A stretch of 58,345 bases of DNA, the filler included, from Sphacelaria rigidula (Eukaryota), in NCBI GenBank assembly GCA_964200075.2. It is 3 parts of 3 records of this genome, joined end to end, with 100 filler letters (N's around TTAATTAATTAA, not from the genome) between each part and the next. Parts side by side here need not be neighbours in the genome. Positions count along the whole stretch, not along the records: positions 38,972 to 58,345 come from CAXNAA020000678.1; 2 more parts are not named here. One strand, 5' to 3'. The notes under the pieces are model-generated. The model saw nothing but the letters and a program-made list of their open reading frames with translations. It was not told where the DNA came from and ran no database searches. Below are positions 1 through 58,345 of this stretch, piece after piece. Each line of letters starts with the position of its first letter. Positions within the stretch are counted from its first letter, which is position 1. Position numbers and translations under genes: made by a program.

Positions 1-73
1 CTCCGTCTCGAAAGGGATGCGTGGTCAATGGTCACACGACTAAAGCAAGCAACAAATGAGTACGCCCCCCCCC
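1..73 (+). repeat. Poly(C)-tailed micro-element, family A
   Basis: CTCCGTCTCGAAAGGGATGCGTGGTCAATGGTCACACGACTAAAGCAAGCAACAAATGAGTACG-(C)n; other copies at 8211, 18759, 18842, 21399. Confidence 0.85.
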
Positions 74-1821
74 CTCAACGGAGAGCATGGGGGTCAGCCT
101 GTGCCTCGTCTGTACTAAATTCGTCCTGATACTGATTTGAATCTCCATCTTGGTACGGCTTCACACGTGAACAAGGAGCGATGATTCCTGTGTAGCTAGC
201 GTGCGTCTCTTAATCAACCCTAAGAATACCCCCCCCTCCCTCCAAATGTTGGTGTTATGCCTATTCGTCATGACCAGCCGAATTCTGTCTTGGGGGTGTA
301 CGTGCACGCCAAACCTATTCTGGGAAGAGATCTCCACGAGCTCGAAGGTAATTTCCTCCTTGATCCAGATGATCTGCCTGGCGGCGGCGGCAGCGGCGGC
401 GGCGGAGCATCAGAATCTGGGGGTGGTGGTGGCAGAGGGGGCGGTGATATGGGCGGAGAGAGAGTGTTCTACGGGGATCCCGACTCGGGGGGCTCAGAGG
501 TATGTTTTGACGGGGTGATGGTTTATCCACGGTACCAATGCTACCTCGAATACATGTGTTCCTGCTTCTGCGTCGTCGACAAAGAAAAGAGCTATAAAAA
601 TAATAAGGTGGCCTAAAGAAGGGAGAAAAGAAAACAGTTCGAGCTGAGCCAGCCTCGAACGGTTCTAAGCTCTCGAAGCAATATCTCACGACACAGATGA
701 GTTGGGCCGTGATATACTGTATCGTATTAATCGTCTAATCAAGGGGAAGGTGCCCATTTGCTCAAAAATCTGGGCCAATATTTTCTCGTTGATTAAACCC
801 CATGTCTACAATAGTAATTCCTATACCGCACGGAGATATCGTCCACACTAAAATCTATATGAAACTTCGAACGATACATTCAGCCGATGATGATGGTTTT
901 TGGTCATTCCCTGGAGTACGGGGAGACGATATATACCCTCACTTTCACCTAATTCGTAATCTACTTCGAGATATGGCGCACATACTTTTCGATACTACAA
1001 TCAATATATTACGAGCAGAGGCACTAGATGTCCTAAATCTGGATATCGCGTCTCGGTTTTTGAGAGTTGTGCCATGAAATTTCGTATCGAGAACCGCCAA
1101 TGCATAATAAAATGAACAAAGGAGCTTTTTTCCTTTTTCTTTTCATGTTTTTAGTGGAGTTTTGAGGAGAAATGAACACTGCTCTGAGGCCTTATCTCAA
1201 TATTTGAGCAATTTTTTGGAATTATGATTTGAAACTCAGCATGGAGAACTATGAAGGTGTGTCGGAAAAAAAAATGGACCTTGATTTTTTTCTTGCATAG
1301 AGACTAGATCGTTCTCGTGAAAAAGTGATCTTTACCATACTAGAACGCCCTACACCAGCGAAAGAAAAAAAGTCAACCTGACCCACTGAGGCTTGTTGAT
1401 TATGCCCTAGCGAGGGCCCACACAAAATTTCAGTACTCAAACACCAAACGTGGGCCGAAGAGTGGCCTGCGAAATACTGCTCCGAATTTCTACCGACCCG
1501 GTACTTAAGAGGCGAATGCGCCGGCCAATATTTAGAGTTGGAGCGCAAATTTGATATATCAATTAGTGAATGAATGAATTAATTAATTAATTAATGTTTG
1601 TTGGGATATGTTGTTTTTTTTGGTTGGGAGTGGTTGGGGTCGGATTATTATTTTTGGAAAACGGGAACACGATGAAACACACACAAAATGGATCGAAAAA
1701 TAATTTTAAAACCCGGCAATTTTCGCAATCAGGCCAGCAGCCGGCGCAAATATTTCGTAAGAAAAGGAATGAGCAGACCAACGATCCTTCGCAGAAAAGA
1801 AACGTACGTTTTTTTTTCTTT

Positions 1822-2284
1822 TGTCAACCCCAGTGATATACGTTATCGTCCGTGATCGAGCGACCTATGGAGTTGGTGAGAACGGTTTTCCCATCAAAGG
1901 AGATCTCAAGGCACAGGGTTATAGATACCTCCAAGAAAGGCTCGACGGGGTCATACTTCCGTCTTTCCTGAATGCTGCCAGCCTGCGGCGCTGAAGACGC
2001 CAAGGAGGTCGCATCCGCTCTCAATAGCTTTATCGGAACTCGCATTCGATCTCAAGCTTTCAGCTTGAACCGTCCGGATGAAGCTCTTGGGACCGGATGC
2101 AACTGCCTTGGCGTCCTCAGCGTCACAGGCTAACAGCACCCAGGAAGACGGAAGAATGACCCCGTCGACCCCTTGTTGGAGGTACCTGCAAAACCCTGTG
2201 CCTTGAGGTCCCCTCTGACGGCAACACCGTTCTCAACCAGTACTCTGTACTCGGGACGGTTGATGGAAATCAGTGGGGCCGACA
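1822..2284. repeat. ~460-bp fold-back inverted repeat (long hairpin)
   Basis: Arms 1822-~2055 and ~2062-2284 are reverse complements, about 83% identical over the ~160-nt core I aligned by hand. Centre TCAAGCT-TTC-AGCTTGA; ends TGTC...GACA. Confidence 0.9.
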
Positions 2285-2539
2285 TAATATGTGCAGCATA
2301 GTTGATGCTGTGTTGTGGGTGCCAAAAAAATGATAGCCAAGGGGGTTGCGTGGTGGCAATACAGTTTGACATGTCGGTACGTCCGCCGATATTGATGAGA
2401 GATTGCGGGGCAGTTATCGGGATATTGGGATGGCATGCCGCCGAAACAACGAAGTGTGCCGATAGATTTTGAGGGAGGTTGCCAACCCATTTTGCCGAAC
2501 TTGGCCGATGAGATTGTGCGGTAGTAATATAATGATAAT

Positions 2540-3140
2540 AACGTACCGGTAGTGGTCGTGTAAATTTACGAATACGCCGTCGAGGACGTCGGGTGTTCGT
2601 GAAATTCGACGTATCAGAATCTGCACCAGGAAAGAGGTATATCCTACGTTCTTAACCCTTAGACCGCGAGGAGGGTAGTCCATCTGGACTTTGCATCCCT
2701 TTTAAAAGTGCAATTGATGCCGATTCAACAGATGACCTACTCTCGCTGTCCAGGGGTCAACTTATCAAATTATGAATTTTACAATTTCGCCAATTCTTCA
2801 ATCACACCGAACATATATTGGCAGTGGTGGTCGGGTAAAATCTGTCCGAAATAAGAGGGAAATACCACACATTACCAATTCGCCGACGAGGACGTCCCCG
2901 GTATCGGTGAAATTCAACGTGTCACAACCTGCACCATCAAAGAAGTAAATCGTACGTTGTTAACGTATCACGCCATGACTTCTACATTTTCGCCGATCAT
3001 ACCGAACGTACCGGCAGCGGTAGTCGGGTTATATCTGCCGGAAATAAGAGGGGGAAACTACCAATTCGCTGTCGAGGACGTCGGGTGTTTGTGAAATTCA
3101 AGGTATCAAAATCCGAAACAGTAAATATGTAAATCTTAGA
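2540..3140 (+). repeat. Degenerate tandem repeat, ~190-bp unit, ~3 copies
   Basis: Core CGCYGWCGAGGACGTC..GGT.T.GTGAAATTC at 2576, 2881 and 3067. Confidence 0.75.
2652..2760. mobile_element. piggyBac-like MITE (~108 bp), copy 1
   Basis: TTAA-CCCTTAGACCGCGAG left end; imperfect inverted right end CTCGCTGTCCAGGGG-TCAA; homologous copy at 36352-36458. Confidence 0.75.
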
Positions 3141-3525
3141 TTGAATCTGCCGGGTAAAATAATGATAAATTCGCCGATTTGCACGATGAGCACGAACGGG
3201 AAGGAAACAGACATCCCAACGCCCTTGGAATGGTGATAGAGGCGCGAAGTGATGAGGTATAACAAATTAGTGTTGGCGGCGGGAGATGGCCGTAGGGAAT
3301 TGTGGTCCAAGACGACGCACAGGGCGATACGATATGTGCTCACAGTGTCTACCTTGCTACCTTCGGGTCCCACCTTGGAAAAATCAGTGCATTAGGTCCG
3401 TAACCTGTGAAGGTGCATGGTACGAGGTCGCCGAGAGCAGGCGAGGTTTTGACGTACGTCTGAGAAACGCCAGTAGGATTTTGTTGGAACACCAATTAAA
3501 TTCAAAAACAGATTTTTCAGGACGA

Positions 3526-3730
3526 GGGGCGACAAGGTATGGTATGAACAATGCATAGGGCATGAAAAAAATTACGAAAGTGCCATATTTTCATCAGTTG
3601 AGGACAATAATTAGTTTTCAGGTATCAGTAAAATGCCCTTAACTCATGAACAAGAAAGAAAAACCTTTTGGTGCTTTCGTATTTTTTAATTTTATGCCCT
3701 ATGCATTGTCCATGCCAAATTTTACGCTCC
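3526..3730. repeat. Inverted repeat / MITE-like (~200 bp)
   Basis: ACAATGCATAGGGCAT..AAAA..TACGAAAG.RCCA at 3548 and its reverse complement ending at 3709. Confidence 0.7.
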
Positions 3731-6200
3731 AACTTGAGATATTGGCTGGCGCATGGGCTTGTAAACTTCACATTCGCCTCTAGGCTGGCCCAGCTGGTAG
3801 ATTTCCCACGTTATTTTGCTGGTCTAGTTTTCCTCACCAGTTATTCGAATATCAAGGACTAGGGCGGCGCGTGCACTGCGCTAGACAGGAGGTTTGGGTG
3901 GGTCCGACTCCCACACTTGTCTTGAGCAAAGCTTTTCGATCGCTCCAGGCGCCTACATGACTGCCGCGAGGAGGTCTAGCGGCGCTTCCGGGTGGTTGGC
4001 ACACGAATCCGCTCGCACGGTATTGATGGGTTGGGTTTCTTTCTTCCTTCAAGGAAAAAAAACAGTCAATCGCTAATACTTTTAAAGTAATTTAGTGTGG
4101 TCATCACAAAAGTTATTTTGTACAAGCTTGTTTTCAAGCTTGCCCTGAGGTGAAAGAAAAGACTCGAACGCGATGCGCCACCATGCAGTGTGCTTCAAAC
4201 GCTTACTCATTTTGCCTCATAACCCGGACTTGGAAACGCCTCTGTAGGACGACGACGGAGACGGCGATAGCGGCATGGACGCCGCCGGTGGCCTCGAGCG
4301 CCTGGTTGGCATCGTAGCATCCCGCGCCATGGCAAGTAGTAGTCCCGGGGACAACAGCGCACTGGCTCTGGGGAGCCGCGCGCGGGCGCACGCAGACGCA
4401 GTTGCCGCGCTGGAGCGCTGCTGCCGAAGTGACAGTGGTAGGGGCGGCAGCGGGGGGGGGGCGTCGGCGCTTGTGTCTACGGTGACCGCGTTCAATGTCA
4501 TTCACGTAGCGTGTCACCATGAGGCGGCGCGCGCGGACAGGAGTATGCGGGTGCCGAAGACGGAATGGGAAGGGGCGGCTTTGAGGAACTCGCGGGTGGC
4601 GTGTAATAGCTTGCTGCCATTGAGATCACCGACTACGTCGGAGGAGCGGTATCAGCTGGGGCTTGAGCGGCACATGGCCAATCTCAACGAGGTTAGTTTG
4701 GGGGGAAAGGGAGGATAGCCGCGTCAAATTGTGACAACGAGTACCGAAGAGGAGGGTTCTGTAAGGATACATTTTCTGCCGTGTCTGGTATGTCCGCGAG
4801 GACTGGAGAGAGCCACGTACTCTAACTTCTTTTTGGCCCATTTTGGCCCATTTTTGGCCCACGTATACCCTAATATTGACCAATTTTGAACGTTTTACGT
4901 CAAACGCTCGCGATTACATGTTGAAAATATGTTTGATGGGGCGTGCGTAGGTTAACGTCACGGAGATATCCAAAATCACTGGTTATTTTGCGATTTTCAC
5001 ATTTTTTTCACGTTTTTTTCACGTTTTTTTCACGTTTTTTCGCGATTTTTCGTGTTCCCGGATCCCCCATGCTTACTGGGAAAAAGAGTGAAAATTTGCC
5101 GTGTTTTGGCCGACCTACTTTTTCTCGACCGCGAGACTGCACGCGTCGAGCACCCACGTTGTAGAAAGAGCGTTGTTTTTTAGCAAAAAAAACGCCAACG
5201 AATGCAATAAACAAATAGAAAATCAAATCGGACACCGTCAAGGGCTCGTACTAAGATAGGTTTCCAGACTTATGAAATAGAGGAAGTATATGGGATGATG
5301 GGGCTTTACGCAACACTACTTTGTGAAAATATCGCTGAACTCCCCTTCGAAAACCCTTGAAAATGAAAGGAATGCCGAGTTTTTGGTCAAAACCTGCAGC
5401 GTAGACTTTCTTGGGATACAGATCACGTAGAAAAATACTTTCGTTATGTCGTCACACAAGTTAAGAAGTTGAATGGGTATACTTTCTCGGCGAGAGATAA
5501 TCTCCGCCACTGTACCCAAAACTATAACAGAGAGAACGAAGATATCGAGCCCTGAGTCACCGCTTGATGGGTTCGTGGTCGTAATCCATGACTGATCGAG
5601 GTGAAGTCTCTCGTGACTAGAGCAAGCGCACTGTGCGTTATCTCCAAAGCAATACATCCCAGACAATGGACGTGTCGGGAGGGATATAACAGGTTGCTGT
5701 TGCTGTTGCTGCCGTTCCCTTTCGGGGATGTGCCGTGTAACACGGTTATGATTCTGTAGAATTTGCTCAACAAAATATGTTGACAAAAACACCAGACATG
5801 AGTGATGCGACGCAGGCGACAACCAAGCGGGGTCACGTCAGAAAAATGAAACATGAAAACACCGTTTCCAGCGTTTTGCGGGAAACCCTGCTATATGCGG
5901 TTTGTCAGCTTTGACGTGGCAAAATTATGTTGTTCTGTGATCGATTACTCGAGCACACAAGAACTGAGCAGGTATACCTGCAGCCGTCGCGGGCTTTTCG
6001 TATGGAGTATTGGACCAACCGCTGAAGCTTCTTGTTGTACTCCCCATGACGGGGATATGCGGAATTTTCCAGGAGGGCATTCCACCTCGGCTCGTCCTGA
6101 ACAATCAGGGAAGAAACCAGAATTTTTATTCATCAATGCTCGGCATGACCCTTTAGTCATTCCGTTGACATCTCATGCTCCTCGTTAATATCAAGCACAG

Positions 6201-6354
6201 GTGTACTCCGTGGAAGATGGCAGCTACATCGATGGTTACTTAAACGCTACCTTCGACGGTAATTCGACCACGATTGCGGCAAACGCTACTGCTGAGGACA
6301 TGAGACTGGCACTCGAGAGCATCGGAAGTGGGAGTCTTTCCGTCACCAGATCAG
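6201..6354 (+). CDS. FN3/repeat protein exon (VYSVEDGSYIDG...ALESIGSGSLSVTRS)
   Basis: cacag| acceptor, |gttcgc donor, phase 0 to 1. Confidence 0.8.
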
Positions 6355-9300
6355 GTTCGCCCTTGTCATCGGTTTTGTCGCCATCGTGCCGTTGTGGTCT
6401 CCATACGGCGGGGATACCCCACGTGATGTGGTACAGTGTGACGTGACACAGGATTGTGACCGCGACATATCGAGAACTTGCAATACAAGTACACTTCCTT
6501 TAGTGCTGCTCGTGCTCTTGATTGGGGGTTGGAATGTGGCGATACACCACAACGCGATGGTTCTCATGAATCGTATGTCACAACATGGGATTCTGCGTAT
6601 TTTACAATGGACCGTGTCATGATTCGAATTCAGCGCCGTTCTTGTCTGCAATGGCATCCCAGTTCCTCCAGAATTCACGCCTTTCCATGAAACCTGCGCA
6701 AAGCAGTCGTCTCGTGTCTATATACAAAACTGCCCCCCTCCTCCCCCCTCGACAATGGCATGCATGATCATGAGTATACCCCCCCTTTCGATTGTGCGCT
6801 CAAGTCACCCATCCCCTGGAACGTCCCTTGTTCGTTGTGTCTCGGTACAAATTGGCCAACCCGCGCGCTTTCTGGCATTCTTCGATAGATCCCGACAACC
6901 AGCTAGGCTACTCGTGGACGGTGAGCGTACGCGCGTTCTTGGTTGTTGTACATTGAAAAGTAGACACATGGACACGCACACTGATGTTGTCGCAGGATGC
7001 ACTCTTGGTTTTTTTGGGCTCTTGTTGGTATCAATATTTTTTCCAACAGTGCGCAAACCACGAGCAGAATTCCGCGCAACAACAATGCTCCGACAGTATT
7101 TCCGATTTTAGTGCAGCAGTTATTCTTATGAGGAACCCGTGCAACAACGATGACTCCCTTAGGTAAGCGGTGTTGAGTGCGACCGCCGGGTGATGAGTTT
7201 TTGTGACCCAAAATGTATCACCCGGAGTTGGATGTTGAAGGGGTTATATATTAGGTACCCCGACATAGCTCTGTAAATACAAATATGGTCCCGCCAATAG
7301 CCTCTAAGTTACCACCCTGGGGTGTTTATAAGGGAGAATTTGGTTACATGTGTCGCGATATACTGTACCTGATGTGTTACCACGGCAGGAGTGAATACAT
7401 GTCTGTTTGGGGAGTGGGAAAGCTGCCCACCGCTCTGTGTGTTGTTGATCTTTCTAACTTTCGAGAAACAGCGTTCGCCTGACATGCAGTGACGCTTTCT
7501 TTGTTGCCCTCTGACTCCCGATTGGGCGTCACTGGGACTCAACAGGTACTTTTCCTGGAGTTGGAAGGAGATGTGGTGGCCATAGAGGCAGATGCGTCAA
7601 ACCTTACTGGCGACGGTAGTAACGTGACAGTACAAGAGGTGAGATACCTGCACCACTACGACACTGCAGTATGTTTTTGACAACAAAAGCCTCATTGTTA
7701 TGATGCCAAAGTGCTAACGAGGCTCGTCTTTATTCATTCCAAAACCCGTTGCAGTCTCCCCCGTCTTCTGGAAAAAATGACGTTTCGCCAGACTTCATGT
7801 TTATCTTTATCTAAACCAACCAACCCATGTCTTCACAATTTCCGACGGGTTACCCCTTTCACGATCGGACTGATACAGCTACGCTTGATGCCATTTCATT
7901 GAACTACAGATTGTCAACACATGTCAGAACATTGGTGCCATCACTGCGGTAGTGTGGATAATAGCCAGTAGCGTGCGTAGCATTTCATCTCTTTCGAATT
8001 TTAGGTACGTACGCCCTTTCGGACTGTGGCTCCTCGAACACTAAGTCACGAGCCCCGATACAGTTGGTTGTATGAAGCGAATATGAGCGGAAGGGTGCCC
8101 TGCGCGAAATCAGCATGTTCACCTAGATGCTAACTTCATTATGACCTGGCGATAAATTAATGTATCACTGCAAGCAACAACAATTGACTCCCCTACCCCC
8201 CCCCCCCCAACGACTAAGGCAAGCAACAAATGAGTACGCCCCCCCCCCCCCATCCCATATCATCGACGCAGCACTACACATTTTCGATGCCCTGGTCAGC
8301 TACTTGTATCTATCGTACACGTTCGCAGCCGTGCATGGCCGAGCATCCGTAGAATTTACATCCCCGCCCCCCCCCGCTTCGGAAAACAACAGATCCACTT
8401 CAGCCTAGACGAGGCATACAAAAGAGAGCAAGCTCCGTTCTTGACTACAAAGCGGTAGAGTATGAAGGTCGTAAGGAAACGGAAGTACATGTTTGCGTAG
8501 CGAGTGTAGGAACTACAGACCATTGCCTAATATGGACAGCCAGCAGACGAAAGTAATGTAAAATTGGCGGGGTGGGAAGCTTTACAAATCGAGAATAGTG
8601 TAAATGAAGTAGAAACAAAGTAAAGTAAGTAAAACAGCGAGAGTTCCAAAAAGAGATGGACAAAAATGCAGTGATATTGTCCGAGTTGTTCGAAAGCGTA
8701 GATACAGCTAATGCTGAAATAGAAAAGGATAGCGTAGGAGCGAAATTTATAAAAGGGTGGGAGCAACTGGTCAAGACCACAGCGAGTATAGGTCATGCGG
8801 AAGAAACAGGTTGTATGCAAAATAGCAGTGATTTGAGGGAATGAGGAAGTGGAGGAGGTTGTACGAGTAAGGAGAGAGACCGAAAGATGAACATCGAGTA
8901 AAACTCCGTTAGGGTGGGAGGAGTATTGTGAAGCTAGAAAAGAGGTGTAAAAGAAGATAGAGAAGAAAAAGAAGCGAGTGTGGGAAGATGCAGCTAAAAC
9001 AAGAGAAGATTTTGATGGCGAGATGAAGCAAATGTGGGTTGGGATAAAAGGGATACTAGACAACAGACAGGAAAGGTAGACAATGAGATAGCCACACTAA
9101 GAGCACGGAGCGGTAACATTGTTAGTTGTTGGAACGGGAAGAGATAAGTACAAGTGGAGCACGACCGAGGCTAGGAACACCAACAACTGACAGGAAATTC
9201 GACGCAGAATTCGAGAAAGAAACCAAAGCGTGGGCAAAGGCAAATATAGAGGCATCAACGTGGAAGATAGTGACTCAAAAGCATCACAGAGATAATTCAC

Positions 9301-10346
9301 AATAGAGGAAGTGAAGGAGTGAGTGGCTAGACTCAATATCAGGAGGCAGTAGGGGCAGATGAAATAGTGAAGTAATATATGAAGTACGCGGGAAAGGGAA
9401 TGGTTATTGTGATGGGAATGTTGTACAACTGGATACGAAAAAACGAGCACTATCCAAGAGGTGGAGAGACGGAGTAGCAGTAAATCTTTTCAAGAAAGCA
9501 GACACGGCTGACCCGGGGAATCATAGAGGAATAACGCTACTGAACATTGTGGGGAAATTATTTCGTAAGATTCTGAACGATAGGATGCGAACGATGCTAG
9601 AGAATGAAGATAATATTACCGAGGGCCAACCAGGTTTTAGACCAAGCCGTAGTTGCGTAGACCATGTGTACACATCAAGTAAGATCATTCATTCAATGAT
9701 GGAAAGACGCGGGTTTCCAACGTACTCTTTTTTTCTAGACGTACCGAAGGCATGTGACGGCATGGTTGAATGGGGTGTGGAAAACGTTTCGGGAAGCTGG
9801 GATAAGAGCAAAGACGTGGAAAAAGGTGAAAAATATGGCAGAATGTGCGAAAAGTGCTATGATGCAAGACGGGGAAATATCGAAATATTTAGATAGTTAC
9901 AAGGAGTTGCACAAGGATGTACGTCATCACCCAACTCATTCAAGGTATTTATTAGCGACGCGATAGTAGAAACAACAGCAGCATAGTAAGGAGTCAGGGT
10001 GGGGAAATACGCGGTATGGGGATCGATCTTCGCGGATGATTTTATGGGGATAAGAGACACTACAAGGATTGCGGAAACAAATAGAGAAGTCGCTAGAACA
10101 CATCACGGCGCTTCGCGCTTGGTGATTGCGATCCTGGTCCGGCGGAAACCCGGCGTGCTTGGTCCCGGTTTTGTAGGGATGCGAGGCCAATAGTCATATG
10201 ACTACGGCATGCGAAATTATGAGTACGCCCTCCCGCCCGCCGCTTCGAAGGTCTCTTGCTGGAGCCCGAGACTACGTCAATTACAGCTGTTCCGTAGCTA
10301 TCTCGCAAATTCCGATGTTCCTAACATTCGTGCCGTACCCATATTC

Positions 10347-10395
<49 letters not shown>

Positions 10396-13300
10396 GCTTA
10401 TATCAGGTCCGAAAGGGTACATGGCAAGAAATCCAGACCGTCGCTGTGACGGCAGCAAACGACACCGAGAACCCTGGAAACGCCACGTACTTTGTTCTGT
10501 CTTTTGGAGACGAGGTGAGCCATTCAACGGTGGCAGGGAGAAATAGAGGATATTAGAGTCCCAAACTTATCAGGACTGGATGACGTGTCCCCCCTCGCAG
10601 ATGACTTTTTTTCGATTCCTCGTCGAAGGTTTGTTCCCTTTTCCCCGACGGACCGCGCCCATGTTGGAAGATGACGTAGAAAGTAGAAAGTATCAGACGT
10701 GCGGGTCGTTGGCGGGATATTCGAGAACTTCCTTTCAGCTGTGAGTTGCTTTTCGAAGACGCAAAAATATAATGACCTCTGTCGGGTGGACCGTGGCTAA
10801 GATGAGCTCCGTTTTTCCCGCCCCTTCGAAGCACCGATGGCCTTACTTCTTTTGTATGATATTGTACCAGTCCAAACTAGTAGCAGTAGCAGTAGCAGTA
10901 GCAGTAGCATTAGTAACACTGTGCTGCAAGAAGATTTTCAAGCGATCGAGGATCGTAGAGGGTTGTCCATCATCCCCGGGCGGGCAGCTCAGTCCTCGAG
11001 AAACACATACAAAGTGCCCGTGGTATATCAATCCGTTCCGTTGAACTATTCAGGTAACTGGTCCCATCTTGGCCAATTCTAATGGCAGTTGTGAACCCGC
11101 CGCTTCTGAGGTGCAAATCATTTCTACGTCGACATCTGGTGAGAATCATTTTCGGCTGCGATCTTAACCCTGTATCGCTCGGTTTATGTCTACAATGCAA
11201 CAATGCTTGAGTGATATTCGGGATGCGGATAGAGCTACGCCCTTGTTGATGTATTACGGCGATACATCAGTCTCAGGACTCGTGTCGCGGCTAGGGCGAC
11301 GGTCGCGGTTCGGACAATGACTAAGATTGGGGTTCGCATGAAATTATCTCGTGGTTGTTGCAATCATTGGTAGCGCAATATCTTGCATACGTTCAAGCTA
11401 AGCCATACACGATCGATGTGTAAAGTGTGTAGTATGTATATTCGGTTGTCACGGCTGTCAGGCACTCGGAGGACAGTACGTGCCGTTGGCAGTAGACTTA
11501 CGCTTCCGTCACTTGCGCATGCCACCGGATTGGCCGCCGCCCCTTGACGGATAGGGTGGAGTTAAGGGTTCGAATACGGGCAGGGCAGAAAGGATTTGAG
11601 AATGAGGTGTATACGATTCAACTTGTTAAAATAGTAGGGGCGCGAGAAGCAAAGGAAACTTGACGCCGCGGTGCGGGAGTGCTAATTCATCCGCGATTCC
11701 ATAGTGTCACGCATGTGCCGGGGGAGAGATGAGTCAATGCCGTGGGACTGCGGACATTTTTTGAGGAAGAGTAGGGGTTGAAGGTTTTTATTAAATCGAT
11801 TGATTGGTTGGTTGATTGATCGTCGCACTTCGAAAGGGACCGAAGGTATGGTGAAAAATACACCAGCTAAAGGTACGAGGAAGAATACACCATGTCTGTG
11901 CAGTTCGGCGGTGGACAATGGCGAAAAAATTGGGAGTCAAGCCGTCACCCCGAGAAATGATGAAAACCTTCGGGAATCATTCTTCGTTTTTATTTTTTGT
12001 GTTCCTTAACAGATACAACTTCTGCAGGAGGTGACGCCCATGTTTCATACGGACTAACATTCCAACTAGTTTTCTACTCCAGAAATGGCGAGTCCACCTC
12101 CACGGACTCCATTGACGCCAATCCGTCGTTCGGTGATTGCTCCGAGCCCGCTAATTCTATCCAAGACGCCCTGTTGGAGGTAAGATATCATTTTGATTCT
12201 TGATACCATTTTCGATTGTCTTTGCATGTAGAATATTCACTATTTTTGCAGAAGCTACTCTTGCAAGGATATATAGTGGGGTCGTGAAGGCATCTGATAA
12301 GAAAATGTAGATGGAGATTCCGTCTTTATCGCCACCCACGGCACTATCGCGCACCTGTCCTTAAGTGGCTGTTTTGAAGCTAGTGATGCTACCCTAGAGC
12401 TTCTTTCGTAAATGATATACCAATTTAACTCTAGGTAAGCCACGTGCCCTCCACAAGCGGGTACAAAATACAACGATACCTGCAGTTTAGCTTGCGCTTT
12501 CCACTCTTTTCTATCAGACCTTACCTCAATCTTGGCATTGATACCGCTATCTCAAATGCGCAGGTGGATGGTGTGGACGGCGTTTCTGTGGGCTACAACA
12601 GTACTGGAACTGATGATTCATGCCAGTGGTTCGTCACGTTCACGGACATTCCCGGGAACGTCGACCAGGTATTGCTTATTCGACCAACGAATCGACCTCC
12701 TCGCTTGCGTTTTACAGCGGGAGCAGGTGTTACACAGCGGGACTGCTTGGGAGAGGCTGCACATTCGAAGCGCTGCTCATTGTTCAACGACGTGTACAAC
12801 TTTCAACGACGTGTAGACGGCTACGAAAGTTGGCAATCAAGTTGTAGAAGGACTTTTTCGATCGAAGGAGGAAAGCTATATTTTTGGGACATTACGCCCT
12901 CTCGATGTCTCACCCAGGTTACTCCCAAATATCCGATGTCCCACTCTCGGGCACGTTCGAGCCCTCTCGCATTCTCGAGTGGACATGTTCTTATTCGTGT
13001 GCAACAGAAACGTTCCCAGAAAACGTATTAAAATTTATGGAATTCGTTCACTTCTATATTCACGTTAGGGTCAAAGATTGACACTTGACGGACTATTAGT
13101 GTCTGCTAACAGACAACAATAACGCCGAAGCAATACCGTGCACGGAAGGTGTGGGCACATTTCCTAAAGAGAAGACTGCATTGTTGCTATTGCATGTCAA
13201 GTTTGGACACTTCTCGAAGGAGACAACTAGTTTGGCATAGACAGCGATGAGCATGTCTTCTCCTCGAACCGATATACTGGACCGTGCGAGAAGCTTGAAA

Positions 13301-16300
13301 CGCTTGTCTCTCGTAGGGGCTATCATTCCGCTGAACTAAATCAAGTTGTATCACCTACCATCAATTTAAGCTTTCCTTTATTACAAAGACAAACCGTATT
13401 GATTACCGCGTGTTTGTGGAAACTTATTTCTTATACCTCAGAGTATAGAGTTTCTCCTGTTTGCGCGTGGGTGGGCATTCTACGCGATGCGAAACTGTCA
13501 ATATTTTCAATGCCGATGTAAAACCCACATTTCTTTGTGTGGGCATAAGCAGTGTTCCTCCCACACGTGAAAAATGCTCCCATCTGTGTTGGCATAGATG
13601 ACTATCATCAGCGGGTCGGAGGGTCCAGCATCAACAGTCACATCGGGGGATGACACGGTCTCAATACATACGATGACAAACGGCACCGTCGACGCCATCA
13701 AGCTGGAATTGGAGTTGCTGTCTGCGGTTGGAGAGGTAAGACAGTGACCAGTAATGACAGTACCTACATACATAATACGGAGCGTTGAATAAGTTATACC
13801 GCGAGACAACATTTCATGTACAGCCTTCATCCACTCGATATGTGTACATCAGCTTGATGGGTAGTAGCATGAATGGGTTCCACGCTCGTGAACTTTGTCG
13901 AGGATGTACCTGTGCCCCTACGTTGGCACAAAGGTACATGCCTATTGGATGAATGTCAACCACGACTTGGTGGTACACGGGGCGTTTTAGATTTTCGAAC
14001 AGTTTTGGGAAAATTACCACCACCAGCCTCGTATCCTTCCCCGCCCGATCTCGTCAACGTCACGTACATTGCCCTCCTTCCCTTGCTTGGGTCAGATCGC
14101 GAGGCACTCGGGAGCATATCCAGCTGAGATCTTTACCCTAGCTCTGGCCCCACCTCTAGTCCCAGTCCTTGCCGTAATACGCCCCCTTTTGTGCTTGGGG
14201 TGTGCAGGTGACGGTGTATGCGCGAGAAAACGAAACGATGGACGATACATGCGTGTGGGACATCATGTTCGATACCAACACGGGGAATGAGGAGGACGGC
14301 GGCCAGCTTCCCCTGCTTATGGCTGCATTCTACGATTTGGATAATTCCAGCTACGGGGATCTCAGCAATGCTACCGTTAAGGTATTTGTCGCTTACAGTC
14401 GTGAAGTGTGTCTTGTCGGTTGGGCAACCCCAGCACCAATATCGATCTATCAGGTTTCTTCAGCTCAGCGCTTCTTGCTGATGGGTTCTGTGTCCCTGCA
14501 AAACGAGAAGCCACGTTGGTCGGTATGCTCCAAAACACTTCCGTGCCGACGAACACGATGGGACACCCTATCTGCATCGCACTTGTTCATACCAACTACT
14601 TTGAAATTGTACAGTACATATAGTCGAACTACCTCCCGACTGTCGGCGGTAGAGAAACTCCTGAGGTGAAAGTGCGGGCGGGATATACGAAAGTTACAGT
14701 CAAAGCATGCTTACAGGTCTGCTAGATGTCATGCTTATGCAAAGTTTGAAGTAAAGGGAACTCTGTTTCTGTGTTTAATTGTGCCGTTTGCTGTAACGCC
14801 AGGGGTTGAACGAAGCTACAATATCCCGCAACCGTTCCGGTACAAGCACAAACCTCGGAGGAGACTTTGCGCTGACGCTGGACGGCGCAAGATCGCAGTA
14901 TCTACCGAGCAACGTATCAGCAAGAGACTTCAAGCTAGCCCTCGAGGCTTTATCTACCGTGGGCACTGTGAATGTCGAACGATACGACGGGGACGCCGAG
15001 GTAAGCCTAGACGCATAGTCGATCTGAGTTTTTTGTTTCCATACATGACGTGTACGCGTGTTCGCTTTTGACTTCAGCGCGCAAATATTTCGCTCGAATA
15101 TCAGGAAATAAATCGCGGAACACATGGGATTTGACGGGGGGGGGGAGGGTCCTCATATTTTTGCCAAAACAATACGCGCGTGAGTGAAGAGACGTGTTCA
15201 CGGTTGTACCCTCACAGTTGTCAGAGTGTATGCACATGCCGGGTAGGGGTCTATATGTGTCGTGAGCCATGAAGAAATTCATGAACTCGGGACAAGCATT
15301 AATTCAGTCTCGATTCCCTCAAAACACAAGTCGCTGTCCTCCTCATCACATGATAAGTAGGCGGTGTAGTTGTTCACTTCCTTACATTCTCAATCAATGT
15401 TCTCCGAGTATTATTTGACCTTATGAGCATCGTATCTAATCTTATGCGATGTCCAACTTCGTCCTTCAGGAATCCATGTTTCTCCGAGCCGTATGTGAAA
15501 CCGGCTTACGTGTAATGGGATGAGCACACTGAAACCAAATAATTATCTGATGAACGCTGACAGTCAGGATGCTAGAGTCTTCGGAAACGAACGTCTACAT
15601 GAACGCATTTTCTGGATTTGAGAGGTCGTCCTCCTCACCGAACAAATTCGCAAAATATACTGTTCCCCAATTGTTTTTTCGGTGTAGGTCAGGAAACCCA
15701 GCTATCGGTTTCCGACAAGACTCAGGGAATGGGGTAATGTCATAGGCCGTAAAATACAAGGTTACGGGTACGATTATCTATTTGTCTCCTTCATTTTGCT
15801 GCGAGCTGTGAGTATGGTTGAGATCATTCCTTTGTTTTCGCTTCATTTCAGATGCATGGGAAATAGTTCTTCCTTCATTCATGCGCCGATTCTCGCTTGC
15901 CTACTGGACGACGTCGTATTGCTGGTTGGACCCTCAGGTGTACGGTGGATACACGTGGCTTGTGACATTCAACACAGACTTGGGAGACGTGAGCTCCGTC
16001 ACAGCTGACACGATGTCTATGACGGGTACAGCGCCAAATCTTGCAGTTTCCGAAGATGTACAAGGAGTCGCCCCTTCGTTTGCTTCACTGGATCCTTCCA
16101 ACGATCTTCCGTTAGGATCTGCTACTGTTACGGATTTATCAGATCTGGCCGTGGTTGTGAGTGGTCTCGAAGAAGGCGTGGCGTACTATTTCCGCGTTAC
16201 CGCGTCCAACTATATCGGCCCAGGTATGTTCGGAAATGTTTTGTTGTACGTTCATTATGCGAGTGTCGTTCACAAAGTACAATCACGCGACAAATTGGTT

Positions 16301-18400
16301 GAGCGATAAACAGGCAGTGACACACGGGATGAGTACGATCTGAATGATCATCTTACGTACAGCATGGGTGTGAACGTACTTGAAAGATGTTGTTTTGGAC
16401 GCTTCTTTCAAGCTTGCCATCGCAAATACGCAGCTGTACCGTTCAATAACTATGACATAGAAACTCAGATTGGCCATATGGCAAAGAAATGCATCAGTCT
16501 GCGGGCTCCCACGAGGTCTGTATCTCACCTCACTCTTCGTACGAACCGACTGCGTAGATTGAGTTTTCTGCACCATGCGGTACGGCTGTCTGTGAGGTCC
16601 TTCAAAGCTTGATGCAACCATGTAATTTCCACCGTCCCTATAAGGGTTCCATCTCAACCCTGCCTCGGAATGGCGTGTATCTGTCAACGAATAGGTCCAT
16701 CGGCGCTGGCAGACACACCCTTTGCCATCCCTATGCCGCAGCCTAGCGAACCTCCATCGAATGTTACTCTTGAAGCTGTGGATGGCAACACTCTCAGGGT
16801 GGGCTTCAGTGCACCGGCTTCAACCGGAGGGGAGGAAGTTGACAGGTAGGGCTCGACGTAGACGAGAGATCCGTGCTGCGTAAGTGTCGGTTTGGTAGTA
16901 TACACTTCGAAGTTTATTTCTCGCCCAAAGATTCGGTCTTAGCCATTAGTTTGTGACCCCAACACAAAAAGCTATTGTAGTGCCCAAATTGTTGGCGGGA
17001 ACATTTGCAACAAATTGTGAAGCATTTCCACGAACGATCTTCTCGCTAAAAAACACGAACCACCGATTGAAGTACAGGGCAAATTTACAGTGGGAACAAT
17101 CGGATGCGTTAAAAATAGTTCCGAAAGACGCCACTTCCCTGGCGTCTATATATGACGATGTGTTTACCCATTACTGCCTATACGAGATTGTGAACCAGCT
17201 TGAAACAGGTCCCCCAATTTTTGGTGATGACGCTGAAGATTCCGTGGATAAGAGATCAACGCTTTGTGTGAAGCAAACTCAGTATCTCTGGATGGGTTTT
17301 GGCGGAGGAGTTAGGCTGGTGTCATGGCCGAGCAGGTTTTGTAAAATAAGGGATGTTGAGTGAAACAGGTCAGGTTCACACCAATCGGCTCGTTCAGCCG
17401 GCAGGTGATCAAATTGAAGGTACGAACGTATTGCGGGCATCAATCGGCCTGGCTGGTGTGTGTACGCCACTGTTGTACGTGGGAGATAATAAGATATGTA
17501 TGCTATACTTTGTGTTCGAATCGTCTCAGTACGCGATGACACGTATGACTTGGATCGGCAAGGGCGCCACAACGCCAAGTCTATAGTGTGAGAAGGACCA
17601 ACTGGTGTCGAGCTATGTCCTACTTATATGGCATTGCGCTTTCAGCAGCCGAATGACCTGTCGTTTCTAGCTCTACACGACTAGATGACCGTATGTCTCG
17701 AACTACGGCGAGTACAAAACACTATACTGAAACAACATAATTTGACGCATGTCCCAGATTGTCCACCAGAAGTGGTTCCACGTGCTGGTTCTGAGTGTCC
17801 GGTTCCATTATAAGTTGCAAGAACGTACAACCTGCTCGGGAGTGCTTTTCTCGGGTTATTAGCTACAAATACAGCACGTATTCGTGGAACGCAAGACGTG
17901 CACCTTCGTACCGCTGCAGTTCTCAGCTTTTAGGCTGTATCTGCAACGCCTGCACTGTTATCGTGTGCATCTCATAACGCGACTTGAACCAGATCGCTTG
18001 AAATTTCGACACGGAGCAGTCAGTCGTGAAAAAAGAGATGATGGAAACTTTTACGTCTCCAGGTCGTGTGCAATCACCGCAGGTTTTCCCTCGAACAACT
18101 CAGCAATTTCACGAACTGAAAGAACCAGATGCCCCGATCATTTAGCGCTACCCCCCCCCCCCACGTTTCCCGTCCCGATCTGTCGTTTCCATTCACTGAT
18201 GTTACAGGTATAGAGTGGAATACTCCGAGTCTCCGTTTGTGGACGAAGCACAGGCGTTGAGCGTTGCGTGCGAGTCTGAGCAAGAAGTGCAGGTTATCAC
18301 GACGAACGCTTCAACCATTCTCGAAGTGCAGCTACTTCATCTCAAGATGGCAGACAATTTCACCGAGGAATACCCCGGGGACACCTTGTACGAGATACAG
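6201..18400 (+). CDS. Partial multi-exon gene for a large fibronectin type III domain / repeat-containing, probably extracellular protein. Exons: 6201-6354, 6889-6920, 7546-7638, 10407-10514, 11054-11138, 12013-12179, 12564-12668, 13598-13735, 14208-14381, 14803-15000, 15938-16223, 16695-16845, 18208-18400. Start and end not found.
   Basis: 13 exons with AG acceptors and GT donors (last donor GC) splice into one continuous open frame with matching phases. FN3 motifs SGLEEGVAYYFRVTASNYIGPG and PSEPPSNVTLEAVDGNTLRVGFSAPASTGGEEVDRYRVEY. Recurrent EVQ...ALE.L..VG.V.V...GYTW.VTF...GDV repeat. Many N-x-S/T sequons. Confidence 0.85.
6889..6920 (+). CDS. FN3/repeat protein 32-nt micro-exon (DPDNQLGYSWT)
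   Basis: gatag| and |gtgagc. Restores phase between neighbouring exons and supplies the GY.W motif of the repeat. Confidence 0.75.
7546..7638 (+). CDS. FN3/repeat protein exon (VLFLELEGDVVAIEADASNLTGDGSNVTVQE)
   Basis: aacag| and |gtgaga, phase 0/0. Confidence 0.8.
8188..8251 (+). repeat. Family A micro-element, 5'-truncated, between C-runs
   Basis: CGACTAAGGCAAGCAACAAATGAGTACG flanked by C tracts. Confidence 0.8.
8450..10098 (+). mobile_element. Decayed non-LTR (LINE) retrotransposon fragment in an intron of the FN3 gene
   Basis: Purine-rich sense strand. RT motifs LFKKADTADPGNHRGITLLNIVGK, Q.GFRPSRSCVDH, FLDVPKACD, QGCTSSP, IFADDF (~10030). Many stops and frameshifts; left boundary approximate. 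Confidence 0.85.
10098..10240 (+). repeat. Poly(C)-tailed element family B, long copy (~140 bp)
   Basis: ACACA.CACGGCGCTTCGCGCTT...CCGGCG.AA.CCCGGCGTGCT...ATGAGTACGCCC; homologous to 41523-41681, with partial copies at 6751, 21475 and 25735 (-). Confidence 0.85.
10347..10396 (+). repeat. (TGT)n microsatellite
   Basis: About 16 perfect units, ending ~10 nt upstream of the exon acceptor at 10407. Confidence 0.95.
10407..10514 (+). CDS. FN3/repeat protein exon (VRKGTWQEIQTV...FVLSFGDE)
   Basis: atcag| and |gtgagc, phase 0/0. Confidence 0.8.
11054..11138 (+). CDS. FN3/repeat protein exon (VTGPILANSNGSCEPAASEVQIISTSTS)
   Basis: ttcag| and |gtgaga, phase 0 to 1; not in the supplied ORF track. 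Confidence 0.75.
12013..12179 (+). CDS. FN3/repeat protein exon (DTTSAGG...NSIQDALLE)
   Basis: aacag| and |gtaaga, phase 1 to 0. Confidence 0.8.
12564..12668 (+). CDS. FN3/repeat protein exon (VDGVDGVSV...CQWFVTFTDIPGNVDQ)
   Basis: cgcag| and |gtattg, phase 0/0. Confidence 0.8.
13598..13735 (+). CDS. FN3/repeat protein exon (MTIISGSEG...IKLELELLSAVGE)
   Basis: catag| and |gtaaga, phase 0/0. Confidence 0.75.
14208..14381 (+). CDS. FN3/repeat protein exon (VTVYARENET...CVWDIMFDTNTG...NATVK)
   Basis: tgcag| and |gtattt, phase 0/0. Confidence 0.8.
14803..15000 (+). CDS. FN3/repeat protein exon (GLNEAT...GGDFALTLDG...ALEALSTVGTVNVERYDGDAE)
   Basis: gccag| and |gtaagc, phase 0/0. Confidence 0.85.
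15938..16223 (+). CDS. FN3/repeat protein exon (VYGGYTWLVTF...GLEEGVAYYFRVTASNYIGP)
   Basis: ctcag| and |gtatgt; contains the FN3 C-terminal signature. Confidence 0.85.
16695..16845 (+). CDS. FN3/repeat protein exon (GPSALADTP...PPSNVTL...PASTGGEEVD)
   Basis: aatag| and |gtaggg; FN3 N-terminal half. Confidence 0.85.
18208..18400 (+). CDS. FN3/repeat protein exon (RYRVEYSESPF...EVQVITT...LYEIQ)
   Basis: tacag| acceptor in the correct phase; probable GC donor CAG|GCAAGT. Confidence 0.8.
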
Positions 18401-18746
18401 GCAAGTATTCCCTCTCGTCGTGTTTACATGAATAGAACGTTGGACGCATTTGTGCGGTTGCCAGATGTAATCGTGTTTGCCGAATATTGTTTAGATTGCT
18501 CCGAAGGGAATCTGGATTCGTTTGGGCGTAGCTGTACTTTTGCAGCGTGAAACGTGGACTATCTTTCCTTTTGTGACATTGATGTTGATTTTTGAAAGAC
18601 GGCCTTTTTTGTGAAGTTAAATACTAAGCACAAAATTCAACCTCAAGGTTCATAGCATCGGAATTGCGGGTAAACTGGGAGGTATCGTCTTTTTCGCTTT
18701 GGCAGGGTTGACGACTCGCTCACGTAGTATCGCTCATGTACCAGGA

Positions 18747-18925
18747 CCCCCCCCCCCCATGCCCCGTCTCTGTCTCGAAAGGGATTCGTGGTCAATGATC
18801 ACACGTCTAAGGCAAGCAACAAATGAGTACGCCCCCCCCCCATGCTCCGTCTCGAAAGGAGTGTGTGGTAAATGGTTAAACGGCTAAAGCAAGCAACAAA
18901 TGAGTACACCCCTCCTCGCCCCCCC
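18747..18925 (+). repeat. Two head-to-tail family A micro-elements separated by C-runs
   Basis: Two ~70-80-bp copies each ending ATGAGTAC(G/A)CCC. Confidence 0.85.
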
Positions 18926-19388
18926 GCGCGCCACGCCCTCATTTTACCAAGCGTGATGTGAACCCATTCCTGTTTTACGTTTCCCACGCCACCTCGTAGC
19001 ACATGAGTTTCAAAAGATCTGGAGTTCTCAAGTGATACTTCGGATGAAAGATCGTCATCCCAGCGTTGCATCGTTACCAGAAACTGCGGTCGAAGGTTCA
19101 TAGCAATACGGAGGGTAATATGGGCATACACGGGTTGCTTCAAATCCACGAGATCGTAACGAAAACCCGTCGTCTAACGATCGTACGGCATGGAGCCAAC
19201 CAAAGACAACTCCGCACGAGTAAGATGATCACTGTCGAGGTGTTTTGCGCTATGATTTTTTAACCACTCCCCTCTATACCTCGCTCCCTCTCCTCCCCCC
19301 CACCCCCCTACGAGACCCCCGATGGGGTTGACGTCGGTTGGCGATGACGCTGTAAAACACGCCACTCACTGCGTAAGCAAGGCAACCA

Positions 19389-19488
19389 NNNNNNNNNNNN
19401 NNNNNNNNNNNNNNNNNNNNNNNNNNNNNNNNTTAATTAATTAANNNNNNNNNNNNNNNNNNNNNNNNNNNNNNNNNNNNNNNNNNNN
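19389..19488. other. Artificial contig linker (N44-TTAATTAATTAA-N44)
   Basis: Exactly 100 bp; the 12-mer puts stops in all six frames; identical to 38872-38971. Confidence 0.98.
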
Positions 19489-20348
19489 CCGCAGCACAAA
19501 AATATCAGACGAGTAGCGGTAAAAGTTATCAAATAAAGCAAAAAAAAAAAAAAACACACACACACACACAGTCACAGCCGTCCGTCTGAGATCGACTTCT
19601 ACATCATCCTGCCAATATTAGCGGAGTATAGGACTGGATGCGAATGCTGACAAGAAGAAAAAAAGTCCCGACATGAGCTACACATGTTTTCCCCCCCTCG
19701 AACCACAGGAGGCATGCTCATCTGCAGATGTTTTGAAGGCGTGAGCTATACACGATAAATGAGCCAAGTCATGATCTGTCCAAAGTGTGAAGCATCTTGT
19801 ACACGGAAATGATAACGCAACTAAAACCGGACGGCCGGCCGGAAGGACGGAACGGACAGACGCACTGAATTGACTCGAGTACTGATTCACGTTGCATCAT
19901 TTTCTCGAGTTTTATTCCGCTCTGCTCTTGCCTCAATTTGACACCTCGAGTAACGCCTCCATCTCGCAACCAGGGCTATTATAATTATGGACTCATATCA
20001 GATAAGTCGATAAGTCCATCCACGAGCAGCGATCGGTCACACGCTCAATCGATTCATCACATAACCCAACAAAGGGTATCATAGACCAGGTCCGTCCTCT
20101 TCGTCGGTGAGCACCTGTGACAAATAATTCAGTACCCAGTTTTCGCTTCATCAAATCTTGCCCGATAACAAAAAATGTAAAGGTTGGCACGCAGCCAGGC
20201 ACACTGGTTTCGGATTCTGTTTTTGTAGGTTCCACGCCTTCAACTTTTCGTCCACCTACACACCTCCCCGGGCCCAGAAGGCTCAAACAATTGCAAAGTG
20301 CGACAGGCTATCGATCCGTCTATCTCAGACTGCTCATCGATTTGTCAC

Positions 20349-20480
20349 CTGGCCTCGTGGATCGAAGTGTACCTCAGTCCAACGACCAAACCGAGAAGAG
20401 TTATTATTGCGCAGGGTCTTCGCGTTTCCGAAGGACTCCAGCACGGGGTTAGCGTGAAGGATACGCTGCTCTACAGCGTT
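20349..20480 (-). CDS. Myosin exon 6: switch I
   Basis: [25 protein letters not shown]. Confidence 0.95.
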
Positions 20481-23400
20481 CTGCAAACATGAAAAATAGT
20501 GGAAGGGGGGCAAAATACAGCGAGAGACAGGGGGAGAGGACAGACAGAAGACAGACAGAGAAGAGAGAGAGTTAGCGCCCGACAGGAGGTAGAAAGGAAC
20601 TCGCAGAATGGAGTAAACACAAGAGCACACGCGACAAATATCACAGACAAATGAATTTGGGAGGGAAAAAAAAAAGAAGAGTAATACGGTCAACAGTCGG
20701 TTAACATTGTGTGCGCGAAGGCTGCATCACCCCTATGAACGAAAACAGAAACAGAAGAGGACAAGTACATCGACGGAACCCAAAATTACAACAAGTAACA
20801 CAGAAGCAACAAACAAAAGCAGCAGCAGCAGCAACAACAACAACAACAACAACCAGGCCGGTAGCTACCGTGTAACAGGACGCACGGCCCGGATGATGAC
20901 CAATCAATTGCTCCGCCGTTTACTCGTCATCAGGTTCACCGGAACACCGCCCTTCGAGTCTACGTATACTAATGCACCACTTCATGTATCGAGGTAAGCG
21001 CCCGATTGCTTCTCCAGAAATGATCCTGGAAAAGGTTCTCATGGCCAGGGACTTTGGCTGAACGGCCTTGCTGTTGCTGCGCCATGAACAACAGGGCGCG
21101 CGATGCCGCAAATTGTGATCGCTACGTTCACCCTTCGAGCATTTATTTTTCTCTTCTCTTCGAACACAACAGTGCGAGAGGATGTCCTGATGAATCCGAA
21201 ATCCTAGGGGGTGGAAGGCTCGCTGTGTTGCTCTTCCTTTGCTCAAAACATGAAGAAATACTTGTAATGAAGAAGCACAAGAAATAGTCTGCATTCCGCA
21301 CACACACACACACACACACAAGATTCACAGACACGCCTATGAGTCTACGCTGTACCTCTCAAAGAGAACACCTCTCTCCGTCCCCCGCTCCCCCCCCCGT
21401 GCTCCATCTCGAAAGAGATGCGTGGTCAATGGTCGAACGACTAAGGCAAGCAACAAATGAGTACGCTTCCCCACTGGTTTTTTGTAGGGGCGCGAGGTCA
21501 ATGGTCTTATGACAACGGCATGCATGATCGTGAGTACACTCCCCCCCCTCGCCACCGCCGCTGCCTCACTAGTCATCATTTTCTTCCATGTCTACGAGAG
21601 AGCGAAAGTTCACCACACAATCGTACAAGACGGGGCAATGATATATATCTCGCCCCAGGCGCGAAACAACATGTGCTTCAACTTTCGCCGCGTGAAAATC
21701 ACGGCGTTACGGCGCCAAGAGATCATGGTACCGTCAAAGGATTTCGCCAAAACCGTGAGGTGAAAAGCGGGACCTTGTGGAACTGTTATCGGGGGGCCTT
21801 CGGCTTCGCTTCAAGAGAAACACCCATCGAAATGGGGGGAAATTACTACTCCCCGGATGATACGATATCCAGTCACCCTACAGTATCCTTGTGTAGGCAG
21901 AGACATAAGGCCAAAACAGCGTGTGCGCCTACCTCACGCGCATAAAAATGACACATGCGCGCACACGCGGAAGCCTACACACGCATACAATCAATCCATG
22001 CACGGGCATACAGATCAGACCCACACACACAAGCACAAGAGCGCACACGTCGCCTGTACCTGGGAGCCCGCGACCTCGGCGAGAAAGTTGAAGCATTGCT
22101 TTGTGGCCTCCGTTTTACCCGCTCCCGATTCTCCGGAGATCAGAATGGCCTGTAGAAGATAAGAAAGACGGATCGTGCGTCACAGCAGGCACAAACCAAC
22201 GACGAAAGGCACAAGCTACATATTTTCACGCTCCCGAAGGCGGCACCAGGGCAGCACACTGCGAATGTCCTCATCAAGATAACACGTCGTTTCGCTACGC
22301 ACTTATATTCTACAAAAGTGAATATGAAGACGGCGATTATGTGGCAATCGTTTCTTGTGCTATATAACACGGAATGTATGAATACATTATATATAAATAT
22401 GTGTGTTTGATTCTTTTCCTCTCCTGGTGTTTCTCGGGAAAATGTCTCAAAACACTGTGTCTTTCTTAACGGTTATTTGGTTTGAGGAAAATTGTTTGAG
22501 AAATGGAAAATTTCTCAACGAACGGCCACATCTCTGGCATTCGTTTGAGAGATCCCCGTCACTTTTGGAACTTGATCAAACATGTTTCTGAAAAATCGCT
22601 GCAGCCGAATACGCCTCCATATGCAGGAACACGGAAACACCAAAACACAACGATTATACAAAACACACGCATATGAACTTGCATGGAACTGTACGTGACA
22701 AGCACACACTTGTGCATGATTGTACACAACACACAATGTACGCGGACGGACACGCACACGCATAAGCGGACGCAGATGCAGATACAGTACCTGCGAATTA
22801 TTCTCCTGAGTAAGCTTCATGAACGCCGAGTTGGCGATAGCAAACGTGTGCGGCGGATCCAGGCGATACGCCGACGGTTTAGCGTATTCCTCGATCGTGG
22901 CCGGCGAGTAGATCGGCAGCATCTTGAACGGGTTGATCGACACCAGCACGGAGTGATTTGCGCCCACCCACGTGTAAATCAGGTCCCGTTTGTAACGGTC
23001 GCGCAAGCTGTGCACCATGAGACCCTGAGACCAAAACGCAGCGTGGACGCGAAGGGAGCAGCGGAACGGGAGACGAAGCGCGTGGAGCACTAGACCCAAC
23101 GATGCCTTCATTTTCCTACTTTCAACGGCTCAACTTTCTCGGGACGAGCCCGTCGTCTCTAGAGATGAAACCATGTATCTCTTTCCCCTCGGTATTGCAC
23201 CCGCCTGACGTTTCGTTGGGACCATGACTTCATAAGAACGCCTGCATCACGTGGACTCTCGCTGGATCTTCTTTACCCATCACATCCCAACGTCTCATAA
23301 CGGGATTTCGAACCCACAAGCTCCCGCCTTGACTAGCTATTGGCGAACCATTTTAATTCAGTTCACAGGGGCACGACGGGTGCCACAGACAAGAGGCATA

Positions 23401-26400
23401 CTTATATTTCATTCATCCTGGACCCTTAGGCATACTTGGATAGGTGAAGAAATCATGTCAATAAGAGAGTGGATCAAGACGGAGCGTTAAGTGGCACATG
23501 TTCGGGAGCGATTTATTCCAAGCATTGACAGCATTGATCGTTGCTCGTGTTTGTGCCCGGCACTACTTTTGGGTTTCGGGGCTCCGTAGTCACTCAACTT
23601 CGCCTTCACTGCGGAGCTTTATCCTCTGGACAATGACTTACCAGTAAACAATCTAAGGGGAGCAAAACATTGGGACGAGCATAACAAAAATGACAGATCT
23701 ATCCAATCTCAAGCTTTTTTTTCCGAAAATGGGACCCGTCTTGTAGAGTATGTTTCAACCAACAACAATTGAAGGGGCGACGAGATCAAAATCCGCTTCG
23801 GACAAGCGCAACAGGAAAATCTTCACACAAATATACTCATGCATCACGTCTTGAAAAATATTCCAATAATGACACCCGTCCCGTTAGGCGTTCTAAAAAT
23901 CCTCACTGAAGATCCCCGTTTTTTAACTCGTTGGAGTAATTTTGGAAAATCATTATTCACGAAAGGAATAGAACGTACGAGGCCATCCGTCTTCACGTGT
24001 CGAGCAAGCTGGACCTAAATACGCTGCACCTTCGTCAGCAGTCATGATTTCTTTTCCGCATATCCTCTTGTCAGTGATGCAAGACCCTATCGATGCGTGA
24101 GAGTAAATGAATAAAAAATATCGTACGGACTTGAAATACACACATATACACGAGCAAGAAAAAAAAGAAGCGGGAAGCTCGAGCACGTGGAATCACATAC
24201 ACTATAATACAACGTCTCGCACAAAACTTGCGACGCATACACCTTTTATCGGATAGCCACCAACTACAACATGCCGCACAGGGAAGGGAACGAGATCCAC
24301 GCCTCACCCGCTTTTCCTCACAAGGACTCAAGTGGTACTCAAACGTACGGAACATCCACTGTGGCGGACTCATGACAAAATTACACACGACGGACACCTC
24401 ATGAGCTACCTGGATATTACTTCTTACTAGAGTACTGATCCGAATCATGAGCTACAATCAGTAGAGCTGACGAAATGTACGAAAACAATGGTTGGTACTC
24501 GATTAATCTTGCTTCAAGAATCAAGAAAGTTATGAGAAAATGTATAACTTCGGGCAGGTGAGCAGTGGTGAGCAGTAGACCTAGCTTGTCTAGAACGTGT
24601 TCTGGTCTAAAATCGGCTCAAAGGCGTCGATTTGAGCTCGGGCAACGCACACTTCGCCTAGGGAACACTCCGCGCCCCCTTGCCCCAGGGCTCTCTGTAT
24701 GGCCTTGGTCGGGGTTAGGGTTAGGGTTAGCGTTAGGGTCGGCGGTATCCCCGTAGTACCAAGCATTGTTTAGGTACATTTCGTCAGATCCCCTCGCTGT
24801 AATAGCTCATTTGGCCTCTAGATCCGTATTCGGTCCCGACAGTGATGTACACCGAGCACGCCGTGTAGCCGGAATGTAACGCTTTGGCTTCTCGGACACT
24901 GCTGTCACATTTTTTTTTTGTGTTTTTGCACAATGGATCTGAGAGTTCTCTTCGATTAGTTATTTCAGGTATAAGAGCTCATGACCTGTCCGTCCGACGT
25001 GTGGGAAAATCACAAAAACTTTTGTTCTTGTTTTTCAGTGTCCTCCGTACGCTGTTTCCATCTCTAGCGAGCGTTGCTGTTTCGTCTACTTGGGTACGCC
25101 TGTCTTGTGAGCGCGGCTAGATCCCTTGAGGATCAGCTATAATAGTGTGCGACAGTCGAATCAATTCATCAATCAATCACATCACATCACATCACAGCAC
25201 ATCGTATCATCACAAAGCGTGACAGCGCGACAAAACGCGAAATCAAAACCAACAACAAAATACACGGAAGAGCGAATGAAAGAAAGAGAGGGAAAAAAAA
25301 CGCATGCCCTTGTTTGTTCTTCTCCGTGCACATCCATCATCACCTGGTTGATAGCATCCACCATGACGAGATCGTCTTCGATGCGTGACAGAGACGAATG
25401 GTTCAGGGGCCACAGCGGCTCCTTGGCCGACCGCTTCACCGTTTTCTTTTGGCCGCTCTGTAGCTGTACGCTCACCGAGTCCCCGGACTCCTTCAGGATC
25501 CGCGCCGGCACCCACCCCTCCTTCTCGTCGCTTACCTAGACCCGCAAACGACAAAATAACAGGGAAAACATTCGGAGGGTAGGCACGGGTATGAAGTCCA
25601 TGTTCCAGGGTACCTGCATCCTGTTCCGGGATACCCTGACCGTGGATTACTCCGTACTCTTCATCACTTTCGGTCCGAACCCTTGCAGCACCCAGTAGTG
25701 CAGGTACTTTTTCCATGGTCTGGGTCTTCGGAGGTGTTCTCATGATATTGCATGCCGTAGTCATGCGACCACTGATCTCGCGTCCACCCTGTACTCGTCA
25801 TGGTGGACCCCAATCGATTACCCTGGTTGCACTCGTACGCGATAGGAGTCGACCGTTCGCTTGTGCGTTCCATCCCCTTCGACACCGAAGGCGACAGACA
25901 GGGTTTCCATCAACAACAATCTTTCTTTTTCTCGCGACACTTTTCAACGTCTCCTTCTCGGGATGAATCCGTGGTCTCAAAAGGATCAACCCATCCCTCA
26001 CGACATGCGGTACACGCTTTGCAATTCGGTGTCAAGGATTGGATCATGACCGAAACTCCCACACCCCACCAACTTCCGCCCTCAGGTTTTCAACCATGGA
26101 AATTAGACACCTATCAAGAAAAAAAATAGGAGGAAAAAAAACTGCATCTCCCGGAAACGAACCCTCACTCTTCCGTTCCATCTGATGTTGATACGAGCAA
26201 AAAACTGATTTGGTTCGCCAAATCGCACGGACTCAGCGACTGGAGACCATGCAAAACACGGCGCGCCGCCATCGGATATCGTGCACGCAAACCAGAAAGG
26301 AGCTGGTGCTCAGCTGTGGCAGCGTCGGGGCAAGAGGTAACGGACGCTAGAGGTAGATATTGTTCCGAAAGGTCTGGCACCCAAAGGGGTTACCTTCATC

Positions 26401-29400
26401 AACCATGTGCTACCCCCACCCCCCCTCCACACACACACGCGCGCTCGCGCGCGCGCGTATATCTCCTGGATCGGCATAATTTTCGCGTCAACACTGACGA
26501 ATCACACTCGGCTATCCATCCTTCTACGAGTGCTCGAAAAACTAGGAATAGTTAACCAGCAAGACACTGCTGCTTCATCATATGCCAACAAGATGTTTGG
26601 AGGCAGTCAGTCTTTATCAAGGTATCACCAGCAGTGTGTTCCCTCCTCGTCGACTATTGCGTTTATTGCGGTAGACAAAATATTCCACACGGTACGCAGT
26701 GAACTCTTCGACAACTTAATCAGTTGTCCAGGGTGTGGTCCTTCCATGTGTTCGTTGTCTGGAGGGTAGGCCAAGACGGTAATCTTCCAACGAGCCAGCC
26801 GCAGGTGTCGACTCCGAGAACCGACGCAGCCACGAGACGGTAGTGAAAACAGGTGAATAAGACGACTTGGTCTGGCAAACAAACTCACCCAAGCCCACGG
26901 ACCACTGTTGGACTCCATCTCCTCCGGCGACTTGAGGCAGTCGGGCTTTTCCCACGTGACCGTCTCGCTCGACGGCTCGAAGTAGTATGGCACGTTATCG
27001 GCCGTCCGCTTCTCGACCCACTTGGTGGATTGCGATAGGGCTGCAAGCGCAGCATCTGACGTGACGCAAAAAAAAAAGCCGATACAAAAAAGTGGGGGGA
27101 GGGAGGTGGGGTTACATGGTCTGTACGGTGTAAAACATGTATACCGAGAAAGAACACCCGAACAACAAGAAGTTGAACAAGTTTGAAAATGTCACAAGGC
27201 ATGCTCAGAGATTCACCTCAAGATCACCGCATAATGACCGATGGAAACAAATACATCCCGGCGCGGAGGAGGTGCACTAGCTACTTCAACTGAGAATATG
27301 GTCCCTCCATTTGAATCCGTGTTGTATGTCAATACGCTACCCCCATCGTTTGTCGTGTTGACGTTGGTGCGATGTATGCGTAAGTGACAGCAATCCCTCG
27401 CGTACGAGCTGGGCCAGCTTAAAAGCTGCTAACTTTCTCACACCATAGCTTCCCCAGTTTCCCGAATGAACCCGATGTAAGCATATCAGTGTGAAGTGTA
27501 GACCAACCTGGTGACACACGGCACCGCCGCTGAATGAAAAAAAAAGAAAAAAAGTGTACTGTATAATGTATGTATGTATGACCTTAACGACGGACGAAAA
27601 AAAAAACTGTCGGGATTCGAACTCATGACCTCCATAATTGGAGTCTCTCATCACTTGATTTATAGGGGTGCAGCAGCGTCACGGAAAATGTTGAACGCAC
27701 GGCCCAATTCGACGAGTCTTTAGGTGAAATTTGAGGAAGACCTTCTGCACCCAAGGAACTGATACTTCAGGTGTTATGCTGCAGATTGTCTCCCTTTTCC
27801 TTGACTTATGGCATTATCTTGTTTATGATGAAATTTAAAATGCCCATAACTTCCTTTTTTTTCATTTGCTGCTCACGTGATCTTCTGCATTTTGGTCGTA
27901 GAAAACTGCTGTCCAAATTTCAGCGTTCAGCTCCTGATATCGCGCCGTGCGTTGCCTGAGCGAGATTCACACCTACTCTTGGCTGGCCCAACTTGTAGTG
28001 TATCAAGGGCCCAGGAGTCATCATGACAGAGTCGCTTCCAAAAGAAGTCATTCTCTAGTGATTTCAGATGCACCAATACGAAGGCACCTTGACTTCATTT
28101 TCCTTGTACGGCTGCTCCTGTTTTCAATATCCAAAGCTGCCGTCGGTTCAAAAATCGCACGAATGTCATCGATCACAATGGTGGATTGTGCGGGGCACCC
28201 AGACCTTGAAGAAAATTCGTGCCATTTCGAGTACAACACCACCAGAGTCTACTCAGCGACTGCCCTTACACCACTGGTAGAAGCCTTAGGTCCTCCAAAA
28301 GCGGTGTACCCCCGAGGATAAAGTATCATTCTATAGGTATACTCCTAGATAGGCCCACGTACTCCACTAAGAGGAAGGCGAAAACCCCGCGAGGGAAACC
28401 CCGGATACGGTACTCTTTGATTCTTCCTCGACAGCCGTCTAGTCAACTGTCGAGAAGACGGGTACAGCAATGGATGCATACGTCATCGAATCCAATAAAA
28501 ATACGTCTACCGACACGTCCATGACTTACACCGATGAAAAATTTAGTGGGAACTCATCCCGTGTGTTGTGCGGAATCCGCCGCAGTTCGCTTAGTTTTTA
28601 CCACACATGATGCATCTCACGACCCGTGCGCCAACTGTAACGTGCAGTTCGAGAATTTGTGGTTACATAGTGCTTTCACCAAGTGCGCCTTGTAACGTCC
28701 TAGTATGAAAATGTGATCACCGATCGTATCCTCTTCAGGTCAAGAGAGCTCAAAAAGAACGACCATGAGAGAGCTAGGTTTGATTTCATGAACGTCTCAA
28801 CATTCATGCATGGAAACCCCTGCGCGCGGTAGTCGACGTATCCCCGAATTGCTTGAAGGTACTGAATGGTACCATCTCATGACCATTGACACGGAACGGT
28901 AAGTGCACCGATCCTGCATCATTATTTAATGGTCTTGATTTCACAGGAGTGAAGTCAATGCCAGATCTGCACTTGGCATCTCCGAACGTTCGCCGCGTGA
29001 GGCGTGCGACACTTGCTGTTACTGGGACTCTACTCGATTCCGAATATAAAAAAAATAAAACATGGAAAATAAAGAGAATGAAAAAACATACGAAATTTGG
29101 GCCGGCTTCTTCTCCGCCATACGTTCTTCGAGTTGACGCTCTCATCGAAAGTGCCGCAATGCCTGTTCTTGAAACACCGCTCCGAAGAGAGTAATACCAA
29201 AATATGTCATGTTATTTAATTGTTTTCGAAGAGCCTCTATCGAGAACAGGTTCAGATGCTATTAGAGGATTCCCGTGGGTGACTGTGTTAAGTCCATCCT
29301 GTGGGTCCACGTGGCATTCATCGCGCACCAAAAGATTTCGATACGATGACCGTCTTATCCCTCCTCACCACCTGCTCCCTCGCCCGTGCTAGTGGGAAAA

Positions 29401-32400
29401 CCACACAAGACGAACTATGCGAAGTGATGGCATGGCGGTGAAAAAGTCATCATTGATGTAGAGAGGATAGGAAGAACGTTTTTAAAGAGCTGCGTGTATT
29501 CAAGGTGAAGGAGAAGGGAGCGACCAGCCATCAGCGATCTCACATCCGATGGATCACATCACTCTGCAAGCTCTTGAGGAACACGTCGTTCAAGGTAGAG
29601 TACGTAGGTGACGCACTGCAACGATACAGCACTTTCTCCTCACGTCAGATGGGCGGAGCAATTGCAACAGCCGACTGAATCTGGATGCAAACAGCTTCCC
29701 GAGCAGACGAACGCCTTCCCCCCATCCGTCCCTCCTGCATTCACTGTGGCCTACTCCTCGTCGACAGTGCTGAGCTGTTCTGAAGACCTCTCTCATCTTT
29801 ACGAACACTGCATTGCAGCGCAACGAGTGCTTGCAAGTGATCTTGATTGAAGTCCTCTGAAAGCACCGGGATACAGTACACCTTGGTTTCTCGTGCGGTC
29901 GGAGCTGACACTCCGCCCCAACCCCAAGAATACCACCTTGTCGGCCCGTTGATTTCACCACCGCGAAGATCGGTTTACTAAGGTTGGGATTAGGGTGGAG
30001 GTTACCGTAGACGTTGCGATATACGGGTGACGAGCAAGTATCGCGAAGAACATCAGCGCTAGGTGTGCGGTTATGGCTGAGGATGGGGTCAGGACTAGAG
30101 CTAGGGTTGGGGGAAGGGCTTGAGGTATGGTCCTGGTTTGCGTAACCCTCAAACGGGCGAGAACGACGGGGTGTAACGAACAGAAGTGCTGGCCAAAATT
30201 CTCCATAAACGTTTTTTTCACGCATCGAAGAGCTCACGAACTTTCTGGAATAAATGTTGAAAGAGGGCTCTCAGATCCATTGGTCCAAAAACATAAAATG
30301 CGTGACCGCGGGGTCAGAGAAGCAAAAGCGCAACCCGTGCGCTACTTCGCGCCTCCTTTGCGCACAGCGCTTTAGGGAGCAAGAACGTGGGAACAGGGTC
30401 CACATGAGCTACCTCATGATCCGGATCAGTACACTGGTAGAAGTAATATTCAAGCGCATGAGCTGCCCGACGTCAAGATTTTTTTTTCGAAATTATGCTA
30501 TTAGTTGGGATCCTCCTGGCACAAATAGTGTACGACCATTCTTGGTCTACAAAACGCTACCGGTGCCATAACGATGTCCCTTCTGATCCGAGGCGTCGAC
30601 AAATGTGCACTTCTGCAAGGGACTGTCGCAGGACTTCGAAATACCCGCGCTTGGCGGTTGCCTCTGGGTGTTGTAAGCTCCATGCTGTAGCCCGGTATCG
30701 GGGTACGTTGTGCACCACCCCAGGTTATGAGTTCTACAGTCCCGAAAATGCATCACTCAGACTCGGTTGTCATGTAAACGGTAAGCCACGTGACACGTAG
30801 GAGAGAGGAGAAAAAAGAGCTCCCGCCATGCTGGTGGCGGAAGACGTGTCCAGAAACAGAGGTCCGCACGTGCGAACGAGAAAAAATGCCGCAGTGAATA
30901 CTGGAAAACCTCGAAAAAACATCCGCGCAGGCAGTCGCATCTGCGGAACCGTTGCGCTAGGGGTACAGTGTGGGGTACCGCTGAGCGCTCAAGATTAGAC
31001 GCATCGTAAGAATTGCCTGTTGTACACTGTAGGCAATGGGCGGGCGTGGGTTTGCTCGCAGCAATAGCTCCGTCTCCACCAACATCTTCGCCCACCTGCT
31101 GTCCAAATACTCATGGGCACATACAGTCAGTAGTCTGCACTAGCGTCGTAGAATTCAAACAATATACTCAATTCACGAACATGCATTTTACTCAAGACAA
31201 AACTTCCGCAAGTCACGTGAAAGCAGATGCGGTTGTCCTCGGGGTGTACTGGATGCGACTGGACTGTGCATTGGTACAACAGTGCAATTCGAGCGTTTAC
31301 GCGTGGTTTCGAAGACCTCGCGCAGGGCAGATCTTTCGCCGCCTTAAGTTGTGAAGCTGCATTTATGCTGCCGCCCGCGAATGATTTTGTTGCGGGAAAA
31401 AAACTGTCCTACACGGGGTATGGGGAATGGCCCGTCCACCCCCTGGATGAAAAAAGTGATGACCGGGGAGAAAACGCGCTCTCGCACGCTACTTCAGTAT
31501 CATCCTAGGAGAGTAACTCTGCCTGCGAAGCCTGCCTAGAGCAATACTTCTTGAAGTGATGCCATTATAAGAAAACAGAGGTAGAATCCATTCACTCCGC
31601 CACAGCGTCTGCACTCAGGCCCTGCACAAGTTGACGGCATGGCGCGGTACCCGTATCTCACGCATGGCGATTGAATTCTCCTGCTCGTAGTTTGGATTTT
31701 TTCATCTTGTGGGATTCGACAGCGTTTGAGGGCTCAATACTGACTGTAAGGATCGGCACAGCGACTATTGGAGCCTTTGCACCACCTGACTGCAAAGAGA
31801 CCATTATAGTCCAACTTCCCAATTCGCTACTACTTGTAGGCATCGAGGATTAGAAACCGACCACATGGAGACTTACCGACCACATGGAGACTTGGACGAC
31901 AGTAGTAGTCGATCTGGAAACGAGAAAACACCGATATGTTCTTTGTTCTGTACACAAGCTCTCGGCATGTGAATTAGATCAACGCATTGAGAGCAAGAAA
32001 AATAGAGAGAACGAGAAAGAGAGAAAGAGAGAGAGATAGAGAGGGAGAGAGGGAGAGAGAGGGAGGTTGCCGCTTGCTGAAAAAAACAGCACCAACACCA
32101 GCCATTTGACTCCCTTGTGCAACTTGCAAAAGCAGTCAAGGCAGACGCCAGCACACTGTTTAGTCACCGCACACAGAATACACAACAGTGCTGTACTAAC
32201 CGTGAGGGCGTACACAAGGGATCTAAGATCGACCACCTGAATATCCGCCCCTCTGCCCATGAAACCAGCCATCTCATGCAATTTGTACGCACCACACCAA
32301 AAAACTCACCAGACATGGACTGCACAACGGGCGCGGAAGCCTGCGCAGCGGCATATCCTCCACTACTCTTCCCCCCCCCATTCCAGCCGCCGCCCCCTCC

Positions 32401-32652
32401 ACCTCCAGGCTTCGGCGGCAGTGGTGGCAGCGATTTCGCGGAAATCCCCGCGGCTGGGCTCGCAGCTGCTTTCACCTGGGAGTGCAGGGCAGGGACGCCA
32501 GAGAGGGGCTCCCACCCTGGTTGACCATCGCGCCATACTAGCGTTCCATCGCTAATGGTAGAGCGTGACAGAAGGCTGCCTAGCTCTGGTACAGTGCACG
32601 GTCCTTGCTGCGAGTTTGATGCGTCGTCCACGTAGTACCATGTGTCCCCCAT
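20349..32652 (-). CDS. Myosin heavy chain, 5' part: GYF_2 domain, Pro/Gly linker, WW domain, N-terminal SH3-like region, start of motor domain. Exons: 32652-32310, 27055-26889, 25535-25344, 23024-22791, 22149-22060, 20480-20349. Remainder lies beyond the contig end.
   Basis: Six GT-AG exons splice in frame from ATG 32652. Motor motifs: [29 protein letters not shown]-loop GESGAGKT, switch [20 protein letters not shown]. Confidence 0.95.
21390..21550 (+). repeat. Family A copy followed directly by a partial family B copy
   Basis: A (21399-21466), then TTTGTAGGGGCGCGAGGTCAATGGTCTTATGACAACGGCATGCATGATCGTGAGTAC-(C)n. Confidence 0.85.
22060..22149 (-). CDS. Myosin exon 5: P-loop
   Basis: [30 protein letters not shown]. 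Confidence 0.95.
22791..23024 (-). CDS. Myosin exon 4: motor domain
   Basis: [15 protein letters not shown]...SINPFK...[12 protein letters not shown]. Confidence 0.95.
23300..23380 (-). mobile_element. tRNA-derived SINE-like head (degenerate)
   Basis: Minus strand GCCCCTGTGAACTGAATT (A-box-like) ... GGGTTCGAAATCCC (B-box-like); related to 27597-27672. Confidence 0.5.
24387..24452. repeat. Dispersed repeat, inverted homolog of 30413-30472
   Basis: CTCATGAT(T/C)CGGATCAGTAC.CT.GTA(A)GAAGTAATAT shared in opposite orientations. Confidence 0.7.
24715..24738 (+). repeat. Interstitial (TTAGGG)4 telomere-like tract
   Basis: TTAGGG TTAGGG TTAGCG TTAGGG. Confidence 0.7.
25344..25535 (-). CDS. Myosin exon 3: N-terminal SH3-like region and start of motor
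   Basis: [13 protein letters not shown]...[12 protein letters not shown]. Confidence 0.9.
25730..25795 (-). repeat. Family B partial copy, reverse orientation
   Basis: Reverse complement reads CGCGAGATCAGTGGTCGCATGACTACGGCATGCAATATCATGAGAACACCTCC. Confidence 0.7.
26889..27055 (-). CDS. Myosin exon 2: WW domain
   Basis: [27 protein letters not shown]; phase 1 start matches exon 1. Confidence 0.9.
27597..27672 (-). mobile_element. tRNA-derived SINE-like head (degenerate)
   Basis: Minus strand CCCCTATAAATCAAGTGA ... GAGTTCGAATCCCG followed by an oligo-T run. Confidence 0.5.
32003..32062 (+). repeat. (GA)n-rich microsatellite in myosin intron 1
   Basis: Imperfect GA repeat. Confidence 0.85.
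32310..32652 (-). CDS. Myosin exon 1: GYF_2-type domain plus PPLPPKP/Gly linker
   Basis: [22 protein letters not shown]....I...[18 protein letters not shown]; donor G|gtgagt. Confidence 0.85.
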
Positions 32653-33806
32653 TATTCGGTGCTGTGCGAGCGGTGCTGGTGTGTATGTTCTGTGAGGGTA
32701 AATAGGAACACTTGTGAACCCGGTGCTCCGCTGCGAATGTTTGATAGGCAGCAGTTATGGGCTGCTGTATCGATTGCTGCTACTGCTGTCCACGCAGACT
32801 TCTGGGACAATGCAGTTGTTTCTTCCTTCCCCCTGTCCCGAGAGTCCGCAAAACCTCTCACTAGTCTGCTTACGTTCCTCGAGGACAGACACAGCGGTAC
32901 ATTGCGCCGACCTACCCTGCTCGGATGATTGTGGCTAATTACATGACCTATCAAAACGCGTAGCACAGAACTACTAGCAGATTATCAGAATATATATTCA
33001 CAATGTTGCTATAGTCATGATGATTCTCGTGGGTAGGGCTTGAACAATAAAAAAAGAATACCGCGCCCGTTCTATGATTATTTATTTATTTTACTGGTAT
33101 TATTATTAGGTTTTATACAATACAATCGAGATTTGAGATTGATAACTGAAAGCGGATAGTACTGCAGTCAATTTATATGGTGCATAACGATGAAACACTA
33201 GAAGTTTAAATTGCAGCAAGGGACCTCTCACCACAGTTACAGCACAGGCACAACCGAGGCGCTTTCCTACCCACGGGCTAGGGTACTGGTCACAAGTTCT
33301 GTGACCAGGCGAGGGAGATCAACCCTAGGGGAGGGGCAAAGTATGTTTCTGCCCGGCCTGCAAGACGGCGGTGATTCATCAAGAGAAGGTGATGAAAAAA
33401 GTAGGCGCTTTTCTCCGCCCTGAGAAGTATCGGAATTCAAATTTCGGCTCCGATTCTTGTTCACAAAACTCACTGACTATAACACTACATCATTATTGAC
33501 TGTTGTACCCCTCTTGTGCACGTCCCGATTCCAATACAGTATACATCATACATCCAATCTTTATTGTGTATTGTTGTTGTAGTTGCGAAAACATATTTTT
33601 TTCCCGAACCCCTTCCGCGTGCACACCGACACAAACGCCGACACAAAACAACGCAAACACGGTGCGAGAGTGGTAAGTGATAGTACTGACTGTAGGTCAT
33701 ACGTCAAACTGCGCTTGCGCGTACATCAGCACACATATAAGATACGCATGTTCAGTGACAGGCGTATTTTTGGTCTTTTGTATGGCCTACCCTTTAACCC
33801 CTGCAG

Positions 33807-33927
33807 GCACGGATGGATTGAGAAGCTCGACGATGGTCACTGCTGAGAGTATGGTGGGACTAGAATTGGCCCAGAAACCCGATCTTCCGGGTCAGTCCAG
33901 CGAGGACTTGGATTTGGCAGCTGATGG
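33807..33927 (+). CDS. Possible exon of a gene divergent from the myosin (product unknown)
   Basis: Strong cctgcag| acceptor and |gtgagt donor; open frame TDGLRSSTMVTAESMVGLELAQKPDLPGQSSEDLDLAAD; no recognisable domain. Confidence 0.3.
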
Positions 33928-36351
33928 GTGAGTAGAATGAAAAGGCGTGATCTTTCGTGAGAGCTTGGTCATCAGAGGACGCTACACCACCTTACACTGC
34001 CTGATACCACATTGCCACTCCGACTTGTTGGGCTTGATGGGCATGATACAATTATCCCAAATTCTCACGTTTCCGTTACATCTGTACGTGATAACGTTTT
34101 TTTTTGTGTCATGTTTGATGTGTCAAACTACAGACAGAACTCTCCTCTGCAGTGTAGTATCACCCGTGACTTGAACACTCCCCACCCTCGAAGGGTCCCG
34201 ATCTCGCCCGTACTGTCGATACAGCCCTCCCGAATGGGACTCACGCTTATACCGGGCCCAAAAAATAATACACCTTTTGACTGCTCGGCAGGTGGTCAAG
34301 AATGTTCGTGGGCATAGCTGCTGATTGTCCTTAGGACCACTCTTGTTTGTTTTCATCATTTTGACACCCGCATTCAAGCCAAGCAATTGTCGTGACCCTG
34401 ATGTCAACCAACACATAAATGCTGTCTCGGCACTGGAGTCATTCATGCGTTGTGCTGGCTCTACTGTCTGTATAGTCACGGCAAATATATTACTCTTGTT
34501 CAAGGAGCGACTCCAGCACAACGTACCCGAGATGAAACTTGTCCTGGCCTCGATGCATCACGATTTATCGGCACAACGCGCGCAATTTGTGGGTGGGTGC
34601 TTGTGTGGATATGCCGTTCATTGCTGCGCGTGATCCATGACGCACGAATGACCACAAACCAACAGGATTCGACTGCATCAACCGCTCACGCAATGTAGAG
34701 TACGAACTACTGCGCGCACTTGTTTACGCTCTGAAGGCCGTTTCATTTGTGATTTTGTTCCATTTGGGCATCCCCCCCCCCCCCCTCCTCCCCTCCCCTC
34801 CCCACCCCTCTTGAAATGGTTCCATATCCCACGGAAGGCAGCGGGCGGCTTGCGAGCATTCTTGTTTGCTTGTGACCCGTGCTGGATGTACAATTCCTTG
34901 ATCATCGCAGCCTTTACAAGCGGGACCGAAGACTGGGAGCACCTGCCTCAGAAATTTCCGCTTTTTTGTACTTCTCGATCTCTCCTTCGTAGTACGCATC
35001 TGTTTAATTGGTTTCGGGCGAAATTACGACCTTGGGGTGCATATGCTGACCGGTCCAGTCCAGAACTAACTACACAGGACAGTATACAGTACTGTACTCA
35101 ACTTTCTATAGCCTCTAGTGAATAAATGGAGGGGGGTTGCGTTAGTGCATCAACGGAAGTGAAGGACTTGATGTGTACCGTTTGTCTCCGGTCGTGAAAG
35201 GATATCCCAGTCACGAAGCGCGCATCATTTTTTATTCCGATCATGCCAATGCGGACTCTTTCCTGATTTTTTATTTGCTCTCGCAGTGAAGATCCCCTCT
35301 TGTGCTCATGGTCTTTTTCGGCGGCCGTCTGTAACGTGGACCCCGAAACTTGCGTGTTTCGGAGTATCTACCGATTGTCTATACTCTACTGGAGCGCTGC
35401 CGCTGCTGTACATGCAGTACCTTTACGAAGTCACGCTTTGTCGCCGCCCGAGTGTACTGCTGCTGTACTGACTCTATGTTTCTTGGATTGAGTTAGAATA
35501 CTGGCTGTCCTACTCGCGGGTAATGCACAGGGACCGCACGGACAGATAGCTATGCGGGCGCATACCACGTAACTTCCTTCTGGTCTCCGCATGGAATCAC
35601 TAGAAGTGGAGCAAAGAAATATAAAGTGTTGTCAGATGATTTTTCGTGCTTGTTGCACATCATTATTAATCCTTTTGGAACCACACTCCCCTCCCATCCC
35701 CGGATCATATGCCTCATTATTCACCAGCGATCATTGTTGCAGATGAAAGAAAAACGACAGAAAGTTTATAAAATCATATGAGATGCGCGTACAAGCTGAA
35801 CCAGCCAAGAAAAGCACAGTCACACCCTGGCTTACTATCGAGACGGGGGGAAAAAAACGAAAAACGAAGCAAATGTCTATAAAAGCGCGTTGGTTGGCCG
35901 CAGGGTGAGGCGGTCAATGCGAATGCTGCTTTCAGGCGCTTGATTCGTTTCCTGCTTCTTTTCTTGTCTCGACAAGGCGGGGCCTCACGCCATGTCTTCT
36001 CACATCGTGTCTTGTGTCTTGGATTGAGAGAGTGCGGCGGAAAAGAAAATTATGTACCGGATATGTCCACGTCATGGATGTTCTCAGATTGTTTCAAGTT
36101 ACTTAAGTTTATGATTATTCGCTCGCGACCGGCGGGGTGAAAAACAGAAAAGCTGAGGGCGTATCTTAGCACTTAAGCTGTGTCTTGTCAAATTGTTTTC
36201 GACTCGAAAACCTACGATGGAATCGAAGTTGCTCTTACCTGATACATCCTCGGCATCCATCTTCACAACCATTTGAGAAAATAAGAGCATGAGCGAATCG
36301 TAAACGAGCGAATTCGATTCCACCGCACGTTTTCGACACGAGGACAATTTG

Positions 36352-36458
36352 TTAACCCTTAGACCGCGAGGTTAGTCTTCTGTTGAATAGGCATCAATTT
36401 CAAGTGAAAAAAACATATGCATGATCCAGAAAGACTAATATCGCGGTCCAAGTGTTGA
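36352..36458. mobile_element. piggyBac-like MITE (~108 bp), copy 2, inverted relative to copy 1
   Basis: TTAACCCTTAGACCGCGAGGTTAGTCTT ... AAGACTAATATCGCGGTCCAAGTGTTGA; interior aligns to the reverse complement of 2652-2760. Confidence 0.75.
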
Positions 36459-36482
36459 GACACGCCCTTAGCACATTTAATT

Positions 36483-36622
36483 TCGATCGAAATCGTGCGG
36501 TGGAAACAGAAATCCTGATCTGATAGGTCACGATTTCAACCATTCTCAAAATTTTCGACGATGGTTGAAATTTCGATTTTATCAGGTCGAGATTTTTGTG
36601 TTCCACCGCATATTTTCGATCG
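36483..36622. repeat. ~140-bp spacerless palindrome
   Basis: TCGATCGAAA..TGCGGTGGAA...TTTCAACCAT and its reverse complement around a centre at ~36550. Confidence 0.85.
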
Positions 36623-36873
36623 ACAACTGCGGGTACGAATCTCATGACAGAATTTCAGGTTCCAACTAGAAATATTCAATGTTGCGGCGATATTGTTGGC
36701 GAAATCCGTGCTTTCTTGGCCAGTCTAGATCGTACAAAGCAAGCACCCCCGGCGTGGGGGGGGGGGCAGTTTCGGCCAATATCAACACGCTCCAGGCGAG
36801 GTGTTCTCAATTGGATCCGTTAGAAATGTGGTCAGGCGTACAGGCTGGGCCGCCCAAAACGCGGACGGGGATG

Positions 36874-37184
36874 TGAACACGTGATTCAGCAGCTCAATTT
36901 TGGGTCATTCCCTATGAAATTTTGACACGATGTACAGGACGTGTGTAGGAAGACTCCATCATCTCTCCCCTATTTATTAGTTTGTTTGTTTGTTTTTTTG
37001 GGGGGGGGGTTGTTCACGGTTTTATTCCGAAATTGACTGTTCTGAAATGTTTGGTCGCCGGTAACTCACGGAGAAAAAATAATGAATTCAGGAGGCAGAC
37101 GATGGAGTATTCGCACATCAATTATGTACATCGTGTCAAAATTTCATAGGAAACGACAAAATTGGACTGCTAAATCGCGTGTTC
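36874..37184. mobile_element. MITE-like element with ~95-bp terminal inverted repeats
   Basis: GAACACG.GATT.AGCAG...CCTATGAAATTTTGACACGATGTACA...ACTCCATC at the left, reverse complement at the right. Confidence 0.75.
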
Positions 37185-37232
37185 GTGTCGAAGACTGAAT
37201 CCTATGTGGAGATGTGCCAGCCACGGAAAAAT

Positions 37233-37520
37233 GAAACGCTTTTATGCTGTTCAATTTCAAGTATTCTTCCACGAAATTTTGACACGATGCGTATGAGGTG
37301 TATTGTTAAGTCCCTAGTGTCCCCCCTTGACATTTTTTTTCAAAGAGTGGTGGGCAGTTTTGTACCAGGAAAAACTGTTGCGAAATTTAAATCACCAGTG
37401 ACTCACGAGGAAAATAAAAACAGAGGGGGAAACGGTAGGGGCTTCACATACACCTCATGTATTTTGTGTCAAAATTTCATAGAAAACGACTTCAAATTGA
37501 GCAGTGGAATCGCGTTTTTC
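37233..37520. mobile_element. Second, related MITE-like element with ~90-bp TIRs
   Basis: GAAATTTTGACAC..ATGAGGTGTAT...CCCC at the left, reverse complement at the right; shares the GAAATTTTGACAC core with 36874-37184. Confidence 0.7.
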
Positions 37521-38871
37521 TGTCGAGAACCGGTTCACTTGCTTTTAGAATACAATAACCTCAGCCTGAACTTTGACGTTCTCTACAAGCGCGACGCCCC
37601 GGCGCGCTGGAGGTCTCGTCTCCGTGCCATCTCAGACACTGCGCGCCTACAGTACAACATTCATTGTTGTACAATCACAACCAGCGCAGCACTATCATTT
37701 TGCGGCCGCGGCACAACCGATTGTAACCGTAAATGCGATTTCAGCCGTTTTTTCCCCCTTATTCCGCCGCACATGCGACCCTCAACTCTCTACACTTCGC
37801 AGCTGACTACAGTTTGTTATTTCGTTTGATGGGAACTTGTCAGATCGCAGTGCTACGTGAAGTCAAAGACGCGCGTTGATTTGCAGATTACCACGATGTG
37901 TCATAGTAGCACAACTGGCGATAGATCGTCCGTTAGAACCGGCTGAAGGACAGGCCGCTTCTCAGGCGACCCAGCCTGTACAAGACTTAATTACGTCATA
38001 CACCATGGAATGCAAAATTCAAAAGAATTTCAAAATTGGCCCACGTCGATGCACTGATTGTACTACACCACAACCTCCCACGGTCATGGTAACAACGGCC
38101 ATGTACTACCAGGCAAGCTCTCTGCGGTCCGGGCTTGCGAAGCCCTCCGAGCACGAACCCTCTGTTGTAAACGCCTCGACCTTTTGTCACACGCAAACAA
38201 CTGTCGTGGTCGGGAAGGGCTGCTGTACTGCTGTCTTTCTCCACCCCCAGTACCATCATCACCGGCTACCTTGATCTCAACAACCGCCGATTGTCGGTTT
38301 GCACCGGATATGTTTCCGTCGTTCACCATATAAATGCTGCTCGTGTTATCAGCCATCATGTGGGTGTGCGCACATACCTTTGTCGGTGGTTGTGTAGTTT
38401 ATTTCACGTCCGAGCAGAAAGGAAGTAGACGTAAACATTACAAAAATGACATCGAACGAATTGTTCAAGAGCAGGTCGAGTAGAGTATAATCAGTTGCGG
38501 GGTATTTTGAGAGACGTACTTGAGGTGCTCAAATTAGCGTAGAGTGTTGGGAGTCGTTTCCAAAAAATAACGGGAAAGCGATCCCTCAAACCCTACTCCC
38601 CCATTTGTGCACTTTGAGTACGAGGAAATACCCCGCAATTGAGTATACTCTACTCGACCTGCCCTTGGAATTGTTGTCCTTTTACTTGAATGGCAAACGA
38701 AAGGTGACGCCCTCCCCCCTCCCTCCCCAAGTTGATCACATGACTACGACAGGCAACATATGTATATTTTCCCCCCCTCCCCCCTCGCCTCCTGTGTCCG
38801 ACACCATCTCGTTGATCTCGTGCCGCTGTATGTACTACACATATAGCCCAACATCGGGGGGTCTGAGCAGG

Positions 38872-38971
38872 NNNNNNNNNNNNNNNNNNNNNNNNNNNNN
38901 NNNNNNNNNNNNNNNTTAATTAATTAANNNNNNNNNNNNNNNNNNNNNNNNNNNNNNNNNNNNNNNNNNNN
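38872..38971. other. Artificial contig linker (N44-TTAATTAATTAA-N44)
   Basis: Same structure as 19389-19488. Confidence 0.98.
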
Positions 38972-40120
38972 GTGCCCTTTGTACCGAGCTTGCCAGCGGA
39001 CAGTCCACAAGTTTCGGCCGAGCATGCCCCGATGCTGACAACATCACCTCAACTGGACGCAGTTGCAGTTTTCCAAGAAGTCTTGGAAGTTCCCAGCCAT
39101 TTGTCACGGCACGAGAGGAAGTCTCGTCGTCATGCCCCCCAGGAAGCGCGAGCATTGACACGCCCCCGTCTCGTTAGCGGAAAGTTCCAACCTCATTCTC
39201 CCCCAAAAGCGGCGACTTTGAGCTCGATGACATTGCCAGGCATCCAAGAGGAATCCAAATCGGACCTTTCAGATGATATCGCATCCTCCACCGATGACCC
39301 CCGTAGCACTTCGCAGCAATCTCTATTCAATGATGACCCTTGTTCTTCCAAGCCAGTCATCTACGAGATTGATCAAAATCCTGATTCACGCTGCCCTTCA
39401 CGATCGGTTCAGACCCCCGAGCTGTCTACCGATACCTTCGAACCCCCCGCGGACCACCCGCCATCCGTTTTCACGGCCAGTCCAGACACTTTCTACCATA
39501 GCCCCCCCCCAAAACAGGCCAAAACGTGCATCAAAGAATTGCCCAAATACGGCGTCAGAGCTGGTTTAGGAGTGCACGAAACACTGCAGTCTTCAAGATG
39601 TGGGCGTGATAGCTGGTTTAGGACTGCAAGGCGCGCCCTACACCAGCGATGCTGGCAAACATGACAATAAGCGCGACACTTTCCATCTACTCGGTGCGCG
39701 CGGCTTATCCTACTTTGGCGCTTTTTATGCTGTCCGAAGGCTGGCGTTTCGTCATGCCGGCGATGTCCGAGCTGGAGGCAGTCAGTTCCCCCTCCTGGAC
39801 AGAAGCATGTTCGAGATTCTGAGGCACTTGCACGATACAACGCCTCGTGTTTGGTTTCAGCCTGCATGAAGCGCCTCATAGAGACTCACTCGGCAACACC
39901 GAACCCGGGCCCCGACGGAAACTCCCGGCTGCTAGGTATCCTCGGCTTCCTACCTTCCGATTCACGTGTAGCTTTTGCACTCACCAACCAATCAGCCTTT
40001 TCTTTTCGGGGGGCTATCGTAGGAAGTTCTCTCTGGGACGACGGCATTATCCTTCATCCACGTGAATTAGTTTATATCAACGACTACAGAAGTTGCAGCG
40101 GAGATTCATTATATTCGTAA
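38972..40120 (+). pseudogene. Decayed ORF of unknown function (Pro/Ser-rich N-part, frameshifted globular-looking C-part)
   Basis: Overlapping + strand frames 38972-39664, 39600-39869 and 39851-40120 join by apparent frameshifts; no family recognised. Confidence 0.4.
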
Positions 40121-40539
40121 GAGAAAAATCACAATCTCGGCGTCGCCATGGATACGCATGCAGGACGCCTACCGCTGAATACCTTTCCGCCAACGCATGC
40201 AGGGCTCCACGTATCTATACTATGCTGATGAAGACACAAGAGATGATGATGGGGAAGGGCCCCCACGGATGCCCAACCCACGTACACAAAGAAATTAATC
40301 ACAACAATGGGATACCTATTCAAGCCGAGTGGGGAAAACAAATGTCACCTTGCGTCGTTTGTCTTCGAGTATTACCTTGTTAGTGATACGATACTACTGC
40401 GCAGGTGATATGACCAGACGCTAGGTCATGCGGCGCTGCTGTTGGCAACAAACTCGTCGGTAGAGGCAAAAACATCTGCGCGTTCGTCTCGAGACATGTA
40501 CTACCAATACAACATGCATCGCCTCCCGCTACTTTAGCG

Positions 40540-43500
40540 GCATCATCAGCTCATACTACTCAGTAATCCGCCCGGAACCACCCCGAGTTGTGCGTCGTGT
40601 TTCCGAATCTGCTTTGGTGCTCCTCCACTTCCCCGCAGATTCAGCGGTTTTGGGGAATGTCCCTCCAATATCTCGAACCAAGCCGAGTAGGGATCCATCC
40701 CCTTGCCCGGGGAAATATATTTACCGACTCGATAACTCGTGCTCGAATTCCGAATGAAACAACCCCGATGCACCCGTTTTTGTGTCGCGGCGTGGTCCAG
40801 TATAGGGCGAAGATATATACCGTCTGGAAGCCGTATCCATGGTTTTTGACGGGTTTGTTCACTCGGAGGCTAAGGGTCAGCGGATGTCCGCGCCTTATCT
40901 CCGAATCGTCGTCGTCACCTTCCTCATGCAGGCCCGGAACGAGTACCTTCCACACGTCGGTTTCTTTACCGGGGATGTGGTTGTGACACATCTGCGTCCA
41001 AACTTGTCGTAGAACAGCCTGAATCTTATCCTGAACACTGCAGAAATCTTTGCGGGACGCCGACGGAGAGCACTTACAATTTAGGTTCACGGCTGTTGGC
41101 GACCGGAGGTACTCATTTGAAACACAGGAATTCACTCGTGGATACCCGCGCGCACATCTCGCCCACGACATGGTCCCGGTCCCACAAACCAGATATGTGC
41201 CCAGCTACGTTACGCTTGCTGATAGTCCGGCCACCGGCAATCATGGAAACGCGAGCGGTAACGTCATTCACGGGTTTCGAGTGGAACGGGTGGTGATGCA
41301 ACGCTCTATACTCCGCAAGGAGAATACTACATTAGCCCCCCTCCGCGTCTCCGGTTAGGCACCCATGAGGCAGTGTAAAAGCCGTGGCTGTCTCTGGAAG
41401 TGGTGATACCACAAAATACAGCAACTCATTGTTGCCTGTCATCCAAATGCAAGATTATCGGCACGCTTCGGGCCGAACAATCACAGCAAGGTACGCTTCA
41501 CACCCTTCATGCGGCTCGACGAACACACCACGGCGCTTCGCGCTTCGTGGTTTGAGTGCAAGCCTGATCCGGCGAAAGCCCGGCGTGCTCCACCCCGCAT
41601 TTGTAGGAGGATGCGAGGACAAATGGTGTTCTGACTATGACATGCATGATCATGAGTATACCCCCCCTCTCCCTCCCCCCCCAGCAACGTCGTCGTTGGT
41701 CTCCAGCGTGGTCGGGGGGACTGTCGATGAAGCGAGAGTGCGGGCAGTGAGATCATCGGCCCTATCGTCCGCATCTCCGTCGGGAGACGGACTATCAGGA
41801 TCCGAAAAAGACGAGTCATCGTCATCTCTGATGAAAAAACGCGATCATTTTTTTGCGTTTTTTTTTCGTTCGAGGCGGTGTTGCTGCCCCCACAGGGGCT
41901 ACTAGTGGTTCTAATACCACAGCGATCTCCGCCGCCGTCGCTCACGGTAATGAAGGAACCTTCACCGCCCGAGTCTCGGATGGACGGAGGGGCTTGTCGA
42001 TGCGCTCTGTCGGTGTCGTGGGCTCCTGATCCGTCCCCGTCCCCCTTCTTCCTCTTGGTTGGGCGTGCATCGGCGCGATCTGTCTTGCCAGCGGTATTTC
42101 CGCCTGGGACGTTGTGGCCGTGGGCACGTGCACGACCGGCGTTCACCACTCCGCGTCCCAAGTTACCCGTAGTCCACTCGCTTCCGAAACCGCCGGCGTG
42201 TCCGCCCCTGTCGTCTACGGCGTCGCCCACACCCTCACTGTGACCCCCCTTGTTGCCGCTGTCATCCCTTGCAACTGTGGCCGGCGGCGGAGACATCTTC
42301 TTTTGGTTTCGCCCTCGCCTGTGCTTGGCGGCGGAGAATGGGTTCCTACCGGGATTATTGACGACATCCAAATCTCCGTTACATGGTCAACGGTTATGCA
42401 TACCACTGTCGAGACAGTTACTGTCGGATGCTAAACATATTCATAGCTTCGTGGAGTAGAAGACAGGAGGACATTATGTCGCAACACAGAATACATGCCT
42501 ACCTGGAGGCACATTTTTATATGCTCTCCCCCTATGACACGATGTGATGAAATTCCCTTCCGCGTTGGATGACGCGCACATATATCCCCCGTTTTTTTCA
42601 GTGACCCCCGTCATTACGGGAGCATACATGGAGCAGTCGAGTTCACAGTGTCACCCATATTCCCGTTTTCTGGAGGCGTGCAGCGAAATAAGCAACATAT
42701 TTCATGATCATCTCACCACTGGGTCTTTTCTTCCGCCACTGTGAAGCGCACTACGCCATCTGCGCCGCCAAATGGTTGACTCCAACTGCTCACAGATGAT
42801 CACAGGGATGGGCATCGTTACGGGCGTGGAGTCGTCGTTGTCTTTCCGGAATGTGACTAATTTCGCCTCGAGTTTTGGACCTGGGAGGAAGGAAAAGAGG
42901 GAGTCGCGTGCCCGGGTATGTCCGGGGGAGAAGAGAAGCAAGTTCGGGAAGGAAGGGTACCCGTCAGCGGTCCCCGCGGTCTAAACATATGCCGGATAAT
43001 CGTGTCAATTGTTGTGCTGAAACAACACCGCTCAGGGCAGCAGCGTGGTTGGTAGAAGGTATCGCACACGCAGAGGAGGGTGGTTGGGGGAACTGTAGGC
43101 CACGAACATTGTGATTTGTTTCGCTTTCTGAACTCAGGCATCGACTGCGGCTTGGTACGAAACAGGCCACATGATGCATGCGTGTTTTCTGGCGGCGGAA
43201 GATACACAGCGGAATTCCTGGGAAATTTTTATATGTGATGATTAAAATCCTCAGACGGCAATCGGCATGGGGAATGTCCTTCGCATGAAAAAGCGAGGAG
43301 GTGAATTTTTGGCTACGGACTCGACGGTTCTCTGGTTTTAGGAACCAAACATCGTCTTCGTTTTTAGACGGTTCTCGCAACGTGAAACGGGCGTGTTTGG
43401 TGGCGGCAGTGAGTAGACACGGTATTTCATGGCAAAACCCGTATATGTCATTAACGATATGATCAATGTAGGGCGGCAATCGCCGCTTGAGGTATTCATC

Positions 43501-46000
43501 ACGGCGTGTGGTAGCATTTGTGTGATTTGTTGCCTATGGAGATCATGTTGGGGGGAGGGGGGCGTTTCCATCGGTTTGTGAAACCAGACGCAAACTCGCA
43601 AATGGGGATGCCCTGACCCATATTCTTGCGGAGTAGAATGGTTGGGAGCCCCTGAACAAGACGAGAGTTAGCGCCATAAGGGCCCCGGTACCGCAGCATT
43701 GCCTCTGTGAGAACGCACCCAGTTCAACTCAGTGCTATTTCATGTGTGCGTGTGCATATCGAGCATGCAACGTCTGTATCCTGTCGCGAGCTTTGCATCG
43801 GGTTATTAGGAGCCAAGTGATGCTGTGACTTCATCTCACCGGGTGGGGCACGTGCTGCGGTGGTGGTGGTAGTGGACCCGGCACCACCGGCGGCTGTGGC
43901 GGAGACACCAGCTACTTGTCCGACATACCTTCTTTCCGCCTTAGGTGGGAAATATTCTCCGTCCGTAGTCAATTTATGTCCGGGACGGATGCTGAGTAGG
44001 AGCTCTTTGAATTCGTTGGTGTACTTTCCCTCCTTCAAGTGTTCAACGACGGCTTTGAAGTCCTTGGTGATGTCGTCAACTTTGGCAGCGACGTGCTGCG
44101 TGTGCAGCAATCCCAGGACGGTGAAGATGATCACGAGCTTTCGCCGAGTTGCTGTCTCGATGTGGTTGATTTCAGTTACCTTGTCCGTCACCTGTGTGAC
44201 GGAGGCAGCGGGCATCGAGCGAAATAAGCACAGGGGCGCCCCATGGATAGTCCCGAGGGCACCCGGTTTGGCGAGGGCGGGGGAAGAGGGAGGGGGTCCA
44301 GCTCGGTGGGGGCGAGTAATAAGTGCAATAGGTATCTCGTGATCATTTCCTAAATGTCTTGTGTCTTCTGAAGCATGCACCTTGTCCGCGGTGCTACCAG
44401 ATGTCGAAAGACACAGACACTCTCTCGGTTCCAGGATGACAACGCCATCTGCAACGTTTGCTTGCGTGTTGACCGATGAATGGGGTGTATGACATTTGTT
44501 AAAGCTACCGAGTGGGAGTCGTGCCTACCTGGCGGGCGAGCACACGTTCATGGTGTTTTGCTGTTTAATACATGCGGATGTACCCACAAACTCGTAGATG
44601 GTGATCGCGTCGAAGGTGATCGGATGTGAGCACATGGACGCATGTGGCAACTGCTTCCACCCCATGTCGAACTTCGACTTGTTGCTAAACCGGGCGTTTT
44701 TCTTCACCAGCCGACCCTGGGCTTTGTTGAGGTTTATGGAGTTCGCCCTCACCAGAGAACCCTGGAACACCTTGTGATATGCGGTGTCCATCCAGTCGAA
44801 CACGTCTCCACTCTCCTGCGTGTCCCTCGCGCGCAGACGACGGTCGATGAGCGTATAGGAGTGAGATGCGATCGCCGCACGGGCGTCGGCCGAGTGCACC
44901 CACCTCACAGCTTCCTTTGCGAAGGCCATTCGACGTTGCCACCATTTTTTGCTATTTTTGTGTTGTGACCATCGGCAACGATGCCCGAATGGGCGTCACC
45001 ATCTCCGTGGGGTGTAGACTTGCCCCCCTCAGTGTCCCCATCGTCTTCATGGGGTGAAGCCGGCTCCCCTGAGGACTCTTGCTCTCTCCTCAGGTCCCAC
45101 TGCAATTCGCAGGCAATTTCCACCACTTGCTCCGACGATTCCGTGCCGCAGTGCTTCCCTCGCAGAACGTGGACGCCACGTCGTGTGCGAGGTGCAACGC
45201 CTTTAGTGACCGGACGAAGTTCGTCGCCTGTGTATTCACGCCTTTGTCCCTAATGAGGGAATGTAGGGTGGCGTCGCATAAGCAGCGCCTATCGAGGCCG
45301 AAGAGGAAGCTGTAGGCGTGGAGGTTGAGCAGCGACGAACCTGGGTCGTTCTGCGGGGTTGAAGGCACATCAGGGTCAATGGCGAGGCGATATCACATTG
45401 TGACCGGAGGGGACATGTATCGCGAGGTACTGTTGTAGATGTGAGTGGAAATGCATCAAACGTACATCGCACGGCTCGGTTGGTTCGGCAGTGTGCCGAT
45501 GGACAGGTGTCGTCATCGCGCGTTGGCGTGCTGATATTAATACGCATTTATTTTCAGGTGTGTATTTCACCCGTGGTCCACCTCAGGTCACCGAATCGAT
45601 TAGCGTTACAGGGTGACCCACCTGCTTCATTCCTGCCTTTTCTTCATGTGTGAAGCGCTGCATCAGAACATCAGCCAGCGGCCAGTCGTCGTGCAGAGCC
45701 ATCGCGTATACCAGCGTAACGAGGTACTGAAGTTTGTTGGAGGGGGTCTCATCAGCCGGTTTCCCTGGAGACGTCAGGACGTATTTAACCAACTATTCTT
45801 TGACGTAGGTACTAAGCCGACGCCAGATAGTGTTCGTGTCATCTTTCTTCTTGTTGTTGCTTATCGGCGGATTCCCCCATAGCTTCGACTTTCGTTGCTC
45901 GTTTTCCAAGACGGTGCTCAGTTGCTCCGGAGTTGTTAATTCGTCTCTCAACGACGCCTGTCGGATAATGGGTACCAGAATCCCGATCACCGAGGTCATG
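40540..46000 (-). pseudogene. Decayed, probably spliced coding sequence(s) of unknown family
   Basis: Series of protein-like minus-strand frames (40641-41171, 41481-42371, 42964-43479, 43724-44380, 44525-44929, 45090-45368, 45583-45999) joined by single stops or frameshifts, e.g. YVKE*LVKYV; ~80-nt GT-AG intron candidate at 44449-44528. Confidence 0.45.
41523..41681 (+). repeat. Poly(C)-tailed element family B, long copy
   Basis: Aligns end to end with 10098-10240. Confidence 0.85.
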
Positions 46001-46899
46001 CCCGGTTTCTGTCATCGGTGGCAAACACGCGTGATAGAATCCATGACGGGCATACGCGCCTACGGTTATCATACGCCGCAGGGAGTGATACCGTACGGAT
46101 GGCGATCTGTGCTCGCAGATGTTCACGAAAGCATCGCCCGAAAACACGAACCCGACGATACCAACGAAGGGATGGTACTACATTAAATCAATCACGCACC
46201 GCTTCCCAGAGGCCGTGCTGTGTGGCATATGGCTGGTTTGTGGAACCAAGTCTTATGCCGCGCACGCGAGCAGCAACGGGTGAAGTGGCACTGCAGACAT
46301 GCTGTATGTGTGAAAGTGGGTTGGTGTGGCGTCTCTCTCGTGAAACAAGGAGAATAACACGGTCGCGCCGACAATCGGAACAGTGGTGAGATAAGGTTGT
46401 GCCACGGGAGAGGTCTTGGTGGTGGTTTGCATTGTGTGGTGTCGTCGGCCGGTTGAACCATGCCGATATTGCGAGGGCCCACGCTCGCGCCACACAAACG
46501 TATGAACTCCATTTGATACAATGGTGCATTTTCCTTCGGTACCTATAACCAGTGCTACTCTTGTAAGTAAACGACACTTTCAACGATAGCCCCCCCCAAA
46601 CAAAACCAGCTCAAAAGTGTCATGAAAAAAATGGCCATACAGCACCTGATATTTGGGTTCAGGCTGCATGAAGGGCGTCATGTTGGTGCCATTGGCTAGA
46701 ACGAACCCAATCGTGGGAATTCCCAGCTTCTCGTTGTGCTCGGCATTTCCCATTTCGATTTACGTGGTGAAGATTTTAGCTCCAAAAGCATGCACTCTTT
46801 TGGGGGGGGGGGCTGTCGTAGCACGTGTCGAATCTACAGGATATGAGACAATCGTTAGCGCCCGTATATCCGCCTCGATTCGCGGGATTCATAACGTGT

Positions 46900-48860
46900 G
46901 TTGAGGGGTTTCGTGAAGCAGCTGTCCGTCCATGATACGCATGAGATTGCTTCCAAGGTTTGCTGTTGTTTGCGTCGAATGTTGGCAGAGTTCAAACGTA
47001 TAGAGCTGGTTTCATAAACCGGGTGTTACTCTATGATGCCCGGCGATTCAGTTATGTCTGCGGGTGTGCCGTTGGTCAGGCCGCACGATATATCGTGAGC
47101 GTCTCTGCGTGAGTGTGTATGCACCCCCGTTCGTGGCCATCGTGGTCCATTCCGTAAGATTTCATAGACGGGTTGATTTTCCACGACGCGCAAGACGTCA
47201 CTATATTTTCGTGCTACGTATATGGTACGCAGTCGGGCGAGATGTGGTCAGTGTTTGGGCGACTGCACGCATCCTTGTTAATGATCGCTGTTACGTGTGT
47301 ACCGGTTGCTGCTATGAACAACCGGTTGTTCTTTAGTGATGTGCAAAGCCAGTGTCATTGACCTCGTTTCATGTTTATGTACATTCGCGGGATACAGGTA
47401 GCGTGCGCGCGAGTGAATTGTTGCCTCGCTCGCTTTCTGGCAAAGTGCACAAGTAATAATGGATGCCATAAATCCGCTGTTACTCCGTGAAGCCCTGCCT
47501 CGAGCGTTCGCGTGGTTGCATGCATCCCGGCTCATGGCCTGCGTGATGTCTATTGTTTGGTTTCATAAGCCAGTGGATGGTCTGCGACGTGCGGGACATG
47601 GATGGTTTATATATATATTCTGGTCACTTTGTACTCTGACCGCAGAAATGTGGTCAGCGTTCGCGTTACCAGTTTTACTCCGGGTACAGGTCGCGAATAT
47701 GTGCATTGGTCTGTTTCATGAATTGGCGCTCATGCGACGGTGCGCTGGATATGGCTCTTTGTTTTCCCATGGGTGTGAGGTGTTAATGAATTCAGTAAAT
47801 GTCGGCGGCGGGCGCGCGATATTGTTTGCGTGGGTTTATGGTAGACTGCAGACGTATAGAGCTGGTTTCATAAACCGATGGTTATTCCGTGATGCCCAGC
47901 AATTCGGTTGCGTCTCTGGGTGCGCTGTACGTTACGCCGCGATATGTCGTGCGCGTCTCTCCGTGAGAGTTTATGCACCCTTGTTCAGGTCCATCGTGGT
48001 CCATCGTGGGTGCTTTCATACACCGGTTGATGTCTTACTACGCGCAAGATGTTTTATTATTCTTGCGACGCATTTGTCCGTTGATGAGAGAGACGTGGTC
48101 AGGTTTTGGGTTCCAGCATGCATCCTGGATACTGCCCGCTAGTATGAGTGCTGGTTGTTTGCGTGGGTTTGTGGATACTGTGCGCTAGCAATGTTTCCCA
48201 CGTGCAGCGTAAACGAATCCAGCAAATGTCCGCAGCGGGCGCGCGATAGCTCCTGCGTGGAGTTGTGGTAAAGTGCCAACCTATATTACTGGTTTCGTGA
48301 ACCACTCGTGATTCTGTCATTGCCGGGGATAATGTATCCGGGTGCCCTATAGGTTGGGCTGTGATATATCGTGATCGTCTGCGTGAGTGTTTGCGTCCCC
48401 GTTCATGTCCGTCCTGACGTGTACAGTAATGTTTCACACACCAGTTTATATTCAACGACGCATATGATGCCCCTCTTATCTCGCGAGGTATGTTGTACGT
48501 GGACCAGAGGGATGCGGGCAGCGTCGGTGCCACACCATGCATCCTGGATACTGGCCGCTAAGACGTGAACTTCTTGCTATCGTGAATCATCGGTTGTTAT
48601 TCGATTACGTGCAAGAGAAGTGTACATGTCTTACCGAGATTGATTTTAAATACCTCCGTGGGATATCGGTAGCGTGCGCGCGAGTGTTTCTGTGTCGGTT
48701 GGTGGCAGTCAACGTGTTAGAATCTGGTTTCGTGAACCAGCTGTTGCTGTGTCGGTTAGTGCCAGTCAAAGTGTTTGAAGCTGGTTCCATAAACCAGCTG
48801 TTTCTGTGCCGATTAGTGCCAATCAAGGTGTTTGAAGCTGGTTTCATAAACCAGCTGTTG
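46900..48860. repeat. Degenerate ~145-bp tandem array with ~430-bp higher-order period, each unit carrying the palindromic core TGGTTT-CAT-AAACCA
   Basis: Cores near 46905, 47006, 47157, 47302, 47460, 47557, 47711, 47862, 48011, 48151, 48289, 48429, 48724, 48781, 48838. Blocks starting 47006, 47862 and 48289 align over hundreds of bp. Confidence 0.85.
48686..48856 (+). repeat. 3 x 57-bp tandem repeat
   Basis: GTTKCTGTGYCGRTTRGTGSCARTCAA.GTGTTWGAAKCTGGTTYCRTRAACCAGCT x3. Confidence 0.9.
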
Positions 48861-49247
48861 CTTTGGGAAACCTGGCAAGTCTTTCGCGTGTATAATTCTA
48901 TTCTGGAGAAAGGCGCGAGTTGTCGCGAGCGCGCGCTCGATAGTATGCGACCCGGTTCATGGCAGTCTTTCCGTATTACGTGGGTTTCGCCTGTCCTCTT
49001 GAAGGGAGTAAAGGCCCCAAATCACATTCGTCAAATTGTCGTATGTGTTCCATCGTTGTAATGGCGGTGCGGGTAAACCACTGTCGCGGGATCCGACTGT
49101 GTGTTCGACTTGTTCCGAAATTGATATGGTGACGATGCCACTGGTTGCTGCTCAAGTGTGCTGCAGTGGCATCGGATTTACAATATTTGGATATTTTCGA
49201 TGTGGTGAACATCCGGGTATGTTCCCGGTGCATATCTCCAACGCCGA

Positions 49248-50300
49248 CTACTTATGTGTGTGCAACCACCCGCCGAAAAGGGGTGCATGATCGCAAATCT
49301 GAATTTTTAGCGGGTGTTTCTTTCCAAGCGTCACCTTCGACAGCTCCTCGGCAGTGTGCTGCTCGTGACCGATGCGCCTGGCTCCGTCGTGATCCATGAA
49401 GTCGTAAACCCTCGCGGATATTCCCGGGTGGTGTTGTTGAGCCGTCTCCTCCATGATGTGTTTCAACTCGGTTATTTCTGACTCCGTGGGGCACGCGCGG
49501 GTGGGTGGGTGCAAGCGAACACATATGTAAATACTCTCAAATGAGTCATATGTGACATGTGGGTGGCCCTCTGTTCTCTGTGACACGTTCGCGATGGGCG
49601 CCATACCCCGTCACGAATATATTTGCATACCTGTCGTGCTCGGTCGAGTAGTATTTTCGAGGACTCCGGTGCAGCGCTGCAGGAGGTTGTAGTCGTCGCT
49701 GTAAACCATCATAAACAAGGTGCTCCGCGTCTGGCCTTGGATGGAAACGAACGACGGCTTTTTTTCCGTGAATGTCCTGGGCGGGGTGCCAAATCGATCG
49801 ATGTCCTGTGATTACGAGCGCCCGCAACAAAAAACATGGATGCTGTTCAGCGTAAGGATGACGTCTTCGCTGCGGTGTTCTTTTATGATTGAGTGCTTGG
49901 TTGCAAGATTATGTCACATTAGCTGATTGCGACAATCCAGCCCGTGGTCTGGTGGTTTCATGTGTTGTGATCATGCAAGTGGTGCTCACGGCTTGCAGCC
50001 CCGCGGTGACGTGAAGCCATCGGCGGACACTATTTCACCATCGCATCCCACCTTGGTATGCGATATGAGAAAAGCGGTACATCTACCGCGTGCTCACGAG
50101 CTCGTGTACTTGCCCATCCGCCCACTGCTTCTCACCCACATAGTACACTTCATAACCTCAGCCCATGACGCCGTGCTCCTGACCAGTAGCGGCTTGATGG
50201 CCACTTCGAACTTCTCTAGCGCTTGGGTATGAGGGTGACTATGAAGAGAACGTGTTTCCGGGACAATGGGGGTGGGCGGTTGGGGACATGAGCACCTCGT
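49248..50300 (-). pseudogene. Decayed coding sequence of unknown family abutting the truncated Gypsy
   Basis: Long minus-strand frame with isolated stops (...KKPSFVSIQGQTRSTLFMMVYSDDYNLLQ...IYS*RGMAPIANV...). Confidence 0.35.
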
Positions 50301-53300
50301 CATCATCAGAGTGTGGCCAACTAATCCTGACCAATTCACGTTATCTGAACATGACCCTGACCTTGTTGGTGCTAAGGTGTCCGTTGATCCTGCTACCTTC
50401 ACTATCCGCGTAGCATTACACTGCGGCCCTTACGCCACCGCGCGCGCCAAGTGCGTCTCGTTGTTAGACAGCGGTAGTCCACAGACATTCATCAACGAAC
50501 CCATGTGGAATCATATGAAGCAGACTAGCGCTGCTTCCGATGCCTGCGAAATCATCACCAACCTCGCGTTTGGGGCGATTTTCGGCGACTCCAAAACACC
50601 CTTGCCGACACGAAACTCTGTTCGTCTTAGTGTACAAATTTCCACAATGATACACGTTCTACTAGTCTCGCAGTCTGGGCTTACATCGTCCCTGACAGCA
50701 CCATGCATCATGCTCTCCTCCATGGCAGAGATAGTTGCATGCGGTTCGACCAACGCACATACCGCACCCTTCCACCATTATCGCCTAAGTCGGCACCTCG
50801 TGAAGAACTCCAACTAGAACACTTTGGTACCCTCAATGGTGTCTTAGCCTACAAACAAAATGAGCAGGCTACCGGAGTGGCTTACCACCTTCGGTACAAT
50901 GGCACTTCTGGTGTCACCCTTTCCGATGAACCTCAACTCTTAGAAGTTTCGCTTGTTCGCCGCAACGGCATGCCTGCCCTCACCGGCCACTACCTTGCGG
51001 AATTGCTGCCTAAAGTTGGTGCGCCCGCTGGCACTGAGCATTTTGTCTCGGACGGCGAACAACTCCTGCTTCTCACAGGCCACGCTAATCTGGAACCTGG
51101 CGATGTCTTGGGCATCGCCGCGGCTCCTCTTATGCACATTCCTCTGGATACCTGTGTAGCCAATCTTCCGGCGCCTGATTCCACACCGCCGAGTGATGGT
51201 TTCGTTCACTGCGTTGATGAGCCATACTTTTATCTATCCCCCTCACCCCCGACTCGGATTTCTGCGGTAAAATCCGACCGACCCCCTGCTGAACCTCCTG
51301 ATGAAGTGCTTCAACGCTTATCAATCGAGTCTCGGGAACATGTCTTGCAAATGTGGCACCAACTTCCACCCCATTTGCGTGATATTCATTTTGACCTACA
51401 TGATCCGGGCTGGGAGTCCCCCGTCATCCAAGAGCTACAAGATGTTCTCCTGGAATATCAGGACAGATTTTCACGATCCAAGACGGACCTCGGGCATTGT
51501 AAAACATTGCCATTCGAGATCACTCTGCAACCTGGCGTTTCGCCAATCTCATCTCGACCATATCGAACGAATCCCCTCCTCACAAAAAAAGTCAATGCTA
51601 TATTGGATGCATACTTAGGAGCTGGTCTGATTCAACACTCGTCTTCGCCATGGGCCTCACCCCTCGTGGTCGTCCCCAAAAAGATGGCAACATACGCATC
51701 ACCGTAAACTACAAAGGGCTGAACCGGCTGAACTGCGTCACTGTCGGGGGAAAACTCCCCATACCTCGCATCGACGAAGTCTTCGACTCTCTTGGCGAGA
51801 AAAAAATATTCAGCACTTTCGATCTGGCATCTGGATTTTTCCAAAATGCAATTCACCCCGATACAGTCCCCTTGGTAACAACGTTCTGTACATCTTCAGG
51901 GCTTTTTGAATGGCTTCGTATGCCACAAGGCGCTGCCACCGCACCGGGCTGCTTTCAACGCCTCATGCAAGGCGTTACGGACGGTCTCGGGCATGTTATC
52001 ATGTATCTAGACGACGCTATCGCTTTTGATGCCTCCCCCAAGGCACACGTTCGCACTCTACGGGAAGTTCTCTCCCGCTTGCGTATACACGACTTGAAAT
52101 GATCTCCATCCAAAGCTCGACTCGGAGCCACTGAATTGGATTTTTTGGGACACTCTATCTCTCCTGCTGGATTGCACCCAGACACGAACAAGGTCAAGGC
52201 TATGACTGATATGCCCATGCCCACCAATATTTCGCAGCTTCGCTCGCTGGTGGGTGGACTTTCATATTATCGCAAATTTTTGCCCAACTTGTCCAAGCGG
52301 ATCCGGCCTATCACAGATTTACTGAAGAAAAACGTCCCGTTTGTCTTCACTGAAGAAATGGAAGCCACCGTCCGTGAACTGCTCAAACACTGACCGAAAA
52401 ACCGGTTCTTTATTTTCTGGATTGGGATGCGGTACAAGACGGCTCACGTCTTTTCCAACTATACACCGATGCTAGCACAGTTGAGTTCGGCGCCGTTTTG
52501 AATCAGCCTCAACTGGATGGCTCTGTCCGACCTATTTTGTACATGAGCCGCGCAACCCTCCCAAATGAGGCAAACTGGAGTCCACTCGAACTAGAAGGCG
52601 GAGTCATAACTTGGGCTATTTAACGGCTTTGACAGTACTTGTTCCACGTGCCTTTCCACATCTATACAGATCACGGACCTCTTGAAAAATTCGCCAATGT
52701 TGGAGAACATACCCCGTGCAACGGTGGCTGGAGTTCTTGACTACTTACCAGTACACTGTTAAACACCGTCCGGGGAAATCCAACGGCAATACTGACCTTC
52801 TTTCGCGATTGCTTCTGCCCCCTACAGCGGTAGATTTCAGTCCCGCTTGCCGCTTGACAGAACCTGACAAACCAAGCGTCTACCCCATTCGGCGTTTTTC
52901 TACGCACTTGACCTGCAATGCCCTGAAACAGGTCCGCACATGGGGGGCTCCCGCCCTCTGCCCCCTAATACAGTTTTGGATGGCTTAGCGCCAACAGCTG
53001 CTGATTTTGCCGACTTCCGCACTTTCGGCCTTCGCGCGAACATCTCGGCGCCGCCACCACCAACTGTCCACCTCATCTCCGACAACACGCGCTCTCGGTC
53101 GGCAGCTCGTGCAAATTCTTCGCGTGCTGTGATGCCACCACCGCCACCGGCCACTTCTAGCAATGCGTCGCCGCCGCCGCCTCGTGCCCCCACGGGCCGT
53201 ACCACGCCTATAAAAACCGGCCGCGTGCCCACTATTGTACCAACACCGCCCACGCCCCTTGTGCGCCCAACGCGCCGATCGCGTTCACCAGTTCGCGCTA

Positions 53301-55693
53301 CCCCCACGCCGCCTTCTGGGAGTCTCCCAGCACCTGCGCCACTGACTCGCGATACACATGCGTCAGATCCGCTCCCGGATAAAGATGTTGACGTCGGCAC
53401 CCCTGCTTCTTCACCTGTGCTACCCCCTCCTGAGCCACCATGTTTGGTTGGTTCTCCGGCTGAAGGACAACTTCGGGAATTTCTCGCTAGCTATTTTCAC
53501 CGCAATTGGGCTCGCGACCAACAACAAGAACCGCTCCGTCGTGCGACAATGCGGTGCTTACGGCTCAACTGCCCCACCCCTTTCCCGGCTGAGATCCTGA
53601 CACCCGTGGGCACTCTACCCGCCCCCACCGCCTCTGAAGTGCTTGAGCTGGCACGCAAAGGTACTATCGTCGCGACTGACGACGACGTCCATTTGCTTGT
53701 TCTCCGAATCAACTCCCATTTGGGCACGGCTGCCGCAGTGACAACTGCCGCTCGGGCACGTATGCGTCATGACGCCCCTATCCGCATCTATGTCCCTATC
53801 ATGATGCGTCCGTGGGTCATGAAGGGCTGTCACTCTGATTTGTCCTGCCACTTAGACGTCACGCGTACGTTAGCGCTCCTGGAACGCTTTTATTGGTGGA
53901 TTGCCATGGAAGCATCCACGCGTTTTTGGGTCCAACGATGTTTCAAATGTCAGGCTCGCAAAGCCTCTCGACAGACTGTACGGTGGCCGGTGATTTCCAT
54001 GGAGCTTCCTAACGCTCCTGGTCACTTCGTATCGTTTGACTACTTCGGCCCTTTACCCCCAACTGACCGTGGTAATACCTACATTCTACTTTTCACAGAC
54101 CGCTTCAGCCGTCACGCGGCTATATGCTGTTACTGCTAGCGATTTCACTGCTGCCAGTACAGCGGACATTCTCGTCCATGACTACATTAAGCACTATGGC
54201 TGCCCGAAACGGCTTCTCTCCGACAAAGGTCAACAATTTTTCTCCGAACTCTCGGATGATATGTACAAGCTCCTCGGCATTCGCAAAATTGCCACGAGCG
54301 CGTACCACCCTAACGGTAACGGTAGGCTGAACGTGTGAACCACGCGCTGGCTCAAATGTTATCCATGGTCGTAAACGACCGACAAAATGACTGGGACCTT
54401 CATCTTTCGCATGCCATGCTGTCTTACAACAATTCGGTAAACGCGGCTACGGGCCTCTCGCCCAACGAGCTGCATCTTGGACGCTACCCTCGTCTGCCCA
54501 TCACCGTTTTCGAAAGACATACCTTCGATGGTCACCAAGGTCTGCAACAGGATCAGATGTCCTACCACGACCTCGCCAGGGCTCGTCAGCGCAAGGCTTT
54601 CACTTTGGTGCGCGAACAACACGCTATCAACGCCTCACGCCTTGAAGTATCCAATACCGCCCTCTACAACTTGATGTACAAACGCCCTACTTAGAAGATC
54701 GGCGATTGGGTCTGGATCTACAACAGTTTGTCCACCATCCGTCCAGGCGCTGACCGTACTGCCCAGGCAACAGTCTTGAAGACCAAACTGTCCCTCAACT
54801 GGACGGGCCCGTTCAAGATTCTCATAGTCGGACCCTCGCCGACGTCTCCTGACGGCAAGCCTGTTGGCGACAAACTCCTTTACGTCGATTTACGTCGTGA
54901 CCTCCACGGGCACGACGCTAAATCTCGCGTCCCTGTGCATCTTTGCAAGCCTTGCACGAACCCGCATGATACTACGGACATGCCTCAATACCTGCCTGCA
55001 GATCTCACTCAATACGCGCTCAACAGCTACTCAACAAAATCTCCACCGTACCACGTTACCACCGATGACGTGACTGAACAACCTCTCCGCTTGGTCGTGT
55101 CCCACATTTCCGGTCACCAGATCACTCGAGGCCTTGGCGGCAAAATTGTCGTCATGGGCAAGACACACTGGCAATGTCTTCGGCGTGCGTCTTGGGAACG
55201 CGAGTCCGACCTTCAACTGCACCGTCGTACTATCCTTCTCTATTGGACACAATCCCCACAGCAACAGCTCGCTGACAACAAGGGATATCGCAACATGAGA
55301 CGCGGCGCCGCAGCCCGCGAACTCCACCGCAACAAAGGACTACGTTTTGTAGCCGATGGTTACGAACTCGTACCCACTAAACAATGGGACGAAAAGATTC
55401 GCGCACAACAACAACCGCTCCCTAAAGGTGCCTACTTGTGGAATAAGGGCAGCGATTACCTCTGGTGGCTAGGTCAGATCCACTCCGTCGATGCCCCCGC
55501 GGCCGACACGTACATCGTGCGTTTCCTCGACGATCCTGGGCACGCTCAGCTCAAGCTCCGCCCCGATTCTTACACGACCAGCCCCTCCGCACCCCGCGGC
55601 TCCTGGTGCCTACAACGCCTCAAGTCACACGGCCTACGCCGAGGTCTTCAGCGCAATATCGATCGTACACACGACATCAATGCACCATCTTGA
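50266..55693 (+). pseudogene. pol: Gypsy pol polyprotein pseudogene (protease, RT, RNase H, integrase, chromodomain, PWWP-like tail)
   Basis: Consecutive ORF fragments 50266-50817, 50703-51707, 51650-52102, 52136-52393, 52940-54139, 54335-54694, 54728-55693, broken by frameshifts and in-frame stops (e.g. 52100, 52621, 54137, 54692). Confidence 0.92.
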
Positions 55694-56781
55694 GTCCTAT
55701 CTCTTCGCACTCCCTTTATCGCGATTTTTATCTCCCCTCCCAGTTTGGTTCTGGTACTTCCCTTGTTCCCACTCAGGTACGCTCTCCTCTTTACTGCTTC
55801 ACCTACGATGGCTCTCCTATCGCGACTCGTCTCTACTCTCATCAGCCCCTTCGACGACTTCCTCTGGACCCCCTTCGCCCCCTTCCATTGGCTCTACGCT
55901 GCCGCCACCTTGTCTGGCTGGCACTCGACCCTCTTCGGGTCCTTGAGTTTTTGTTTTCCTGCTTGAGATTGCCACTGTGTCCTTTGCGAGGTTTTCCTTT
56001 GCTTTTTATCTAGCTAGCGCGTCAAAGCATTGCGTGCTTTTTCCGTCTGTTCGCTAGCTTGTAGCAGCCTCGTGTGCTACTGCGCAGTCAACCGCAATTG
56101 CGTAATTGCGCTTTTTGAGGCACCTTTGGTTTTTCTTGTTTAAGGTGTGGAAGGATCGGGCACCGGGCTGGTCATTGCCCTCTTGTTTTTTTTTCGCGTT
56201 GTCTCCTCATGACTTGATGGGTGAGACAAGCCTCAATTTTAGTTGCTCTTGAGACTTCATCGCAACTCAAATAGAGGTTCGTCTGGGTGGGTGAGTGTCA
56301 TGAGGAAGGAAGATAGAGAGGCGTTATTTGTTCCCACAGACAACTTTGGGGCAGGTTGGCTCACAGATCACTCGATCCATCCATGGGAATGCTCCCATAG
56401 TTCTGGGGAAGGTTGATGTACAGACTACGTTCTGGGGAAGGTTGGTGTACAGACTGGTGTACCCTAGCTGGGGAAGGTTAGTGTGCAGGCTGATATGCCC
56501 TAGTCCGGAGGAGGCGAAACGCCTTCTCGGGCCGAGGTCGGATAGGTTGCGTTCCATGCACACTCGCTCACTCTTGAGCTGCTCTTCGAGCCGGACATCT
56601 GCTTCTACTGTTTACTTTTGGGGAGAACAGCTGTTATGGATCGCGGCATGCATGAAGGTAGGGCAGTACGATGATGGGCCCATCTAATCTGATGGAAAAG
56701 TCCCGGAGGGCTGACTGCCGGAACTGGCAATGTGCCGCAGTCAAGGGGGAGGATGTTTGAGCCCGTACGAAGACGGTGACA
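50300..56781 (+). mobile_element. Degenerate Ty3/Gypsy (chromovirus-like) LTR retrotransposon, 5'-truncated (no gag or 5' LTR seen; left boundary approximate)
   Basis: Domain order PR-RT-RH-INT. PR LLDSGS (~50460). RT SPWASPLVVVPKKDG, FDLASGFFQ, RMPQG, YLDD (~52005). RNase H YTDAS...YTDH. Integrase HHCC (CHSDLSCH...CFKC), FDYFGP, LSDKG, YHPNGNG, WTGPF. A 3' LTR follows. Confidence 0.95.
56296..56781 (+). repeat. 3' LTR of the Gypsy element (~486 bp)
   Basis: Starts TGTCA and ends TGACA (inverted termini). Directly preceded by purine-rich GGGTGGGTGAG (PPT-like). Internal ~30-bp direct repeats CTGGGGAAGGTT at 56403-56500. Confidence 0.75.
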
Positions 56782-58345
56782 TAAACATGCCTCCTTACAT
56801 CCGACTTGAACTCGGTTCTTTCAGAATCGGTGAAAGCCGGCCCCCTGGTTTTTACTCCTAAGGAAGGGAACGAAGTGACCTGAAAAATGATATTCAAAAC
56901 CACCAGTGCATAAGAGAAATACCATCGCCTGAAGCTGTGAACAAGATACGCTGACATTGAGGATGAGCTGTTCTTCGTTAAACTGATCATCCCTTGTGCT
57001 GGAAAATCGTTTTGCCCTGCGACAAGTGGTGAGCGAGTACGTACCAATCACTGCATGCGGTACTGCACATGGATGAATATGCCGCATGTTTGGTTGAAGT
57101 AGGAAATTTCACTTTATACCCCTGTCTTGTGATGATCCGTCATCACAGTGCTTGAGCAGCGATCATGGTAATCATAACAATTGAGACAGTAGTAAAAACG
57201 AACTAGTTCATGGACAAGCCAGAGAGGCTCCTTTACAGGTTGTTTGTAACACAGTGTGCTAGGCGAGCCAGGAAATAATAAGTGAGAGTTACAAGACATC
57301 AAGCCTTTGAGCTTCTTTTGCCTGCTTGCTACTGTTGACCATCGGTAACGTGAGCCTACCTGTGAATCATACAGCTTTCGGACACATCATTGCTCCTCGT
57401 GCATAGCTTATTACACATCGATCTATCAAGGAAGGTGTGTGGAATCTGTACATACCGCTCCTTATTACAACATGGTTTCATACCTTGTTCGCAGGATGGT
57501 CTTATGTCGTGATCACAAACTGAGCCTGGGTTCCAGCTGCCGTTACGCAGAACAATGATTGATATAATATAAGAGTATTGGATTAAAGTATACACCAACG
57601 TATAAGCTATAGCAGGTGTACGAGATACGAATAAAGAAGGGTCCCGCATGCAGACGCCCTGCGTGTGTTTCAGTCTGCGTGCAGAATAACGAATGACTTG
57701 GATCTAGTGGAAACTGGATAATAGTTGTATCATCCAGCTTTTAATTAGTCGTGCTCGGTTTTGAGAAGAACTTGGCTTGGTGATATATCTCAGATATACG
57801 CGCAGTGCGATACAAGTAGGTTCAGCCAACAACAGGAAGTTGCAGTTGAACGTAGAAATATGGGGGACTGGAGTTCTGCTATTTGCGAAGAGAATGGACA
57901 CCATGGATGCATGTGTGAATGTAAATGGGGGTTCATGGGGGATTTGAGCGTGTGCTGCTTGCCCACCAGGGTCAGTCTTCCGAGAAGCTACATCAGCAGC
58001 AAGTCAAAGACCATTGTGCACTCTAAGCAGTATAATGAAGCCTCAACCAACAACGTATTTTTGGGACACCAGCTCGACACCTCTTGGCGACGATCAGCAA
58101 GCCGCACCACAAGCGAGAACTCTGAACAACCCCAGCCCGTGAACCTACGAGAACATCACAAGCCAGTTGTAGTTCTAACAGTACCGTACAGTAGTAGGCA
58201 GCACTTTCAAACAACAGACAAGGCCGCATCGTGATGATTTCCCAACATGCCACCCATCAGTGTGGTGCAAGAAGTCATGACCTCTAACGAAATGGCAATG
58301 TAGCCAGGTGTAGTACTGCTTGTGCTTTGTAGACTACGAATCGTT

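Follow-up and report, generated by a model that had tools for sequence, protein, structure and literature searches.

A conserved integrase tail with a chromodomain and a second, probably Tudor-like block in a brown-algal NADAR-bearing Ty3/Gypsy family

Reader domains on Gypsy integrases

Reader domains fused to integrases provide the clearest natural cases of transposons that choose their landing sites. In chromoviruses, a GPY/F module is followed by a chromodomain, and the chromodomain of MAGGY is reported to direct integration to heterochromatin carrying H3K9 methylation (Gao et al. 2008, as cited in PMC3350952). Lentiviral integrase offers a functional analogy, in which the Royal-family reader LEDGF/p75 tethers the integrase to marked nucleosomes and biases insertion.

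Brown algae, which are reported to lack 5mC and H3K27me3, present a distinct setting for such fusions. According to the text of PMC12477816, reader domains occur on all four Gypsy lineages of Ectocarpus, with one reader domain given for each lineage. A chromodomain is carried by a NADAR-bearing lineage exemplified by Gypsy-12_Ec32, and Gypsy-10_Ec32 is described in the same text as the first transposable element with a Tudor domain, having a homolog in Tribonema. That account also reports that 5mC, H3K27me3, and H3K9me1/2/3 are absent from Ectocarpus; the original prediction for the locus treated here had named the first two correctly and left out the H3K9 marks. H3K79me2 and H4K20me3 are reported there to mark repeats and silent genes. 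Since all four Gypsy lineages carry readers although 5mC, H3K27me3, and H3K9 methylation are reported absent, what these readers recognize becomes the question.

The locus described here lies in a 58,345-nucleotide stretch of Sphacelaria rigidula DNA, the whole of which is referred to as the window. Its full-length relatives share the layout of the Gypsy-12_Ec32 lineage, and one of them is an Ectocarpus protein. The window family is most likely this same lineage, as far as a comparison by description can tell. The text of PMC12477816 does not mention a second domain behind the chromodomain, an incomplete cage, an Arg-rich helix, or Cys/His motifs, although its figures and supplements may show more. 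Within the same group of hosts, Gypsy-10_Ec32 likewise joins a non-chromodomain Royal-family reader to a Gypsy integrase. It is, however, a separate lineage whose Tudor domain is described in that text without mention of a chromodomain, whereas here a Tudor-like block would follow a chromodomain on one integrase. Such a combination is not reported in the text of PMC12477816.

The better-known systems differ in other respects. Chromoviruses end in their chromodomain, whereas the window family continues into a further block. The original prediction had compared the element with chromoviruses; in the account given in PMC12477816, the brown-algal chromodomain lineages are not chromoviruses and are unrelated to them or to Chronos. 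LEDGF/p75 is a host protein with a true PWWP domain, joined to the integrase through an integrase-binding domain; in the present case, the element itself would encode the reader (in cis), and a PWWP identity is not supported. We propose, with moderate confidence, that the integrase of this family ends in a bipartite chromatin-tethering tail made of a cage-poor chromodomain and what is most likely a Tudor-like barrel of the SH3 fold.

The Sphacelaria rigidula element

The element occupies the following part of the window:

50332..55663, plus strand: Ty3/Gypsy pol remnant comprising protease, RT, RNase H, integrase, and tail (tblastn with P0185, Pfam)

This Sphacelaria rigidula remnant is 5'-truncated and frameshifted. 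In tblastn, the full-length relative P0185 (2075 aa) is covered by the window over residues 268-2062, and the match is broken into seven pieces, with shifts between frames 1, 2, and 3. Pfam detects RVT_1, Integrase_H2C2, and rve in the window pieces. The order of protease, RT, RNase H, and Ty3-type integrase that defines Ty3/Gypsy elements (Metaviridae) is present here and complete in the relatives, and the family profile matches the Ty3 integrase 7q5b with E=4.5e-24.

The full-length relatives P0185 and P0188 display the order NADAR, RT, RNase H, integrase zinc finger, rve, and then the tail. A YbiA-type NADAR domain at the Pol N-terminus, the hallmark of the lineage, is found in P0185 (E=3.6e-49), P0188 (1.7e-49), and P0023 (1.9e-40). 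The window copy lacks NADAR because it begins at the equivalent of P0185 residue 268. An LTR pair was found neither in the window nor in the loci L002 and L003, and no clear polypurine tract lies 3' of the stop codon, which leaves the element without a defined 3' border. The window contains no tRNA genes or Rfam matches. To judge from its sequence, the window copy is a dead member of a high-copy brown-algal family of NADAR-bearing Ty3/Gypsy elements of the Gypsy-12_Ec32 type.

Layout and conservation of the tail

The 3' part of the remnant contains the integrase C-terminal region and the tail, with these features:

54695..55693, plus strand: open frame of 332 codons plus stop, which takes in the complete tail and the C-terminal region of the integrase (translation)
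54701..54820, plus strand: integrase C-terminal GPF module (GDWVWIYN...WTGPFKI), within the open frame and conserved in 52 relatives
54944..54955, plus strand: CKPC (CxxC) motif N-terminal to the chromodomain, with two possible metal ligands
55085..55252, plus strand: block 1 (tail positions 17-72), a chromodomain whose aromatic cage is incomplete (profile match to Swi6)
55277..55336, plus strand: Arg-rich linker (Y-R-x-M-R-x-G-A-A-x-R-E-L-x-R), putatively helical and less variable than any other stretch of the tail
55418..55576, plus strand: block 2 (tail positions 128-180), beta-rich and probably an SH3-fold barrel of Tudor type (conservation, weak links)
55604..55621, plus strand: W-C-x-x-x-H motif behind block 2 (conservation among relatives)

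The frame is open from 54695 to 55690, with its stop at 55691-55693. It is the third longest open frame of the window, and the chance of such a frame at the window's composition is about 1.7e-6. WTGPF lies at 54800-54814, upstream of block 1, and the frame runs on from it through both blocks as the original prediction had stated. Translation of 55085-55690 on the plus strand also reproduces, letter for letter, the two peptide strings that it had quoted. The first of these (VVSHIS...ESDL) lies at 55094-55213, for which 55091 had been given as the start, and the second (LPKGAY...HAQL) at 55418-55552, for which 55550 had been given as the end, so that both agree to within one codon. In one relative, P0207, the GPF region gives a weak match to SH3_Tf2-1.

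The 202-residue tail is matched by 24 proteins (E 4e-17 to 4e-56), 21 of which cover at least 93% of it, and the 332-residue frame by 961 cluster representatives at E<=1e-3. The relatives fall into three sublineages, all of which share the order CxxC, chromodomain, Arg-rich helix, block 2, and WCxxxH. At tail positions 38, 41, 136, 169, and 195, all five strongly conserved in the family, the window copy itself has a different residue. These alignments show that the NADAR-bearing Gypsy lineage of brown algae carries the tail as a conserved module, and substitution patterns indicate purifying selection on this module.

A chromodomain with an incomplete cage

The description of the first block as chromodomain-like is borne out by comparison with solved structures. 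For the family profile A5, the best PDB match is the Swi6 chromodomain (2rso, chain residues 26-85; E=2.2e-4), and chromodomains account for 11 of the 13 matches in all, which also include Oxpecker (0.018), MPP8 (0.02), CBX1, cpSRP43, and LHP1. The match to solved chromodomains is significant and extends across the whole domain, and profile comparison thus shows block 1 to be homologous to chromodomains. Pfam Chromo matches stay below threshold. They occur in 14 of 60, 11 of 26, and 17 of 36 members and span profile positions 2-51 of 53, the best listed score being 19.5 bits (E=9.6e-4) against the curated PF00385 threshold of 25.1 bits. The best Chromo E-value among the 60 members is 2e-4, and the window copy has none.

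Similarity to HP1 and Swi6 extends to the E-V-E-K-I start, the Y-x-x-x-W-x-G box, the (S/T)-W-E motif, and a C-terminal helix that ends in Y-W. The two cage tyrosines of those proteins, however, correspond to Leu in block 1. When cage columns are mapped through the Swi6 alignments, the Y24 equivalent is Leu in 27 of 42 rows, with an aromatic residue in just one, the W45 equivalent is Trp in 44 of 48, and the Y48 equivalent is Leu in 39 of 47, with Phe or Tyr in three. Instead of the Tyr/Trp/Tyr of the classical group I cage (Y24/W45/Y48; PMC3350952), the family thus displays Leu/Trp/Leu.

This pattern fits group II or shadow-type chromodomains. Group II members similarly lack Y24 and usually Y48, and they were known only from plants according to PMC3350952. 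With two of the cage aromatics missing, reading of methyl-lysine by block 1 is doubtful. HP1 reads H3K9 methyl marks, which the text of PMC12477816 reports as absent from Ectocarpus.

The second block

Block 2 is real, conserved, and beta-rich. All three sublineages contain it, with 23-37% identity to the tail of the window copy, and they align with each other in hhalign at Prob 98.9% (E=1.9e-17). Within it, pN amounts to 0.21-0.25 across loci L001-L003, against a saturated pS of 0.64-0.73. A crude propensity estimate gives five to six short beta segments and no helix. The conserved aromatics are W135, Y/F136, W143, W144, Y159, F163, and Y179. A block-2 profile search among longer proteins recovered 24 sequences, every one of them a member of this family and none a cellular protein. 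Duplication of a neighboring module as a source of block 2 is rejected for both block 1 (hhalign Prob 0.1%) and the integrase GPF/SH3 module (Prob 0.9%).

Taken by itself, the window copy could suggest that block 2 is no domain at all, and instead a chance linker motif or a run-on towards the LTR. The copy alone has no Pfam Chromo, PWWP, or Tudor match, its tail returns chance-level rows from Pfam and PDB (NTR, E 0.13; dioxygenase, E 0.92), and neither an LTR nor a polypurine tract marks the end of pol. This explanation is barely credible. It is refuted by the selection seen in a pN far below the saturated pS, by conservation across three sublineages at low identity, and by their homology in hhalign. 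Furthermore, the family is high-copy in the sequencing runs examined, where hundreds of copies keep the frame with no indels listed.

The family to which block 2 belongs is less sharply defined. Among 60 members, Pfam gives block-2 matches to Agenet in four (best E 0.02), SH3_VIII-1_N in six (0.0054), and Tudor_2 in one (0.14), all below threshold, with DUF3104 also among the weak matches. A further 36 members add two Agenet matches on block 2 (E 0.081 and 0.19), and the 26 members of sublineages 2 and 3 yield no Royal-family Pfam match there. Against PDB, the only matches of the sublineage-1 block-2 profile are three chains of the PHF19 Tudor (Polycomb-like, PHF1/PHF19), which makes this the only solved domain that block-2 profiles of the sublineage detect. 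The same chains recur with two other profiles, at E 0.1-0.9 overall. Their alignment spans strands 1-3 (G-x-x-x...D-G-L-aromatic-aromatic-L-G-K-I, V-x-F), and only two of the four PHF19 cage positions are aromatic in the family. The match vanishes once sublineages 2 and 3 join the profile: the mixed profile of three sublineages returns eight PDB chains, all unrelated (among them Y14 RRM, RyR3, and a designed protein).

Language-model neighbors of two fragments restricted to block 2 (ESM Atlas, scores 0.80-0.83, where values below 0.9 are leads only) include Spin/Ssty, Agenet, the PTM/DIR17 Tudor, the PHF20L1 Tudor/MBT, and Tudor-knot. The best named neighbor is KIF2A-like_1st, whose family or clan is common to only one of the ten best named neighbors. 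Most named outside links of block 2 point to the SH3-fold or Tudor group, none being significant alone. These links make it probable that block 2 belongs to the Royal (Tudor/Agenet/PWWP) group. Of the second reader originally proposed, the separate conserved block behind the chromodomain is therefore retained, membership in the Royal group appears probable, and the specific PWWP identity is not supported.

That identity would have made block 2 a reader of H3K36me3 and a built-in counterpart of LEDGF/p75. PWWP domains carry a P/S-W-W-P motif, the last Pro opening strand 2. The pattern G-x-x-x-W-x-K...W-W...F does resemble the first three PWWP strands, and one of the 60 members, P0153, matches Pfam PWWP with E=0.12 over profile positions 1-46 of 93. 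In addition, a deeper tail profile reaches a chain titled Transcription elongation factor S-II (2m1h, E=0.47), which we take to be a PWWP domain, and the recurring PHF19 Tudor is itself a reader of H3K36me3. Nevertheless, the P0153 match covers half of the profile at 13.3 bits, where PF00855 has a cut-off of 25.6, and PWWP is absent from the other sets (0/26 and 0/36 members). Agenet and SH3 models were matched more often. The family motif is L-W-W-L(-G), without the prolines: W143 is present in 49 of 53 rows and W144 in 43 of 53, with Leu after W144 in 83%. No helix follows tail position 180 in a very crude Chou-Fasman estimate on alignment A5, which does not suggest a helical bundle. We consider a PWWP reading of block 2 highly improbable.

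Conservation of the candidate aromatic cage among relatives, a check named in the original prediction, proved to be partial. W143 is nearly invariant across the sublineages, as are G131, L174, C191, and the Arg-rich helix, but sublineage 2 does not conserve W144 and F163. There, W144 is replaced by Gln, and F163 by Leu or Met in P0110-like members, whereas Phe is retained in others such as P0206. The order in which the three sublineages branched did not resolve, so that the W144/F163 pair may have been either gained or lost.

Linker helix and Cys/His motifs

The two blocks are joined by the Arg-rich linker, for which a crude propensity estimate suggests a helical conformation. A92, R94, and R98 are conserved in at least 90%, and the corresponding columns remain nearly invariant over all three sublineages (R124, A128, and R130 in alignment A7). 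Two further motifs lie ahead of block 1 and behind block 2. A CxxC occurs within 45 aa upstream of the tail in 48 of 55 relatives, some of which give weak RecR_ZnF or Paired_CXXCH_1 matches in this region. Behind block 2, the conserved residues are W190 (42 of 45 relatives), C191 (43 of 46), and H195 (36 of 43); sublineage 2 keeps the motif as WCWHxH, and the His position is Leu in the window copy. CxxC and WCxxxH may share one metal ion.

These motifs bear on a further explanation, in which block 2 is a selected domain other than a histone-mark reader, namely an extra SH3-like or metal-stabilized module. Like the C-terminal domains of retroviral integrases, it would then attach to DNA, to a host protein, to the nucleosome surface, or to other integrase subunits, and any chromatin targeting would proceed through the chromodomain and the basic helix. 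Conservation and selection are established for block 2 and a family link is not, which suits this explanation, as does the loss of the candidate cage residues W144 and F163 from sublineage 2 against the near invariance of G131, W143, L174, C191, and the Arg-rich helix. Conservation of CxxC and WCxxxH hints at a metal site with a structural role, and integrase C-terminal domains are described in PMC9316232 as SH3-like DNA binders. On the other hand, block 2 bears no relation in hhalign to the family's own GPF module, and its recurring weak links are to Tudor, Agenet, and Spindlin readers instead of classical SH3 or integrase domains. Block 2 also displays five or six conserved aromatics, and clusters of this size are typical of methyl-lysine cages. 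We regard the non-reader explanation as tenable, if not likely. Should block 2 prove to be structural or DNA-binding only, the finding would amount to a more detailed description of a published lineage.

A model for the bipartite tail

The reading that we favor remains the bipartite chromatin tether. Behind the GPF module, it would comprise the CxxC, a chromodomain that keeps the central cage Trp and has Leu at the two other positions, the Arg-rich helix, the aromatic-rich beta domain, and W-C-x-x-x-H. Block 2 would fold as a Tudor-like barrel, and the two domains, together with the basic helix, may keep the intasome attached to nucleosomes and influence where insertion occurs. The candidates among the marks that brown algae possess would be H4K20me3 and H3K79me2, associated with repeats and silent genes, or H3K36me3, associated with gene bodies. 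The cage-poor chromodomain and the selected aromatic-rich domain form a concrete protein pair with which brown-algal histone marks can be approached.

A bolder version, which we put forward tentatively and think unlikely to hold in full, envisages tandem Royal-family readers in cis. In a host reported to be without H3K9 methylation, the chromodomain would have given up its H3K9me cage, and the Tudor-like barrel would supply a new aromatic one. The Arg-rich helix, in contact with the nucleosome, would join them, with a Cys/His metal site as a clasp. Such an assembly would read H4K20me3 and/or H3K79me2 and steer insertions into already silent, TE-rich chromatin. If true, the element would be the first transposon whose integrase combines two distinct histone readers, and it would offer a handle on "heterochromatin" in a lineage devoid of 5mC, H3K9me, and H3K27me3.

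Occurrence of the family

Named members of the family come from Ectocarpus, Nemacystus, and Pylaiella. A scan of viral contigs gave no match to the family, and a metagenome scan with P0011 kept 80 loci, only three of which include the tail. As the family is high-copy, its natural insertions can be compared with existing ChIP maps of H3K79me2, H4K20me3, and H3K36me3 (PMC7784034, PMC13076208). Among 14 listed sources, none is given as RNA. The tail is also covered by contigs in two sequencing runs, which we guess may be derived from RNA.

State of the element in the window

The original prediction placed a chromodomain and a PWWP/Tudor-like domain at the end of a Gypsy integrase. Translation of 55085-55690 (+) reproduces both peptide strings that it quoted, and its coordinates are accurate to one codon or better in the position table. 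The 202-aa tail, a C-terminal extension behind the integrase GPF module, and the frame that contains it comprise the following features.

54695-55690 (+), frame of 332 open codons shared by both blocks; stop codon at 55691-55693
54944-54955 (+), CxxC motif
55094-55213 (+), block 1, chromodomain-like
55277-55336 (+), Arg-rich linker
55418-55552 (+), block 2
55604-55621 (+), W-C-x-x-x-H motif

This is the third longest open frame of the window, and the chance of a 332-codon open run at the local base composition is approximately 1.7e-6. Upstream, Pfam places a reverse transcriptase, an integrase zinc finger, and an integrase core in three separate frames. Only residues 268 to 2062 of P0185, a full-length relative of 2075 aa, are matched by the window (50332-55663), and the match is broken into seven pieces distributed over three frames. 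No LTR pair was found in a search of the window. The partial, frame-switching match and the lack of an LTR pair indicate a 5'-truncated, frameshifted, and dead copy, whose last 1 kb is open by happenstance. Five strongly conserved tail positions are altered (38, 41, 136, 169, and 195), and at four of them other copies in sequencing runs X1 and X2 have the family residue. These departures fit decay after insertion.

The 999-base tail (54695-55693) matches 513 and 698 contig pieces of X1 and X2, respectively, at 90-99% identity, which indicates that the family is high-copy in the organism of these runs. No insertions or deletions are listed among these pieces at identities of at least 90%. A Pro-, Ser-, Thr-, and Ala-rich stretch of approximately 300 residues (52868-53800, +) separates RNase H from the integrase zinc finger and has no Pfam match. 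P0018 and other relatives have a comparable long low-complexity spacer at the equivalent location.

Family and sublineages

With the 202-aa tail as query, 24 proteins were retrieved (E 4e-17 to 4e-56), 21 of which cover at least 93% of it. The 332-aa frame retrieved 961 cluster representatives at E<=1e-3. The named family members belong to Ectocarpus sp., Nemacystus decipiens, and Pylaiella littoralis. Full-length members are ordered as NADAR, RT, RNase H, integrase zinc finger, integrase core, and tail, with an N-terminal, YbiA-type NADAR domain in the full-length proteins P0185, P0188, and P0023 (best E 1.7e-49). The window copy lacks NADAR because it is 5'-truncated.

With divergent members as seeds, a third search added two more sublineages, for 48 proteins in all. 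In an integrase-core tree built from 19 rows of the family and 8 outgroup rows of metagenome origin, the family is split from seven soil-derived outgroups with support of 100/100. The eighth, metagenome locus L004, forms a long branch within the family, and its placement is unsure. The sublineages receive support of 98/93, 100/99, and 71/97; the tree does not resolve their order. All three share the tail order CxxC, block 1, Arg-rich stretch, block 2, and W-C-x-x-x-H, at identities to the window tail of 23-36% in sublineage 2 and 37% in sublineage 3. An hhalign profile comparison of sublineages 1 and 2 demonstrates homology of the linker, block 2, and the Cys/His motif (Prob 98.9%, E=1.9e-17).

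Tails are intact in three metagenome loci. Among these loci, Nei-Gojobori pN is 0.10-0.22 for block 1 and 0.21-0.25 for block 2, against a saturated pS of 0.64-0.85. This low pN relative to saturated pS indicates that both blocks are under purifying selection.

One relative, P0024 (Nemacystus decipiens g3980.t1), is a gene model in which TIMP and WSC domains are joined to the tail linker and block 2. It is probably a chimeric model produced by insertion beside a host gene, with domestication as a possible alternative.

Block 1: a chromodomain with an incomplete cage

The window-copy tail alone has no match in Pfam or the PDB. Among relatives, sub-threshold Pfam Chromo matches occur in 14/60, 11/26, and 17/36 members (partly overlapping sets), extending over model positions 2-51 of 53; of the scores listed, the highest is 19.5 bits, below the cut-off of 25.1. 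A 46-sequence profile including all three sublineages was compared with the PDB and matched the Swi6 chromodomain at E=2.2e-4. Chromodomains account for 11 of its 13 matches, among them Oxpecker, MPP8, CBX1, cpSRP43, and LHP1. Block 1 is therefore taken as a chromodomain, as originally proposed.

The chromodomain cage consists of Y24, W45, and Y48 (PMC3350952), and its columns were mapped through the Swi6 alignments. At the first position, Leu occupies 27 of 42 rows and an aromatic residue only one; Trp is kept at the second (44/48), and the third is Leu (39/47). Judged from these alignments, the cage is incomplete, and Leu/Trp/Leu is a group II or shadow pattern. Group II was then known from plant elements only (PMC3350952). 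The incomplete cage fits a host for which the available part of PMC12477816 reports H3K9me1/2/3 as absent. H3K9me1 or H3K9me3 is reported for some other brown algae (PMC13076208).

Block 2: a second conserved domain

Block 2 conserves G131, W135, Y/F136, K137, W143, W144, L-G, Y159, R162, F163, L-D-D-P-G-P, L174, and Y179, with G-S-W-C-L-Q-x-H directly behind. A crude prediction from residue propensities assigns it five or six short beta segments but no helix. Block 2 is very probably a folded domain maintained by selection.

Outside links point mostly to SH3-like barrels, at weak levels. Pfam on 60 members gave weak matches to SH3_VIII-1_N in six (best E 0.0054), Agenet in four (0.02), PWWP in one (E 0.12), and Tudor_2 in one (0.14); an additional scan added two Agenet, one SH3, and one DUF3104, also weak. 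Sublineage 1 profiles weakly matched three PHF19 Tudor chains in the PDB (E 0.11-0.88), which were the only matches among 177,635 sequences for the block-2-only profile. Two block-2-only fragments have ESM Atlas neighbours at 0.80-0.89, a level rated by the Atlas as leads only, including KIF2A-like_1st, DUF4772, DUF3104, Spin/Ssty, Agenet, PTM/DIR17 Tudor, PHF20L1 Tudor/MBT, and Tudor-knot. A block-2 profile mixing the three sublineages found unrelated PDB chains only, and Pfam gave no Royal-family match on block 2 in the 26 members of sublineages 2 and 3 that were scanned.

On this sequence evidence, a Tudor-like SH3-fold barrel is the favoured assignment, with reasonable likelihood. The predicted second reader stands as a conserved, selected block, but its PWWP identity does not fare as well: with one weak match in 60 members, block 2 is probably not a PWWP domain. 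The aromatic residues of a candidate cage are conserved in part. W143, W144, Y159, and F163 recur among relatives, but sublineage 2 has Gln at the W144 position and, in several members, Leu or Met at F163. Methyl-lysine reading by block 2 would be a tentative and rather doubtful proposal. By profile comparison (hhalign), block 2 is a copy of neither block 1 nor the integrase GPF module.

Arg-rich linker and Cys/His motifs

No part of the tail varies less than the linker (Y-R-x-M-R-x-G-A-A-x-R-E-L-x-R), whose conservation exceeds that of either candidate reader pocket. Conservation reaches 90% or more at A92, R94, and R98, columns that hardly vary among the sublineages. This basic, putatively helical stretch may contact the nucleosome or DNA. 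The CxxC ahead of the chromodomain is present in 48 of 55 relatives, with weak RecR_ZnF and Paired_CXXCH_1 matches. Behind block 2, C191 is found in 43/46 and H195 in 36/43 relatives. Together, CxxC and W-C-x-x-x-H may form a shared metal site.

Comparison with known elements

The available part of PMC12477816 describes chromodomains on three Ectocarpus Gypsy lineages, so the chromodomain of the NADAR-bearing lineage was already known. One of the four lineages (example Gypsy-12_Ec32) is given there an N-terminal NADAR and a "putative C-terminal chromodomain", the same layout as in full-length members of the present family as far as that text describes it. The fourth, Gypsy-10_Ec32, has a Tudor domain and is termed there the first TE with one. 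That available text does not mention a second domain behind the chromodomain, cage loss, the basic helix, or the Cys/His motifs. According to the accessible portion of a preprint (10.1101/2021.11.30.470311), Chromo and PHD domains prevail in most TE-reader fusions. A literature search found no description of an integrase that has both a chromodomain and a Tudor or PWWP domain. Overall, the original interpretation is upheld in part, for the chromodomain and the second conserved block and not for PWWP.

Other features of the window

Several further features were recorded.

9363-9896 (+), second reverse-transcriptase fragment, from another retroelement (RVT_1, E=2.1e-8)
22515-23129 (-), open frame, myosin head (E=7.5e-18)
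26625-27191 (-), open frame, WW domain (E=2.4e-4, under the Pfam cut-off)
32164-32754 (-), open frame, GYF domain (E=4.4e-13)
46966-48320, diverged direct repeats just upstream of the pol remnant, spacings of approximately 427 and 856 bp
48685-48862, 57-bp tandem repeat, 3.1 copies

The myosin head, WW, and GYF frames probably represent exons from at least one minus-strand host gene. Bases 1-20000 and 20000-40000 contain 88 N each, likely assembly gaps.
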